Shown here piece after piece: positions 1 through 58,677 of a stretch of 58,677 nucleotides of DNA (positions are counted from its first letter, which is position 1; every line of letters starts with the position of its first letter). A model generated the notes under the pieces. The model was given only the letters and a program-made list of their open reading frames with translations, was not told where the DNA came from and made no database searches. This DNA comes from a virus (taxonomy: Duplodnaviria > Caudoviricetes). The stretch covers positions 1-58,677 of the IMG/VR virus record IMGVR_UViG_3300032295_004333, one strand, 5' to 3'. The position numbers and the translations under genes were made by a program.

Positions 1-417
1 ACAACCCCAATACCTGTTACAGGATATGGTTATAACTTGGTAGTTTTACCATATGCTCCACCAACTTCAGGAAATACAATATTCCCACGATTTACTGTTA
101 TAGGTGAAACATCAGGTGTGACGACACCCAACACGTTTGATGTAAATGGTGTTTTTTGGAACTCAATAGATAATTTATCTGTTGATAGAACAAGTTATTA
201 CAGTGGAATGACGGGTACTTCTGTTACCGCTTACTTTACTCAAAATGGAGATACTGCAATTTACAGTGGTTCATCTACGGCATTTACATTTGAAGGTTCA
301 CCAACCACCTTTAACTATAATCCAAACACAAGACCAGGACAATTAACATTAATACAATCGGCATCTACTGACTTCGTAACAGGACAAACTGTTTATATCA
401 GTTACGTGGTGAATTAA
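1..417 (+). CDS. C-terminal part of a Thr/Ser/Gly-rich, probably structural (virion) protein; 5' end lies outside the window
   Basis: Frame 1 is open from base 1 to TAA at 415-417; beta-rich T/S/G composition. Confidence 0.6.
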   Translation, partial: TTPIPVTGYGYNLVVLPYAPPTSGNTIFPRFTVIGETSGVTTPNTFDVNGVFWNSIDNLSVDRTSYYSGMTGTSVTAYFTQNGDTAIYSGSSTAFTFEGSPTTFNYNPNTRPGQLTLIQSASTDFVTGQTVYISYVVN

Positions 418-457
418 AGAATTTTAGATATTTATTGGTAAGTAAATTACCAATACT

Positions 458-709
458 ATGAAAAAATTTTTCTCACAGTTGTTTAACGACAACAACGCAA
501 TCAATGAAAAAAGTGTCGTTGGATTTTTAGCATTTGTTATGATGACTGGGTTCGCAATTGCGGACATCGTTACAGGTTCTTTAGGAAAAGACCTTGTAAT
601 TAACGAATTCATCTTTAATGCATTCCTATGGTTGGTTCTTGGTTCTTTTGGAATCGGGTCAATCGACAAATGGATTAACAAAGGTAAATCCGACGTTACT
701 GAAGAGTAA
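458..709 (+). CDS. small two-TM membrane protein (holin-like)
   Basis: 83 aa, two hydrophobic segments, charged C-terminus; TATTTAT at 429-435 upstream. Confidence 0.55.
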   Translation: MKKFFSQLFNDNNAINEKSVVGFLAFVMMTGFAIADIVTGSLGKDLVINEFIFNAFLWLVLGSFGIGSIDKWINKGKSDVTEE

Positions 710-719
710 AAAACTTTAA

Positions 720-749
720 TCCCCTCCACAGTGAGGGGATTTTTATTTA
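720..749 (+). terminator. intrinsic terminator
   Basis: TCCCCTC/GAGGGGA hairpin followed by a T-run. Confidence 0.75.
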
Positions 750-768
750 CTATTGGTATTTATAGTAG

Positions 769-1647
769 ATGAAAATTATTTTAACGGAAAACCAATTCAA
801 AAGACTTATTGAGGGTCGTGGGGGGCATAACAAAAAAGGAAGTTATGAAGATTTTTTGGATGCAGCCATGAAAATACATTCAGATGAAAATGGAAATCCA
901 AAGTATGATTATTCTCTCGTTGACTACCAAGGTTCAACCAATAAGGTAAAAGTTATCTGTCCAAAACATAAAGATAGACAATTAAAAGACACTGGTAACG
1001 AATATTTTGAAATTGCTCCTGATAGACATATTAGACAGGGTCAAGGGTGTAGATACTGTTATACCGATAAAATCAGTAAATACACTGAGGATGAGTTAGA
1101 AAGAGAAGCTAAAAAATATCAAACAGCCGCTGAGTTCAGAAAAAACTCGTACTTACATTACAATTCCGCAGTAAAAAGACCTGAATTATATAAAAAAATT
1201 ACCCAACATTTTGTTTCTGAAAAAGAATCTTACGGAGAAAGATTAGTATCCAAAATTTTGGTAGATAATGGATTGATTGATTCTAAATGCTTGGAATCAA
1301 AAAGATGTTCCAACAGAGAAAAGACTTTTGAAGATTGTAAGAATACAATTGAAGGTCGATATTGTAGACCATTAAGGTTTGACTTTTACATACCTGAATT
1401 GAATACTATTGTAGAGTACGATGGTGAACAACATTTTAGACCAAGTACAAAATTTGGGATTGAAAAATTTGAAACACTTCAACAAAATGATAAGATTAAA
1501 AATGACTACTGTCTGAAGAAAGGTATCAAACTTATCAGAATACATTACAAGTTTCCTTCAGATAAAATCGAAAAATCACTGACGGATGCACTTAATAATC
1601 CAGAACCAATTACGTTTTTGGGGAATTATCCTAACATTGAAAAATAA
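769..1647 (+). CDS. putative homing-type endonuclease (Zn-ribbon plus Vsr/PD-(D/E)XK-like domain)
   Basis: YDYSLVDY..KVKVICPKH..GCRYC Zn-ribbon; C-terminal LRFDFYIP..VEYDGEQHF..D..K...C....IKLIRI motif. Confidence 0.75.
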   Translation: MKIILTENQFKRLIEGRGGHNKKGSYEDFLDAAMKIHSDENGNPKYDYSLVDYQGSTNKVKVICPKHKDRQLKDTGNEYFEIAPDRHIRQGQGCRYCYTDKISKYTEDELEREAKKYQTAAEFRKNSYLHYNSAVKRPELYKKITQHFVSEKESYGERLVSKILVDNGLIDSKCLESKRCSNREKTFEDCKNTIEGRYCRPLRFDFYIPELNTIVEYDGEQHFRPSTKFGIEKFETLQQNDKIKNDYCLKKGIKLIRIHYKFPSDKIEKSLTDALNNPEPITFLGNYPNIEK

Positions 1648-1660
1648 AAGAGAATATACT

Positions 1661-1689
1661 TCCCCTCCTGAGTGAGGGGATTTTTATTT
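1661..1689 (+). terminator. intrinsic terminator
   Basis: TCCCCTC/GAGGGGA hairpin plus T-run; near copy of 720-749. Confidence 0.75.
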
Positions 1690-1710
1690 CAGTTTGGTAT
1701 TTATTATGTA

Positions 1711-2871
1711 ATGAAGGATTTTATCAAAAGAATTATATTCGAACAAGAAGAAAAATACGACACCTATGAGATGTTGAGAAATTATCAGGGTCCTGATATA
1801 ACCTTACAAGATATAGGTCGTAAATTACGAGTGTTCGGAAAAATTACCAAAGCTGAGTATAACAAAGCAATATCTCAATTCAAAAAAGAGTATTACGCCA
1901 CTTCAATTTTAGATTCAATCAGAACTAATCAAAAAATCCACGATTTAATAAAAGATTTAGGTACCAAAACGTATAATGAGCTTATAAGAAGTGAAAAGAA
2001 AATAATGCTCAAGAACAATCAAAAAGTCAAGGTCGGTCAACCTGAAAGGAATTGGATATTACAAAACGTTAGAGACCTTTTAACCTTCAGAAACAATATC
2101 GATGATACGGGTAAGAAATTTGATTTTCCTGATAGAGAATATAAATCAACTATAACCGATGAATGTAACAAATTGATAAGACAGTTAGGTACCAGAGATT
2201 TCTTTGGTTTTGTGGAAAAAGATGATTGGTCCATTCTTAATAGAATTAATACCAACTACACTAATTGGATTAAATTAATTGCTAAAAGTGACGTAGAAGG
2301 ACAACTTGAGGGTAGAACTGTTACGGAAAAGGTAAAAAATTATTTCACAGAAAAACCAATAGAAACTGTTGTGGATTTATCTGAGTATGGTCCAAGAGAT
2401 AGAGATACTATTAAATTAAAAGTTCCCAAACTAAGTTTGGCGGATGTGGATATCATTTCTTTATTAATTAGTGCCGACGATTCAGAGTCGGACTATGATT
2501 ATACCAGAATGTTAGAAAGAATCAAAAAAACGACTGAAAAGGGTGAAAGTTCTGAAAGACAATTTATAAGTGATTTGATATCAAACGGTGTCCCTAAAGA
2601 AAATATTAAGAATTTTTCTTCCTATGGTAATTTGGTGGATATTACGTTTCAATGTGATTTGATGGTAAAGTTTGAGGATAAATGGATACCTATACAAATT
2701 AAAAGTTCTCAATCAAAATATTCTAAGTTACTATCTTACGACATTGGAGGAATTTTAGTATACCCTGCCGAGAAAAAAAGGGATTGTGGAAATTGGGTTT
2801 ATGATACAGGTAAAGGTCTACCAAAATCTTTTGATGAGGATTTTTTTGGTTTAGTTTGCAATAATGAGTAA
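1711..2871 (+). CDS. hypothetical protein with a possible C-terminal PD-(D/E)XK nuclease domain
   Basis: Start reassigned to ATG 1711 after TATTTAT 1698-1704; GESSE..VDITFQCDLMV..PIQIKS motif. Confidence 0.55.
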   Translation: MKDFIKRIIFEQEEKYDTYEMLRNYQGPDITLQDIGRKLRVFGKITKAEYNKAISQFKKEYYATSILDSIRTNQKIHDLIKDLGTKTYNELIRSEKKIMLKNNQKVKVGQPERNWILQNVRDLLTFRNNIDDTGKKFDFPDREYKSTITDECNKLIRQLGTRDFFGFVEKDDWSILNRINTNYTNWIKLIAKSDVEGQLEGRTVTEKVKNYFTEKPIETVVDLSEYGPRDRDTIKLKVPKLSLADVDIISLLISADDSESDYDYTRMLERIKKTTEKGESSERQFISDLISNGVPKENIKNFSSYGNLVDITFQCDLMVKFEDKWIPIQIKSSQSKYSKLLSYDIGGILVYPAEKKRDCGNWVYDTGKGLPKSFDEDFFGLVCNNE

Positions 2872-2880
2872 TTTTGTTTT

Positions 2881-3099
2881 ATGCCCTTTGAGAAAAAACC
2901 CGAACCCAAACCAACAAAATACGAATACGTATTTGAAGACGATGAATGTATATCAATTTGGAAATACAATACCAAAATCACAACTAACGGACCTGTGGAA
3001 GTGGAATACAAATACAAGAGGGGTTACGTACACCCAAATTCTAAGAAAAAAACTATTGGTGAGTTAGCTAAAGAATCTAAGAAGAAAGTTTCTGATTGA
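2881..3099 (+). CDS. hypothetical protein
   Basis: 72-aa ORF with TAATTTTG promoter at 2869-2876. Confidence 0.6.
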   Translation: MPFEKKPEPKPTKYEYVFEDDECISIWKYNTKITTNGPVEVEYKYKRGYVHPNSKKKTIGELAKESKKKVSD

Positions 3100-3694
3100 T
3101 TAGATTTCTAAGTTGGATAAGTGTTTCCCTATCCAAATTATCAAGTAATCCTGTGGTATTTTCGACAACCAATTTATCTAAAATTGGTTTTTTATTTTCC
3201 AAAACTTTACGTCTCGCAGTTATTTCAAAATTATCAGGTTCAAAATGGTCGGTCTCGTATTCTTCATAATCTCCTTCCCAATAACTGAAGTCACCTTCAT
3301 TATATGAATGTCTTAATGAATCTTGAACCCATCTTTCATCGTAAGATTGCCAAGTTGTCCTATATTTTTCTGTTAGGGTTGCAGGACCCCACACTTCATA
3401 CCAAATATTAAATTTCTCTAATTTTGGTATAGATAAATTGTCTAATGCTTCTTTTTTTGAAATTTTCTCGTCAACAACATCTTTGATAATAGATTCATTT
3501 TCGTCTATGAAAGCTGCAATGAATTCCATGTCCTCATAATCAATACCAATTCCAATCCAACCTGACTTATCTCTTAGTAATTTGAGGTTATCATCAGAAT
3601 CATCCCAAGGATTCCCATAATAGAAATTATCTTGCATTAAAGTTTCAGATAATATCAATAATATTTTAAGAGGTTGTTGGGATAATTTACTCAT
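3077..3694 (-). CDS. hypothetical acidic protein
   Basis: Start reassigned to MSKLS, directly after the TATTTATA motif (3698-3705). Confidence 0.65.
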   Translation of the reverse strand: MSKLSQQPLKILLILSETLMQDNFYYGNPWDDSDDNLKLLRDKSGWIGIGIDYEDMEFIAAFIDENESIIKDVVDEKISKKEALDNLSIPKLEKFNIWYEVWGPATLTEKYRTTWQSYDERWVQDSLRHSYNEGDFSYWEGDYEEYETDHFEPDNFEITARRKVLENKKPILDKLVVENTTGLLDNLDRETLIQLRNLINQKLSS

Positions 3695-3733
3695 GTTTAT
3701 AAATACAAAAAAAGGTGGGAATTTACCCACCTT

Positions 3734-4042
3734 TTAGTTGTTCAATTTTTTTTCGAACGATTTGAGTATACCAATAATGTTATCACGACCAACAGGATTC
3801 GCTGAGTGAACATTCCAATTAGGGATTGGGATTCCGTTTGTCCAACAATAATTACAGAGCCATTTGGCACAATCATATCCCGATTTTATTTCAGTCACAT
3901 TCTCACCCAAATCATGGTCAAATGAAATCTCATCAGGAAGACCATTTTTGTCGATGTATTCAACAAACTCCTCGTAGGTTCTAACTACGGTCCAACCTTT
4001 ACTTTTTGGATTTCTTATGTCGTCTAAGTATAACTTTTTCAA
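3734..4042 (-). CDS. cyclic-phosphate-processing receiver-domain protein
   Basis: LYLDDIRNP, ISFDHDLG, SGYD and HSANPVG motifs. Confidence 0.75.
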   Translation of the reverse strand: MKKLYLDDIRNPKSKGWTVVRTYEEFVEYIDKNGLPDEISFDHDLGENVTEIKSGYDCAKWLCNYCWTNGIPIPNWNVHSANPVGRDNIIGILKSFEKKLNN

Positions 4043-4244
4043 TTGGGTTTTTATTTTTATCGTCTTCTAAACCTCCAACTTGTTGATATGCATCCCATAG
4101 TTGACCTAATGCATATTCAAGTTGAAATCGAATATCCTTATTTTTCTTTGATATTGGATGTTTAATACAGTGTTCCTCAACATTGCACATTATTACATGT
4201 AATCTATCCAATAGTTCAAGATAATGTCCATCATTAATCTTCAT
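3999..4244 (-). CDS. hypothetical protein
   Basis: 81-aa ORF in a tightly overlapping minus-strand operon. Confidence 0.55.
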   Translation of the reverse strand: MKINDGHYLELLDRLHVIMCNVEEHCIKHPISKKNKDIRFQLEYALGQLWDAYQQVGGLEDDKNKNPIEKVILRRHKKSKK

Positions 4245-4716
4245 AGTCAGTTATTTTAGCAATGATAGAATCTTCAGTTTCAATCACCATAGTATGAATA
4301 CTTCCTTCACCAAAATTCAATTCAGAATCAGTAATCTCAGAATCCCAATAGAGGTCCATAGAACGAAATTCAGACTCTTCTTCTTCAGTTAAGGGTTCGT
4401 CCCATTCTACATTAGTTACGTCAACGTCACCGTCCGTAGAGGTTTCTATGGACAAATCAGGAAAGTCTAACTCATGCATTTCACTAATGTCTTTTGTTTC
4501 CAAAAGTTCAATTAGTTCTTGAACGTTGAATTGTTCACATACAAGGCTTGCTCCTCTCCAATAAGTTTCTGAGTCACACCTGAAATTTTTTTCAAATTTT
4601 GTCCCCGTGTGGTAACAAATTTCAAGTAAAGATTTTTTGTTGAGGTCAATAGTGACTTTAACGGAATCTTCAGGATTTAACTTTTTGAGTTCTGAGATTA
4701 CGGATTCATTTTTCAT
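4234..4716 (-). CDS. hypothetical acidic protein
   Basis: 160-aa ORF overlapping its neighbours. Confidence 0.65.
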   Translation of the reverse strand: MKNESVISELKKLNPEDSVKVTIDLNKKSLLEICYHTGTKFEKNFRCDSETYWRGASLVCEQFNVQELIELLETKDISEMHELDFPDLSIETSTDGDVDVTNVEWDEPLTEEEESEFRSMDLYWDSEITDSELNFGEGSIHTMVIETEDSIIAKITDYED

Positions 4717-5396
4717 GGGTAATCGATTTGTTTGGTTTCAGTATCAAATAATAATGTAACTGGTTTGTTTTCATGAGTATATCTTTCACCTAAAACAGAA
4801 GCATTTATAAATTCAACACCATTGAAACTTTTCTGACCGTAGGCACAGTGGATGTGACCACAAACGTGAATTTTAGGTTGAATTTCCATAATTCTTTGGA
4901 ACAAATCTTCACAACCCACTCTCTGTCCGTTTGGAACCCAATCAAGCATTCCGTGAGCGGGACCGTGAGTTAGAAGGATATCTGTATTTCCAGGAATTAA
5001 TGCCCATTTTTCTGCAAGTTTCTCTCCTCTTGGAAGATTGAATGCCCAATTGAAAAACTCAGGCTGCCAAGGACTACCCCAAAAGTTAACTCCATCAATT
5101 TCAACACCACTATCGAATAGATAATGAACACCTTTTTCCTTGTATTCGGGTGCAATATCGCTCACAAGTTCAAACCCCCAATCGTGGTTACCTGCAATGA
5201 AGATTTTATGAGTGTAATCAACATTTGAGAACCAGTCCAAAAAACTTTTGATTTCTCCTGTCTTACCCATCATACTGATATCACCAGCATGTACAAGTAC
5301 ATCTCCACTACCAAGGATATTACCATACGCCTTGGATGTTAAGTACTCGTGTTTGTTGTGAGTATCACTAATAAATGTTATTTTCATCTTCTTCAT
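4713..5396 (-). CDS. calcineurin-like metallophosphoesterase
   Basis: SDTH, HAGD, AGNHD, THGP and GHIH motifs. Confidence 0.9.
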   Translation of the reverse strand: MKKMKITFISDTHNKHEYLTSKAYGNILGSGDVLVHAGDISMMGKTGEIKSFLDWFSNVDYTHKIFIAGNHDWGFELVSDIAPEYKEKGVHYLFDSGVEIDGVNFWGSPWQPEFFNWAFNLPRGEKLAEKWALIPGNTDILLTHGPAHGMLDWVPNGQRVGCEDLFQRIMEIQPKIHVCGHIHCAYGQKSFNGVEFINASVLGERYTHENKPVTLLFDTETKQIDYP

Positions 5397-5526
5397 CTTT
5401 ATCCCAATTTAGGAAGTCTTCACCCTTGTAATCAGGGTAATTTTTTTTCATATAATCAATTCCTCTAACCCAAAAAATTGATATAATTCCTGCTAAGGTA
5501 AATGAAATAATAATACCAACTATCAT
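5368..5526 (-). CDS. small membrane protein
   Basis: ATG at 5526, one N-terminal TM segment (MIVGIIISFTLAGIISIFW). Confidence 0.5.
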   Translation of the reverse strand: MIVGIIISFTLAGIISIFWVRGIDYMKKNYPDYKGEDFLNWDKDEEDENNIY

Positions 5527-5540
5527 ATAATTTAATTTAT

Positions 5541-6143
5541 TTAATCCCACCAATTTGTTATTCCTGAGCCATCGTACCATTTTTCCCAATGGTCATACTT
5601 CATCTTTTCTTCGTCAGAAAGGTTTTCGTGTAATTTACTAAACTCATTAATGTCCTGACCTTTAAGAATCATCCATAATTCATTTTGCTCTAATTTTTCA
5701 ATTTCACGGGCTCTATCATAAACCTTTTTGTTATGCTCATGTTCTTCAGGAGTATCATCAATGTCCATAATCCAACCACCTGAATTCTTAATTTCACCTA
5801 ATTCAGACTCGGCCATCGAGATATAATTACTTTCATCAATATTTTTGATGAGTTGGATTACCCTTTTAATCTTTTCGACCTTTTTCAAACGAGTAGATTC
5901 AATCTCGTTTCCATGATTTTCTAAAGTATTAACCGTTTTTTCCAATGAACGGGCAAACAAACTTAAATTGAAGGTATAATCCCAAGACCTAAAATACCAA
6001 AGTTCTTTTCTGAAAAACCATAGGTTTTCAAAAAACATGGGGATTTTATATCTAAAAACTTCATAGGTCTTATACCACCAAGTTTGATGACGTGCAAGAA
6101 CCTTCAATGACTTCCAAAAACTATCTGCGAATTTAATTTCCAT
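5541..6143 (-). CDS. hypothetical phage protein
   Basis: 200-aa Trp-rich ORF ending in WWD. Confidence 0.65.
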   Translation of the reverse strand: MEIKFADSFWKSLKVLARHQTWWYKTYEVFRYKIPMFFENLWFFRKELWYFRSWDYTFNLSLFARSLEKTVNTLENHGNEIESTRLKKVEKIKRVIQLIKNIDESNYISMAESELGEIKNSGGWIMDIDDTPEEHEHNKKVYDRAREIEKLEQNELWMILKGQDINEFSKLHENLSDEEKMKYDHWEKWYDGSGITNWWD

Positions 6144-6264
6144 TTTGATATTTTTTTATTAGTTCCATAATTTCCCTTGTTAAGGTACCAGCGGTTTTTG
6201 TCCCATCGTTACTCCACAAAATTATGGCATGTTCAATTTCTGAATATAATTTATTTTCATCCAT
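6133..6264 (-). CDS. small hypothetical protein
   Basis: MDENKLY..., 43 aa, directly after the TATATTTG promoter at 6269-6276. Confidence 0.5.
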   Translation of the reverse strand: MDENKLYSEIEHAIILWSNDGTKTAGTLTREIMELIKKYQNGN

Positions 6265-6279
6265 ATTACAAATATAGTA

Positions 6280-6318
6280 AAAAAATAAGACCCGACAAAT
6301 AAATTTGACGGGTCTTTT
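6280..6318 (-). terminator. intrinsic terminator
   Basis: AAGACCCG/CGGGTCTT hairpin with a T-run on the minus strand. Confidence 0.7.
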
Positions 6319-6389
6319 GGAAAGGGATATATATGAGAACACTCCATAGAGTGATGTAGATATAAATATATTAAATTTATAAAAAAATA

Positions 6390-6632
6390 TCAACTCATGA
6401 GGTTCTGAGGGTAAGAAAATTGAGATTCTTTGTTTCTATATGAAGCCCAAAATTCACTTTTCAATAATGAATTCCACTTTTGATTTGAATTTTGAGAAGC
6501 ATGTTTGATTTCCCAAAGAAAGTAGCATTTGAGTGCAGTATTCAACTGTTCTTTTGATTGAACTGATTCAACCAATCTGATTACCCAATTAATTTCTGTT
6601 TTTGCTTTGTTGATATCCATGACTTGTTCCAT
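6390..6632 (-). CDS. hypothetical protein
   Basis: 80-aa ORF with TATCTTTG promoter at 6647-6654. Confidence 0.55.
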   Translation of the reverse strand: MEQVMDINKAKTEINWVIRLVESVQSKEQLNTALKCYFLWEIKHASQNSNQKWNSLLKSEFWASYRNKESQFSYPQNLMS

Positions 6633-6680
6633 AAAATAAATTTTATCAAAGATACCAACAAAAAACTTCTTAAAAAAAAA

Positions 6681-7523
6681 TTAAGATAATAATTTGTAGT
6701 ATTCTTTGAAATGTTTTAGTCTATCAGGTAATCCGATAGTTCCACCATTAACGCATTTTGTAACCGAGGTTACAGTTGCATCAGTTGCGTCGACACATCT
6801 TTTCAAACAGTTCTTACTGAAAAACCACGCTGCGGATAATAGAGGATATTTTGTCGAAACCAAATCAGGATTTGAAATCACGTCTTCATTAATTGCTTTA
6901 CCAAAAGCTGTGTAATTATCTTTCCCTGTTAATTGTATATAACCTCTACCTCTGAACTTAAAACCCTCTCCTGTTGATTCAGGACCATTACCCATTCTAC
7001 CACCATAAACTCTACTTGCAATCTTTTGTGGATTTCTTTGATATGATTCTGCTAAACCAGCCTCTTTAAAGTATTTCGGAAAAATACCTCTAAGACCACT
7101 CGCGGAATAGTTTAAATTTTCATTAACCACTCTGAAGCCTCCACTTTCATGTCCACATTGCGCCAAGAAATGTGCCAACTTTAATGGAGTATCAATTCCA
7201 AATTTAGCTGCAGTTTCAGGGATTTGAGCAATCACATTATCAGGAATATGTCCCTTCAAATTTTCCAATTTTAAACCACCAACAGAAACAACAGGTTGAT
7301 TAACTTGAGAAGGTTTTGCTGGTTCAGTAATTAAAACTGCTTGACCCATAATTTTTTGCCAAGTTTGTTCCCCAACAATACCATCAGGAGTTAAACCATT
7401 TTTAAGTTGAAAAGCTTTCACAGATTCTTCGGTTCCTCTACCAAATATACCATCAGAACCTAATCCTAATTTAGATTGGAGTTTTTTTACGTCTTCTCCT
7501 TTTGACCCAACTTTGAGTAGCAT
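6681..7523 (-). CDS. endolysin: N-terminal peptidoglycan-binding domain plus GH19 catalytic domain
   Basis: GSKGEDVKKLQ..DGIFG..FQ..NGL.PDGIVG; AHFLAQCGHESG, FRGRGYIQLTG, VNGG..GL.DR. Confidence 0.92.
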   Translation of the reverse strand: MLLKVGSKGEDVKKLQSKLGLGSDGIFGRGTEESVKAFQLKNGLTPDGIVGEQTWQKIMGQAVLITEPAKPSQVNQPVVSVGGLKLENLKGHIPDNVIAQIPETAAKFGIDTPLKLAHFLAQCGHESGGFRVVNENLNYSASGLRGIFPKYFKEAGLAESYQRNPQKIASRVYGGRMGNGPESTGEGFKFRGRGYIQLTGKDNYTAFGKAINEDVISNPDLVSTKYPLLSAAWFFSKNCLKRCVDATDATVTSVTKCVNGGTIGLPDRLKHFKEYYKLLS

Positions 7524-7551
7524 AGTAATTTACTTTTTATATAAATACTTT

Positions 7552-8991
7552 CTATTGTGAAGAATGGGATAAGTTAACATCACCCAAAACACAATATTTT
7601 ATATTTTGGGTTAGGCTATTTGTTGTGAAATTTAGAGTAAATGAGGTAACAGGATTAATACTACCGAAATTATTTTTATTAATTAAATCGTAATTTGAAG
7701 ATGAAAACCACAATACCTCGGTGATTGGTCTAAACCCTGTGATATGCGCGGCAACCAAGTAAGCGTCACCTAAATCCAAAATTCCGTTTCGATTAACATC
7801 GGATGCTTTCCATTGTTTTGTACCTGTTAAAACTAAACCCGATGGAGTTGACGTTGGAGTTGAAATATTTTTGGTCTCGTCAAAAACTAAATTGAAATCT
7901 TGTGATGTAACCCCATCAACAGAAAAGGAGGGTATCAATTTGTATGTTGTATTTTGAGCAGGAATACTAAAAGTGAAAAATCCACTTGAGGTAACTGTTT
8001 TAGTTTCAATAAGATTGTCTACACCATTAACAACTCTAAATAAAGAAATTGTTGGATAAGTTGAAAGTGATGGAACCGATATTGTCCCCGATATTGAACC
8101 TAATGATACCTGATTAGTTACGTTTGCACTATAAAAATCAGTGAATGTTTGTTGTTCAGGGTTAGCCCAAGTACCAAATTCAACTATGTAAGGATTTGAC
8201 CAACTTGCAGAACCTGGTAGGTCGTTCCAACAACTACCTCCACCCCATTTAGTAACCGCAAAATCTTCATCACCACTATTGTTTGGCTCACCGACACACC
8301 AATTGTTATATTGACCCGCAATATTACCTGCGGTTTGTCCATTTTGAGTTTTAATTAAAGTTCCATTTTCAGGACCCGCATCAATTCTCCAATAACCCTC
8401 TTGTACCCTATCAGTAAGTGCAAACCAAATATTAGTCTGTGGTACATTTGATATAATAAACGCTTCCTCGTTAGCTGATGTTATTGTAACAAGATAACCT
8501 GTTTGTCCTTTGAAAGTTTGTGATGCAGAAAGTGCTTTTGCGTTATCATATGTTGCTGTTGTAGATATAGGTCTATAAAAGTGACCATTAATCGGATTGT
8601 AATAATATCCTACAGGATTAACTGTTGCAGTAACTGATATTTGAACATTTCCTAAGGTTGAACCTGTATTAACTTTGAGTGATGCCAAAGCATTGTTAAT
8701 ATTTGCCATCGTCCCTGTAAAACTAATTCGTGTAATATTTGACCAACTGTTATAACCTGTAGCAAAAGAAAGACCTGATGTGGTAGTAATAGAAAAGGTG
8801 GTCCCTGCAGGAGGATTAACAAAGCCTATTGATGCCAAAAGAACACTTGATGAATTAAATCCACTCAAAACAAATCCACTACCATCTTGATTTGACGTGT
8901 TGAATTGATATATCCTTGAGGGTGGTGAAGTAATACTCTGACCAAACAAAAACAAGGGAAGAAAAAATAATATTATAAAAAAGTATCTCAT
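7552..8991 (-). CDS. secreted protein with C-type lectin-like and dockerin-like domains
   Basis: Signal peptide; GYLVTITSANEE, YNNW..GEPNN, WND..YIVEF (CTLD); DVNRNGILDLGD Ca-loop; C-terminal LGDVNLSHSS. Confidence 0.75.
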   Translation of the reverse strand: MRYFFIILFFLPLFLFGQSITSPPSRIYQFNTSNQDGSGFVLSGFNSSSVLLASIGFVNPPAGTTFSITTTSGLSFATGYNSWSNITRISFTGTMANINNALASLKVNTGSTLGNVQISVTATVNPVGYYYNPINGHFYRPISTTATYDNAKALSASQTFKGQTGYLVTITSANEEAFIISNVPQTNIWFALTDRVQEGYWRIDAGPENGTLIKTQNGQTAGNIAGQYNNWCVGEPNNSGDEDFAVTKWGGGSCWNDLPGSASWSNPYIVEFGTWANPEQQTFTDFYSANVTNQVSLGSISGTISVPSLSTYPTISLFRVVNGVDNLIETKTVTSSGFFTFSIPAQNTTYKLIPSFSVDGVTSQDFNLVFDETKNISTPTSTPSGLVLTGTKQWKASDVNRNGILDLGDAYLVAAHITGFRPITEVLWFSSSNYDLINKNNFGSINPVTSFTLNFTTNSLTQNIKYCVLGDVNLSHSSQ

Positions 8992-10370
8992 AGATTAATT
9001 TTACTACCAATCAAGAAAAATGATAGAACTGGAAATTCAGGATTGGTACTCAGATTGGCTTTGTAATTAACGTTTATTTTAAATCTACGAGTGAATTGAT
9101 AATCAAAACCTGAACCTAAAAATCCACTGAATGTTCTATCACTCACAGTTACTTTATCAAATGAAGAATAAACTAATGGTGTTGAAATTATATAAAGTTC
9201 AGGGGAAATTGTTAATTTTTTTCCTGATTGGAAAGGTCTTGTATAAAACGCAGTTATTGATGGACTTATGAATAAGTTTTTCTCATCTGTGACCTTAGTA
9301 ATCATTCCACTTACGTTCATTCCTGTTATTCCCCATTTTCCAGCATTTAATATTGCACTATAACCAATAAAACTCATGTAGTTTCCATAAGAATAAAGTG
9401 CCGTTGCATTGATATTATGAACCCATTTGAGTTTACCATTACCGCTAAAATGAATTTTAGTATAACGTCCGTTAAGTGCAAATTGTTTGAAATTTAACCA
9501 AACCATTGAAGTTACGCCCCAACTTGCTGTACCCGTCATAGATGAACGAGAAGTACCTATGTTTATGATTCCTGTGAATGACTTGTCTAAATTTTGTGCA
9601 CTTGTTAAATCTGAAGATATTACAATCGGATTGTTTCTTGCTGATTTGGAATTACTTCCACCCCCTTTTTCATTCTTCGAATCGACGTTCATCTGAGTTT
9701 CCGCAGCTACTTCGGACCCTTCAGAGTTTTTACCTTTTGAATCGTTTGATGAACTCGTTTGTTGAGAGTTCTGAGACCCTGTCTGATTAGATGAAGATGA
9801 GCTACTGACGCCGCCACCGACAGGATTATTATTGTTTTGAGAATTCTGAGTATTGTTTTGATTGCTTCCACTAAGTCCGCCAGAAGTCCCACCGCTCCCA
9901 GTATTACTACTATTAGAAGAGGAACTGCTATTAGAATTATTACGATTTTCATTTTTTGACTTATTTTTTGTATTATTTGAAGTTTTTGGGTTGTCTATAA
10001 CCAAACTTCCCGCAGTTTCAGATGCAATTGCTCCAGCAATACTTGAAACCACATTCCCTATGACTTGAGAGGTGATTTGATTTCTAATAACGTTGGTTGA
10101 TTGAACTGAACAAGGGGATATCTTCCTATAATCAGAATAAACCTGATTAATCCAATTGGCAAATTCACCGCTAGCAACATCTGCTGCAGTGAACGTTCTG
10201 GTTTGACCAAAAAAATATATCACAGTACCTCCTTGTAGTGGTATTGTGAAAGTGGTTACAGATTTTGTGCAAGGGTCAACAAAAGAAGTGGTCATAGTTT
10301 GACCATCAACTTTCAAGCTGAGAAATAAGATAAAGAATATACTTAAAAAAGTTCTTAATCTTTTGCACAT
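8988..10370 (-). CDS. secreted protein with a Ser/Asn linker and probable C-terminal outer-membrane beta-barrel
   Basis: Signal peptide, low-complexity S/N tract, alternating hydrophobic strands ending IGSKINL. Confidence 0.55.
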   Translation of the reverse strand: MCKRLRTFLSIFFILFLSLKVDGQTMTTSFVDPCTKSVTTFTIPLQGGTVIYFFGQTRTFTAADVASGEFANWINQVYSDYRKISPCSVQSTNVIRNQITSQVIGNVVSSIAGAIASETAGSLVIDNPKTSNNTKNKSKNENRNNSNSSSSSNSSNTGSGGTSGGLSGSNQNNTQNSQNNNNPVGGGVSSSSSSNQTGSQNSQQTSSSNDSKGKNSEGSEVAAETQMNVDSKNEKGGGSNSKSARNNPIVISSDLTSAQNLDKSFTGIINIGTSRSSMTGTASWGVTSMVWLNFKQFALNGRYTKIHFSGNGKLKWVHNINATALYSYGNYMSFIGYSAILNAGKWGITGMNVSGMITKVTDEKNLFISPSITAFYTRPFQSGKKLTISPELYIISTPLVYSSFDKVTVSDRTFSGFLGSGFDYQFTRRFKINVNYKANLSTNPEFPVLSFFLIGSKINL

Positions 10371-11122
10371 TATCTCGGGAATTTACCCTTTTTGATTAAT
10401 CTAACGAGTATTCTACCACAAGCAATATCTAATGCTTTCTTTGTAGTTATACCGATAGTTGATTGATTGAATTTAACATCACTCAGATTATCATCGTTGA
10501 GTAAGGTTAATTCTCTTACTGTTTTAGCTTCACCAAGACCACTTGCTGCAACTATTTCTCCTGTCTCAGCATCTGTGAATCTAACTTGTAGACCAAGTCT
10601 TGTATTGACGGTGTTTTTCACACCATCTTTCAGGTTAACTGTTTCATCTTCGGATACAGAAAAATCATAAACCTCAATTGTTACAAAATAATGTGCGAGT
10701 CTAATTTTTCCTCTACCGTCAAGTTTGTCTTGAGAGATACCTGCTTGTGAAGCTTGGAATTGTTTTACCATCCTGTTTTTAATCTCAGTTTTATCTTCAG
10801 TAAAAGTAAATCTGTTCAGTTCTGAGAGATATTCTAAAACAATGTTTGCAACACCTAAACCGACTTTCTTTTCTTTGAGTTCAGGATATTGCTCATAAAC
10901 TTCTTCACTAATCCCAATTGTGAGAATCTGAATTGGGATTTGAGGACCATCATAGTCCATAAGTGAATCTATGTTTATTTTAGTTTCAAAACTTGCTTTA
11001 TATGATTCTGTTTTAGTTGTTCCTACTGTTTGAGCAGGAAGATTTGTTGCAATAAGAAACATAGTAATGAACCAAAGAAGGGTTATAATCCAATATTTGT
11101 GTTTTGACCAAAAATTTTTCAT
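10370..11122 (-). CDS. CsgG/HfaB-like secreted protein
   Basis: Signal peptide; LSELNRFTFTEDK, VYDFSV, LQVRFTDAETGEIVAAS.G.GE pattern typical of the CsgG-like fold. Confidence 0.65.
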   Translation of the reverse strand: MKNFWSKHKYWIITLLWFITMFLIATNLPAQTVGTTKTESYKASFETKINIDSLMDYDGPQIPIQILTIGISEEVYEQYPELKEKKVGLGVANIVLEYLSELNRFTFTEDKTEIKNRMVKQFQASQAGISQDKLDGRGKIRLAHYFVTIEVYDFSVSEDETVNLKDGVKNTVNTRLGLQVRFTDAETGEIVAASGLGEAKTVRELTLLNDDNLSDVKFNQSTIGITTKKALDIACGRILVRLIKKGKFPR

Positions 11123-11123
11123 A

Positions 11124-11660
11124 TTAATCTTGTTTAATTAGACCACATTTAAGACACTCTTCTTCACCATCACCGTCTTTATCACCCCATACGTGTTCAC
11201 ACTGACGATGCTCGAAATACATGTCGATTATTCCATCTCCGTCCTCATCAATACCATCCATAACACCGTCACCATCTTCGTCGATTTCTACACCAACTTT
11301 TGGTGAAGCTTGTTGTATAACCTGAGGGACTATTTGAGAGGTCACGGGAGTTGATGATTGCATATCAGCAGTATTCGAAACTGAAACACCATCTTCCTCG
11401 TCCATTTTTTGAACTAACATCTTGTCTTTATCAGTATCACTGAACCAATAGTCAATGATTTTACCATAAGAACCGATGAAAGCACCAAGGAGTAAAAGAA
11501 GAAGTTCTTTCCATTCTCCACTGATATTACTTTGTTCAAAAATCGCCATAAAAATTGCTCCCATGATGATGACGAATCCACCTAATACAAGAGCGGTAAT
11601 CCACCATCTTCTTTTCATCATGGAGTTAAGTAAATCTTTAAATCCTGTTGGTTGTTGCAT
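11124..11660 (-). CDS. two-TM membrane protein with Ca-binding DxDGDG repeats
   Basis: Two TMs, then IIDYWF, three DxDGDG loops and a terminal CEH/CLKC. Confidence 0.65.
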   Translation of the reverse strand: MQQPTGFKDLLNSMMKRRWWITALVLGGFVIIMGAIFMAIFEQSNISGEWKELLLLLLGAFIGSYGKIIDYWFSDTDKDKMLVQKMDEEDGVSVSNTADMQSSTPVTSQIVPQVIQQASPKVGVEIDEDGDGVMDGIDEDGDGIIDMYFEHRQCEHVWGDKDGDGEEECLKCGLIKQD

Positions 11661-11663
11661 AAA

Positions 11664-11987
11664 TTACCATTTTGGTTCTTCAGAAAATTCTTTTTCTTTC
11701 TTTGGTTTAGCAGGTTCAGCTGGTTTAGCTGCTTCTGTAGTTTTTTCTTTGATAATTACGGTTTTACCAGGAGCAGCCTGTTGTTGCTGTTGTTGGGTGT
11801 TGTTGATTATGATGTTTGGGGTTGCTTGTTGTGCGGGTTGTGCCGCTTCTTCAGCCCCACCACCGAATAATAATGTACTTAACCATACACCACCACCAGC
11901 CACTACAGTACCTAAGGTACCTACGATTGTTTTTTTGAGACCAGACCATGTTCCGTCGTTCGTCTCTTGGATTTGTTCTTCAGACAT
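11664..11987 (-). CDS. single-TM protein with a Gln/Pro-rich tail
   Basis: 107 aa, one hydrophobic Gly-rich segment, within the operon. Confidence 0.6.
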   Translation of the reverse strand: MSEEQIQETNDGTWSGLKKTIVGTLGTVVAGGGVWLSTLLFGGGAEEAAQPAQQATPNIIINNTQQQQQQAAPGKTVIIKEKTTEAAKPAEPAKPKKEKEFSEEPKW

Positions 11988-11991
11988 TTTT

Positions 11992-13899
11992 TTAAATTTT
12001 AATAAATTGTTTAGTTGTTTTATTTCTGGAATCGAAAACTACCAATTGGTATACTCCATTAGAAAGACCTTGAACATTCAATCTTTTAGTGATTTTTATT
12101 CCCAAGTCATCTGATTGGATTTTACCTAAATTTAGTACTTCCTTACCGCCGATATCATAAATAGATGCATATACGACAGTTTGACTTGGTAAATTAATTT
12201 CTAAGTTTAAGAAACCTTCAGTTGGGTTTGGAAATACTTTCATGGTTATTTTCTCTTCAGGTGATGGTGCTACGACCATCATGGCTCTATAGGTTAAGAC
12301 TGTAACATCTGATACAAGGCTAATATTGAAATGGTCCCCATTTGAATTAGAGGCGTCCATAAGTTTTCTCACGTAGACTGATGTTGAAATGTCTTGATTT
12401 GGATTAATGGCTGTGAATTTTAAATTAAAAGGGGTCACTGCTCCGACCAGTGACCCTGTTTTTTGGTTATTCATTCCTCCGAATCTAACAACACCTTTTT
12501 GAGGGTCGTGGTTAACATATTGTAACCACGGTCCCCCCAAATTGGATTGTATACCTTCGAATTTTACTTTACTAACATCATAAGACATTTCAAACTGTAA
12601 ACCTGTGTTTTGAAGCCCGTTAGTTTGAATTTTAAACGGAACATTCAAAGGTTGTCCCAAAACATATTGATTTGGAATCTCCACATTCATATTTCCTATG
12701 AAGTTGTATGCTAAAACTTCTCCACCTTGAGAGTCGAATACTGGTGAAGAGTGTGTTCTATCAACGTCTCCGAGTATGAAATATTTCAAGTCAAGAGTTA
12801 GGTTTGTTGTACCGACAGAGTCCGTTACGAATATACCTCTGTTTGAGTACGAAGCCCAACTTGACCATGTAGTATTGGATAATACCAAACTATCATATTC
12901 ATTCTTTTTGAAAACGTTAATTAATTTGTTTAAATCGATTGGTTTTAGACCTGATACCGATGCGTAAATCCCATAAGGGTCACCAGCGTCTAAAGTTCCT
13001 GTAAGGTTAATATCACCAATTAAATAAGATAATGGATGTCTTAAAAACTGACGACCATATCCCTGATTAACATCTGTTGATGTAAATTCATTGAATGTTT
13101 TAACAGCATCAGTTATTGTAACTGCTCTGTCTCTGAGTAACGCTAAACTATCTTGAGGAAATCTTAACTCTATTTTATATCTTGTATTTTCCTCAATATT
13201 ACTCAGAGTATAGTTTCCCGTTGCAGCGTTTGGTTGCGTTGAAGAAACTAACTGATTGGTATTCAAATCATAACAATTTATGGTAGGTAACAAGCCTGAT
13301 GATGTAACTGAACTTGGAAGGTGAACTTTACCTGATATGGTTAAGTTACCTAGTAATTTTACTGCCAACTTTTTGTAAGATAAGTTAGCCACGTTATCAC
13401 CAATTGATGTACCATCCATTTTAATCATCCTCACCCAGTTTACGGTGATAGAGTCTGATACGTAGTTCGGAGCTACGTCGTTAATTTTGTACTTGTTATG
13501 AATTATGTAACCGTTGGAACTAACAGCACTACCATTGGATAAAACTAAGTAGTTTCTACCAATAGCCCATTCTGTGTTTGCCACATAGTTGTAATTCCCA
13601 TTTGAATAAGAATCATACTTGTAGTCGTTCCAAGATTTGTAATCCACAACAGGTGAGTTCCCGTTAACTGCGGGGTCTACCGTGGTTGATAGATACGTGA
13701 ATAGGGTTTTCTTGAACTGCCAGTCGACTTGGAAACCTCGGATGTCTACACCTGATGCTGGTTTATAATACCAGGCAACATCCAAAGTATCACCCCTTCT
13801 AACTGTTGCAAGTTGTTGAAAGTGACCTATTTCTGGGGTTTGTGCATAACTACTAATACCACATATTAATAGCAGCAACCCCAAAAGGGTTTTTTTCAT
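11992..13899 (-). CDS. T9SS cargo protein with cohesin-like and dockerin-like domains
   Basis: Signal peptide; cohesin-like GDTLDV..IRGFQVDWQF and VPFKI..GLQFEMSYD; GDINLTGTLDAGD Ca-loop; type A CTD VFPNP..IYDIGG..LSNGVY..KQFIK. Confidence 0.8.
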   Translation of the reverse strand: MKKTLLGLLLLICGISSYAQTPEIGHFQQLATVRRGDTLDVAWYYKPASGVDIRGFQVDWQFKKTLFTYLSTTVDPAVNGNSPVVDYKSWNDYKYDSYSNGNYNYVANTEWAIGRNYLVLSNGSAVSSNGYIIHNKYKINDVAPNYVSDSITVNWVRMIKMDGTSIGDNVANLSYKKLAVKLLGNLTISGKVHLPSSVTSSGLLPTINCYDLNTNQLVSSTQPNAATGNYTLSNIEENTRYKIELRFPQDSLALLRDRAVTITDAVKTFNEFTSTDVNQGYGRQFLRHPLSYLIGDINLTGTLDAGDPYGIYASVSGLKPIDLNKLINVFKKNEYDSLVLSNTTWSSWASYSNRGIFVTDSVGTTNLTLDLKYFILGDVDRTHSSPVFDSQGGEVLAYNFIGNMNVEIPNQYVLGQPLNVPFKIQTNGLQNTGLQFEMSYDVSKVKFEGIQSNLGGPWLQYVNHDPQKGVVRFGGMNNQKTGSLVGAVTPFNLKFTAINPNQDISTSVYVRKLMDASNSNGDHFNISLVSDVTVLTYRAMMVVAPSPEEKITMKVFPNPTEGFLNLEINLPSQTVVYASIYDIGGKEVLNLGKIQSDDLGIKITKRLNVQGLSNGVYQLVVFDSRNKTTKQFIKI

Positions 13900-13900
13900 T

Positions 13901-14398
13901 TTACTTGAAAAGGTTTTGGATTAATGTCTCTGAGGACTTTTTTATAACATTCGAAACGGATTGTTGATTGATTGTTCCTGCTTCAGATATGATAATTGTG
14001 GACATAGAAATTTCTGAAGACTTTCCTGTAGAAAGATATTCTTTAATTTTCTTACCCGTTGGGGAATAAAGTGTTCCCCTCATTCTTAAAATTGTTTCAC
14101 TATTGTCTTTGTGAAAAACTGAAACACCAGTGTTGGTTTGCAGGATATCGAAGTATATTAATTCAACTTTTAATGAATAATCGGAATTGTTAAGAGAATC
14201 TGCAAGAGTATAGTCCATCTCTTGTAAACTTTCTAAAATGATATTTTTAACACCAAAACTTAAATTACGATTTTTAACCATTGGTCCAATTTGAATCTTA
14301 TTTTCAATAGGATATATAAAAATTCTCTTCGGTTCCTGTTTTTCGTGTGAAGGAACGAGCAATAATAAGGTCAGTATGAATGATAGAAATATCTTCAT
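13901..14398 (-). CDS. secreted/periplasmic protein, first gene of the envelope operon
   Basis: Start reassigned to MKIFLSFIL (signal peptide) after TATTTATA at 14420-14427. Confidence 0.6.
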   Translation of the reverse strand: MKIFLSFILTLLLLVPSHEKQEPKRIFIYPIENKIQIGPMVKNRNLSFGVKNIILESLQEMDYTLADSLNNSDYSLKVELIYFDILQTNTGVSVFHKDNSETILRMRGTLYSPTGKKIKEYLSTGKSSEISMSTIIISEAGTINQQSVSNVIKKSSETLIQNLFK

Positions 14399-14471
14399 TT
14401 GATAAAGTATCTTGGTATCTATAAATACAGATTTTTGGATTAAAATAGTATTTATTAATAAAGAATTTTTG

Positions 14472-15578
14472 ATGTCTATACTGAATGAAATAAGTAGAAT
14501 ACGTGCCGTAATGGGATTTCTTAAAGAAGAAGAAGAAATCGGTGGTCTAAAAATGAATATGAATCTTAAAAGTTTTGTTGAAACTTTACAATTCCTTAAA
14601 TTATATTCAAATAAGATTGAAAGAATGTTGATGGATATAACGGATTTTGCCAACAATCAAATTATAGATTTCGATATGATGAATAGAGGTTTGAGAAAAG
14701 TTCTACTCAAGAAAGGAGACAAAGGAAAAAATGTTGAGGACTATTTGGGTAAAATTATCACTTCATTGAAATATAGAGAAAGGAGTGGTTATGGAACTGA
14801 ACCTGAAAGTGAAGACTACGAATTTGAAATTGAAGAACCCTCTATTGTTCCGAAAAAAGTATTCAGAAAAGAACTTTATGAACTCCAAGTTGAACTCCTG
14901 AAGTTACAAGAATGGTTGAAACAAACTAACAAAACTGTTATTATAGTTTTTGAAGGTAGAGATTCTGCAGGTAAAGGTTCAACAATCAAAAAATTCGTTG
15001 AAAATTTAAATCCAAGATACTATAACGTAATTGCATTGGGTGTACCAACTCCTGATGAAAGAAAAGATTGGTGGAACAGATACCGTAATCAAATAAAACC
15101 TGGAATGATAAATCTATTTGATAGAAGTTGGTACAATAGAGGATTGATTGAACCTGTTATGGGTTATGGCTCCCCTGAAGAGTATGAAGACTTTATGGAG
15201 AATGTTGCGGACTTTGAAAGAGATTTGGTAAAAGATGGTGACTACTTATTCAAATTGTGGTTCTCAATCGACAAAGGTACACAGGCAAGAAGATTCAAAA
15301 TGAGACAACAGTCCCCATTAAAATATTGGAAATACTCTCCAAATGATTCTAAAATGCAAGATTTGTGGGACAGATTCACCGAGTTCAAAGAAAAGTTGTT
15401 TGATAAAACCTCCACTTTAAATCACCCTTGGGTTATTATAGATGCTGAAGATAAAAGAGTATCTGGGTTGAATGCCATAAGATACGTACTTCAGAATATT
15501 CCATATGAAGGAAAGAATGAAAAAGTATTAGATAAAGAATTCCCTGAAGTATTAGCAGTATTAAAACCAAATTCGTAA
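14472..15578 (+). CDS. ppk2: polyphosphate kinase 2 with a ~130-aa N-terminal extension
   Basis: FEGRDSAGKGSTIK Walker A, LFDRSWY, KLWFSI, WKYSPND; start reassigned to MSILNE after TATTTAT 14449-14455. Confidence 0.92.
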   Translation: MSILNEISRIRAVMGFLKEEEEIGGLKMNMNLKSFVETLQFLKLYSNKIERMLMDITDFANNQIIDFDMMNRGLRKVLLKKGDKGKNVEDYLGKIITSLKYRERSGYGTEPESEDYEFEIEEPSIVPKKVFRKELYELQVELLKLQEWLKQTNKTVIIVFEGRDSAGKGSTIKKFVENLNPRYYNVIALGVPTPDERKDWWNRYRNQIKPGMINLFDRSWYNRGLIEPVMGYGSPEEYEDFMENVADFERDLVKDGDYLFKLWFSIDKGTQARRFKMRQQSPLKYWKYSPNDSKMQDLWDRFTEFKEKLFDKTSTLNHPWVIIDAEDKRVSGLNAIRYVLQNIPYEGKNEKVLDKEFPEVLAVLKPNS

Positions 15579-15581
15579 ATT

Positions 15582-16199
15582 ATGAGAAATCTAAAACAAA
15601 TAATTAAAGAAGCACTCGAAAAAGAATTAAATAAAACCTTAATTCTGAAAGAAAATATAAAAATTTCTGAAGCACTTCAGTATCATATTGATAACAATTT
15701 GTCTCTAACAGACAACGTATTTAGAGTTTATTCTAAGGGTTATTTTGATTTGGTTAATGAGGTTAGAAACCTTTGGAAGGATGGTAAAATTCACTTGAAT
15801 GAAGAGGATACTCTAATGGTTGAAAGTGATTTGGGACAGAGAGTAAAAATAGGTGAAGAGATTGTTTATTTGGATGCACCTTTTGAAGTTGAGGATGATG
15901 AAGTTTTGGAAGAAGCCGAACACAGAGGAAAAAACGTAAAATTAGGTAAACCATTTAGAACACCAGGTGGACCAAAGAAATTTGCAGTCTATGTAAAAAG
16001 TAAAAATGGTGGTGTTAAAAAAGTAACCTTTGGTGACCCAAAACTAAAAGTTAGGAATAGAAATAAAGGTGCCGCAAAGTCATTTAGAGCACGTCATAGA
16101 TGTGACCAAAAGAAGGATAGAACTACAGCAGGATATTGGTCTTGTAATGTTGGTAGATATGCTAAACAACTTGGTCTATCGTCTTCAAATTCTTGGTAA
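15582..16199 (+). CDS. conserved large-phage protein with a basic C-terminal domain
   Basis: KKFAVYVK..VKKVTFGD..SFRARH.C..AGYWSC motif, recalled from large myophage hypothetical proteins. Confidence 0.65.
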   Translation: MRNLKQIIKEALEKELNKTLILKENIKISEALQYHIDNNLSLTDNVFRVYSKGYFDLVNEVRNLWKDGKIHLNEEDTLMVESDLGQRVKIGEEIVYLDAPFEVEDDEVLEEAEHRGKNVKLGKPFRTPGGPKKFAVYVKSKNGGVKKVTFGDPKLKVRNRNKGAAKSFRARHRCDQKKDRTTAGYWSCNVGRYAKQLGLSSSNSW

Positions 16200-16543
16200 T
16201 GAACTTAGAAAGAATTAAGGAATTCTTACAGAATTACTTGGATACTGTTGTTTCACCTAAAGTTAATGAAAAACGAGAAAAACTGAAATTAGAACCTGTT
16301 GAGTTTACCGTTTTTGAAGTACTCAAAGGTAGTTATCAACCACCAATTATTCATGTGTTCCTACACACAGAACCTGAAATAAAAAAAACTTTATCATTAA
16401 AACCCCATGCTGTGATGCTGTTAGCAGAAGTTGAAAAGGATGTTGAGGGGTTCTTAAAAGTTTTTTCAATCAACAATAAAATTAAAGTTCATTGGAATAG
16501 AACACCAATTTTCAATAATGGTACCATACACACAAACGATTAA
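16199..16543 (+). CDS. hypothetical protein
   Basis: ATG overlaps the upstream stop. Confidence 0.6.
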   Translation: MNLERIKEFLQNYLDTVVSPKVNEKREKLKLEPVEFTVFEVLKGSYQPPIIHVFLHTEPEIKKTLSLKPHAVMLLAEVEKDVEGFLKVFSINNKIKVHWNRTPIFNNGTIHTND

Positions 16544-16784
16544 TAACGGCAAAATCCTGAGAACTTTCACCCCTGATGTTGATTCCGAAGAATTGAAATG
16601 GCATCAGGATTTGAGTGATAGAAAAGTAACAATTTTGGAAGATGGTGGTTGGGAATTTCAAATGGAAGATTCTTTGCCAGTCAAATTAGAAAATGCAAAA
16701 CAAATTGATATACCCAAATTTGTTTGGCACAGAGTTATAAAAGGAAAAGGAAATTTAGTTGTTGAAATAGAAGAGACGCCATGA
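16518..16784 (+). CDS. small cupin-fold protein
   Basis: WHQD..DR..., IPK..WHRVIKG cupin motifs. Confidence 0.65.
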   Translation: MVPYTQTINNGKILRTFTPDVDSEELKWHQDLSDRKVTILEDGGWEFQMEDSLPVKLENAKQIDIPKFVWHRVIKGKGNLVVEIEETP

Positions 16785-17353
16785 TTTTAAATTCTGAACT
16801 TATACCACATGAAAACTTTCATAAAGGGTTTTGGTTGAGGACCAAAAATTGCCCTTGGTTTTTCTTTTATGAATCACCAAGAGAATTCAAACTGCCAAAC
16901 AACAAAGAATTTTATAATACTTTAGACGAAGATTTGAAGGGTATTGTAATGAATCTACATTCAAAAAAAATACCAACAACTCCATCATGTTCAGGTCATA
17001 TCAAAAGCGATGAACATTACGATAAAATTTATAAAAATCTTGTTCACACAAAAAATTTAATTAAAAAAGACGGTGTTGAATTACTCAACCCCGAAACTAA
17101 TAGAAAGTTTTTTTACAAAAATCAAAATTACCAGTTACCATATACCAAAAATGACTTTCTAAGAAAACTTGGGAAGTATCAAACCAAAGGTGTTTTAGGT
17201 ATGGTTGACGACGGTACAATATTTGAAAAATTGAAAGGTAAAACACCTCTAAAAAAATCAGATAACATTACATTGATTATGACTGAGGGTAAAACCCAAA
17301 AGGAAATATCGAATAAATGGAAGGAGATTGAAAAAATATTGAAAGACGTTTAG
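16781..17353 (+). CDS. hypothetical protein
   Basis: 190 aa with a TTPSCSGH motif (Tyw3-like SC.GH, weak). Confidence 0.6.
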   Translation: MILNSELIPHENFHKGFWLRTKNCPWFFFYESPREFKLPNNKEFYNTLDEDLKGIVMNLHSKKIPTTPSCSGHIKSDEHYDKIYKNLVHTKNLIKKDGVELLNPETNRKFFYKNQNYQLPYTKNDFLRKLGKYQTKGVLGMVDDGTIFEKLKGKTPLKKSDNITLIMTEGKTQKEISNKWKEIEKILKDV

Positions 17354-18120
17354 ATTAAATCTTTGATGTCGAACTTTTCAATAAATTTAGGGAAGGCTTC
17401 TTTGTATGACTTTTGAGTCTCATCCGAAATCTTGTTTGTGAACTGCCAATTCCAATAGAATGTATCGTTTGGTTTGAAACCATAATAGAAGTGAACTCTT
17501 TTCTGAGTATCTACAACATCAATACCTTTCCAGTTTTGTCCAACACAAATAAATCCACTTTGGATGTCTTTAATGATATTAGATTCTCCAAACGTGGTAT
17601 GTCTGTTTTCAAGCCATGTAAGTCTTTCAATTAATTTCTGATAAAACATATTTGCTTGTCCCCATCTTACCGACGAGAAAAATATAACAGCATCTGACTC
17701 CAATAGTTCTTTTGAAATTTTCCAAAGTTCATCATCTTTGTTATTAAGACTCGCCCAACATCTATGTTCACCAGATGGATTCTTAGTTTTGTCTTTCAAC
17801 ATAGCCTTTTTTATACCACAGGAATTACCCTCGGCTCTTGATACGTTACCTTCACACGGATAAATCTTTAATTCAGGTACGTCAATTAGGACTGATTTGT
17901 CTCCAAGATATTCATTGATTACTAAGGCTAAAATTGTGGACTTGGGAATGTCCATCTTATTCAAATCCCAATTATATCTATTAGAGCAAGGTAATAGTAA
18001 TACTTTATCAAGTTTTTCAAGTTCCTCAATAGTTTTCATTAAAGACTTGAAATTACCCGACGAACCGTTTTTCTCGGATACGTTGTATTTGTCTAAAATT
18101 TCGTTTAGGGATTTCATCAT
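17350..18120 (-). CDS. flavodoxin-like / NAD(P)H-dependent FMN reductase (iron-sulfur flavoprotein-like)
   Basis: SNR..PKS, IYPCEG..C..C, DD......LLESDAVIFFSSVRWG..QKLIERL. Confidence 0.7.
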   Translation of the reverse strand: MMKSLNEILDKYNVSEKNGSSGNFKSLMKTIEELEKLDKVLLLPCSNRYNWDLNKMDIPKSTILALVINEYLGDKSVLIDVPELKIYPCEGNVSRAEGNSCGIKKAMLKDKTKNPSGEHRCWASLNNKDDELWKISKELLESDAVIFFSSVRWGQANMFYQKLIERLTWLENRHTTFGESNIIKDIQSGFICVGQNWKGIDVVDTQKRVHFYYGFKPNDTFYWNWQFTNKISDETQKSYKEAFPKFIEKFDIKDLI

Positions 18121-18160
18121 TTGATAAATACTTGGGGAATCTAAATAAAAACCCACCAAT

Positions 18161-18174
18161 TAGGTGGGTTCAAT
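18161..18174 (-). terminator. hairpin terminator (arm of the 18149-18171 stem)
   Basis: AACCCACC/GGTGGGTT inverted repeat downstream of the 18178-19167 gene. Confidence 0.45.
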
Positions 18175-18177
18175 ATT

Positions 18178-19167
18178 TTAAGCTCGTTCAGGAGATGGTT
18201 CGGTAAATACAGGTATTGCCGTCATAGTTCGTACATATCGTTGAGCCGCTTCTCTCAAAGCTTGATTTGGTTCATCTGGTGCTCTTTCTATTTCCGCAAC
18301 CATTGGTACTTCTTGTGGTTGGTCTAGTGGTTCAGCAAGTTTCAATTCAAAATCAGGGATACATTCCTTATGTACTTGGTCCTGAATCTCATCCGAACAT
18401 AAGGTTTTGTTTGTCGATTTAGATGAAAATATATTTTTAACAATTGAAAACATATAATTTTCAATTTCTACGTCCAAATAATCAATTCTACTATCATCGG
18501 CATTCCAAAAACTCATTTCTTTATCTTGTAAAGATTTGAAACCCGCAAATTTGTATCCTGTTTTTTTGTTTATGAAATAAACAAGAATACCTTGTCTCCA
18601 ATATCTCTCGAAGTAATTTTTTTCTCTTTGATATGTGGTACACCACCTTGTTCCTGCACCATATTTTGTAGATGATGAAAAGGTAAGAGGTCTCACCGCA
18701 ATCCAAGTTTCATCTTCATATTCTTTTATTACTTGGTTGGCCATTTCTTTCGAAAACTCTTTGATTGAGGCTAAAGTAACCGCACCTCTCATATCATCTA
18801 TAGATGAATAAGATGTAACATCTTTATTTTCAATTTGATTTTTATCCATGTAATAGATAAAATCCCTCAAAGTTGTAAATGTTTCGGAATTGAATCGGTC
18901 CATCATTTGGTGAAACACAAACATTTGACTCTCCGTGAGGTTATCGGTAGAAATACCTTTATCCATAAACTGAGTTTGTAAACTTAACATGATTTGAGAG
19001 TACTCATCAGGGTGATAATGATTTTTCGGATTGTAACTTTTTGCGAAAAGTTTACAAATTAAGGGTAGATACTTGTAGGATTTAGAAGTATCAAATCTCA
19101 ACATTAAGTCGAACACTGTTAAGTTGAGTTCAGGATACTGTTTTTTTAATTCATCTAAACGGGACAT
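18178..19167 (-). CDS. hypothetical phage protein (KYG.GT.WC family)
   Basis: PLTFSSSTKYGAGTRWCT motif shared with 49279-50772. Confidence 0.7.
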   Translation of the reverse strand: MSRLDELKKQYPELNLTVFDLMLRFDTSKSYKYLPLICKLFAKSYNPKNHYHPDEYSQIMLSLQTQFMDKGISTDNLTESQMFVFHQMMDRFNSETFTTLRDFIYYMDKNQIENKDVTSYSSIDDMRGAVTLASIKEFSKEMANQVIKEYEDETWIAVRPLTFSSSTKYGAGTRWCTTYQREKNYFERYWRQGILVYFINKKTGYKFAGFKSLQDKEMSFWNADDSRIDYLDVEIENYMFSIVKNIFSSKSTNKTLCSDEIQDQVHKECIPDFELKLAEPLDQPQEVPMVAEIERAPDEPNQALREAAQRYVRTMTAIPVFTEPSPERA

Positions 19168-19244
19168 AATTATTTTTTTTTAAGGATAAAAGAAATATTC
19201 TTTTGAGTCAAATAAAAAAAGGTGGATAAGTTATCCACCTTTTG

Positions 19245-19331
19245 CGGAGGCTCAGGGATTCGAACCCCAGTTACAGTTTCCCGTAATTCAGTTTTCAAGA
19301 CTGACGCATTCAACCGCTCTGCCAAACCTCC
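19245..19331 (-). tRNA. tRNA-Ser(TGA)
   Basis: Cloverleaf; TCAGT-CTTGAAA-ACTGA anticodon arm; long variable arm; GGTTCGAAT. Confidence 0.95.
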
Positions 19332-19371
19332 AATATTTTTTTATTCCCAACAAAAATACTATATTTGTGGT

Positions 19372-19806
19372 ATGAAAACAATAATTACCATCATATTTTT
19401 ATTTATCACAATCTTCTGTAAAGCACAGACAAGTGATTTCATGTGGGTACCTGACCAGAAGACAATTGTAGTAACATACAACAACGATTTCAACGGAGTG
19501 GGATTCTACATGGGAGGATATCTTTTAACATCCTTTCCCACACCTTACATTTATACAACCCCAGCGAGTAGATTTAACCGTTTGGGTCTTTCTATATCTA
19601 ACCACAGGGTATCTATAATGGCGGGTGGATTTGTTGAGTCTTTCCGTGATAGTATTTCTGTAAAACCAGATATTTGGTTGAAAATATACCCACTAAGGAT
19701 TTTAACTAAAACCGACAGAGGTTTGGATTTTACATTTGGTGTAAATTACATGGAAGGGTTCAGATATGGAGTAGGATTATCAATTCCTTTCCGTGGTATT
19801 TATTAA
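19372..19806 (+). CDS. secreted, probably outer-membrane beta-strand protein
   Basis: Start reassigned after TATATTTG 19360-19367; signal peptide; alternating strands. Confidence 0.6.
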   Translation: MKTIITIIFLFITIFCKAQTSDFMWVPDQKTIVVTYNNDFNGVGFYMGGYLLTSFPTPYIYTTPASRFNRLGLSISNHRVSIMAGGFVESFRDSISVKPDIWLKIYPLRILTKTDRGLDFTFGVNYMEGFRYGVGLSIPFRGIY

Positions 19807-19808
19807 TA

Positions 19809-20801
19809 ATGGATGGAAAAACACTAAAACAAGCCAATAAATTTTTTGATAGAAACTTTATCGAGATATATACAATACTTGATGAAGATGGTGACCGCAC
19901 TATCCCAACAAATGTAAAAGTTGAGTTGACGGGTATTCAAAAATATATCAGTATGGGTGAATGGAAACCCCACGTAAATTTTACTGCTTATATTTTACCT
20001 TCAAATGAAGAGTCTGATATATTTTATTCGGTTTTAAGTGCGTACCACGGGAAAGAATTGGAAATTAAAACATTTGACCATAACCCTTACGCTAGTTTTG
20101 TTTGGGTAATTCAAAAAAAATTATCTGAGATGTTAGAATATTTCTCATTACCTGAGGCGATGTTGACTAAACTAGTTAATGAAGTACCACCAGTGAAATT
20201 AAAAGAAGGGACGATGAACAAAAAACTTTTAAATGAAGACAAGTACGATAGTGTTGTTAGACAACTTGTTAGAGATATTATAACAATATACAAAGAAGGT
20301 AAAGATGGTGAATTTGGTTTACCTGAAGACTTGTATGAAGATAAAGTTGAATATGAATTTCCTCAGTTTGATTCTACCTTTTCAATTTATTTAGAAATAT
20401 CGACAGACGACTCTGTTGATGGTTTTGATGTTGAGGGTGCTTACTATAGAGATGAAGATATGATTTCAGTTGAGATAGTAACAAATCCAAGTTACGGAAC
20501 ACAAATTATTCAGGAACTGGTTGGGGAACTAAATGAAGTTTTAAGACACGAACTTGAACACTTGAAGCAATACGAGCAGGGTTATAAGTTCCCAAGAAAA
20601 GAACCAACAAATCCCGAAAAATACTATACTCAATCCCATGAATTGGACGCCCAAAAGGCAGGATTCAAAAGAAGGTCAAGGGGTGAAAAAATAGATTACG
20701 AAACTATGGTAAGAAGATGGTTTGAAGACAACAGACATAAACACAGAATGACCGACGACCAAGCCGAAAGAGTAATACAAAGACTACTCAAAGAAAAATG
20801 A
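19809..20801 (+). CDS. putative zincin metalloprotease-domain protein
   Basis: LRHELEHLKQ (HExxH) plus downstream HELDA; TATTTAT upstream. Confidence 0.65.
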   Translation: MDGKTLKQANKFFDRNFIEIYTILDEDGDRTIPTNVKVELTGIQKYISMGEWKPHVNFTAYILPSNEESDIFYSVLSAYHGKELEIKTFDHNPYASFVWVIQKKLSEMLEYFSLPEAMLTKLVNEVPPVKLKEGTMNKKLLNEDKYDSVVRQLVRDIITIYKEGKDGEFGLPEDLYEDKVEYEFPQFDSTFSIYLEISTDDSVDGFDVEGAYYRDEDMISVEIVTNPSYGTQIIQELVGELNEVLRHELEHLKQYEQGYKFPRKEPTNPEKYYTQSHELDAQKAGFKRRSRGEKIDYETMVRRWFEDNRHKHRMTDDQAERVIQRLLKEK

Positions 20802-21562
20802 ATCAACAAGAACACATATTAAAATTCCTCAGAAGATATTTTCAAAGTCAAAATTTTGAAAATGGTGGTTTCATTTTTGAATTCATTCATGTTGATATTG
20901 AAAAGGATTTTCAAGCCGCTTTTAGATTTTTAGTTAACGTAGTACTACCAAACCCAAATCAATCTTATTTTGTAGAGGTTTATGATGATATGATTCAAAA
21001 TATTATTAGGGGCGCATATGATTTTTTAGGGGAAACATTTTCATATTCTTTAACAATTACAATTGACGGAAAAGAACTTTTTCCTCAAACCTATGCATAC
21101 GTAAGACCAGAATCCTTAGACATAATTTTACAGGAGAATAATGAACACTTTAACCAAATAGGTATTTCAGTTGATTTTGGTGAAGGTGACGTTCCTTTGA
21201 CTATGGACTGTGAATTAAGTTGGCGTAGAATACCATACGATGGACATGACGATAATTTGAATATATATTTCAATCTCCATTTATTTAATTTCAAGTTAGA
21301 TAATAAAGAAGTTATCCCTAATCCCGAAAAGATGGATATTGTTGCGGGTACTTTACATTCAATATTAATAGATAGAGATTGGTTTACTCCAGTAATTGAA
21401 GAATCAATCTATGAAGAATGCTCACAAGAAATGGGGTTGAATTTAGTTGAAGACGTTTATGTACAAGTCTACATAAGAGTAACTCAACTTGATGGAAAAA
21501 AAGTAAAACAGAGAGACGAGTTTTATAAAATTAAACCTGATGACTTTATTGAAGTCTCTTGA
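20798..21562 (+). CDS. hypothetical protein
   Basis: 254-aa ORF, ATGA overlap. Confidence 0.65.
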   Translation: MNQQEHILKFLRRYFQSQNFENGGFIFEFIHVDIEKDFQAAFRFLVNVVLPNPNQSYFVEVYDDMIQNIIRGAYDFLGETFSYSLTITIDGKELFPQTYAYVRPESLDIILQENNEHFNQIGISVDFGEGDVPLTMDCELSWRRIPYDGHDDNLNIYFNLHLFNFKLDNKEVIPNPEKMDIVAGTLHSILIDRDWFTPVIEESIYEECSQEMGLNLVEDVYVQVYIRVTQLDGKKVKQRDEFYKIKPDDFIEVS

Positions 21563-22169
21563 TTAATTTTTTAAACATAAGAAATAAAATTTCTTTAGAT
21601 AACAACACCACACCTGAAGCAGCTAATCTCTCAGCAATTATAAGGGCTGTTTGTCTTACATCGGACGATGAACTTGCCAATTCTTGAATGTCCCCAATGA
21701 TTGGAATCAGAAATGCGTAAGAAACAATTTCTAATACTTGGCTTGTAATTACTCTGGTAGAACGAAGGAAAGTTGTGAATGCGTCTTTCAATTGATAGGC
21801 TTTCAAAAGTGTTGCATCAAATACTTCTTCGAGACCCTCCTCTTTGATTTTACTCAAAACTTTATTAAGACCTCTTTTCCCTTCAAAAAAAATAAGGAAT
21901 GCAATTCCACTCAAAACAAGATATCTTTCACTCTCACTCAAATTAAAATTTCCTGTTCTAAGAAATTCATTAAGTGGCATTACTAAACCCGCAATTGATG
22001 TTCCCCAAGTTAGAAACATCTTAAGATTTATATCATAAGTTTTGAGAATTTTACTCACCATGTTGTTGGTGAATGATTTCATTCTCTTTAGTGAACCAGA
22101 AAGATTATCATCATTTTTCTGTTCACTCAATATCAGTTGAAGTTGTGATTCTGTGATTAAAAATTCCAT
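21546..22169 (-). CDS. hypothetical membrane-associated/virion protein
   Basis: N-terminal MEFLITESQL motif, hydrophobic segments, TATTTATA upstream. Confidence 0.65.
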   Translation of the reverse strand: MEFLITESQLQLILSEQKNDDNLSGSLKRMKSFTNNMVSKILKTYDINLKMFLTWGTSIAGLVMPLNEFLRTGNFNLSESERYLVLSGIAFLIFFEGKRGLNKVLSKIKEEGLEEVFDATLLKAYQLKDAFTTFLRSTRVITSQVLEIVSYAFLIPIIGDIQELASSSSDVRQTALIIAERLAASGVVLLSKEILFLMFKKLIKRLQ

Positions 22170-22202
22170 ACAAATATAAATACTCTAGTTATATTTATTA
22201 TC

Positions 22203-22832
22203 ATGAAAGGACCCCTGAATCCAGATTTACAAGTTGGAGATATTATCATGTTATTACACATGGAAGGAGAAACAAGTGTAACTCCTGGTACCGTTGGTGT
22301 TGTAAAAAAAATAACTCGAGACCCATTTGAAAGTGAGGATGAAAAAATTATAACAGTCAAGTGGGAAAATGGAAGTACACTAAATCTCATAACTTCCACG
22401 GATGCTTGGAAAAAAGTTTCAAAACCAGAAATCAAGGAACAAAGGGACCCCTCAGACCAAACATGGAGGTATATGTCCGATAATGCAGATATTTTTGAAT
22501 ACTTTGATTGGAAATGGTTGGAAAAGTTCTTGTATAAATTAAGAGATACAGGTATTGTAAACATGTATGGTTCTTCACAATTGTTATATGCTGGTTCTGA
22601 ACATATTGATAGGTATTATGGTGAGGGTAAAGAGGATGATGAGGAATTTCAAGAATTTTTAGAACAGGCGGACGAAGCTAAAAACAAAATCATTCAAGGG
22701 GTTATAAAATACATGAATGCAAACGGAAAAGATTTGGACGATATGAACGCAGTAAATAGATTTGCACGACACTTCTCTCAGAAAATTCTTGGTTTGTATA
22801 TAGCCTTATCTGGATTAGGAAATCGTAATTAA
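22203..22832 (+). CDS. hypothetical protein (SH3-like N-terminal domain; LRDTG.VNM motif)
   Basis: GDII..M.GE..V.PGT.G.V..V.WENGS.L.L..D pattern (DUF4314-like, from recall). Confidence 0.6.
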   Translation: MKGPLNPDLQVGDIIMLLHMEGETSVTPGTVGVVKKITRDPFESEDEKIITVKWENGSTLNLITSTDAWKKVSKPEIKEQRDPSDQTWRYMSDNADIFEYFDWKWLEKFLYKLRDTGIVNMYGSSQLLYAGSEHIDRYYGEGKEDDEEFQEFLEQADEAKNKIIQGVIKYMNANGKDLDDMNAVNRFARHFSQKILGLYIALSGLGNRN

Positions 22833-23926
22833 TTACTTAAAGGAGCTTTTATTGCGGGATGAGAATTGTAATTTGAAAGTTCGATATCCTCGAATTTAAT
22901 CTTATCCCAAGCAACCAAATAACCATCACGGTACTCAAAATCAAATTTAAGTTTTAGGTTCGGTAATTCAAAAGCCTTTCTCTCTATTTGTTGTCTAGCT
23001 TGGTCAAGGTGATTCAGATAAAGATGTGTATCACCCAAGTTACCAATCAAATCCTCAGGAACCATATTTGTTAATTTGCCGAGCAAAGTCAGTAGTAACC
23101 CGTAGGATGCAATGTTGAAGGGCAGACCTAAAAATGTATCAACCGACCTTTGATTCCACATTAAAGAGATTGCTCTTGTTGGAGTTTCAGTGTAATATGG
23201 GTTATCAAACTCAGGTATTATTGCTTCATCATATTCCATACCTGTTTCATAGTTTCGTGTGAACCATTTTGCATATCTTTCACTATAAGTCAATTCCCTT
23301 GTATAAACTTGAAAGCCGTAATGGCACGGAGGTAAAACCATATCATCAATCTCAGCAACGTTCCAAGCAGAAACCATGAGTCTCCTTGAATCTGGTTCCG
23401 TCTTTAGCGTTTGTATGAGTCGCTGAATTTGGTCAAACCAAAGTGAGCCTTTTTTCCCCTCATTACCATAATCCATCCAACCTTGCCATCTTCTCCATTG
23501 TTTACCATAGATTGGCCCCAAGTCGCCCCAATGTTCTGCAAATGTTTTATCAGTTTTTATTTTTGAAATAAATTCCTCTTGAGATAAATTGAAATGTGGG
23601 TGACCAGACATTGCGGTATTCAATTCAAACTCTCTCTTTGTCTGCCTCAAATAGTTTTTATAAGCGTCTCCATCCCAAATATGGCATCCGTTATCAACAA
23701 GATATTTGATATTTGTATCACCATTGAGAAACCATAATAATTCAGTAACTAAAGTTTTCCACGCCATTTTTTTTGTGGTCAGTAGAGGAAATCCTTCGTT
23801 CATGTTGTGACGAATTTGGTATCCAAAAATAGATTTAGTTCCAGTCCCCGTTCTGTCTTTTTTTTCAGTTCCGTTACGAAGAATGTGTAGGAGTAAATCT
23901 TGATATTGTTTGTCTATGGTATTCAT
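22829..23926 (-). CDS. thyA: thymidylate synthase
   Basis: DRTGTGT, FPLLTTKK, ELLWF, LGPIYGKQWR, LPPCH, QRSVDTFLGLPFNIASY, GDTHLY. Confidence 0.97.
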   Translation of the reverse strand: MNTIDKQYQDLLLHILRNGTEKKDRTGTGTKSIFGYQIRHNMNEGFPLLTTKKMAWKTLVTELLWFLNGDTNIKYLVDNGCHIWDGDAYKNYLRQTKREFELNTAMSGHPHFNLSQEEFISKIKTDKTFAEHWGDLGPIYGKQWRRWQGWMDYGNEGKKGSLWFDQIQRLIQTLKTEPDSRRLMVSAWNVAEIDDMVLPPCHYGFQVYTRELTYSERYAKWFTRNYETGMEYDEAIIPEFDNPYYTETPTRAISLMWNQRSVDTFLGLPFNIASYGLLLTLLGKLTNMVPEDLIGNLGDTHLYLNHLDQARQQIERKAFELPNLKLKFDFEYRDGYLVAWDKIKFEDIELSNYNSHPAIKAPLSN

Positions 23927-24144
23927 GATAAAACGATTATTTCACCTGGATTGTGGGCAGGAATGTCGTAGGTGAATTTATGTTTATTTAATATATTAAC
24001 GGTTAGATTTCTCATACGGTATGAATCCCCTGTGATTATTCTGATGGGTAGCTCAGTTGAGTGTAAAAGGACAAAGTTTTCAACCTTGTCCCTTACATCT
24101 CTATGAAAAATACCGTGTAAATCTAATTCTTTCATTTTACCCAT
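23923..24144 (-). CDS. Smr/MutS2-like small domain protein
   Basis: LDLHG..IITG..NPG motifs; start may be at 24135. Confidence 0.75.
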   Translation of the reverse strand: MGKMKELDLHGIFHRDVRDKVENFVLLHSTELPIRIITGDSYRMRNLTVNILNKHKFTYDIPAHNPGEIIVLS

Positions 24145-24290
24145 TCGCTTAATGCTTGTTCATAAGCAGAAACCCTGTCTATTTTAGGGTCTTCTTGCAT
24201 AATTTTTCTTGCGGTTTCTATAACTTCACTTAATAAACCATATTTCCCCGCTTCATATAGAATTTCTTCAATTATTTGTTCATTAGTCAC
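24132..24290 (-). CDS. small hypothetical protein (not in the ORF track)
   Basis: GTG start, 52 aa (MTNEQIIEEILYEAG...EWVK); fills the gap in the operon. Confidence 0.55.
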   Translation of the reverse strand: MTNEQIIEEILYEAGKYGLLSEVIETARKIMQEDPKIDRVSAYEQALSEWVK

Positions 24291-24292
24291 AC

Positions 24293-24496
24293 TCATTTTG
24301 AATTGTTTTGATTTTCAAATTCTTCAATTAAATAACTTATGTTATCAGTTAGATGGTCGTTTTTTTTCAACCATTCTAAAACATCATCAATACCTAATCT
24401 ATATGATTGGTGCATACAACTCATGATAGCTCTTTCACTCAAAAAAGAACTATGAGGAATAGTATTTTCAAATATTTCAGAAAGTCTGCTGTCCAT
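24293..24496 (-). CDS. hypothetical protein
   Basis: 67-aa ORF within the operon. Confidence 0.55.
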   Translation of the reverse strand: MDSRLSEIFENTIPHSSFLSERAIMSCMHQSYRLGIDDVLEWLKKNDHLTDNISYLIEEFENQNNSK

Positions 24497-24499
24497 TGT

Positions 24500-24712
24500 T
24501 TATTTTTTAATTAACATGTTTGTGTTTGAGATAGGGAGACGTAGAACAGGAATTTGTTTTTCAAGTTCATCGGATTGTCTTACTTCATAAAATCCTTCCA
24601 TAATTTTGACGGTTGGAATTTGACTCATTTCAAGGATTGTTTCACCACTTGCGTTTGGACCTTCGAAAAGCTTGATTGTTTTTGTAGTTGTGTTGAATAG
24701 TAATGTTTGCAT
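24500..24712 (-). CDS. hypothetical protein
   Basis: 70-aa ORF after the TATCTTTG promoter at 24732-24739. Confidence 0.6.
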   Translation of the reverse strand: MQTLLFNTTTKTIKLFEGPNASGETILEMSQIPTVKIMEGFYEVRQSDELEKQIPVLRLPISNTNMLIKK

Positions 24713-24911
24713 GATTTAATTGTTTAGAATACAAAGATATAAAAAAATGGCATAAAAAAAACAGGTTTGTTCGTCGGGCGATAAGTAAATTACCAAGATA
24801 CTGTATCAAAAGGAGTGAACTAAACCTGTTTGAATAAAGTTAGTTGTTGTTTAGTTTATAGTAAAATGAAAAATTTAAAAATTTATGGGTATTTATAGAA
24901 AATAATTCTTT

Positions 24912-26132
24912 ATGAACGCATACTTTGCTGCAAATAGATTGAGCCAAGACGAGAAGAATGATATCTTGTCTCAACACAGAACACTTTATGATGGGTACAG
25001 AACCCTTCAACCCCATGTTCCGAGTGAACAACCATTATATGTACAGGACTTTGCAAAAGACAAAGTTGGTGCGGTTTTGAATAACAAAGGGACTGTTAAG
25101 GCTTACACAAACGTTGGTATTAACGAACAGAAAGAACAAAAAGAAGTTTGTGATGAGTGCGGAGCGATGCAAATGAGTGAAGGTGAATGTATGGAATGTG
25201 GTTGGAAAGGAGAAGTTGGTGCAATGGAAGAATCAGAAAAGATGATGTGTGAGTGTGGAGGAGAAATGAGAGAGGGTGAATGTATGGAATGTGGTTATAA
25301 AATGGAAGAATTGGACGAATCAGGTCATTTAAGTGATATCTACAACGTTGAAGACTTGGGAGACGCTGAATTTGATTACGTTCAAGGTGGTGGAAACAAG
25401 TACGGAACATTTGAAAAAATGCACCACATGAAAGGAATAAAAAATGAACAAGTTGAAGACGAATATATTGATAATTTTGAAGACCCAGACAACGAAGATG
25501 ATGAAGTCGTGGGAACAGACGACTTGGAAATCGATTCAAGTGAAATGTATGAACAAGGGTATACAGGTGGTGGAAATGCTCCTGATATGGATATCAGTAA
25601 CATTAAACCTGCCTATGACTTCGTTAGTGATGGACCAATGGAAGTTTATCCTGAAGGAGAAATGGAAGAAGATGACTGCTTAGATTGTGATGAGGAAACA
25701 GAATATGAAACGATGGAATCTGCTTGGTCAGAAGATATGGAAGAACAAAATGATATTTCAGGAGTTCAAGGGATATATGGGGCAATGAAACCACCTTATG
25801 ATTTTGATAGTGAAGGACCTGGTAAAGCGGGACCGTATCAACGTTCATCTTATAATGAAGGTGCATATGTTATTGGGTCTGACGGTGAACCAAGAGGTAT
25901 GAAAAAAGGTGAAAAACTTAGTGCTTTTTCATTAGAAGATTTTGGTGATGACTTTGAAGAAGATGAGTTGAAAGTAGACTTTGGTGATTTTGACCCAAGA
26001 GACAAATCATGGGAAGAAATTAAGGCTCACACAGGTGATTGGGAAGAAATAGACGAAGATTTACAAGAATCGTTTCAAATCCAAAAAAATAAGATTACCG
26101 AGATGATGATTAGAATGAAGGTTATAAAATAA
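24912..26132 (+). CDS. very acidic protein with CxxC repeats, possibly a prohead core/scaffold protein
   Basis: E/D-rich; EGECMECG occurs twice; PxYDFxSxGP occurs twice; TATTTATA at 24890-24897. Confidence 0.6.
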   Translation: MNAYFAANRLSQDEKNDILSQHRTLYDGYRTLQPHVPSEQPLYVQDFAKDKVGAVLNNKGTVKAYTNVGINEQKEQKEVCDECGAMQMSEGECMECGWKGEVGAMEESEKMMCECGGEMREGECMECGYKMEELDESGHLSDIYNVEDLGDAEFDYVQGGGNKYGTFEKMHHMKGIKNEQVEDEYIDNFEDPDNEDDEVVGTDDLEIDSSEMYEQGYTGGGNAPDMDISNIKPAYDFVSDGPMEVYPEGEMEEDDCLDCDEETEYETMESAWSEDMEEQNDISGVQGIYGAMKPPYDFDSEGPGKAGPYQRSSYNEGAYVIGSDGEPRGMKKGEKLSAFSLEDFGDDFEEDELKVDFGDFDPRDKSWEEIKAHTGDWEEIDEDLQESFQIQKNKITEMMIRMKVIK

Positions 26133-26143
26133 CTAAAAACCCC

Positions 26144-27100
26144 TCAAAAAGAGGGGTTTTTTATTTCAAGGTATTTTAATTTTACCTTTCGTTTTTTATC
26201 ATAATGGACTTCTATTTCATCTTCATCTTGGCAATCAAAATTTGAAAGGACTCTTGAAATTTCATTGAACTTGTATTGTTCTTTAAACTCATTTATAGTA
26301 TTCCCATATAAAATATGTTTAGGTTGATAAATTTCCATAAAGTGTAAGTTTTTGGACAAATCAATAGAAGTATTTTCAGGAAAACTATCTTTGAATTTTA
26401 TTTGAAAAATATGGTCTCCATACACTTGACCCCTTTTTTCGTCAAAAACAAATACAAATTTTCTGAAATTCCTTTCAAATTTATATTCCACATCTTTTTT
26501 AGAACTTGGACAGTAGTAATATGTGGGAAGCGGTTGTGGCGTTTTTCTATAGTTCAATATTTTGTAACCGTTCTGAATTATCACATCATTACAAATCATT
26601 TTATTTTTCAAATCGAAAATTGAGTATAAAAAAACTTTTTTGTTTTTTAATATATGACTGAAATTTACCAATATGGGACCTACTTCCGAAAATTTTCTCT
26701 TTCTACTAAAGTCGCATTCAAATACATCGGATTTTAGAATTTGGACTTCTTTAATCTTGATATCATTTTCAATAAAGGACTTAACATTTGGGATTTCGTT
26801 ACTATAAGAAAAAAAGATTAAATCCTCGAAGGAAGAATATAACCCTTTAATAGTGTCCAAAATCAAATTCGATGTAATTCCAATATCGATTGTAGTCGAA
26901 TCAAAAATGTCTGAAAGAACAAAAGTTTTAATTTTGTGGTTGATAACACCGTAATACCTTTCAATGTTTTTCAAATTTTCTTCAGTACCGAATATCAAAA
27001 AGTAATCGATATAATTATAAATTTCCTTGAACCTTAATTCAAAAATTTCTTCGTTTTCTGTTATGAAAACAACATCAAATACTAATTTTTTTTGAGCCAT
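26144..27100 (-). CDS. degenerate glycosyltransferase family 17-like protein
   Basis: N-terminal NEEIFELRFKEIYNYIDYFLI resembles the GT17 N-terminus; DxD is not evident. Confidence 0.45.
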   Translation of the reverse strand: MAQKKLVFDVVFITENEEIFELRFKEIYNYIDYFLIFGTEENLKNIERYYGVINHKIKTFVLSDIFDSTTIDIGITSNLILDTIKGLYSSFEDLIFFSYSNEIPNVKSFIENDIKIKEVQILKSDVFECDFSRKRKFSEVGPILVNFSHILKNKKVFLYSIFDLKNKMICNDVIIQNGYKILNYRKTPQPLPTYYYCPSSKKDVEYKFERNFRKFVFVFDEKRGQVYGDHIFQIKFKDSFPENTSIDLSKNLHFMEIYQPKHILYGNTINEFKEQYKFNEISRVLSNFDCQDEDEIEVHYDKKRKVKLKYLEIKNPSF

Positions 27101-27154
27101 ACTATTGAAAATATAGGAAAACAAAGTTAAACTTGAAGTATATAAAAATATATC

Positions 27155-27754
27155 ATGGCAAGTAACAATAAGTTCGTATCAAATCAAAGAAATAATGTAA
27201 ATCATTTTAACTATTATTATTTCACAAATGTTTTCACCGACCAAGAAATAGAACAAATAATTGAGTTTGGTGAATCTCAACCCAAAATAAAGGCAACAAC
27301 GGTTGGTGAGGATGTCTCTCAACAAGTTTCGGAGTATAGAGTAAGTGATATCGCATGGTTATCGAATAATCCAAAAACAAAATGGGTTTATGATAGAATT
27401 TCGGATTTGGCTATTAAGGCTAACAATGAAATGTGGAATTTTGATATATGGGACTTCCAAGATGATTTACAGTATACTTCATATTATGGTAATGGTGGTC
27501 ATTACGACTGGCACGCAGATTTAGGTGTAGGAATTTCAAATAGAAAACTTTCAATTGTTCTACAATTATCTAATGCTGACGAATATGAAGGTGGAGAGTT
27601 ACAAATGAATACTGGCGGAACAATTCTGAATGTTCCAAAGGAAAAAGGATTAATTTGTTTTTTCCCTTCTTTTGTTTTACATAGAGTAACCCCTTTATCA
27701 TCAGGTCTTAGAAGGTCACTCGTAACTTGGTTATGTGGAGCTAATTTAAGATGA
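27155..27754 (+). CDS. 2OG-Fe(II) oxygenase (PKHD/prolyl-hydroxylase-like)
   Basis: YDWHAD, RKLS, YEGGEL, FPSFVLHRVTP, RRSLV. Confidence 0.9.
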   Translation: MASNNKFVSNQRNNVNHFNYYYFTNVFTDQEIEQIIEFGESQPKIKATTVGEDVSQQVSEYRVSDIAWLSNNPKTKWVYDRISDLAIKANNEMWNFDIWDFQDDLQYTSYYGNGGHYDWHADLGVGISNRKLSIVLQLSNADEYEGGELQMNTGGTILNVPKEKGLICFFPSFVLHRVTPLSSGLRRSLVTWLCGANLR

Positions 27755-28164
27755 TTTATCATGAGCATATAACGGTTAAAGATTACAGAAGAGTCGGTTC
27801 ATCAAATCAATACTGGTTGTGGTATTTTACACCGAGCAAAATAATTACCGAACAGCAAATTCAACCAATTGAAAGTCCTACAGATGAGGGTGGATTCCAC
27901 CCCTTCCGAGATTTGGTTGAACTGATTCAGATACCTGTTTTCGAATCAAAAACTAAAGATTCAATAGATTTTTTAATATCGTTGGACCCTTATCTAATTA
28001 CAAAAAATTTATATCAAAAAAATGAATTCACCCCTGTAATTATTGGATTCAACAACATGAGACTTGTTAGTTCAACACACCACCCAAAAAAGTGTTTGTG
28101 TGTCGAGGGACTAATTGATATTATTGCTGAAATGAACGTTGATTTATTGAAAAATCTGATATAA
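27751..28164 (+). CDS. hypothetical protein
   Basis: 137-aa ORF, ATGA overlap. Confidence 0.55.
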   Translation: MIYHEHITVKDYRRVGSSNQYWLWYFTPSKIITEQQIQPIESPTDEGGFHPFRDLVELIQIPVFESKTKDSIDFLISLDPYLITKNLYQKNEFTPVIIGFNNMRLVSSTHHPKKCLCVEGLIDIIAEMNVDLLKNLI

Positions 28165-28166
28165 AA

Positions 28167-28763
28167 TTAACGTTCCGTGTTGAAGAAAAATACTTGAAAC
28201 AATCTACCGTCATTCATGTCTCTTCCAAAATAGTCTAAAGAAACATGATAATTGTCTGCACGGTACATAATTAAACGATTAAATACGTTACCAATTCTGT
28301 CCACGATTTCCCATTTGGTATAATCTCTACAATCATAACCTGGAGGTGCGGCTTCGTTGTAACCTGGTTCGTTTTCTCTTTTATAGTCGTAGTGCATCCA
28401 ACCTGTTTCTTTGTGACGGAAAATTCCCGTACCTGAACTAAGTGGTGCGTTAGGGGTCAAATAACAAACCGCAGCCCAATCAGTGGTTGAATCTGCATGA
28501 ATCCAAGACCTATCCTCAGCAACGGTATATTGAAATGAACCTGTATAATTGTTTTCAGGGTCATCACTACCCCAATATGTGATTTCACCTGCAAATGGGT
28601 AAAGAATGTCCCTCAATCTCTTTTTTAGTGGGTCATTTAGAAATGACCTAGTTCTTTGACCAGGGTAATTACCTCTAACCTTGAATTCCTGTTTAAGAGC
28701 AAATTCTCTAACCTCCATTGGGTTAGCGTAAAAGTCGTCTATTGTAAGTGAATTGAATCTCAT
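28167..28763 (-). CDS. 2OG-Fe(II) oxygenase-like protein (DUF6445-like)
   Basis: IDDFYANP..VR, YPGQR, IHAD, FNRLIMY...YH, RLFQVFF. Confidence 0.75.
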   Translation of the reverse strand: MRFNSLTIDDFYANPMEVREFALKQEFKVRGNYPGQRTRSFLNDPLKKRLRDILYPFAGEITYWGSDDPENNYTGSFQYTVAEDRSWIHADSTTDWAAVCYLTPNAPLSSGTGIFRHKETGWMHYDYKRENEPGYNEAAPPGYDCRDYTKWEIVDRIGNVFNRLIMYRADNYHVSLDYFGRDMNDGRLFQVFFFNTER

Positions 28764-28877
28764 AATTTATATCTTTAATAAAATTTAACCATAAATACAC
28801 AGAAAAAAAATGATAAAAGAAAAATTTTAGCCTGACTTTTATCATATTCTCTAATATTTCTTATATAAAAATTAGAT

Positions 28878-29177
28878 ATGGAAATTAAAGAAATTGTATC
28901 TTACTTCATGAGTAATGATAGTAACATTATCGAAGTTTCTTTTAGAACGATAGAAGATGACGAAGAAATGGTAAGAATTGACCAAATACACTATTCAATT
29001 GCAGAAGAATATGGGTTTGATTTAGTTACAGAATCATTTGACTTTTTTGACGATGATGAAGATGATATATACGTTGATGAAGACAAAGTTGAATTGGACG
29101 AAGACGAACTTATAACATTCCTAAATGAATATTATACAGTAAATCCTGACTCATTACCTCCAGCAGAGTTTTATTAA
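28878..29177 (+). CDS. acidic hypothetical protein
   Basis: 99-aa D/E-rich ORF. Confidence 0.6.
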   Translation: MEIKEIVSYFMSNDSNIIEVSFRTIEDDEEMVRIDQIHYSIAEEYGFDLVTESFDFFDDDEDDIYVDEDKVELDEDELITFLNEYYTVNPDSLPPAEFY

Positions 29178-29716
29178 GGTCCAACCCTATTCAAGGTAAG
29201 AATCACTCTATAATGAGGACCGTCTTTTCCGTAAGGTGCGAAGTCTAACCCCGATAGCTGTAAGGTTTCAAGTAAATCACTATCAACTTGGAAGGTAATT
29301 CTTGCATAGGAATTTCTATCCTTAGGTTTATAGTCAAACTGAATTTTACCTGTTGTGTAGGCATCAAAACTATATGGAACCCTCCAAAACATAATCTCAT
29401 ATGGGGACTCTCCGTATTCCCACCTATCTCTCTGACCGTTTTGAAATCTATTGTACCATACCATTCTTACTGTTGAATAGTCAAAGTGGATGTAGAAATT
29501 ATCAATTTTGATTGAATCGAAAGGGTCTGGTAGATATGGAGTCTTGAAAACCGAACCTGAAAGAAAGGTGGTGTCTTTTGTTATTGCTTGAGAGGTTTGA
29601 ATAACGGTGACTTTGGAAACTACGTATTTTCCACTCAGTGTAAGGTCACTGATTTCAGTCACATATTTTTCACAGGAAAGTAGAAACGGGAGAAGTAGGA
29701 GAATATATTTTTTCAT
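29174..29716 (-). CDS. lipoprotein
   Basis: MKK..LLSC lipobox; TACCTTTG promoter at 29722-29729. Confidence 0.7.
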   Translation of the reverse strand: MKKYILLLLPFLLSCEKYVTEISDLTLSGKYVVSKVTVIQTSQAITKDTTFLSGSVFKTPYLPDPFDSIKIDNFYIHFDYSTVRMVWYNRFQNGQRDRWEYGESPYEIMFWRVPYSFDAYTTGKIQFDYKPKDRNSYARITFQVDSDLLETLQLSGLDFAPYGKDGPHYRVILTLNRVGP

Positions 29717-29764
29717 AATCCCAAAGGTATGGATTTTTTTATAAATTCAAAAATATTTATTTAT

Positions 29765-30013
29765 ATGATTTTAGACGTAGATATTTTAATAACGCTATTC
29801 GAAAAGTATTCCCAAAATAAACAAGATGGAGAAATAGGTGAACAAGAGGCAGCAGCAGCACCGTCAGGAGGTTCAACAGGTGGAGGAAAAGCACCACCGA
29901 AATGGTCCGATGTTCACGGTGGTCCTAAAAGAGGTAAATCCAACATGTTAGGTAAAGGTGGAGAAAAATGGGAAACAGGCATGAACAGAGGCGTAGCAAA
30001 TCAAATTTGGTAA
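29765..30013 (+). CDS. small hypothetical (virion-like) protein
   Basis: Start reassigned to MILDV after TATTTAT; two KW..G..RG repeats. Confidence 0.55.
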   Translation: MILDVDILITLFEKYSQNKQDGEIGEQEAAAAPSGGSTGGGKAPPKWSDVHGGPKRGKSNMLGKGGEKWETGMNRGVANQIW

Positions 30014-30046
30014 TTTCAATATATTTATAACAAAAAACTAGATACT

Positions 30047-31303
30047 ATGGTACATCCAAAATACAGTCCAGAAGAAGCTCTACAAAGAATGAAGTTGATG
30101 ATGGAGTATGATTCTTCAAGAACATATACAGAAAACAAGGTTATTGTTGAAAATAAAAAGCCAATCAATGAAGTTGCATTCTTAGGGATTCCCGCTTTAG
30201 CATGGGCTTGGACAGGTGTTGCAGCGGCCTTAGGATTAACTGCTGGTGTTGCATCTGAGTGGACAAATGAGGATGCAAAAACTAAATTGCAAGAACTTTC
30301 TAAAGGTTGTGATAAGAATAACGCAGATGCTCAGAAGTTGAAAAGAGAAACTATGGATACCCAACAACAAACAAAACTTGCAGGGTTATTTAGAAAGTCT
30401 TTTGATTGGAGCTTTATGGGAATGGGTGTTGGTGGAGGTACAGACCTCGAAACTTTAAGAGGTGCGTTATCTGAATTAGAGAAAAATGGTAATTTCGGTG
30501 ATTTCTGTAAAATAAGAGAAATCATGGGTAAAGATAAGTTTGAAGCGGAACTTATAGATGAGTTGAATACTTCAGAATTAGGTGAAGTAATTAATATGAT
30601 TGAGGTTTTATTGGCAAAATCAGTAAAAGGTAATTTGAAAATTAGAGATGCTGAAACCGCAAATGAACAGTGGTGGTTGAATCAATTCCCATGTTTAGAG
30701 GTTACAGATTCTTTTGTAAATCCGCTTAGTGTTCAAAACGATAGATACGGTAACACATTCGTTGAAGTGGAATTTAAAGTTAAAGGACTTTTGAAAAAAT
30801 TCCATTTATTACAGAACGGAAGAATATACACAGCAGATACTCACAAATATACAGGTAAGAAGGTTCAGTGTTCAGGAACAAAAGTTTCTGTCGTTGGTGA
30901 AAGTATAAAAAAAAAATCAATCTTTGAACAAGCTGATTTAGGTAATATTGACTTATCAGCACAAGATGGGTTCGATTTAGGTGGAGGCGGAGGTTCAACA
31001 CCATCACCAAGTCCTGACCCAAGTCCTGACCCAAGTCCAAGACCAAGTTCGTCATATCAATCTTGTTCAGGTGTTTACAGAAAAGGTTGTAAATCTGACG
31101 TAATTGCTAAAGTACAAGGATGTTTGGGTGGATTAGCTCAAGATGGTAAATTTGGTCCAAAAACAGAAGCTAGATTAAATGAAAAACATTCAGAACTAGG
31201 TGGTATATTCAGAGACTCTGAAGTTGATAAAATATGTGCAGGTGGTTCAGAACAAATGGACCCAAGTCTTAAACCTGAACCTGGAAGTATTGATGAATTA
31301 TAA
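30047..31303 (+). CDS. putative virion protein with a TM segment and C-terminal peptidoglycan-binding domain
   Basis: Hydrophobic segment; PSPD linker; GCKSD....VQ.CL....DGKFGPKT. Confidence 0.65.
   Translation: MVHPKYSPEEALQRMKLMMEYDSSRTYTENKVIVENKKPINEVAFLGIPALAWAWTGVAAALGLTAGVASEWTNEDAKTKLQELSKGCDKNNADAQKLKRETMDTQQQTKLAGLFRKSFDWSFMGMGVGGGTDLETLRGALSELEKNGNFGDFCKIREIMGKDKFEAELIDELNTSELGEVINMIEVLLAKSVKGNLKIRDAETANEQWWLNQFPCLEVTDSFVNPLSVQNDRYGNTFVEVEFKVKGLLKKFHLLQNGRIYTADTHKYTGKKVQCSGTKVSVVGESIKKKSIFEQADLGNIDLSAQDGFDLGGGGGSTPSPSPDPSPDPSPRPSSSYQSCSGVYRKGCKSDVIAKVQGCLGGLAQDGKFGPKTEARLNEKHSELGGIFRDSEVDKICAGGSEQMDPSLKPEPGSIDEL
31001..31048 (+). repeat. coding tandem repeat (Pro-Ser-Pro-Asp linker)
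   Basis: CCAAGTCCTGAC twice plus degenerate copies. Confidence 0.7.
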
Positions 31304-31315
31304 AAAAACATACTA

Positions 31316-32347
31316 ATGAAAAATTTTTTAGTTGAAGAAAAAGAAAGAATTGAAATTCTCAAAAGACATAAGTTGTTAGTTGAACAAACTAAAAACAACA
31401 GTCAGGAAATAATCAGGGCAGGGTTTACGGCTGGTTGTTTTGGACAAAAAGGAAATGACCGTTATTGGGGAATAATTGAGTCTCCTAAAGGTAGTGGAAA
31501 TTATGTATTCCAAAAGTCAACTAACGACGCAACAATGAAGAGCCAAGGTTATGTTGTGGTTAGAATTAAACCTGATAACACATTTTATTATGTGAAACCT
31601 GGACAAAATGGTCTACCTTCTGAATATACACAACCAAGGGCTCTTTTAAATCCATGTCCCGCTATGGCTAACTTCGGTAAGAAAACTGAAGACCAAGTTA
31701 ATAATGAATATTTAATAGCCCAATACAAAAAAGATAAGTGGGCAACACCAGAAGAGTTGAGAACTCAAGGCGTTGATATCAGAGAACTCTCTAACAATAC
31801 AATTTGGCAATCAGTAACTGTAGGTAATGTGAAACTTTACAAAAAAGTGGGAACTGCTACAGGTACAATGGACGACAAAGAAGAAGTCAGAAGACAATGG
31901 GTTGAAAAACTTAGAAAAGATGGATACATAGTTAATCCTACTGATACTGAGAAAGACAATTACCAATACGTAGAATTAAGTAAGATAAATTACTCAGGTT
32001 TACCTTCTGGATTGTTCCCAACTAGTCAATTAGTTTATCTTGACCCATCTAAGACAGACCCTACAATCCTCCAAGACAAACAGGAAAATGAGAGTATGGA
32101 TAGAAAGGGATGTAAAGAAACCATCGAACGTTTTTATAACGAATTCAACAGAACAAAAGGAAGACAAATCACCAATAGAGGATTAATTCAACGTATGAAG
32201 GACCAAGCTCAATTCTGTAAAAATGAATTTGAGGGTAAATGGGGAATTGGTGGAGGAAAATTCGATGAAATGATAAAAGTATTATCAGGTCGTACAAACA
32301 GAGGTCCATCAAGTTCAGGAGATGATTCAATGTTCAGACTTCAATAA
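31316..32347 (+). CDS. hypothetical (putative virion) protein
   Basis: 343 aa, co-directional with 30047 and 32353; N-terminal ER.EIL..H..L.EQ motif. Confidence 0.65.
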   Translation: MKNFLVEEKERIEILKRHKLLVEQTKNNSQEIIRAGFTAGCFGQKGNDRYWGIIESPKGSGNYVFQKSTNDATMKSQGYVVVRIKPDNTFYYVKPGQNGLPSEYTQPRALLNPCPAMANFGKKTEDQVNNEYLIAQYKKDKWATPEELRTQGVDIRELSNNTIWQSVTVGNVKLYKKVGTATGTMDDKEEVRRQWVEKLRKDGYIVNPTDTEKDNYQYVELSKINYSGLPSGLFPTSQLVYLDPSKTDPTILQDKQENESMDRKGCKETIERFYNEFNRTKGRQITNRGLIQRMKDQAQFCKNEFEGKWGIGGGKFDEMIKVLSGRTNRGPSSSGDDSMFRLQ

Positions 32348-32352
32348 TTTTT

Positions 32353-33033
32353 ATGTTGAAAAAAGAAATAAGAAATAGACTTTTGGAACAAAAAGTAAAA
32401 AAAGAATCTCAACTTATCGAAAGTAAAATTGTTGAGAGTAGGCTTTCTATTATTATAAGTTCAAAAGAAAGTTTCGATTCTCTTTCAGAAGAAAAAAAAG
32501 CGAAAGTAGTCTTTGAGTTTTTTTCTGAGATGAGAGTACTACAGGAGCAAGGTTTAATCTCAGAACAATTTGGTGAAATTTTAGGAAAACTTTTTGGACA
32601 AGCACCAAGTGGTATTACCCAAGCATTCGTTGAACCCTTAGTAAGTTCAATTTTAGGATGGTTCGGATTAAGTGGATATTTCCTTCAATTTGTTACTTCA
32701 TTTATAGTTTCTGACCCAGCGAGATTAGCTCGAGCAACAAAAGATTGTAAGGAACTTACAAAGTTAATTGCGGAAGCATTATCAGAAGCAATGGTAATCA
32801 TGATTCAACAATCACAAGGATTGGAAGGAAAAGGACATTCAATTTTACGTAACACCCTTGGAGGTGCAATCAAAGAAACCACTTTTGTTCAAAGTTTGGA
32901 AGAAAAACTTTCTGAAGGTGTGTGTGGATTATTCGACAAATACAGCAGTAATGCTGAAAATGTTTTAGATAAAATTAAAGGAACTGGTAGTGATATATTG
33001 GGTAAAGGTAAAGAGCTGGTAGGTGCTAAATAA
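32353..33033 (+). CDS. hypothetical helical/membrane-associated protein
   Basis: 226 aa; LLE/LIE/ISE motifs followed by hydrophobic helices. Confidence 0.65.
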   Translation: MLKKEIRNRLLEQKVKKESQLIESKIVESRLSIIISSKESFDSLSEEKKAKVVFEFFSEMRVLQEQGLISEQFGEILGKLFGQAPSGITQAFVEPLVSSILGWFGLSGYFLQFVTSFIVSDPARLARATKDCKELTKLIAEALSEAMVIMIQQSQGLEGKGHSILRNTLGGAIKETTFVQSLEEKLSEGVCGLFDKYSSNAENVLDKIKGTGSDILGKGKELVGAK

Positions 33034-33092
33034 AACCTACATAAATCTAAAGAGCAAAAGGGGGTGTTCTAAGGTCTAAAAAAAAGAAGGGT

Positions 33093-33770
33093 TTAACCCT
33101 TCTTTTTTGTTTTAACAATATTATCAATAATCCCGTATTCTAATGCCTGTTCAGAATCCAACCACAAATCTCTTGATGCGTCTTTTTTAACCTGTTCAGG
33201 GTCTTTATCACAGTATTCACCCAAAAGTGTGAATAAAATATCATTCAATTTGTGCCACTCCTTCATGCTGATTTCGGCGTCTTGAATGTTACCTCCGAAA
33301 CCACCTGAAGACTGGTGTAACATTGTTCTTGAGAACTTTAATGAACTTCTTTTACCTTTGGTACCTGCACCTAACAGGATTGAACCCATAGATGCGGCCA
33401 TTCCTGTATTAACGGTAATGATATCACACGAAATATAATTCATAACATCAACCATGGATAAACCTGATTTAACAGAACCTCCCGGAGAATCGATGTGCAT
33501 GGTTATATCTGTTTTTTCACTGTTGTCTAAAAACATTAACTGTGCTTGTACTATTGTAGACATTCTATCATCAACACCACCTGCAACCCATATAATTCTA
33601 TCTCTCATCAATCTTGAGAAAATATCAATTTGAGTTGCTCTCATCTCTCTTTCCTCCAAAATATAAGGAGTCATAGACGATTGGATTTGTTGTCCGAAAT
33701 AATGAAGGTCCAAGGAACCTTTACCTAAATGTTTTGTGTAATAAGATGAAAACTCTTTTCCGATATCCAT
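33093..33770 (-). CDS. clpP: ATP-dependent Clp protease proteolytic subunit
   Basis: DIFSRLMRDRII, IDSPGG, GMAASMG (catalytic Ser), MLHQ, RDLWL, YGIID. Confidence 0.95.
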   Translation of the reverse strand: MDIGKEFSSYYTKHLGKGSLDLHYFGQQIQSSMTPYILEEREMRATQIDIFSRLMRDRIIWVAGGVDDRMSTIVQAQLMFLDNSEKTDITMHIDSPGGSVKSGLSMVDVMNYISCDIITVNTGMAASMGSILLGAGTKGKRSSLKFSRTMLHQSSGGFGGNIQDAEISMKEWHKLNDILFTLLGEYCDKDPEQVKKDASRDLWLDSEQALEYGIIDNIVKTKKKG

Positions 33771-33806
33771 ATAAATTTGATTTGTAACAAAAGTAAAAAA
33801 AAAATG

Positions 33807-34457
33807 TTACAAACCCAAAATATCATTCACAATTTCTTCCGATGAAAGATATTTCCATAATCTTGGATGTTGATAAGACCATATTGTTTTCCAATAACCA
33901 AACCAAAGAAGTCCTTCTTTTCTAGGGTCGATTGTTTTCCAATCCGTGCAACTTTTTGGAAATCTACCTATTCTATAGGTCTTGTATGGTGTTATATCTC
34001 TTGTTTGATATCTTGTATCCGACTCCATATCGATATCTTCAAATTTTGAAAAAATTTGAATTTTACAATAATTTTTCCTTTGATATTCTTTGATTTTGGA
34101 TAACCAAAATTTCGCTTCATCGTAGCTATCAGTTTCTAAAATAAACCTTACCACTTGGTCATAATCATTATATCTGTGGCTGAATATCAATTTTAGTCCA
34201 TACAATGGGTCAAACTTGTATATTTTGATTTCAAAATCCATGTAGAATTCTACAGGTACTCTAAATTCTTTGTAAGGCCAATTACAGTTTGTAGTTACGT
34301 GAAAACTTTCTAAAGTGACTGGTTGATGGTCAACACCCCTGTATTCAACACACTCAACAAAATAAGTTAAATCAGGACCACCTATCTTTACTGTGATACC
34401 ATTATTGAAATCTAAAAGTATTTTCTCATTTCCTACTTGTAAAAACATAATCTCCAA
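33807..34457 (-). CDS. hypothetical protein
   Basis: ~216-aa ORF downstream of the carbamoyltransferases; start uncertain. Confidence 0.55.
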   Translation of the reverse strand: MEIMFLQVGNEKILLDFNNGITVKIGGPDLTYFVECVEYRGVDHQPVTLESFHVTTNCNWPYKEFRVPVEFYMDFEIKIYKFDPLYGLKLIFSHRYNDYDQVVRFILETDSYDEAKFWLSKIKEYQRKNYCKIQIFSKFEDIDMESDTRYQTRDITPYKTYRIGRFPKSCTDWKTIDPRKEGLLWFGYWKTIWSYQHPRLWKYLSSEEIVNDILGL

Positions 34458-36021
34458 TTATAAGTTTGTCCAAAGTACCGTCCATAAGTTTGGGGAAAGC
34501 GTGGTCGGGTTTATCTATGATAGGTTCATTGTGTGTGTTAAATGATGTATTCAATAAAACAGGTACACCTGAAATTTTGTAATACTCATTAAGAATCTCC
34601 CAAAACATGGGATTATTTTCTTTTTTCACTAATTGAGGTCTTGCGGTTTTATCGGATTTTTGAATTACTGCAGGGATTCTTTCAATCCACTCATCTTTTG
34701 TTTGGAAACACAACGTCATGAATTCTGCGGTATATTTTGATTTGTTTTCGACAAAAATATTATCAAAATGTTCTTCCATAACTATAGGTGCAAACGGCAT
34801 GGAGTCGTGTCTTTTGAGACGACTATTTAATTTCTCATGTGTTCCTATATCCGTGGGTCTAACTAAAATACTTCTAGCCCCAAGAGCCCTCGGACCATAT
34901 TCAAAACCATGTTGAAACCAACCGATTATTTCTCCGTCGTCAAGTAGTTCAGCGATTTTTGTAGGATTATACGTCTCATATTGAACGTTATATCTTTCAG
35001 AAGCGTCAATTATTTGTCGGTTAGAATATTTTTTACCAAAAAACATATTTTTCAATTTAATAGGTTTTGTTATTTCACCTAATTCGTGTGCTTTAATTAT
35101 ACAAGCACCCAAACTCAAACCCTCATCACCCATAGCAGGAAAAACATACATTTCCTCAACCCAAGGTAATTGGTTAATTTTTTGGTTCAATTTTACATTC
35201 GCAAATAATCCCCCTGAAAGACAAAGTTTTGTATATTCAGGAAATTTTTTATTTAAATCGTTAAAAAACTTTAACATCAAATCTTCAGTAAGTTTTTGAA
35301 GATTATATGAAAATTTTTCGATGTTTTTGTGGTCTTCAAACCAACCGAGTCTATGCATTGTTTCTACCACGAATCTGGTTTTGTTTCCTGTGTCGTTTGG
35401 AAAAAAACGTAAATCTTTATAGTCAATAAGAGAGTTTAAAATTCTGTAGTAAGTTTCATCATATTCTCCATCAGGAGCCATTCCCATGAGTTTTCCTTCG
35501 TCTTTACACATTTTCCATATACTCTCACCGTCTTCATCGTAACCCTTGATTGTGCTAACTGAAAAAGCCCACAGGTGACCTAAACTTCCTGTTGAACACA
35601 TGTCGTAAGAATGTGCTAAGGTCATCTTTCCATCTTCACACAAATAAATTTTCATAACAGATTTATCTCCACCCCCATCGTATGAAATACTTAAAGCTTT
35701 TCCTTCCATTCCACTTGTGAAGTATGCACCATAACAGTGAGCATCGTGGTGACTTACCCTATCGTAATTGAAATTTGTTAATTTATTTGCGAAAGTTTCA
35801 GTTACTGGCTCAACAAATACTCTATGGTCCGCATCGGTAATAGAAACTCCTGTGATTTTCTCAACCTCTACCGAACTCATAATTGCTACGGAATCAAAAT
35901 TATCACCAGCTTTTTTTCTAGTGAGTCTTTCTTCTTCAATACAACAGATTATTTCACCGTCTTTGATAAACGAAGTGGATGGACTATGAGAACCTCCAAA
36001 AAAACCATATATTGTGCTCAT
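34426..36021 (-). CDS. O-carbamoyltransferase (CmcH/NodU/TobZ family)
   Basis: EEERLTRKK, HHDAH, DGGGD, EGKLMGMA, GGLFANVKLN, EYGPRALGARS, LLNTSFN. Confidence 0.92.
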   Translation of the reverse strand: MSTIYGFFGGSHSPSTSFIKDGEIICCIEEERLTRKKAGDNFDSVAIMSSVEVEKITGVSITDADHRVFVEPVTETFANKLTNFNYDRVSHHDAHCYGAYFTSGMEGKALSISYDGGGDKSVMKIYLCEDGKMTLAHSYDMCSTGSLGHLWAFSVSTIKGYDEDGESIWKMCKDEGKLMGMAPDGEYDETYYRILNSLIDYKDLRFFPNDTGNKTRFVVETMHRLGWFEDHKNIEKFSYNLQKLTEDLMLKFFNDLNKKFPEYTKLCLSGGLFANVKLNQKINQLPWVEEMYVFPAMGDEGLSLGACIIKAHELGEITKPIKLKNMFFGKKYSNRQIIDASERYNVQYETYNPTKIAELLDDGEIIGWFQHGFEYGPRALGARSILVRPTDIGTHEKLNSRLKRHDSMPFAPIVMEEHFDNIFVENKSKYTAEFMTLCFQTKDEWIERIPAVIQKSDKTARPQLVKKENNPMFWEILNEYYKISGVPVLLNTSFNTHNEPIIDKPDHAFPKLMDGTLDKLIIGDYVFTSRK

Positions 36022-36026
36022 TTATT

Positions 36027-37697
36027 TTATCTCTTAATAAGAATGTTTCCTAAAACAAGAAAGTCCAATTTACAACTGAGCATAGATTTAATTGCGTCTA
36101 AAGGAGACTCAACTATTGGTTCGTGGGGACCATTGAAACTTGTATTCAGAAGTACTGGTATACCTGTCTTGTCGTAGAATGCGTTTAAAAGTTTATGAAA
36201 TCTTGGATTACTTTCGGCAGTAACCGATTGGTGTCTTGCTGAATTATCTATGTGAGTCACTGCAGGAATCTTATTTCTCCATTCTTCTTTGACTGATGTT
36301 GTTACTAACATATAAGGAGAAAAAACATCTGACTCGAAAACCTCTGATTGGTGTTCGAATAAAACTGCGGGTGCAAATGGTCTATACCATTCCCTTTTCT
36401 TGATATCGGAATTTATATAACCAGTCATCCACTTTTGGATTGGAGATGCTAATATAGAACGATTACCTAAAGCTCTTGGACCAATCTCTGAACCGTTTTG
36501 AAACCACCCAATAACTCTATTTTGTTTCAGTAAATGAGAAACTTCTTCAATTAAATCATCAAAATTTTCATATTTTTCGAACTCAAGGTAAGGGTATTCA
36601 TTCATAGATTTTACAATCTCGGCATCTGAATATACTTTCCCTAAATAAGGGGACAATTGTTTAACTTTTTTGATAGGACTTACCAACTGATAACCATACC
36701 AAGCACATCCCAAAGGAATACCCGAATCATCAGATGGAGGTAGAAAAAAACAATTTTCATATAAACCTGAATTCAAAATTCTTTCATTAGAATTACAGTT
36801 GAGGAATGAACCACCAGCGACACAAATGTTTTTTGACTCCGAATTTTCCTTTCCTTTTTCTGCCAACATTAAAGAAACTCTTTCTTGTTCTCTTTGATAA
36901 ATTCCCGCAACACAGGCCCTCGAAAAGAAATCTGAATCAAAAGTCACCCTTGGATAAATTCTGTTATTAGGGATAAAAATGTCTTTATTCTCAGTCCAAA
37001 CAATGAATTCGGGTGCTTCATCAACAATTGATTTGTCTGCATACGATGCTAATCCCATTAGTTTTCCTGCGGGCCAAGTGTGATGCTGTGGTTCATAAAT
37101 AAGTTGTAATGAACCTTCCGAGTACATTGTACCAACTGAAACATCATCTCCAGTATTAATTGGGACAGGATATTTTATCCATTTTTTATAAACTTCTTTG
37201 TGGTCTGTTTTGGAAAACTCATATATTGAAATTCCTTCAGTCCAAGTCTCATTTGGTTCTAAACCCTCTCTTGTAACATCAGGATACCACTCAGACAAAC
37301 GATTACGGTCATCCAAAATACTTCCTGACGCGTCTGCAACAACCACTACCGCATCATCAAAACCTGAGCTAAAAAATGTGGAATAAGCATGTGCTAAGTG
37401 ATGAGGTAAGAATTCATGTTTTTCTGAAATATCATACTTCATCTCTATTTTGAATTTTATCAAAACGTCGTCAATTTCTTCGGTTGTACTATACACCCAA
37501 AGGTCAATATCTTTGAAGGACAAAGACATGCTGTCCAAACAATATTTGATTGATTCGACAGGTATAAGACCTCCTGTATGTGCACCATCGTGTTTAACTC
37601 TTGAAAGTCTTTCTTGAGTTATTCCGATTAGTATTTTACCGTTTTCAATAATAACAGCTCCCTTGTCGTGACCGACAGAAAAACCTAATACTCTCAT
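36027..37697 (-). CDS. O-carbamoyltransferase (CmcH/NodU/TobZ family)
   Basis: HD, QERLSRVKH, HHLAH, GKLMGLA, GG..LNC..N, DDSG, EIGPRALGNRS, REWYRPFAP, LLNTSFN. Confidence 0.93.
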   Translation of the reverse strand: MRVLGFSVGHDKGAVIIENGKILIGITQERLSRVKHDGAHTGGLIPVESIKYCLDSMSLSFKDIDLWVYSTTEEIDDVLIKFKIEMKYDISEKHEFLPHHLAHAYSTFFSSGFDDAVVVVADASGSILDDRNRLSEWYPDVTREGLEPNETWTEGISIYEFSKTDHKEVYKKWIKYPVPINTGDDVSVGTMYSEGSLQLIYEPQHHTWPAGKLMGLASYADKSIVDEAPEFIVWTENKDIFIPNNRIYPRVTFDSDFFSRACVAGIYQREQERVSLMLAEKGKENSESKNICVAGGSFLNCNSNERILNSGLYENCFFLPPSDDSGIPLGCAWYGYQLVSPIKKVKQLSPYLGKVYSDAEIVKSMNEYPYLEFEKYENFDDLIEEVSHLLKQNRVIGWFQNGSEIGPRALGNRSILASPIQKWMTGYINSDIKKREWYRPFAPAVLFEHQSEVFESDVFSPYMLVTTSVKEEWRNKIPAVTHIDNSARHQSVTAESNPRFHKLLNAFYDKTGIPVLLNTSFNGPHEPIVESPLDAIKSMLSCKLDFLVLGNILIKR

Positions 37698-37702
37698 GTA
37701 AA

Positions 37703-37987
37703 TTAGTTTTCTTCAGACGGAATCTCAGTGTTGGACATTCTTACGGCAGTACCTTCTACTAAGTCATCTTCGCATTTATAGATGTGAACTTGGTCTTCGT
37801 GTTTGAAGACAATAACTTTGTTTGTATCGGAAGATAGTTCGATACCTCCTTGGAGGTCAACCACAATTCCTTGACTATCTTCTAAAATTAAGCTAAGTGC
37901 TCTTGCGAAGATTAACGATGCATTTAACAAATCTTGTGGATTCTCACTATTTGTTTGTTCGTTTAAATTTAATTGATTTTCTTGCAT
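37703..37987 (-). CDS. hypothetical protein
   Basis: 94-aa ORF within the operon. Confidence 0.6.
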   Translation of the reverse strand: MQENQLNLNEQTNSENPQDLLNASLIFARALSLILEDSQGIVVDLQGGIELSSDTNKVIVFKHEDQVHIYKCEDDLVEGTAVRMSNTEIPSEEN

Positions 37988-37990
37988 TTT

Positions 37991-38305
37991 TTATTCAGTT
38001 TCATTTGAAATTATGTCTCCTAATTGAGACGCGGCTTTTGGATTTCTTTTTAGAAAAATTTGGTAAGCAATTTGAAATCTATTGAGTTCAATTTGGCAGG
38101 GATAATTTTCATCATACAAAGAATCTGCAACATGTTGCAGAGAGTCTATAGTTTGGGATTTAGAAATGTCTCCACCACCTATAAATTCAATTTGAGTTTT
38201 TTCACTCAATTTCTTGTATTTGTCGAGCGTTATTAGTGACCAAATCAGTGATAAACTCACAATCACAAACGCAATTCTTAAAGATTTTTCGAAATTCATT
38301 TTCAT
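37991..38305 (-). CDS. membrane-anchored hypothetical protein
   Basis: N-terminal TM; start reassigned to MKMNF. Confidence 0.55.
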   Translation of the reverse strand: MKMNFEKSLRIAFVIVSLSLIWSLITLDKYKKLSEKTQIEFIGGGDISKSQTIDSLQHVADSLYDENYPCQIELNRFQIAYQIFLKRNPKAASQLGDIISNETE

Positions 38306-38322
38306 AATAATAGAGTTTTTTA

Positions 38323-38811
38323 CTAATAAATGAAGGATTTTTGATACTCTTCCCAAACTTTACTTACAACAACATTTTCACCAACTAAAGTAGGGGTATA
38401 AGGTTTGTGCCTCATTGGCATCTTGGCTTCGTCAGGTGTTCTATTTGACTTCTTAAGGTTACACTTGAAACATGATGTAACAAGGTTGTGCCAATCATTT
38501 TTACCACCCCTTGATTTGGGAATAACGTGGTCTAAGGTTAGATGTTTACTTGAACCGCAATAAACACATTGATGGTTATCTCTCTTATAGATTCTATTTC
38601 TATTGGCACGAAGATTTCTTGTAAAGTGTTTGATATATTTCAATAGTCTAATGATAACAGGTCTGACGTAAGTGTTATATCCCGCGACGATTGGAGTCTC
38701 ATCGGATTTAACAATTTCAGCTTTACCTTTATCAACTAAAACAAAACCTCGTCGAATAGTTGTAACATTCAACGGGGTGTAATCAAAATTTAATACCAAT
38801 ACATCTCCCAT
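38323..38811 (-). CDS. HNH endonuclease
   Basis: VLVLN.DY.PL; RD...CVYCG, LTLDHVIPKSRGG, NLVTSC..CN..K. Confidence 0.93.
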   Translation of the reverse strand: MGDVLVLNFDYTPLNVTTIRRGFVLVDKGKAEIVKSDETPIVAGYNTYVRPVIIRLLKYIKHFTRNLRANRNRIYKRDNHQCVYCGSSKHLTLDHVIPKSRGGKNDWHNLVTSCFKCNLKKSNRTPDEAKMPMRHKPYTPTLVGENVVVSKVWEEYQKSFIY

Positions 38812-38852
38812 AGGAATTTTTTTTTCAAGTTTAATTAATTTTTCTAAAAAAC

Positions 38853-38876
38853 AAAAGGGGTCTAATGACCCCTTTG
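38853..38876 (-). terminator. intrinsic terminator
   Basis: AAAGGGGTC/GACCCCTTT hairpin. Confidence 0.7.
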
Positions 38877-38890
38877 AATATACAACGTTT

Positions 38891-38998
38891 TTAGCAATAG
38901 TTTATGGTTCGGGGTTTCCTACGTTTCATCACCCAAAGGTTCTCATATGAACTTGTCGTTCCCAAAAGACACGATATATTATTGTCTAAAATCATCAT
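38891..38998 (-). CDS. putative 35-aa peptide
   Basis: MMILDNNISCLLGTTSSYENLWVMKRRKPRTINYC; TATTTAT just upstream, terminator downstream. Confidence 0.35.
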   Translation of the reverse strand: MMILDNNISCLLGTTSSYENLWVMKRRKPRTINYC

Positions 38999-39083
38999 AA
39001 AATAAATATCTTAAAAATTTTTCTTAAATCAAACTTTTTTGTGACTTTGTTTTTTTCCATTTCTAATTATATTTATCCTTAAC

Positions 39084-39176
39084 ATGAAAACTTTGAATTT
39101 AAATACACTAAGACCGACAACACCTAATGGTGGTACGGGTAGATTATGCTTAGGTTCAGAGGCAAGTGGTTGGTAA
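39084..39176 (+). CDS. putative 30-aa leader-like peptide
   Basis: MKTLNLNTLRPTTPNGGTGRLCLGSEASGW; TATTTAT at 39070-39076; terminator at 39195-39232. Confidence 0.4.
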   Translation: MKTLNLNTLRPTTPNGGTGRLCLGSEASGW

Positions 39177-39194
39177 ATAAAAACAAAGCCAATT

Positions 39195-39232
39195 AAAAAA
39201 CCCTGAACCTTGAAAGTTCGGGGTTTTTTTTT
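39195..39232 (+). terminator. intrinsic terminator in front of the tRNA array
   Basis: AAACCCTGAAC/GTTCGGGGTTT plus T-run. Confidence 0.8.
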
Positions 39233-39249
39233 ATCTTTGTTTAACAAAT

Positions 39250-39323
39250 TGGGAAGTAGCACAGCTCGGTAGTGTACTTGGTTTGGGACCAAGGGGTCGC
39301 AGGTTCGAATCCTGTCTTCCCAA
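39250..39323 (+). tRNA. tRNA-Pro(TGG)
   Basis: CTTGG-TTTGGGA-CCAAG anticodon arm; TGGGAAG/CTTCCCA acceptor stem. Confidence 0.95.
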
Positions 39324-39329
39324 CAATTT

Positions 39330-39403
39330 GTCTCCTTAGCTCAGTCGGTTAGAGCGAATGACTGTTAATCATTAGGTCCCTGGTTCGAACCCAGGAGGGG
39401 ACG
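39330..39403 (+). tRNA. tRNA-Asn(GTT)
   Basis: AATGA-CTGTTAA-TCATT anticodon arm. Confidence 0.95.
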
Positions 39404-39409
39404 CAAGAA

Positions 39410-39482
39410 GCGGAAGTAGCTCATTCGGTAGAGCACAACCTTGCCAAGGTTGGGGTGGCCAGTTCGAGACTGGTCTTCCGCT
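39410..39482 (+). tRNA. tRNA-Gly(GCC)
   Basis: CAACC-TTGCCAA-GGTTG anticodon arm. Confidence 0.95.
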
Positions 39483-39494
39483 CTGATAGAGTTT

Positions 39495-39585
39495 GTAGGT
39501 TGTAAAGCCCCTTATTGGGTACTCGGTTCAAAATCCAATCATTGATTCGCAGGTGATTGGGCTAATTGCGAAAGAAAAACCTACA
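39495..39585 (+). ncRNA. unidentified structured RNA inside the tRNA array
   Basis: Closing stem GTAGGTT/AACCTAC; internal hairpins GCCC/GGGT and CCAATCA/TGATTGG. Confidence 0.45.
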
Positions 39586-39588
39586 CTT

Positions 39589-39661
39589 GCCTCCTTAGCT
39601 CAGCAGGTAGAGCAACTGATTTGTAATCAGTAGGTCGTTGGTTCGATTCCGACAGGAGGCT
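39589..39661 (+). tRNA. tRNA-Thr(TGT)
   Basis: ACTGA-TTTGTAA-TCAGT anticodon arm. Confidence 0.95.
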
Positions 39662-39681
39662 CTAAATAAAAATTATATATT

Positions 39682-39915
39682 ATGCAAGTTTTTTGGTCTT
39701 ATTACGTTGTTTGTTTTGCCTACTGTCTCATCATGTCTATTAGACGTTGGAATAGAGATGCAACAGCTGGGGGCCTCGGTATCACACCAGGTTTAGATAG
39801 TTTAGCATTTCTAATTATGTGTTGGGTTTTAGCCCCTGTTGATGTATTTCTGACTTGGGTTAGATTATATAAAGAAGCTGAAGAAGCTAGAAGAAATAAT
39901 ACAAAAGTATTTTAA
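39682..39915 (+). CDS. small two-TM membrane protein
   Basis: 77 aa with two hydrophobic segments. Confidence 0.55.
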   Translation: MQVFWSYYVVCFAYCLIMSIRRWNRDATAGGLGITPGLDSLAFLIMCWVLAPVDVFLTWVRLYKEAEEARRNNTKVF

Positions 39916-40517
39916 TGACTTATTCTGATGAATACAAAGTATGCTGGTTCACTCCTCAAAGAACTGCGACCAGAACCACACACACTTTGTTGAAAACATT
40001 GGGTTTCCTAAGCATTGGTACACATTCTTTTAGACTACCTCCCGAAAGATTTGATTATCGGTTAATATCTAATATTAGGAATCCATATTCAAGGATGGTT
40101 TCTTTGTTTTTTCTCTATTCATTACATAAAGTTAATTATAAATTGAACTTTGAGTTATGGTGTGAGTATGCTCTTAATGACCAACAGTTTGAAAATGATT
40201 ATCAAGTTAGATATGATTTGAAAATAAAAAGTGTTGGTCGAGACTTCGATAAATTCATAAGAGTTGAAACTTATGCTGAGGATATAAAAAGTTTGAATTT
40301 CATTGATTTATCTAACCCTGAAATTGATAAAGTTTACCAAAACAATGTTTTAAAAAACGGTTATACTCATGAATTCAAAAAAATTCAAACTGAAGAAAGA
40401 CAGAGTTGGCAAGATTTCTATAATCAAAAAATTGCCGATTTAGTCTTTTCGAAATTAGAGGACCAATTTAATTTTTTTAATTACAACAGAAATTCTTGGA
40501 AAGATGGCACACCCTAA
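39915..40517 (+). CDS. sulfotransferase family 2-like protein
   Basis: PQRTATRT (5'-PSB-like), IRNPYSRMVS (3'-PB), IRVE, DQFNFFNY. Confidence 0.7.
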   Translation: MTYSDEYKVCWFTPQRTATRTTHTLLKTLGFLSIGTHSFRLPPERFDYRLISNIRNPYSRMVSLFFLYSLHKVNYKLNFELWCEYALNDQQFENDYQVRYDLKIKSVGRDFDKFIRVETYAEDIKSLNFIDLSNPEIDKVYQNNVLKNGYTHEFKKIQTEERQSWQDFYNQKIADLVFSKLEDQFNFFNYNRNSWKDGTP

Positions 40518-40857
40518 TCTACACGCTAAAAGCTCAGCAAAAAAATTCGGTGGAAAACCAGAAGATTATATTCACTTACATGACTGGTTAGATGAGACCA
40601 AAGGTTGGTTTGGTGACTCTTTACATAGAATGTTTAGACACCATTCTGAAGGTATATTCGAAATGGAAGAAAGATTCGGTAAAGAGTTTAAAAATAGTGA
40701 CGGAAAAATTGTTTACACCAGATATGTTGGTGAACAACACGTCAAAGAGGATTGTAATAATTATATACCCTCTGCAAAAGAATGGATTTTAAATATTTCA
40801 TCCAACAACAGACCTTTATGGATGATGAAAACAATAAAATTAGAGTTTGAAGACTGA
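40504..40857 (+). CDS. conserved hypothetical protein (DUF6915-like)
   Basis: MAHP..HA.SS..K.GG...DY...HDW.D..K..HR..RHH..EQHV.ED. Confidence 0.7.
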   Translation: MAHPNLHAKSSAKKFGGKPEDYIHLHDWLDETKGWFGDSLHRMFRHHSEGIFEMEERFGKEFKNSDGKIVYTRYVGEQHVKEDCNNYIPSAKEWILNISSNNRPLWMMKTIKLEFED

Positions 40858-40870
40858 TATTTATTAAATT

Positions 40871-41578
40871 ATGAGTAATATACTAACACTTGAAGAAAAA
40901 AAATATCTACAAAGAGTTTGTAGATATTTGGGTTCATTGGGTATGACCAATGGAATTATTGAATTTGAATTCGATTATTCGGAATTTGATTGTGAAGATG
41001 TTGATTGGAAACAAATTACAACTTTTTCGAACAACTACACCGCAGAAATTCCTGATGTAATGATTGAAATATCAAAAAAATTACTCAATTATGTCTGTGA
41101 AAATGATTTGATTAGATATCCTGAAGTTAATGATGTAAATTGGCAAAGGATAGAAATTGATTTGGATTGCGAAGATTCGACTATTTCTGTTGTTCTCGAC
41201 TACAATTACTATGATACAGGTGATACTGAAACGGATACTAGAAGTCTTGAAGAAGAAGAGGAAAACGAATCTTTGAGAGAGGTTTTCGATGTATTAGAGG
41301 ATGACCCAGACATACAAGATAGAATCTTAACTATAGATTATAGTGGTGGTGGAGATAGTGGTTATTTGGAAGACAGTTTTAATAACGGTGATTCTGTTCC
41401 AGCCAGTGTATCTGATTTTTGTTATGATATGCTTGAAAATAGGTTTGGAGGTTGGGAAATTAATGAAGGTTCACAAGGTAATTTTGAAATTGATTTAGAT
41501 AAGAAAGAAATTACTCTCAATCATACATACAACTTAGACGAAACAGGTAGAGACACTTTACTAGAAGAAAAATTTTAA
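40871..41578 (+). CDS. hypothetical protein with a C-terminal DUF6878-like domain
   Basis: YSGGGDSG..GWEINEGSQG motif. Confidence 0.65.
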   Translation: MSNILTLEEKKYLQRVCRYLGSLGMTNGIIEFEFDYSEFDCEDVDWKQITTFSNNYTAEIPDVMIEISKKLLNYVCENDLIRYPEVNDVNWQRIEIDLDCEDSTISVVLDYNYYDTGDTETDTRSLEEEEENESLREVFDVLEDDPDIQDRILTIDYSGGGDSGYLEDSFNNGDSVPASVSDFCYDMLENRFGGWEINEGSQGNFEIDLDKKEITLNHTYNLDETGRDTLLEEKF

Positions 41579-41620
41579 TCAATTTGTCTTTTTCCTCAAA
41601 ATAACTTAATTTTGATTTAT

Positions 41621-41706
41621 ACCTTGGTGGTGGAATTGGTAGACACGCAAGACTTAAAATCTTGTGGACCGAAACGTCCGTACGGGTTCGATTCCCGTCT
41701 GAGGTA
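41621..41706 (+). tRNA. tRNA-Leu(TAA)
   Basis: CAAGA-CTTAAAA-TCTTG; long variable arm. Confidence 0.95.
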
Positions 41707-41716
41707 CAATAGCTTA

Positions 41717-41851
41717 AACAATCAGCCAATCGGCACCATGCATCATCATGGGAAAATACCGAGTAACTGCTCTTCAGGCTTATAAGGGGTGATATTGAAT
41801 AGAACCATTCAATTGGTCAAAAAGCCTCAGGAAATATGAAGTAAGATTGTT
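41717..41851 (+). ncRNA. unidentified structured RNA inside the tRNA array
   Basis: AACAATC/GATTGTT closing stem; nested CCATG/CATGG, AGGCTT/AAGCCT, TTGAAT/ATTCAA. Confidence 0.5.
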
Positions 41852-41856
41852 AATTT

Positions 41857-41928
41857 GGTCCTATAGTTAAAGGGATATAACTTCTCACTTCTAATGAGAT
41901 GTTCCAAGTTCGAGTCTTGGTGGGACTA
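41857..41928 (+). tRNA. tRNA-Arg(TCT)
   Basis: TCTCA-CTTCTAA-TGAGA anticodon arm. Confidence 0.9.
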
Positions 41929-41938
41929 CAAATAAAAT

Positions 41939-42019
41939 ACCCCGATGGCGTAACGGTAGCCGCGTTGGTCTTAGGAACCAATGACTTCGGTCGTGAGAGT
42001 TCGAGTCTCTCTTGGGGTA
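41939..42019 (+). tRNA. tRNA-Leu(TAG)
   Basis: TTGGT-CTTAGGA-ACCAA; variable arm GACTTCGGTC. Confidence 0.93.
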
Positions 42020-42059
42020 CTATTTATATTTTTATAATCTGGTATATATTTATTATAAC

Positions 42060-42140
42060 ATGAACACTACAATGCGTCATATAGTCTATAGTCAACAACA
42101 AGAGATTTGTTGGATTAAGACACGCCCTGTGGTCTCATGA
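42060..42140 (+). CDS. putative 26-aa leader-like peptide
   Basis: MNTTMRHIVYSQQQEICWIKTRPVVS; TATTTAT at 42047-42053; terminator at 42174-42211. Confidence 0.4.
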   Translation: MNTTMRHIVYSQQQEICWIKTRPVVS

Positions 42141-42173
42141 GATAGCCTATAATTCCTGAAGAGTTATATATAC

Positions 42174-42211
42174 AAACCTCGGACTACAGAAATGAAGTTC
42201 GGGGTTTTTTT
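42174..42211 (+). terminator. intrinsic terminator in front of tRNA-Glu
   Basis: AAACCTCGGACT/AGTTCGGGGTTT plus T-run. Confidence 0.8.
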
Positions 42212-42262
42212 ATTTTCAGGTTTTTGGTTCTTTGTAATATTGGTTGTAAATTTGTAATTCTT

Positions 42263-42334
42263 GGCCCCGTCGTCTAAAGGTTAGGACGCCACCCTTTCAC
42301 GGTGGAGATTTCGGTTCGAGTCCGTGCGGGGCTA
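42263..42334 (+). tRNA. tRNA-Glu(TTC)
   Basis: CCACC-CTTTCAC-GGTGG anticodon arm. Confidence 0.95.
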
Positions 42335-42361
42335 CAAAAATAAACTATAAAAAAAATTAAA

Positions 42362-42595
42362 ATGAAAGCAACACTCGAGTTCAATTTACCTGACGACCAA
42401 GACGAATTTGTCTTGGCGACAAATGGTCTCAAATTTTGGTCAGTCTTGTGGGAACTAGACCAATCTTTAAGGTCAAAGACAAAGTACGCACCTGATAGTC
42501 TACCTCAAGACAAGTACGACGCTTATCAAGAAATAAGAGATGAGCTCAGGGAATTAATGATAGAAAATAATGTAACTTTTGATATGGTTAGGTGA
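42362..42595 (+). CDS. hypothetical phage protein
   Basis: MKATLEFNLPDD..., a common phage-type N-terminus. Confidence 0.65.
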   Translation: MKATLEFNLPDDQDEFVLATNGLKFWSVLWELDQSLRSKTKYAPDSLPQDKYDAYQEIRDELRELMIENNVTFDMVR

Positions 42596-42614
42596 AATTT
42601 CTTATATTTGAAAA

Positions 42615-42830
42615 ATGAAAGTGATTGTAAAAAAGGATAGTACCGACATCTTTTTAAACCTTTTTAAGGGTTCGGTACTCAACGATGTTGAAGAAAAGGG
42701 TGGAAATTATTGTGGTGTTTTTTCTTCGTTCATGGGTTCATATTATGTTGAGGTTCCCAAAAAACGTTGTACAAAATATCGGGATAAGAAAACATTAAAT
42801 GGTCGAGTGGCCGAGTGGTTTAGGCGTTAG
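42615..42830 (+). CDS. hypothetical protein whose 3' end runs into tRNA-Cys
   Basis: TATATTTG promoter at 42603-42610; stop lies inside the tRNA. Confidence 0.45.
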   Translation: MKVIVKKDSTDIFLNLFKGSVLNDVEEKGGNYCGVFSSFMGSYYVEVPKKRCTKYRDKKTLNGRVAEWFRR

Positions 42831-42872
42831 TCTGCAAAACTAATTACCCCAGTTCGATTCTGGGTTCGACCT
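42801..42872 (+). tRNA. tRNA-Cys(GCA)
   Basis: TTAGT-CTGCAAA-ACTAA anticodon arm; U73. Confidence 0.93.
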
Positions 42873-42878
42873 CATTAC

Positions 42879-42952
42879 TGGAATATAGCTCAGTTGGTTA
42901 GAGCATTCGTCTGATACGCGAAGGGTCGGTGGTTCGAGTCCACCTTTTCCAA
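42879..42952 (+). tRNA. tRNA-Ile(GAT)
   Basis: TTCGT-CTGATAC-GCGAA; one T-T mismatch in the acceptor stem. Confidence 0.9.
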
Positions 42953-42964
42953 CAAAAAAATATT

Positions 42965-43489
42965 ATGAGACGTAAAATTATTTTTATTGATGTTGATGGA
43001 CCATTGGCTTGGGGTACATGGGGTGATGGGAGAGTTACGCTCAATGAAGCTTCCAAAACTTTCACCATACCTTACCCTTGGGTTGAGGAGGATTGCCAAG
43101 CGTTACAGAAGATTTGTGATGAAACTAACGCATCTCTTGTGGTAAGTTCAGATTGGAGGAAACATTTTAGTTTTATTCAACTAAGAAGAATTTTCCAATA
43201 CTATGGTGTGACCGCTCCGATTGTAGATATCACAACTCATCAGTACCTTTGGAATAAAATGAGTAGACCATCTATCGAATGGGAGAGAGCAGCAGAAATC
43301 ACCAAATGGGTAAAGGACAATAAAATCACCAATTGGATTTCAATTGATGATATGAAACTTGACGAACAGTACAAGTGGATGAGACCAAGAACCCCAAAGT
43401 GGAGACATGTACAGGTTGATGGTGATTGGGGTCAGGGTGGTAGACTAAGAGATAAAGTTGATGAATGTATCAATAAACTTGAAAAATAA
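42965..43489 (+). CDS. HAD-superfamily protein (RNA-repair-associated HAD type)
   Basis: IIFIDVDG, VVSSDWR, ERAAEI..W, ISIDD. Confidence 0.8.
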   Translation: MRRKIIFIDVDGPLAWGTWGDGRVTLNEASKTFTIPYPWVEEDCQALQKICDETNASLVVSSDWRKHFSFIQLRRIFQYYGVTAPIVDITTHQYLWNKMSRPSIEWERAAEITKWVKDNKITNWISIDDMKLDEQYKWMRPRTPKWRHVQVDGDWGQGGRLRDKVDECINKLEK

Positions 43490-43494
43490 AATTT

Positions 43495-44055
43495 ATGAAA
43501 GTTAATAGAGAAGACCTGAGATATTTTCTCAGCAACATACGCAGAAAGGCTGAAGGTCAAGAACTTTCAGATGAACAAATTGCAGAACAACTTGCAAACT
43601 ACATGGAGGTGAACCCTGGTTGTATCAACATGAATGAAGTGAGTCATCGTGGTCGTTATAGTTATTCAACTGTCGGGTATGGAGTATTTTCACTCCTCGG
43701 TGAAAAATATAGAATGGGTAGAATTGAAATATTCGATAGTGAAAGTGATTCAGGATATCAGGTTGATGAGGGAATATATACGATGCCTTTTGTTGCTGCA
43801 AGTCAATTTGAAGATTTCATAGAATCTCTTGAAACTGATTTACCAATTAACATCGAAATAGGTTCACATCAATGGTGTGAAAGGGAATGTGCAAAAGACC
43901 TTGGATTTGAATCTGCTGAGGAAATGAGAGACCCTGAAAAAGTAAAAAAATATCGTCATCACAAAAACGACATATTTGCTCAAGAACAAGGGTATAAAGA
44001 TTGGGATGACTTGATGGAAAACAGTAAATTTGCATTAAAGAAAAAAGAAGAATGA
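43495..44055 (+). CDS. hypothetical protein
   Basis: 186-aa ORF. Confidence 0.65.
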   Translation: MKVNREDLRYFLSNIRRKAEGQELSDEQIAEQLANYMEVNPGCINMNEVSHRGRYSYSTVGYGVFSLLGEKYRMGRIEIFDSESDSGYQVDEGIYTMPFVAASQFEDFIESLETDLPINIEIGSHQWCERECAKDLGFESAEEMRDPEKVKKYRHHKNDIFAQEQGYKDWDDLMENSKFALKKKEE

Positions 44056-44468
44056 AAATTGTAATTGTAAGTGGTTATTTTAACCCCGTCCATAAAGGAC
44101 ATATTGAATACTTCAACAATGCTAAGTCACACGGTGACCAGTTATATGTGATTGTAAACAGTGACCTTCAAAGGGAGTTAAAAGGTAGTAAAGAGTTCCA
44201 AGATGAGGATGAAAGAATGTTTATCATTCAAAATCTGAAAATGGTTGATAGAGTTTTTCTTTCGGTTGATACGGATAGAACCGTTTGTAAAACCATTGAA
44301 ATGATTCATTCTTTGGGGGATAGAGAGGACGAATTTCTATTTGCCAATGGTGGAGACCAAACAAACAATTCTATCCCTGAGAAACCCATCTGTGATTGGT
44401 TGGGGATAAAGTTGATTGATGGTTTGGGTGATAAGATTCAATCCTCATCTTGGTTACTTAAAAAATAA
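44052..44468 (+). CDS. cytidylyltransferase/adenylyltransferase (HxGH family)
   Basis: VSGYFNPVHKGH, FANGGD, KIQSSS. Confidence 0.9.
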   Translation: MKIVIVSGYFNPVHKGHIEYFNNAKSHGDQLYVIVNSDLQRELKGSKEFQDEDERMFIIQNLKMVDRVFLSVDTDRTVCKTIEMIHSLGDREDEFLFANGGDQTNNSIPEKPICDWLGIKLIDGLGDKIQSSSWLLKK

Positions 44469-44474
44469 AAAAAA

Positions 44475-44547
44475 GCGTGCGTAGCTCAATTGGTAGAGTA
44501 CTAGTCTCCAAAACTAGGAGTTTCAGGTTCGAGTCCTGACGTGCGTG
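44475..44547 (+). tRNA. tRNA-Trp(CCA)
   Basis: CTAGT-CTCCAAA-ACTAG anticodon arm. Confidence 0.93.
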
Positions 44548-44551
44548 CAAA

Positions 44552-44626
44552 CTTCAGTACCCATACCGCAGTGAGACGGGCTAAGTTAGATACAATTCCT
44601 CGGAGCGGGGAGTAGAATGCTGAAGA
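44552..44626 (+). ncRNA. unidentified tRNA-sized structured RNA
   Basis: CTTCAGTA/TGCTGAAG closing stem; internal TTCCTCG/CGGGGAG hairpin. Confidence 0.45.
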
Positions 44627-44630
44627 ATTT

Positions 44631-44767
44631 ATAGGTTGATTGGGGAATGATGATATCAATGACTTGAGAGTGTATTTCGGTCGGTATCATCGGAGTTGGG
44701 AGAAATACACCTAAGTAATGCCAATCATAAAAGGAGTCGTCCACGCAACCATCTTCTCCTTTCCTAT
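44631..44767 (+). ncRNA. unidentified structured RNA (~137 nt)
   Basis: Nested stems ATAGG/CCTAT, TGATTGG/CCAATCA, GTGTATTTC/GAAATACAC, AAAGGAG/CTCCTTT. Confidence 0.6.
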
Positions 44768-44770
44768 TTT

Positions 44771-44852
44771 GGGAGTATCGCCTAGTGGCAATGGCAGAAG
44801 ACTGTAAATCTTCCCTCTTTCGAGTTCGTTGGTTCGAGTCCAGCTACTCCCA
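44771..44852 (+). tRNA. tRNA-Tyr(GTA)
   Basis: GAAGA-CTGTAAA-TCTTC; variable arm. Confidence 0.93.
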
Positions 44853-44857
44853 CATTT

Positions 44858-44931
44858 GGACCCCTAGCTCAGTAGGTTAGAGCAACTGACTCATAATCAG
44901 TAGGTCCACGGTTCGAGCCCGTGGGGGTCCA
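44858..44931 (+). tRNA. tRNA with CAT anticodon, probably Ile2 (lysidine-type) rather than Met
   Basis: ACTGA-CTCATAA-TCAGT; C4-G69 and C5-G68 pairs (TilS determinants); no initiator GGG/CCC. Confidence 0.85.
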
Positions 44932-44933
44932 CA

Positions 44934-45009
44934 AGACAGACACACGCTTCCCATGGTGTTAAAGTACAAGGATAATGAGAGGAATAATACGTCCTTTAAG
45001 GTCTGTCTA
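44934..45009 (+). ncRNA. unidentified tRNA-sized structured RNA
   Basis: Perfect AGACAGAC/GTCTGTCT closing stem followed by ACA; internal ACAC/GTGT and AAGGAT/GTCCTT. Confidence 0.5.
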
Positions 45010-45012
45010 CAC

Positions 45013-45083
45013 TGTCGTATGGTGTAACGGTAACACAGCAGATTTTGGTTCTGCTTTTCAAGGTTCGAATCCTTGTGCGACAA
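45013..45083 (+). tRNA. tRNA-Gln(TTG)
   Basis: GCAGA-TTTTGGT-TCTGC anticodon arm. Confidence 0.93.
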
Positions 45084-45092
45084 CAATAATAT

Positions 45093-45166
45093 GGTGGACG
45101 TAGCTCAGTTGGAAGAGCGCTAGTTTGTGGCACTAGCTGTCGTGGGTTCGAGTCCCATCGTTCACA
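45093..45166 (+). tRNA. tRNA-His(GTG)
   Basis: CTAGT-TTGTGGC-ACTAG; encoded G-1; A73. Confidence 0.92.
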
Positions 45167-45175
45167 CGATTGATA

Positions 45176-45260
45176 GGAGAGTTGCCTGAGTGGTTAAAGG
45201 AGCGGTTTGCTAAACCGTGGTCGGGTAACTGACCCGTTGGTTCGAATCCAACACTCTCCG
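45176..45260 (+). tRNA. tRNA-Ser(GCT)
   Basis: GCGGT-TTGCTAA-ACCGT; long variable arm; G73. Confidence 0.95.
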
Positions 45261-45355
45261 CAATTTTTTAACACAAAAGTTGACGATTTGGTAATAGTTT
45301 CCTATATTTATAATCTCTAACAGTTATTAAACATTAACCAAAAAAAGAAAAAAAA

Positions 45356-45529
45356 ATGAAAAAAATCTTTGCATTGTTATCAATCGTAGCATTGACGGCT
45401 TGCGGCGGACAAGGAACATCAACTGAAGTTAAAACAGATTCTTCTGCTGTTGTAGTAGATTCACTTAAGGTGGATTCTGCAGCTGTTGTTGTAGACACCA
45501 CTGCAGTTAAGGTAGAAGAAGTTAAGTAA
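45356..45529 (+). CDS. small lipoprotein (57 aa, not in the ORF track)
   Basis: MKKIFALLSIVALTAC lipobox, DS/DT-rich tail, own TATTTATA (45305-45312) and terminator. Confidence 0.8.
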   Translation: MKKIFALLSIVALTACGGQGTSTEVKTDSSAVVVDSLKVDSAAVVVDTTAVKVEEVK

Positions 45530-45551
45530 TATTGCTTTTTCTTACGAAATT

Positions 45552-45580
45552 AAAAAACCCATCAGTGATGGGTTTTTTTT
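45552..45580. terminator. bidirectional terminator
   Basis: AAAAAACCCATCA/TGATGGGTTTTTT between convergent genes. Confidence 0.8.
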
Positions 45581-46892
45581 ATTTAATTAATCTTTTGATT
45601 TTTTCTATATCCTCTTGGATTCTATCAAACTGTTCATTCTTGTTTTTGCTAAACATTTTTCCAACCTTTTTGAAAGGAGCTTTGATAGCATCTAAAACCC
45701 ATGGGTCTGTCTGTCTTTTGGCTCCTGTTTCTGCCCATCTTTTTTGTTTTAGTTCTCCTGTTTTCTTATCGTATCTGTCTTTGAATATTTCAAATGGTGC
45801 TAATAATAATGATGCCATTGCAGGGTCTGTGTAACTTCTTCTGTTTGTTTTCGTTTCAATTTCACCCTCCTTATCATCAACATATTCAGTTTTCTTCCTT
45901 TTCGATTTTTTCTCTGAGTAAGATTTATCAAACTCTTTTGTATTCAAGTCTTTTCTATGGTATGAACGGTTTAACATCAAAACCTCAACATTATCTTCTT
46001 TTTTCATTCTACCAATTACTTGTCCCTCAGAAACAATATCGCCATCTTTCACAGTTGGTTGTGTGATACCACAATACTGTAAAAAATATCCTAAATCATC
46101 CGATTCGATTGTAATTTGATTTTTACAACCCGAGATTTTTTTCATGTTGTTAATTTTACCATCAACAGGACTTAAAATCACAGAATTGGATGAACCTGGT
46201 ATGGATATCGTTCCATATCTTCCTGAAACATTATTTCCAAAGGCTTCATTTAACCCCAACATCTTTCCGATACCAAGTGCTGCTTTGAATAATTCTGGGT
46301 CTGACCCAAAACTACTTCCTTTACCTCCGTAAGAACCTTTGTCCTTTGAATCTTCTTTTGATTGGTCAGATGAATCTTCTGAGTCGGAGCTTGATTCGGA
46401 ACCCGAATCCGTTGTTTGGTCAACAGTGTAATTACCACCCGAGTATTTTTGAATAACCCACTTCATGAGTTCAGTTATAGTATCCTTGTTTCCACTAATA
46501 TCAACACCAGCACCTACAGGAGGTTCACCCTCGAATGTTTTGTAATGGAAACTATCTTTTGTGTGTACATTGTCCACTTTTCCATTTGGGTCTCTTTTGG
46601 CATAAGGATTCTCAGTTGTTCTAAGTCCCATTTCGTGAGCCTTATCAATAACATCCATGGCGACTTCACGATTTGTGAATCCAATGTGAAGATGGTTATC
46701 GTGGTTACCCCAAGTTATACCATCCACTTTTCTTCCTCCATCAAAACCGAAACCAATTGTACCACCTTTTTTTGTTGCAGGATTATAGACTAATTCGTCA
46801 ATACCTGAAATATCAGCTTCACCTAAAACAACTTTTTTGTTTTCCAAAATTGTTTTGTACAATGAGTCTATCCTTTTTAATTCTCTATTCAT
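45579..46892 (-). CDS. putative virion peptidoglycan peptidase (M15/LAS-like motifs plus a degenerate M23-like domain)
   Basis: HDNHLHIGF; HTKDSFHY..GVDI; SPVDGKI..VKDGDIVSEGQVIG. Confidence 0.55.
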   Translation of the reverse strand: MNRELKRIDSLYKTILENKKVVLGEADISGIDELVYNPATKKGGTIGFGFDGGRKVDGITWGNHDNHLHIGFTNREVAMDVIDKAHEMGLRTTENPYAKRDPNGKVDNVHTKDSFHYKTFEGEPPVGAGVDISGNKDTITELMKWVIQKYSGGNYTVDQTTDSGSESSSDSEDSSDQSKEDSKDKGSYGGKGSSFGSDPELFKAALGIGKMLGLNEAFGNNVSGRYGTISIPGSSNSVILSPVDGKINNMKKISGCKNQITIESDDLGYFLQYCGITQPTVKDGDIVSEGQVIGRMKKEDNVEVLMLNRSYHRKDLNTKEFDKSYSEKKSKRKKTEYVDDKEGEIETKTNRRSYTDPAMASLLLAPFEIFKDRYDKKTGELKQKRWAETGAKRQTDPWVLDAIKAPFKKVGKMFSKNKNEQFDRIQEDIEKIKRLIK

Positions 46893-46942
46893 TGTTTATA
46901 AATATTGATTGGGGGATAAAAAAAAACCGAGATGAACTCGGT

Positions 46943-47305
46943 TTATCTATTTGATGAATAATTTAAAACTTTTTTACCTGATTGGGGTATAGGTTGTGGT
47001 TCTGTCTTAGCTAAGTCTTCAAGAGTTTCCTTTACCATTGGTTTAACTTTGACTTCAGTATTTGTAACTGGTTTTTTCTTTTTTTCGGGTTCTTGTACTA
47101 AACCAAACTTAATCCATCTATACCATATTCTTTCGTGAATATAATATTGAATTGGTTTGTAAAATAGTTCAACAACTCCGAAAGCGGCACCAACTTTAAT
47201 ACTTCCTGTCGCCCACCACATGATGGCAAAACCAATTCCTGTACTAACGAATCTATAACTAATTGTTTTAGCTATGTGTCTTTTTGCGGTTACTTTATAA
47301 CTCAT
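46943..47305 (-). CDS. DUF2061-like membrane protein
   Basis: RHIAKTISYR..YYIHERIW. Confidence 0.8.
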   Translation of the reverse strand: MSYKVTAKRHIAKTISYRFVSTGIGFAIMWWATGSIKVGAAFGVVELFYKPIQYYIHERIWYRWIKFGLVQEPEKKKKPVTNTEVKVKPMVKETLEDLAKTEPQPIPQSGKKVLNYSSNR

Positions 47306-47687
47306 AAGAATTTATTTGGGGAGGTCCCCCAAGTGTTGAAAAACCCATATTACGGGTTAAGTTTATTCCAACAGCTCTATCAAGTTCAGGGTTTTCAGGG
47401 TCTTTATCATTTAAAATTACCCTTGTACCTCTACCACAATCCATCACTAACTGATGATACATAACACCAATTTTTTCTAATTCATTGATGGTGTAATTAC
47501 GGTAGATTTCAGGACGAGCTGTAGTAATAATTATCACAGCACCTGATTTGTGTTGTTCATTGATGTAATCAACAACTTCAGTTATTGGTTTAAGAACCGC
47601 GGTTGCTAATTCACTAAATTTTCTGTACTCAACTAATGTTCCATCAATATCGACGAAAAAAGTTGGATTTTTTGTTACTGTACTCAT
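47295..47687 (-). CDS. HAD phosphatase-like protein
   Basis: FVDIDGTL, ITTARP, LNDK. Confidence 0.8.
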   Translation of the reverse strand: MSTVTKNPTFFVDIDGTLVEYRKFSELATAVLKPITEVVDYINEQHKSGAVIIITTARPEIYRNYTINELEKIGVMYHQLVMDCGRGTRVILNDKDPENPELDRAVGINLTRNMGFSTLGGPPQINSYEL

Positions 47688-47691
47688 ATTG

Positions 47692-47764
47692 AGCGGAAGA
47701 CCAGGCTCGAACTGGCCACCTATAGCTTGGAAGGCTATCGCTCTACCAAATGAGCTACTTCCGC
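47692..47764 (-). tRNA. tRNA-Gly(TCC)
   Basis: ATAGC-CTTCCAA-GCTAT; GCGGAAG/CTTCCGC acceptor stem. Confidence 0.95.
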
Positions 47765-47769
47765 TTGGG

Positions 47770-47961
47770 TTAAACTTTGGGTTCTTTGTTCATAAGAATC
47801 CACAATAAAAGATAGGTTAATATCACTGGAAGTGGACTCCAAATTAAAGCGAAAAAAACAATTTTGACCAATAATGGTTCAATGTTGAAATAATTAGCTA
47901 GTCCTGTACAAACCCCACCAATTGTTCCTGTTCTGCTTCTGTATATATTTTTCTTTTCCAT
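47770..47961 (-). CDS. pspC: PspC-domain protein
   Basis: YRSR...IGGVC.GLA.YF.I.P..V....YL.LWI.M. Confidence 0.85.
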   Translation of the reverse strand: MEKKNIYRSRTGTIGGVCTGLANYFNIEPLLVKIVFFALIWSPLPVILTYLLLWILMNKEPKV

Positions 47962-47974
47962 AATCAAAAAAAAA

Positions 47975-48055
47975 GTGGTCAGGGACTGATGGTGAATTTT
48001 CACCTCGGAGCCGACTTCCTTTCACTGCTGCAGACAGTTACATCAGTATGACCAC
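47975..48055 (-). ncRNA. structured RNA element or long terminator upstream of pspC
   Basis: GTGGTCA/TGACCAC and ACTGATG/CATCAGT stems, internal GGTGAA/TTCACC, then a U-run. Confidence 0.45.
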
Positions 48056-48061
48056 CACTCG

Positions 48062-48154
48062 TTAAAATGTTACATTATCGCCATGCTCCCACTCTTCTTC
48101 ACTTTGGGGAGTATTAGGGTCAAGTTCTACCTCAACATTCAATAGCAACGACAT
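48062..48154 (-). CDS. putative 30-aa acidic peptide
   Basis: MSLLLNVEVELDPNTPQSEEEWEHGDNVTF, after the TATATTTG promoter at 48179-48186. Confidence 0.35.
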   Translation of the reverse strand: MSLLLNVEVELDPNTPQSEEEWEHGDNVTF

Positions 48155-48194
48155 GATTTTAACGTTTTAATATTTTTTCAAATATACACTAATT

Positions 48195-48386
48195 TTAAGT
48201 ATTTTCAAAATTAATTTTGTTCATTTCTTCAATTGAAATTTCATTATTTTTCCAAGATTTCCATTTATCAAAATCTCTAAGTTCTTCTAAGGTTTTTTCG
48301 TGAACTAAAATGAAACCTTCAGGTGCTACACCTGAAAATTTATGAACCGAACCTTTTTCCTGTAAAATTTTTTTAATGTCTATCAT
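48195..48386 (-). CDS. hypothetical protein
   Basis: 63-aa ORF; TAAATTTG upstream. Confidence 0.5.
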   Translation of the reverse strand: MIDIKKILQEKGSVHKFSGVAPEGFILVHEKTLEELRDFDKWKSWKNNEISIEEMNKINFENT

Positions 48387-48402
48387 AAAACAAATTTAAA
48401 AA

Positions 48403-49008
48403 CTATTTTTCGTAACCAAAAAGTTCAAACTGATTTTTTAAAAAAGAGTATATCAACTCTTTGTTTTTATCAGTTAGATAATCGGGTTTATTAACTTTTA
48501 TACGACCTTCATTTATTTTCTTACTGAGTATTTCTTTTAATACACCTGATTTATTCAAATTGGAATTTTCAACAAATGGAATTTTTGAATAATCCTCATA
48601 AAGATTTTCCGAGTGAATTATGTAAGTAGGTTTTATTTCATTTGGGAACGTTACTGTTGGATTATCTTTTTCGATTGAAGTCAAAATGTAATTTTCGAAG
48701 TCCAATGGTGTTGGAGTTAATTCTTTAGTCCATCCAAATAAAAATCTTGAAAGCATTTTATCATATGGATTTCGAGCAGTCACAATAATTTTTGGGTCTG
48801 ATATTTCAGGTGGTAGGTAAAAACTGTGGACGGCAGACATTGCAGCGTTTGGGAATTCTTTGTAATTACCTTGGTCGTCGAAGTTTCTTGTAATTGTATA
48901 AAAATCAAAGTAGGTGAAAATCCAAGATGCGGTTACCGTACCCGTTTTCATGGGTAGGATTAGGAAATAATCGAAAGTTTTGGAGTAAATATAATTCTGG
49001 AAAGTCAT
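48403..49008 (-). CDS. sulfotransferase family 2-like protein
   Basis: PMKTGT, ARNPYDKMLS, IHSENL.ED, FELFGY. Confidence 0.7.
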   Translation of the reverse strand: MTFQNYIYSKTFDYFLILPMKTGTVTASWIFTYFDFYTITRNFDDQGNYKEFPNAAMSAVHSFYLPPEISDPKIIVTARNPYDKMLSRFLFGWTKELTPTPLDFENYILTSIEKDNPTVTFPNEIKPTYIIHSENLYEDYSKIPFVENSNLNKSGVLKEILSKKINEGRIKVNKPDYLTDKNKELIYSFLKNQFELFGYEK

Positions 49009-49067
49009 ATTTATATCTATACAAAATTAGTCTAAAGACATAAATTTTAAACCCCAATTTATGGACG

Positions 49068-49292
49068 ATGCAAATAAACAGAGGAACGTGGCAGAAAACT
49101 TTCACAGAAAATCTGTCTCAAATTTTTTTAATGTTAGCTCTTTTTTTCAACCCATTTGGGTTCGATGCGGTTCAATACTCTCTGATATTATGGACAGGAA
49201 GTTTATGGAAAGCGAACTTCGTTTTGTATTGTATTGCGGGAGTATTCTTTGGGTTATATATCTACTGTCGCAGGCTTTCTAAAGTGCCCTGA
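49068..49292 (+). CDS. small membrane protein
   Basis: Hydrophobic segments; FFNPFGFD motif; start uncertain. Confidence 0.45.
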   Translation: MQINRGTWQKTFTENLSQIFLMLALFFNPFGFDAVQYSLILWTGSLWKANFVLYCIAGVFFGLYIYCRRLSKVP

Positions 49293-50772
49293 GTTTTCCT
49301 TGTTTGAAAGCTTCAAAGTTGGGTCCTTTGATGAATAAGTAATCTTTACCTACTTTTCTGTAATCTAATATACCAGCATGTTTGGCTGATGCAAAAAACG
49401 AAGAATATTGACCTCTTAAATCCCTTTGAGAATATAAGTAATCGGTACCAGGTCTTTTATATTTTGTTTTCCCGTCTTCTTTAACTTTTTGAAAAACTCC
49501 TAAGTCAACTAAAAAATCAACTTTGGTACCTATTTTTCCAGTATCGAGCCAATCAACTAATTTTTTCACAAGACCCTTATCTCCTCTTTTGAAAGTATAT
49601 CCGTAATTAAATCTATCAGGTCTCCATACAGGTCCTGCAATGTCCTTTACATATGCTTCGAATTTGGTGTTGTAGGCAATCTCTTTATGGATGTTTCTCA
49701 AAATGAAGTTAAAAAGCCTGTTTCTAATTTCATTAGTCGTCAAAGAAGTTTCTAAATCACCATCAAGGCCCCAACCTTCCCAAAATTTAAAATCAAATTT
49801 TGGTTCAAAATCCATATCATCAAATTCCCCAAAAACATCAAAACCAACAGAGACATTTAATTTTCCATTATCGGAAACACCATAACTTACATAGACATCA
49901 TAAGCATCTATCAAATCGTTATCTAAATAAATTTTGAGTGAACCCATAGCTTTTCCTGGCATATCAGGGATTCTTTCAAATCCGTTCAAAACACTTCTCA
50001 GTGTTTTTCCTGACCCTTTGAAATTTTCTCCTACTTCAACTATTTGGTCTTGTTTTTCAAAAACTTTATCAATTTCCTTTTGATTTGGTTTTCTTTTTTC
50101 TTTATAATTCTCAATTATTTTGGAGTAAATTTCAGAAAAATAATCTTTGAATAAAGTGACCGCTTCAGAATTCATTCGTTGGTCTCTTGCGTCCCACCAA
50201 CCCTCATCTCCAATATCATTTATGTGAACTGCAACTTTATAATGTGGCTCAGTTTGTTTCCCTTTTTTTCTAATTATGAAATATAAACCTTGTTTACCTC
50301 TAGTATATCTTTCAAAATGACCTCCTGAAGGTTGTGTTACACACCACTTCGTACCTGAACCATACTTACAAGATGCTTCCTGTGTTTTTGGAACTAAAAC
50401 CAAAAAGTTTTCATCTTCAAATATCTTTTCCGTTTGGCTTTCAAGTTCTTTTTCCTTTTCTTTTTCTTTGTAGGGTTCCAACGCTTTTTCTAATTCTTCA
50501 AAACTGAGATATTGATTGATATCTTTTTTTTGAAGGTTTTTTTGGTATTTGTCGAAATCTTTAACCAAGTCTACCGCAGTCTCCGCCATAATATCAACAT
50601 CAGCGTATTCAAGAATATGCTTCAAAACCCAATCTGTATATTTGTGATTGAAATCTTGTAAATCGGAAATACCCAATATAAAATCCAAGTCTTCTTCGTC
50701 GTATTTGTCGGAATACTTTTTCTTCAGGTCTTCTTTCCTTCCTTCTTTGATTAAAATATTGAGAAACTTCAT
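49279..50772 (-). CDS. hypothetical phage protein (KYG.GT.WC family)
   Basis: KKDINQY, PKTQEASCKYGSGTKWCV, WWDARD; TATTTATA upstream. Confidence 0.7.
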   Translation of the reverse strand: MKFLNILIKEGRKEDLKKKYSDKYDEEDLDFILGISDLQDFNHKYTDWVLKHILEYADVDIMAETAVDLVKDFDKYQKNLQKKDINQYLSFEELEKALEPYKEKEKEKELESQTEKIFEDENFLVLVPKTQEASCKYGSGTKWCVTQPSGGHFERYTRGKQGLYFIIRKKGKQTEPHYKVAVHINDIGDEGWWDARDQRMNSEAVTLFKDYFSEIYSKIIENYKEKRKPNQKEIDKVFEKQDQIVEVGENFKGSGKTLRSVLNGFERIPDMPGKAMGSLKIYLDNDLIDAYDVYVSYGVSDNGKLNVSVGFDVFGEFDDMDFEPKFDFKFWEGWGLDGDLETSLTTNEIRNRLFNFILRNIHKEIAYNTKFEAYVKDIAGPVWRPDRFNYGYTFKRGDKGLVKKLVDWLDTGKIGTKVDFLVDLGVFQKVKEDGKTKYKRPGTDYLYSQRDLRGQYSSFFASAKHAGILDYRKVGKDYLFIKGPNFEAFKQGKLRAL

Positions 50773-50788
50773 ATGGTATAAATACCAT

Positions 50789-51139
50789 TTATTTCCAAAA
50801 CAGTTGGATACATAAAACGGTAAAACACAAAGCCAAACAAACTATAGTTTTAGTTGTTAAGGGTTCTTTCAACATAACCCAAGCCATGAAGCTGAAAACA
50901 AAAACACCTAATACAAAACCTATTATTCTGTTGGGCCATGTTTGACCATCATAAAGACTAACCATTTGTCTACTTGCTAAGATGACTAAATAACCTATTG
51001 GGATACCAAATAGAGTCATTAAGAACGGGTGTTCTTTAATCCATTTATTCCACAAATGACCCTGTAATTGATAAAAGGTAAAAACTTGGGAGATTGTGTA
51101 AACTGAAAAAATAAAAAAAATTGTAAGTAACTTGTTCAT
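50789..51139 (-). CDS. four-TM DMT/SMR-like membrane protein
   Basis: Four hydrophobic helices; LKEPLT.K...C. Confidence 0.6.
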   Translation of the reverse strand: MNKLLTIFFIFSVYTISQVFTFYQLQGHLWNKWIKEHPFLMTLFGIPIGYLVILASRQMVSLYDGQTWPNRIIGFVLGVFVFSFMAWVMLKEPLTTKTIVCLALCFTVLCIQLFWK

Positions 51140-51202
51140 CGGGATAATGATAATAAAACTAAATCATAAAAAAAACCCCCATCCGAAGATGAGGGTTAAA
51201 AT

Positions 51203-52399
51203 TTAATTTCCTTTTGTTGGGAACCTTGTCCATCCATTGACCCATGTGGGTTTGTCTAACTCAGGTATTACAACATCTATTTCTCTGTTAGCCTTAGAAA
51301 GTGCTAAAGTTTTAAGTTGTTCATTTGTTAAAATTGTCGTTGCTTTGCTTATAAAATTAAGTGTTGGATTGAATGTTCCTACTGAGTTGTTTTCAAAAAC
51401 AGAAATACCGTCTTTCACAAATTGTGCAGTTTCGTTACTTTCCAAACTTAATCCACCTTTCATCCAACCCCAAATTACACTATTTTTCATCGTGAATTGG
51501 GTCGCTCTTCTGAATCTTAATCCTAAGTTGTGATTAGCAAGTGCAGATGCGTTGTTAGGTCCCACTAAAATCATATTGAATAATTTTGGATGAGTGTACG
51601 GTTGTGCTAATGAACCTGTTCCATCGTTATCACATTCTATACCATTTCCAGCATCTCCGTTGTCTACAAACTGTGGGTCTCTTTTTGAAATACCGTTTGA
51701 AACTTCACCTGTATAGCCGAAATCAAAATCGAAGTCATCGTCTGCAGTTGCGAAAGCGTAGATAAATTTAGGTGATACTGTTCCACCGAAAAATTCAAAT
51801 GCGTCGTCATTAGCATAAATTGTCTGAACGTATTGGATTGTTGTTCCTCTTCCTACAGCTCCGAGGGTTAACGCATTAATCTCAGAGTTCGGTAGTGCTG
51901 CAATTCCAGCATATTCGATTCTAACGTATCTTAAAACTCCACTGTTGTCGTCATCATTGTTTCCACCATAAGGTCTTCCAATACCTCCCTCAATCGTTGG
52001 TTCAGAGGTTCTATTAGTCTTAGCTCTACCTAAGATTACAATCCCACCCCAGTCACCAGGACTTCTTTGTCCTTCAGGGTTTCCTGAAGTAAAAACAATT
52101 GGTCTATCAGGTGTACCTTCAGCAATAATTTTAGCTCCTCTTTCTATACAAAGAGCACCTTTTTCTGCAATATCAGATTTAATTACAGTTCCTGGTTGGA
52201 TGATTAATGATGCTCCATCCGTAACATAAACGTACCCTTTTAATGTCCAAACTTTGTCGGAAGTCAAAGTTGTTGTTGCGTTAATGTTACCTGTAAGTAC
52301 AGTTGATGATGGCACGTTAATTGGTCCGTCATCACCCCCTAAGTCTTTTGTGCAACCGATAAATGTTAATAAAGTCAGAGACAATAATAATTTTTTCAT
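51203..52399 (-). CDS. TBDR-associated lipoprotein (beta-helix-like)
   Basis: FIGC lipobox; PIVFTS, DWGGIVILG, DNSGVLRYVRIEYAG, DDAFEFFGG. Confidence 0.85.
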   Translation of the reverse strand: MKKLLLSLTLLTFIGCTKDLGGDDGPINVPSSTVLTGNINATTTLTSDKVWTLKGYVYVTDGASLIIQPGTVIKSDIAEKGALCIERGAKIIAEGTPDRPIVFTSGNPEGQRSPGDWGGIVILGRAKTNRTSEPTIEGGIGRPYGGNNDDDNSGVLRYVRIEYAGIAALPNSEINALTLGAVGRGTTIQYVQTIYANDDAFEFFGGTVSPKFIYAFATADDDFDFDFGYTGEVSNGISKRDPQFVDNGDAGNGIECDNDGTGSLAQPYTHPKLFNMILVGPNNASALANHNLGLRFRRATQFTMKNSVIWGWMKGGLSLESNETAQFVKDGISVFENNSVGTFNPTLNFISKATTILTNEQLKTLALSKANREIDVVIPELDKPTWVNGWTRFPTKGN

Positions 52400-54873
52400 A
52401 AGTTTAAGTTGATTGAAAGAGAGACTGATTGTTCGTTGTTTGTTTTAATCAAATCTCTGTTGTTTATTTTTTGATAAAATCTTGTTGGTTGTGCTAGCAA
52501 ATCCCCAACAGATAATTTTATTTCTCCATTTTTTAATTTTCTTAGAATAACCATGTCTATAACATCTCTTGAGTTTTCGAAAATATCAGGATACCCTTGG
52601 AATCCGACTGCAGATATTCTTTCACCAATTCTGTTATATGTTATTGATACTGAATTTTTATTTTTGTGGAAATTTAAACCTCCGTTTACAATATAATTTG
52701 ATTGTCCTTGTAATTGTCTTTTTATTTGACCCACATTAACGTTTGAATTTATGAGAGCTGAGTTGGTATAGACATCAATCCAATCATTCATTTTTTTTCT
52801 GAACTCAAATTCGATACCCATAACAGAAGCTTGGTTTGGGTTTGTATAAGTTAAAAGTAGATTTGACGGAACCGAACCATCTGCAACAATCTGTTCTATT
52901 GGTCTGATGAAATTTTTACTGAAAACTCCGATTGAAAAGTTTTCACCAACTTTTGGATAATGTTCCCATTTCAAATCAAAATTGTAGATATCAGTTTTTT
53001 CAAGTTTCGGATTACCTAAAAGTTGAGCGTTTCTTACGAAATCATAATATGCGAAGTTTGCAACTTCTCTAAACTCAGGTCTTGCTAAAGTTTTAGATAA
53101 TGAAAATCTGAACTTATCTTTTTCTAAATTGTAGGAGAGATTAGCGGACGGTAAAAAGTCCAAATATTCTCTATTAACATTTACTCTTGTTCCACTGAAA
53201 TCTGATGTGTTAACTTGGAATATGTTATATTCTGTTCTAACACCACCATTAAATTTCCATTTGTTCCAAGTCTTATCATATTGAACATAAGCATTTGAAA
53301 GGTCAAAGTCGGCAGAATATCTATCAGTATTGTTTGTGATTTCGTTTAATAAATCAACCGCATCATATCTGAATATTCTTGCTTGAAAATTTCTGAACTT
53401 TTTAAGGTGTCCTCCACCAACTTTAAAATCACCGAAGTCTTTATCTACTGAACCATTGAATTGGTTCTCATCCATCACCGACCAGAATCTATAAGTGTCT
53501 CTCCAAGCAATTGAAAAATTATCGTTTGTTCCCAATGACTTTGTTATTGGATTAACTCTATAATCGGGTTGGTCTCTTAACATTAAGTTATAACCCAAAA
53601 TGAAATCCCATGTCTTTATCTTACCTTCAAATTGAGAGTTAAATATTGTTTTAACTATTGTGTTTGATGAGTTGCTATTAACATATTGAACGTTATCATA
53701 ATTCTCCCCATTTCTTTGTAGATATGAAGTTTCAACCTGACGATTTAAAATTGATTTCCAAGAGAATTTATTATCACCAATATAAGTTACGTTGAATAGT
53801 CCACTAATAGAACTGTTATCAGTAAACAAAGTGTCTCTGTATTTGTAAGCAAGTTCAGTTGAACTTTGGTAATCCAATCTATCTGTGTAGTTCAGACCAA
53901 ATGACTTTCTTGCATTTGAACTAAACAGGTAATTCCATTTTGATTTTTTCAAACCGAATGAAAGACCACCATTAAAGTTTGGGGTTGATAAAAAGTTACG
54001 GTCATTTCCATTAACCATAAGTTTTGTATATGCCCTTCTATCTCCAATTGTTCCAATTCTGAATTTGTATGTTGACGGAAATTTGGTGGGGAAGGTTATA
54101 TTTTCCACCAATCTGAAATCTCTTAAACTCGAAACCGTTCCATAACTTGTTCCGAGTGATAAGGACAAAAAATTATCGTTTACCTCCTTTGTTGTAACTT
54201 GAACGACTCCACCAGCAAAATCACCAGGTAATGATGGAGATGCTGATTTCAACACCATCACGTTATCTATAAGACTTGATGGAATGATATCAAATGAGAA
54301 TGACCTTCTATCAGGTTCTGTCGAAGGTAAAATTGTTTTATTTAAAAATGAAAGGTTATATCTATCAGAAAGTCCTCTAACCAAAACGAACTTATCGTTT
54401 TGAATTGTAACCCCATTAACTCTTTTCAAAACGTCTCCAACAGTTCTATCAGGAGTTTTTTTAATATATTCAATTGAAAGTCCGTCTGAAACAACATTAT
54501 TATTTCTTATAGTTCTGATAACAGAAACTTCTGTTACTTTCTGTGGTACACTTCTTACCACAACTTCATTTAGTTGAGTTGTATTATCTTGAAATACTAT
54601 ATCGAAGTTAGTATCTCCTTCAATTGATAGGTCTTTCAGATATTCTTTGTAACCTACGTAGGTTGCTTTTATCTGATACTTTCCTTGTTTTAAGACAATT
54701 GAATATTTTCCGTCTTGGTCTGATAATGTGGTGAACGTTTCGCCTTTTTCATTTTTGAAACTTATATGTGAAAAGTATATGGTTTCAGTTTTAGAACTTG
54801 TTGTACCCTTAACAGTTACTTGAGAAAATAAAAAATTGGGTAGAATTAAAAATAAGAATAAAAGTTGTTTCAT
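52396..54873 (-). CDS. TonB-dependent receptor
   Basis: Signal peptide, carboxypeptidase-regulatory-like domain, LNEVVV TonB box, plug VRGLSDRY..LPS.EPD.R...FDIIP, barrel ARPEFRE, GNPKL. Confidence 0.92.
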   Translation of the reverse strand: MKQLLFLFLILPNFLFSQVTVKGTTSSKTETIYFSHISFKNEKGETFTTLSDQDGKYSIVLKQGKYQIKATYVGYKEYLKDLSIEGDTNFDIVFQDNTTQLNEVVVRSVPQKVTEVSVIRTIRNNNVVSDGLSIEYIKKTPDRTVGDVLKRVNGVTIQNDKFVLVRGLSDRYNLSFLNKTILPSTEPDRRSFSFDIIPSSLIDNVMVLKSASPSLPGDFAGGVVQVTTKEVNDNFLSLSLGTSYGTVSSLRDFRLVENITFPTKFPSTYKFRIGTIGDRRAYTKLMVNGNDRNFLSTPNFNGGLSFGLKKSKWNYLFSSNARKSFGLNYTDRLDYQSSTELAYKYRDTLFTDNSSISGLFNVTYIGDNKFSWKSILNRQVETSYLQRNGENYDNVQYVNSNSSNTIVKTIFNSQFEGKIKTWDFILGYNLMLRDQPDYRVNPITKSLGTNDNFSIAWRDTYRFWSVMDENQFNGSVDKDFGDFKVGGGHLKKFRNFQARIFRYDAVDLLNEITNNTDRYSADFDLSNAYVQYDKTWNKWKFNGGVRTEYNIFQVNTSDFSGTRVNVNREYLDFLPSANLSYNLEKDKFRFSLSKTLARPEFREVANFAYYDFVRNAQLLGNPKLEKTDIYNFDLKWEHYPKVGENFSIGVFSKNFIRPIEQIVADGSVPSNLLLTYTNPNQASVMGIEFEFRKKMNDWIDVYTNSALINSNVNVGQIKRQLQGQSNYIVNGGLNFHKNKNSVSITYNRIGERISAVGFQGYPDIFENSRDVIDMVILRKLKNGEIKLSVGDLLAQPTRFYQKINNRDLIKTNNEQSVSLSINLNL

Positions 54874-54931
54874 AGTTGAGTGTCTTGTCCCAATAATTAT
54901 GGTTCCAACTTTCCAATCCCTTATTTTTGGT

Positions 54932-54970
54932 ATTAACAAATGGTTAAGATATGCAAACAATTAAGTAACA
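54932..54970. promoter_or_regulatory. putative OmpR/PhoB-type operator (10-11-bp periodic repeats)
   Basis: TTAAC 54933, TTAAG 54944, CAAAC 54954, GTAAC 54965 upstream of the TBDR. Confidence 0.4.
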
Positions 54971-54997
54971 AAAAACCCCAACCATAGGTCGGGGTTT
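54970..54997 (-). terminator. terminator after the tmRNA
   Basis: AAACCCC.ACC/GGT.GGGGTTT hairpin. Confidence 0.7.
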
Positions 54998-55002
54998 ATT
55001 TT

Positions 55003-55407
55003 TGGTGGAGAAGACGGGAGTCGAACCCGTGTCTTGTTCGCGATAACTATAAGTGACTACACGTTTATTTGATTGGTTCTCAATCAACAAATAGTTGGTT
55101 TCTAACAGAGTCACCAACAAACCTGTTCCGACTCGGATTTTCAAGAGCCAGCCGATGTGCTCCAACACTCTTAAGGGTGGTGTTACACCTGAGGGACTTC
55201 TGTTCCTAGGTTATCTGTCCGCCGACCCGTGGGTTAAGCCCCTAACTTAGTTAGGCCTTAACAACAGCTTCCTCAGCGATAAGACCGAGAGTAGCCATTT
55301 TAGCAAAAGTATTGCCAGTTATATTTCAAATCAGTTTTTAAGGAGTTAACTCAGCTCCTACGTGCCACTTATACCCACACACGCCAATCAATTGCCATGA
55401 CTTCCCC
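55003..55407 (-). ncRNA. ssrA: tmRNA
   Basis: 5' GGGGAAG pairs with 3' CTTCTCC-ACCA (G3.U70); T-arm ACGGG-TTCGACT-CCCGT; resume context ATAACT-GGC; tag ORF at 55316-55251. Confidence 0.93.
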
Positions 55408-55427
55408 ATAATTTTCAAAGAACAAAG

Positions 55428-55435
55428 CAAATATA
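55428..55435 (-). promoter_or_regulatory. Bacteroidota sigma-A -7 element (TATATTTG) for the tmRNA
   Basis: Matches the TAnnTTTG consensus; one of at least 15 such sites upstream of genes in this window. Confidence 0.7.
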
Positions 55436-55479
55436 GGTATAAATATTTCATTTCCAAACATAACTTCTATTTATTTGAT

Positions 55480-56523
55480 ATGGAATTAGGTGATTCATTT
55501 TATGGGTTGAGAAACTTTGTTAAGGGTAGAATTTCTAAATATGAATTAGAAGGGATAGACCCATTAATTGATAGGATTCAAGAAGACCGTACTAATAGGG
55601 CACAATCTACTGTGATATTAACTCCCAAGTCATCAGATGACTTTTGTAAGATGATAGGTTTGGGTGATGACGACGCATATTTCTATCAAAACATTACATC
55701 ACCATACTCTAGCTATGAATTATATGATAGCTATCAAGTCAAACAAGATTTCAAAGAGGGGTATGGATTGTGGTATGAATTTGATGATGATTCCAAGGAA
55801 TCACTCAACAAAATTGCCAAATATTTTTTCAAAATGTCTCTCAATTGGAACGATGAAAGTAACTTAGGAGATTTTGCGGAAAAACTTTTGGATACTTTTC
55901 CAAGGAATATTGATAACATTATTGATGATTTCACGGTTGAAAAAAATTATGAATTCAATAGAGTTGCAAGGGAACATGTGGAAAAGGAAATTGAAAATTA
56001 TTTAACTAATTTTGGTTTTCAATTATACGGTGACTATAGTTTTGAAACTAAAATTGCCGACTTAGTTTCACTTTATCTCCAATATGGGGTACCTCACCTA
56101 TCACTAAAAAAACTTTTCAAAACAATATTTGAAAATTCTGAAAAAAATATTGGAGGTTGGGATGAGGACAGATATGAGTATCAGGATGAACAACATTTTG
56201 ATAGGGCATCATTCAACAGGACTGTAGAAAATGAATTAGAAAAAATTATGGGGGACTTGGAAGATGGTCAAGATTCAGATTCATTGAAAAAATATTTGGA
56301 GTTAGTTGATAAGATAACATCGAAATTCAGAATAGGAACTTGGTATAAATTACCCAAAGATGATGATATATTTTTTATGATAAAAGGTTTCGACAGAGAT
56401 ACTAATATGATTGACTTATCTCTCAAAAGACACGGACACACTCCATTGAAAAACTTTTCAATTTCTGAGGAAGGGTTTTACAAATTACTTTATCAACCAG
56501 AATTATTTCGTTTGGAATTCTAA
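55480..56523 (+). CDS. hypothetical acidic protein
   Basis: 347-aa ORF; TATTTAT at 55468-55474. Confidence 0.7.
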   Translation: MELGDSFYGLRNFVKGRISKYELEGIDPLIDRIQEDRTNRAQSTVILTPKSSDDFCKMIGLGDDDAYFYQNITSPYSSYELYDSYQVKQDFKEGYGLWYEFDDDSKESLNKIAKYFFKMSLNWNDESNLGDFAEKLLDTFPRNIDNIIDDFTVEKNYEFNRVAREHVEKEIENYLTNFGFQLYGDYSFETKIADLVSLYLQYGVPHLSLKKLFKTIFENSEKNIGGWDEDRYEYQDEQHFDRASFNRTVENELEKIMGDLEDGQDSDSLKKYLELVDKITSKFRIGTWYKLPKDDDIFFMIKGFDRDTNMIDLSLKRHGHTPLKNFSISEEGFYKLLYQPELFRLEF

Positions 56524-56546
56524 TATATAATTCGTATTTTTGTTTA

Positions 56547-57386
56547 ATGACTAAAAATATAGAGTTACTCAAACAAGTTTTAAGTATACCCACCAAAACC
56601 TATAAAGAAGATTTGATGGTTGATTACCTTACAAAGTGGTTGGCAGCCAACAACATCGATTATTATGTGGATAATAAAAAGAATATCTACGCAACCAAGA
56701 AAAGTTCAGAAACTCTTCCCGATGATTTTTATTACCCTTGTGTAATTTCGCACACAGACACTGTTCACAATCTTGATACAATAAACGTAATTGAGGAACA
56801 ACTACCAAACGCTCAAGGTGAAGTTAAGTTATCACTCAAAGGTTATAATGACTTAGGTCAACCTACAGGGATTGGTGGTGATGATAAGTGTGGTGTTTTT
56901 GCTTGTATGACTCTTCTTAGAGAATTACCTTTCCTCAAGGCAGCATTCTTTGTTTCTGAGGAGACAGGTTGCCATGGTTCAAAAAGTGCAGACCCAAAGT
57001 TTTTCGAAAATGTTGGGTATGGTATCCAATTCGACGCACCTGAAAACTGGATGATTACTGAAAAATGTTTCGGACAAATCCTATTTGACCGAGACTCAGA
57101 TTTCTTTAAATCCTGTGATGAGGTTCTTACTGAGGGAATGGTGAAGGAGAATATGAAATATATGGTACACCCTTACACGGATGTTTATGCTTTGAGGGGT
57201 AAGTTTGATTTTTCTTGTATTAATTTTTCAATAGGTTACTATGACTATCACACTAAAGATGAATATGTTGTTGTAGACGATGTTTTCAACGGAATTGAGA
57301 TGGGAAGAAAAATGATTGAAAAATTGGGTCACAAACTTCACTTCAAAAAGTCACAAGAATATATCAGAAGATATTACGGTGACTAA
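56547..57386 (+). CDS. M20/M28-family zinc peptidase
   Basis: SHTDTVH, GGDDKCG, SEETG, QFD, YHT. Confidence 0.85.
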   Translation: MTKNIELLKQVLSIPTKTYKEDLMVDYLTKWLAANNIDYYVDNKKNIYATKKSSETLPDDFYYPCVISHTDTVHNLDTINVIEEQLPNAQGEVKLSLKGYNDLGQPTGIGGDDKCGVFACMTLLRELPFLKAAFFVSEETGCHGSKSADPKFFENVGYGIQFDAPENWMITEKCFGQILFDRDSDFFKSCDEVLTEGMVKENMKYMVHPYTDVYALRGKFDFSCINFSIGYYDYHTKDEYVVVDDVFNGIEMGRKMIEKLGHKLHFKKSQEYIRRYYGD

Positions 57387-57991
57387 ATAAAATTTTCCAA
57401 TTTATCCAAATGCCTTTTAACCATCGGGTGGTCTTGAATATCGATATATTCATCCCCCGATTTTTTTATTTTTTTGATTGAATCAATTATGTATTCTAAT
57501 TGTTTCTTTATTGCTTGAGACATATTAGGGTATTGTACAATGTACTGAGAAAGTCTAAATTCTTTTTTAGCAAAGTCTAAGGGAATACCCAATTTCATGA
57601 TTAGGGTTGCAACCATATTTTTTGCAAATTGGTCTGAATCCAATTCCATTTCCCAGTATTGTTCGTATAAATTTTCGAAATCCTCTAAATCATAATCTTG
57701 TAGAGGGTTCAACATCTTAATATCCCTGACTTGCTGTTCGTGTCTTATCTCATGAAAAATGGTGTATAAAAAATCACCTATCGTAGACATTTTGTTTGGT
57801 GAACAGATTATTATTTGGTCCCTTGTTCTAACACCAGCAAAACCTGTTGAACATGAGTTTAAAAACTTCACATTAAGTTCATTTTTTGTGATGTAACGAA
57901 CGATAAATTTTTCTATTTCGTCAACCTTGGATTTGTATTGTTCAGGGAAGTCACTTTTGAACTGATTGAAAAGTCTCGATAAATTACTCAT
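57383..57991 (-). CDS. putative zincin metalloprotease-domain protein
   Basis: FHEIRHEQQ (HExxH) plus ELDSD; TATTTATA upstream. Confidence 0.65.
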   Translation of the reverse strand: MSNLSRLFNQFKSDFPEQYKSKVDEIEKFIVRYITKNELNVKFLNSCSTGFAGVRTRDQIIICSPNKMSTIGDFLYTIFHEIRHEQQVRDIKMLNPLQDYDLEDFENLYEQYWEMELDSDQFAKNMVATLIMKLGIPLDFAKKEFRLSQYIVQYPNMSQAIKKQLEYIIDSIKKIKKSGDEYIDIQDHPMVKRHLDKLENFI

Positions 57992-58015
57992 GTTTATAAA
58001 TATGAAAAAAGGGAC

Positions 58016-58677
58016 TTATCGTCCCTTTTTTTCTACTACCACTGTTTCACCGTCAACTTTCAAATTGTAGGTTTTGTTCTCAATCATTTTTCCTGTGAGA
58101 ACCTCCTCAGAAAGTAAGTCTTCGATTTTATCTTGAATTGCTCTCTTAAGCGGTCTTGCTCCATATAGTTCATCAAAACCAACCTTTGAGAGATATTCAA
58201 CTAAGGTATCATCATAACAAATTTTATAATTCATTTCTTGTAATCTACCAGTCAACTTCTTCAACTCAATTTCAGTAATCTTCTTGATATCGTCTTTACT
58301 CAAACTGTTGAATACAATGGTATCATCAATACGGTTAATAAATTCAGGAGAGAAGAAATTTTTCATTTCTTTCATCAACACTTGTTTTTTCGCCTCTTCG
58401 TTTCCGTAAGTGCTCGTACCGAAACCAATACCAGTTCCAAAGTCCTGTAGTTTCTTAACACCCAAGTTTGAAGTTAGAATAATCAAAGTGTTTTTGAAGT
58501 TAATCTTTCTACCTAAACTATCTGTAACGTGACCGTCATCCAAGATTTGAAGAAGTACTGTGAATACATCTTTGTGAGCTTTCTCTACCTCGTCAAACAA
58601 GATAACTGAGTACGGTTTGTTCTTAACTTTTTCAGTTAATAAACCACCTTCTTCGTATCCAACATAACCTGGAGGAG
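58016..58677 (-). CDS. clpC: ClpB/ClpC-family AAA+ ATPase, C-terminal part (5' end outside the window)
   Basis: PPGYVGYEEGG, FDEVEKAH, LLQILDDG, ILTSN, PEFINRID, GARPLKR. Confidence 0.9.
   Translation of the reverse strand, partial: PPGYVGYEEGGLLTEKVKNKPYSVILFDEVEKAHKDVFTVLLQILDDGHVTDSLGRKINFKNTLIILTSNLGVKKLQDFGTGIGFGTSTYGNEEAKKQVLMKEMKNFFSPEFINRIDDTIVFNSLSKDDIKKITEIELKKLTGRLQEMNYKICYDDTLVEYLSKVGFDELYGARPLKRAIQDKIEDLLSEEVLTGKMIENKTYNLKVDGETVVVEKKGR

Follow-up and report, generated by a model that had tools for sequence, protein, structure and literature searches.

What would a phage gain from seven adjacent envelope genes whose products include cohesin, C-type-lectin and CsgG folds and a type IX secretion (T9SS) signal? 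The locus that raises this question lies at 7552-14398 in a stretch of 58,677 nucleotides, IMG/VR record IMGVR_UViG_3300032295_004333, analysed here as a whole and referred to as the window. Genes for a head maturation protease, HNH endonucleases and thymidylate synthase mark the window as phage DNA, and phage genes flank the module on both sides. The phage is from lake water and its hosts are Flavobacterium-like Bacteroidota. We consider below what the seven proteins (g1 to g7) are, how widely they are kept together, and which role would best account for them.

Organization of the block

The genes g1-g7 are tightly packed minus-strand open reading frames, separated by gaps of 1-4 nt or overlapping by 1-4 nt as judged from their coordinates. 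Topology prediction gives every product an N-terminal hydrophobic signal-like segment or transmembrane (TM) helices: one N-terminal hydrophobic segment each in g1, g2, g5, g6 and g7, one TM helix in g3 and two in g4, the last two as an earlier note on this DNA had described them. The block is upstream of an endolysin gene (6681-7523, minus strand; no TM helix), which starts 28 nt past g7. A motif, TATTTATA, at 14420-14427 on the minus strand, 21 nt 5' of the g1 ATG, is a candidate phage promoter element; it occurs 16 times in the window against 6.1 expected, a count attained in 1 of 100 shuffles, and a second copy at 7540-7547 precedes the endolysin. In 13 of 22 lineages inspected, (A)TATTTAT stands 5' of g1, often immediately behind a terminator-like hairpin. 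The earlier picture of seven nearly abutting, co-directional envelope genes behind one motif is thus upheld by the reading-frame list, the topology and the position of TATTTATA.

Folds and export signals of the seven proteins

On the window's own proteins, Pfam yielded no cohesin, dockerin or CsgG match at E<=0.1; structural comparison and the relatives of these proteins were more informative. The product of g2 (11992-13899, minus strand; 635 aa) is a scaffoldin-like T9SS cargo whose AF2 model has a mean pLDDT of 69.4. Its two domains, described earlier as cohesin-like, proved in VIA-align to be true cohesin folds. Cohesin 1 (residues ~20-185; 13345-13842) matches 2vo8 over residues 19-185 (Z 13.7, rmsd 3.0, 134 aligned) and 2jh2 (Z 13.4), and cohesin 2 (residues ~400-543; 12271-12702) matches 3kcp over residues 403-542 (Z 14.7, rmsd 2.7, 137 aligned) and 1aoh (Z 14.6, rmsd 2.4); Pfam Cohesin matches 14 of 22 g2 relatives. 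Between the two lies a small CarboxypepD_reg-like beta-sandwich (residues ~186-246; 13162-13344), modelled with a pLDDT of ~90, the Pfam family of that name matching 4 of the 22 relatives (best E 2.7e-4). It is followed by a dockerin-like region (residues ~258-390; 12730-13128), where a motif scan finds an EF-hand-type loop, DINLTGTLDAGD, and a second motif, GDVDRTHS. The protein ends in a type A T9SS C-terminal sorting domain (CTD; residues 555-633; 12001-12237), claimed earlier and confirmed here above both curated cut-offs: Por_Secre_tail (PF18962) scores 41.6 bits against a cut-off of 27 (E 1.6e-10) and the NCBIfam model TIGR04183 31.4 bits against 23 (E 1.4e-7). All 22 relatives carry the CTD, and Q20, where cleavage is predicted, is invariant throughout the family.

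At the other end of the block, g7 (7552-8991, minus strand; 479 aa) encodes a secreted lectin that ends in a dockerin-like module. Its C-type lectin domain (residues 161-257; 8221-8511) scores 26.3 bits against the Pfam Lectin_C cut-off of 22.6, and the same family matches 20/20 g7 relatives; EPN (235-237), E242 and WND (255-257) are invariant in the family alignment, as is Q18 at the predicted cleavage site, so the lectin assignment made earlier stands. Domain content varies by lineage, three of the 20 relatives having additional Ig-like domains and one an additional cohesin. In the dockerin-like module (residues 345-479; 7555-7959), the motif scan finds the loop DVNRNGILDLGD and a terminal GDVNLSHS.

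The dockerin-like loops of g2 and g7, also noted earlier, are upheld only in part. In their favour, D296, N298, D304, G306, D307, G377, D378, R381, S384 and S385 of the g2 region are invariant in 22 relatives, and Dockerin_1 weakly matches 9 of 20 g7 relatives (best E 0.0073, below cut-off); the g2 region, however, is without a confident fold in the AF2 model (pLDDT <50 at 252-323 and 376-398). The second calcium segment of these modules is atypical and set apart by a long insert. Complex modelling, which the earlier note had suggested, placed g7 residues 345-479 on g2 cohesin 1 with a median ipSAE of 0.83, whereas the best of three controls, one of which swapped out cohesin 1 and likewise gave 0.00, scored 0.00. 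At least 95% of contacts agree between runs, the partner has a pLDDT of at least 77, and the predicted g7 interface comprises residues 366-380 and 399-421. Of 157 solved complexes 116 attain the pass mark, as do 2 of 215 mismatched pairs, counts that are only roughly valid here, and the pass may stem from cohesin-dockerin structures that the model memorised. A contact of cohesin-dockerin type between g7 and g2 is thus predicted, with clean controls.

The CsgG-like protein of the earlier note, g5 (10370-11122, minus strand; 250 aa), is secreted and has the CsgG fold. Its AF2 model (pLDDT 80.3) finds CsgG in Foldseek (E 5.3e-8), and CsgG is its best structural match in VIA-align (4uv2; Z 13.6, rmsd 2.8, 169 aligned), followed by PelC (Z 10.2) and LptE (Z ~8.3); 15 of 37 distant relatives match Pfam CsgG above cut-off. 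Its family, too, has an invariant Q where cleavage is predicted (Q31). The lipobox cysteine present in the consensus of bacterial relatives is absent from g5, which therefore lacks the lipid anchor of CsgG, and the segment corresponding to CsgG's second membrane hairpin is short and modelled poorly; for both reasons a g5 channel is doubtful. The protein encoded by g1 (13901-14398, minus strand; 165 aa from the ATG chosen in the earlier note) is a secreted, short CsgG/LpoB-like paralogue of g5 (profile-profile probability 92%, E 6.4e-7 in hhalign), with its hydrophobic segment at residues 1-18 and likewise no lipobox.

The remaining genes, all on the minus strand, are less readily assigned. The 107-aa bitopic g3 product (11664-11987) has an acidic N-terminus, a single Gly-rich TM helix and a Q/P/K-rich tail with an invariant terminal W; its PHROG matches are weak only. 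The 178-aa g4 product (11124-11660) has two TM helices and a tail with DxDGDG repeats and an H/C-rich motif, and among the 120 listed of its 7355 metagenomic relatives none has a Pfam domain and all are named only 'hypothetical protein'. The secreted 460-aa g6 product (8988-10370) joins a Cys-bearing N-domain through a hypervariable S/N/G-rich linker to a conserved C-terminal beta-barrel candidate of ~215 aa, to which a language-model lead to OMP families is the sole pointer; neither Pfam nor PDB gave g6 a sequence match above low-complexity noise.

Conservation of the block among phages

With g2 or g5 as bait, 109 loci were retrieved, and every locus holds its own bait gene by construction. 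Removal of duplicates left 60, of which 39 are roomy enough for the whole block. All seven genes are present in 27 of these 39, in the same order in 24, and at least six in 37, so that the genes are indeed conserved together. Further members of the block in other lineages are a small gene for a 2-TM protein, variable cargo, and a TonB-dependent-receptor-like gene accompanied by that of its lipoprotein. Median identity across the 60 loci is 80% in g5, the most conserved gene of the block, 72% in g4, 58% in g7, 52% in g2 and 48% in g1; by this measure the apparently machine-like genes (g4, g5) are far more constrained than the putatively exposed ones (g1, g2, g7). TM2 and the juxtamembrane stretch of g4 are near-invariant: over residues 50-91, 8 of 12 lineages compared share one sequence and the remaining four depart from it by 1-3 residues, while 6-25 of the 42 third codon positions differ in the 11 comparisons. 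Purifying selection on g4 and g5 is extreme.

The relatives lie on IMG/VR phage contigs of up to 321 kb. The supposition that the module is confined to huge phages did not hold, since the cultured lytic Flavobacterium myophage immuto (160 kb) carries a reduced form, gp013-gp019. Its scaffoldin is split into gp014 (cohesin 1 and dockerin) and gp015 (cohesin 2 and CTD), which, on domain content, is the layout that would be expected of an adaptor and an anchor. In four RNA libraries of freshwater or aquatic origin, short contigs match g1, g2, g4 and g5 with 0-5 differences; they are weak evidence because DNA can occur in such libraries. Our literature search found no description of such a phage envelope module, in line with the earlier view that no similar phage system has been described, although the RefSeq record of immuto already carries the names 'cohesin domain-containing protein' and 'lectin C-type domain-containing protein'.

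Candidate roles of the module

The main rival to the reading we favour, though an unlikely one, is an apparatus for lysis or its timing, in which a core of g3, g4, a small 2-TM gene, g5 and g6 would breach or control the Bacteroidota envelope, with holin/antiholin-like inner-membrane proteins, a periplasmic or outer-membrane spanin substitute, and the cohesin and lectin proteins as accessories. The endolysin (PG_binding_1 and GH19 (Glyco_hydro_19); phrog_181 at E 2.4e-65) adjoins the block in the window, as the earlier note had it, and shares the TATTTATA motif with g1; elsewhere it directly follows g6 (loci L099, L108), lies between g4 and g5 (L080) or a short way upstream of g1 (L078, L090, L091). 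The neighbourhood is nevertheless not constant: 17 of the 39 roomy loci have an endolysin homologue and 22 have none, lysozyme or amidase domains occur in 0 of 33 neighbouring ORFs scanned across six other loci, and the immuto endolysin is 8 kb off, behind tRNA genes. One of the weak g3 matches is to a 'hol-like' PHROG (E 5.2e-5), and a protein of 83 aa that resembles small holins in its two TM helices and charged tail (458-709, plus strand in the window; no PHROG or Pfam match) has its gene between g4 and g5 in a set of 12 lineages, and just upstream of g1 in others; PHROGs, however, yield nothing for the small TM proteins, and no o-spanin-type outer-membrane lipoprotein is present, g5 and g1 lacking a lipobox. 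Lysis proteins usually diverge fast, whereas no genes of the region are better conserved than g4 and g5.

Somewhat less probable still is adhesion in trans, by which a lectin scaffold would glue the infected cell to other hosts or glycan-rich particles and progeny would be freed beside new hosts. The structural evidence for it is identical to that for an exported lectin scaffold, the lectin and cohesin proteins differ in domain content among lineages, and phage-borne lectin genes are proposed to raise host adhesion in another phylum (PMC12911398); the physical complex would be the same as in receptor masking, with the ligand located elsewhere, and sequence alone cannot tell the two apart. We consider nutrient capture improbable. 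Here the scaffold would amount to a polysaccharide-utilisation system in miniature, holding glycans that the phage's own TonB-dependent-receptor-like porin would take up, and the window does encode such an outer-membrane protein (825 aa; Pfam CarbopepD_reg_2, Plug and OMP_b-brl_3) with a 398-aa partner lipoprotein (lipobox FIGC), at 51203-54873 on the minus strand. In L083 and L088 the pair separates g5 from g6, in L090 and L091 it directly follows g7 and in L096 it is just upstream, but in the window it is ~40 kb from the module; receptor-like homologues occur in only 12 and lipoprotein homologues in 10 of the 109 fetched loci (duplicates included), no glycoside hydrolase besides the endolysin is linked, and we know of no role of CsgG-fold proteins in uptake. 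It is scarcely credible that these are not phage genes at all but a bacterial locus, or a host island carried by a prophage. Such domains are typical of surface proteins in Bacteroidota, and g5 has relatives on three MAG contigs, two of them binned with Sediminibacterium and Flavobacterium; yet these are the only matches among the genomes of 185,579 species, and the flanking phage genes, the phage-contig relatives and immuto likewise contradict such an origin.

The reading that we favour, tentatively and at somewhat short of even likelihood, is that this conserved phage-borne module is a Sec/T9SS-exported, calcium-dependent lectin scaffold on the infected cell. From the computed folds, motifs, export signals, conservation and g7-g2 contact, we infer its location and stoichiometry, the jobs of g1 and g3-g6, and its role as follows. 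The products of g1, g2, g5, g6 and g7 would exit the cytoplasm via Sec, and those of g3 and g4 would remain in the inner membrane. Signal-peptide cleavage would expose an N-terminal glutamine, as in the host phylum; the invariant Q at the predicted cleavage site of the g2, g5 and g7 families fits the Bacteroidetes Q-rule (PMC5837995 and PMC10653852). The g2 protein would be a small scaffoldin, in the order cohesin, beta-sandwich, dockerin-like module, cohesin and type A CTD, handed to the host T9SS and so placed on or beyond the outer membrane. Into its first cohesin, g7, with its EPN/WND calcium and sugar site, would dock its calcium-loop dockerin-like module, and the corresponding module of g2 may bind the second cohesin of an adjacent g2, giving chained scaffolds.

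No CTD is present in g7, g1, g5 or g6, so a known way of crossing the outer membrane exists for g2 alone. An outer-membrane or periplasmic platform would be formed by g5 and g1, with their CsgG fold, and the barrel candidate g6; it may be a passage for g7 and would cooperate with the strongly constrained pair in the inner membrane. The calcium-dependent, glycan-binding surface complex proposed earlier is backed in its parts, by the envelope proteins, the cohesin, CTD, lectin and CsgG folds and the predicted g7-g2 contact, whereas its position on the outer face of the cell is putative, g7 having no CTD. The infected cell would thereby acquire a coat of calcium-dependent lectin belonging to the mannose/GlcNAc class. 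As its role we prefer, with low confidence, receptor masking: the coat would bind the cell's own surface glycans, so that the receptor would be masked, superinfection blocked, and progeny not lost on infected cells or debris.

Layout, transcription and phage setting of the block

The seven ORFs g1 to g7 (7552-14398, minus strand) all point in the same direction and, by coordinates, lie 1-4 nt apart or overlap by 1-4 nt. The endolysin gene (6681-7523, minus) lies 28 nt beyond g7, and its 280-residue product combines PG_binding_1 (E 9.4e-14) with Glyco_hydro_19 (E 6e-9) and falls into phrog_181 (E 2.4e-65). Coordinates, Pfam and phrog_181 thus confirm the tightly packed block with its GH19 endolysin that an earlier note on this DNA had described.

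The motif TATTTATA stands 21 nt ahead of the g1 start (14427-14420, minus) and is over-represented, with 16 copies in the window against 6.1 expected, a count reached in only one of 100 shuffles. Ten of these copies are placed, by coordinates, 4-22 nt upstream of ORF starts; one precedes the endolysin (7540-7547, minus), and other sites include 757-764 (+), 3698-3705 (-), 22175-22182 (-), 46897-46904 (-), 50777-50784 (-) and 57995-58002 (-). A variant of the motif, (A)TATTTAT, stands in front of g1 in 13 of the 22 lineages inspected, often straight behind a terminator-like hairpin, so that g1 appears to start a transcription unit in many lineages. TATTTATA may be a phage promoter with very short leaders. 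The T4 late promoter is TATAAATA, of which TATTTATA is the reverse complement, and the idea that the motif marks late genes in the T4 manner was set aside. The minus strand has only one strong terminator-like hairpin, at 3735-3710, and the transcription unit may thus extend beyond the endolysin. Within the g2 coding region, at 12431-12457, there is also a terminator-shaped element, a 10-bp GC-rich hairpin with a T-run, which is readable on both strands. A scan for sigma-70-type promoters returned 37 sites against 47.2 in shuffles and is uninformative, since sites are rarer than in the shuffles.

Short metatranscriptome contigs from four freshwater or aquatic libraries match g1 (14132-14396), g2 (12368-13731), g4 together with g5 (10305-11294) and the endolysin (6474-7497). 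Differences from the window number 0-5 in the closest contigs and 8-17 in two g2 contigs. Among the contigs listed, 7688-9223 (g7 and part of g6) is uncovered, which for contigs is no proof on expression. These matches are a weak sign that the module genes are transcribed in nature, because such libraries can contain DNA and contigs give neither strand nor level.

PHROG matches on either side of the block, including HNH endonucleases, two carbamoyltransferases, a thymidylate synthase (E 1.6e-107) and a head maturation protease (E 6.2e-35), identify the window as phage DNA. Auxiliary genes are also present: a polyphosphate kinase 2 (14472-15578, +; E 3.3e-70) divergent from g1, a 2OG-Fe(II) oxygenase (27155-27754, +), the two carbamoyltransferases in tandem (34426-37697, -) and an M23 peptidase-domain protein (45579-46892, -). 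PADLOC, run on ten proteins, returned nothing below E 0.01. Searching with the g2 protein gave 31 IMG/VR loci, and searching with g5 matched 529 IMG/VR stretches; 80 of them were retained, and the contigs reach 321 kb. Among GenBank phages, tblastn with g5 found only the cultured Flavobacterium phage vB_FspM_immuto (four records, 55% identity), and megablast of 6500-14700 found no match. Scanning one genome from each of 185,579 species with an alignment of the phage g5 sequences returned only three MAG contigs (2.7 kb, labelled Thiobacillus; 112 kb, binned with Sediminibacterium; 12.6 kb, binned with Flavobacterium), and with so few matches it says little about bacterial relatives. The phage's own host is uncultured; for its relatives, the bacteria infected or sharing a bin are Flavobacterium and Sediminibacterium. 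Besides the possible source run, 15 lake-water metagenome runs contain at least 0.83 of the region's sampled words.

The scaffoldin-like protein, the lectin and their predicted docking

The product of g2 (11992-13899) ends in a type A T9SS C-terminal domain (CTD), as had been proposed: residues 555-634 of 635 score 41.6 bits with Por_Secre_tail (PF18962; cut-off 27) and 31.4 bits with TIGR04183 (cut-off 23). This domain lies at the extreme C-terminus, behind an N-terminal hydrophobic Sec-type segment, and a Sec signal peptide combined with such a C-terminal domain is the architecture of T9SS cargo according to excerpts of PMC12618676. Unlike known T9SS cargo, the gene is viral. When the relatives of g2 were searched singly against Pfam, the CTD was found in 22/22, Cohesin in 14/22 (best E 7.8e-6) and CarboxypepD_reg in 4/22. 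The window protein itself gave no Pfam cohesin match at E<=1 and no dockerin match, and the family profile, compared with PDB sequences, found no cohesin or dockerin and one weak CTD-like match.

The two cohesin-like domains that the earlier note saw in g2 are borne out at the level of fold. An AlphaFold2 model built from 22 sequences (mean pLDDT 69.4) has confident domains at about 22-182, 186-246, 400-540 and 552-634 and is unfolded at 252-323 and 376-398, with the dockerin-like region below pLDDT 50. In VIA-align, residues 403-542 superpose on C. thermocellum cohesins (3kcp, Z 14.7, rmsd 2.7, 137 aligned; 1aoh, Z 14.6, rmsd 2.4) and residues 19-185 on C. perfringens cohesin modules (2vo8, Z 13.7, rmsd 3.0, 134 aligned; 2jh2, Z 13.4). 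As modelled, both regions form the nine-stranded cohesin beta-sandwich of PF00963, at Z 13-15 to cellulosomal and non-cellulosomal representatives (C. thermocellum CipA, C. perfringens glycoside hydrolases). The unfolded middle carries an EF-hand-type loop, DINLTGTLDAGD, in which D296, N298, D304, G306 and D307 are invariant, and a second invariant motif, GDVDRTHSS. On domain content and model together, g2 is a probable scaffoldin-like T9SS cargo.

The assignment of g7 (7552-8991) as a C-type lectin also stands, with Lectin_C (PF00059) at 26.3 bits against a cut-off of 22.6 and matches in 20 of 20 relatives. E235-P236-N237, E242 and W255-N256-D257 are invariant in the 20 sequences; in classical C-type lectins, the EPN and WND elements make up the calcium site together with a site for mannose/GlcNAc-type sugars. 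Elsewhere the lectin protein gains Ig-like domains (3/20) or a C-terminal cohesin (1/20, plus a further related locus, L092). Its C-terminal 135 residues repeat the module of g2, reading DVNRNGILDLGD ... GDVNLSHS.

A dockerin consists of two tandem segments of about 22 residues, each a calcium loop followed by a helix. The dockerin-like loops proposed for g2 and g7 are supported in part: the first loop fits D-x-N-x-x-G-x-x-D-x-x-D in both proteins, with D, N, G and D invariant. The other motif, GDV[DN]xxHS, is atypical and stands at a distance of 60-70 residues from the first loop, and the profile does not support the name, since window g2 and g7 do not match Pfam Dockerin (PF00404) and only 9 of the 20 g7 relatives match Dockerin_1, weakly (best E 0.0073). 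The module thus differs from a classical dockerin in its length of about 130 residues and in the long insert separating the two calcium motifs, as well as in failing Dockerin_1. A dockerin-type motif scan of all window ORFs matched g2, g7 and an acidic repeat in g4, so that within the window, outside which most of the phage genome lies, there is no sign of virion proteins that dock on the scaffold.

We modelled a complex of both g2 cohesins and two calcium ions with g7 residues 345-479 as the partner. The ipSAE was 0.78, 0.89 and 0.83 (median 0.83) against 0.00 for the best of three controls; the runs share at least 95% of contacts, and partner pLDDT is at least 77. The mark passed here is reached by 116/157 solved complexes and 2/215 mismatched pairs, counts that are only roughly valid in this case because our own alignments and a ligand were used; the pass may also be partly memory, as cohesin-dockerin complexes have already been solved. 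Predicted contacts join g2 54-57, 82-93, 102-123 and 157-165 to g7 366-380 and 399-421, corresponding to the first helix and to the calcium loop plus its helix. With cohesin 1 replaced, the score fell to 0.00, which places the module on cohesin 1, and docking on cohesin 2 was dropped for the same reason. As in cohesin-dockerin assemblies, a module of helix and calcium loop is predicted on a cohesin face, and the model shows likeness, not binding.

The CsgG fold and the other envelope proteins

The CsgG-like assignment of g5 (10370-11122) stands as a fold and falls short in two features that accompany the name. Window g5 has no match in Pfam, PHROG or NCBIfam, and phmmer against 1.84 billion representative proteins gave only 230 at E<=0.001. 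A language-model search leads to CsgG/HfaB clusters (score 0.94), Pfam CsgG (PF03783) passes its cut-off in 15 of 37 full-length or fused distant relatives, and a profile from a wider alignment including bacterial relatives ranks CsgG first among PDB sequences (E 0.0095). Structure comparison points the same way: for an AlphaFold2 model with pLDDT 80.3, Foldseek gives CsgG as best match (E 5.3e-8), and VIA-align gives CsgG (4uv2) Z 13.6, rmsd 2.8 over 169 aligned residues, ahead of PelC (Z 10.2), FlgT (Z 9.4) and LptE (Z ~8.3). Against a viral structure library the top match is one uncultured-phage protein named CsgG (E 1.1e-7). The predicted structure of g5 is accordingly a CsgG fold. A strand pair at 145-184 is amphipathic by eye and lies, in the HMM alignment, opposite a stretch that we take to be the first membrane hairpin of CsgG; the counterpart of the second hairpin is shorter and of low confidence.

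In contrast to CsgG and HfaB, g5 has no lipobox cysteine. Its signal ends ...NLPAQ/TVG, none of the 27 aligned phage sequences shows such a cysteine, and Q31 is invariant, whereas the consensus that includes bacterial relatives carries LxxxC. In Pfam and NCBIfam the block also gives no match to curli or holdfast partners (CsgA, CsgB, CsgE, CsgF or Hfa-like). A further difference is the extra paralogue in the operon: the profile of g1 (13901-14398) aligns to that of g5 with a probability of 92% (E 6.4e-7), and g1 is, on this profile evidence, a probable second, shorter protein of CsgG fold. Some distant g5 homologues (P0104, P0108, P0127, P0125 and P0128) are fused to a caspase (Peptidase_C14) or a Ser/Thr protein kinase domain; both kinase fusions and none of the three caspase fusions pass Pfam CsgG. 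A cluster look-up of ten distant relatives gave no informative names or taxa.

The matches of g5 to PelC and LptE, with the barrel candidate g6 as the next gene, also recall pairs of a ring or plug lipoprotein with a barrel (PelC/PelB, LptE/LptD). These matches are weaker than that to CsgG, no polysaccharide or LPS genes are linked, and the barrel is putative. Three parts make up the g6 protein (8988-10370): an N-domain that bears Cys, a linker built from S/N/G/T or A/E/K repeats, and about 215 conserved residues at the C-terminus; its relatives span 355-598 aa because the linker varies in length. For the C-terminal part, language-model leads go to KdgM, Tsx and Phage_OMP clusters (score 0.92-0.93), while Pfam on 24 relatives gave noise only and the profile against PDB sequences gave low-complexity noise. 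This part is a candidate beta-barrel, and the layout of g6 as a whole resembles an autotransporter.

The two remaining proteins are membrane-bound. The g3 protein (11664-11987) is bitopic, and its tail is rich in Q, P and K and closes with an invariant tryptophan; g4 (11124-11660) has two membrane helices and a tail with DxDGDG repeats and an H/C-rich motif, which the positive-inside rule would place in the cytoplasm. Residues 50-91 of g4 (11388-11513), covering the second membrane helix and the juxtamembrane stretch, are identical in 8 of 12 lineages and carry 1-3 residue changes in the other 4. The 11 comparisons with the window nevertheless show changes at 6-25 of the 42 third codon positions. 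Near-identical residues despite such third-position differences indicate that the protein is under strong purifying selection; the constraint on this stretch is not accounted for by any known family or partner. Metagenome protein clusters at 90% contain 7355 relatives of g4 at E<=0.001, the 120 matches listed have no Pfam domain and bear only the name 'hypothetical protein', and the profile found nothing meaningful among PDB sequences.

A hydropathy scan finds one N-terminal hydrophobic segment each in g1, g2, g5, g6 and g7; g3 has a single membrane helix, g4 has two, and the endolysin lacks any such segment. Directly behind the N-terminal segment a Q is invariant in the families of g2 (Q20), g5 (Q31) and g7 (Q18). 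Excerpts of PMC5837995 and PMC10653852 describe Q after the signal as the 'Q-rule' of Bacteroidetes signal peptidase I substrates, and in excerpts of PMC10367356 Q-rule secreted proteins are noted in Porphyromonas phages and thought to alter the outer membrane.

Conservation, rival roles and significance

The genes of the block are conserved together. Because either g2 or g5 was the bait in every search for loci, presence of the bait is given; after removal of duplicates 60 distinct loci remained, 39 of them with room for the full block. All seven genes are found in 27/39 (24 in the same order) and at least six in 37/39, while an endolysin homologue is found in 17/39. Median identity to the window is 80% for g5, 72% for g4, 58% for g7, 55% for g6, 52% for g2, 51% for g3 and 48% for g1.

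Other genes come and go around the block. The 83-residue product of 458-709 (+) has two membrane helices, a charged tail and no family match; its homologue lies between g4 and g5 in 12 lineages and directly before g1 in 5. At 51203-54873 (-) the window encodes an 825-residue TonB-dependent-receptor-like outer-membrane protein, with the domains CarboxypepD_reg, Plug and OMP_b-brl_3, and after it a 398-residue lipoprotein (lipobox FIGC); homologues of the pair stand within or beside the block in L083/L088, L090/L091 and L096, all related loci. PHROGs gave nothing for the small membrane proteins, the receptor-like protein or its lipoprotein. Cargo adjoining g5 or the lectin gene elsewhere varies, comprising a class 3 lipase, a GT2 glycosyltransferase and a non-specific/secreted-type DNA/RNA endonuclease (L083:10718-11455; L092:10725-11420; L104:9046-9678; L110:5172-5750), and in L080 the place between g4 and g5 is taken by the endolysin. 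Downstream of the window's endolysin, 5368-5589 (-) encodes a 73-residue protein that has a single membrane helix and an acidic tail. It is another holin-like candidate with no family match, and its homologues lie near the endolysin/thymidylate synthase region in L090, L091, L094 and L108.

Phage immuto (NC_055915), a 160-kb myophage isolated on Flavobacterium sp. LMO8, carries a reduced form of the module, annotated merely by domain name or as hypothetical. It comprises a lectin with a dockerin-like loop (gp013), cohesin 1 with a dockerin-like module (gp014), cohesin 2 with the CTD (gp015) and homologues of g3 (gp016), g5 (gp017, 55% identity), g6 (gp018) and g1 (gp019). In contrast to the window, there is no g4 homologue and the scaffoldin is split over two genes, which by analogy would give the anchor, adaptor and terminal-unit logic of cellulosomes. 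A nuclease stands directly before the lectin gene; the block is bordered by genes for nuclease and ribonucleotide reductase and, at its opposite end, by tRNA genes, in replication and nucleotide-metabolism surroundings, and the endolysin is 8 kb away.

These observations fit a calcium-dependent, phage-made complex of lectin and scaffold in the host envelope. In such a complex g2 would be the part addressed to the host T9SS, and the constrained membrane/periplasmic set (g4 and g5, with g1, g3 and g6) would serve as machine or platform. A conserved machine set against variable, domain-shuffled exposed parts is what is expected where a surface system faces a ligand that changes. As the most likely role we take receptor masking or superinfection exclusion through binding of host glycans in cis, and we hold it with low confidence; the lectin scaffold may instead act in trans, in adhesion, which the data fit as well. 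The main rival is that the module serves lysis, as the endolysin and the small two-helix gene recur near the block, in shifting positions. Such a role sits poorly with the extreme conservation of g4 and g5, with 22/39 roomy loci that have no endolysin homologue, and with the 33 neighbouring ORFs scanned in six other loci, none of which has a lytic domain. Of a lysis cassette, only the endolysin was recognised: g3, g4 and the 83- and 73-residue membrane proteins match no holin or spanin family, and no outer-membrane lipoprotein spanin was recognised, g1 and g5 having no lipobox and the block containing no lipoprotein of any kind.

The fullest version of the surface reading is doubtful in our own estimate. 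Here the module would be a complete, self-contained surface-display system that re-surfaces the infected cell, in which a T9SS-exported scaffoldin polymerises via its own cohesin- and dockerin-like modules, the lectin docks on it, and an outer-membrane export or anchoring machine is encoded by the phage (an unlipidated CsgG-fold ring, an autotransporter-like barrel and two coupled inner-membrane proteins). If true, it would give viruses their first cohesin-dockerin assembly and phages their first device for outer-membrane secretion or anchoring. Unlike cellulosomes, the module as such is encoded by a phage of Bacteroidota, has no enzymes attached and is predicted to dock a lectin, and its anchoring would use the T9SS CTD, not an SLH domain or sortase. 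T5 Llp is a phage protein that blocks the receptor and excludes superinfection. Like Llp and the Q-rule proteins of Porphyromonas phages, the module consists of phage genes with host-type export signals; those proteins are single and small, whereas this is a seven-gene set of scaffold, lectin and machine-like parts.

The claim of novelty holds for the combination and not for its parts, which belong to known families and of which two defining features, the CsgG lipobox and a Dockerin_1 match, are missing; the combination is new in a virus. Full-text searches, subscription journals and supplements lying outside their scope, found no paper describing such a phage module and no report of phage-encoded T9SS cargo. 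Judged by title and the opening of the abstract, the papers listed for immuto deal with DNA modification, polymerases or ecology, and the words immuto, cohesin and lectin are absent from the Baltic Flavobacterium phage paper PMC7077304. The finding is thus real, conserved, abundant in lakes and undescribed, while its function is what we infer.

Known alteration of the cell surface by phages uses single small proteins, whereas here widespread lake phages carry a multi-gene kit whose modules are familiar from cellulosomes, from animal-type lectins, from curli secretion and the Bacteroidota-specific type IX pathway. The cultured pair of immuto and Flavobacterium sp. LMO8 makes the reading testable. 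If it is true, cohesin-dockerin assembly is in use among viruses, which also hijack the T9SS to export cargo of their own, and Bacteroidota engineering would gain docking pairs that are compact and calcium-switchable, together with a display tag for the T9SS. It would also provide a handle on how infected Flavobacteria meet glycans, particles, other cells or phages in lakes.
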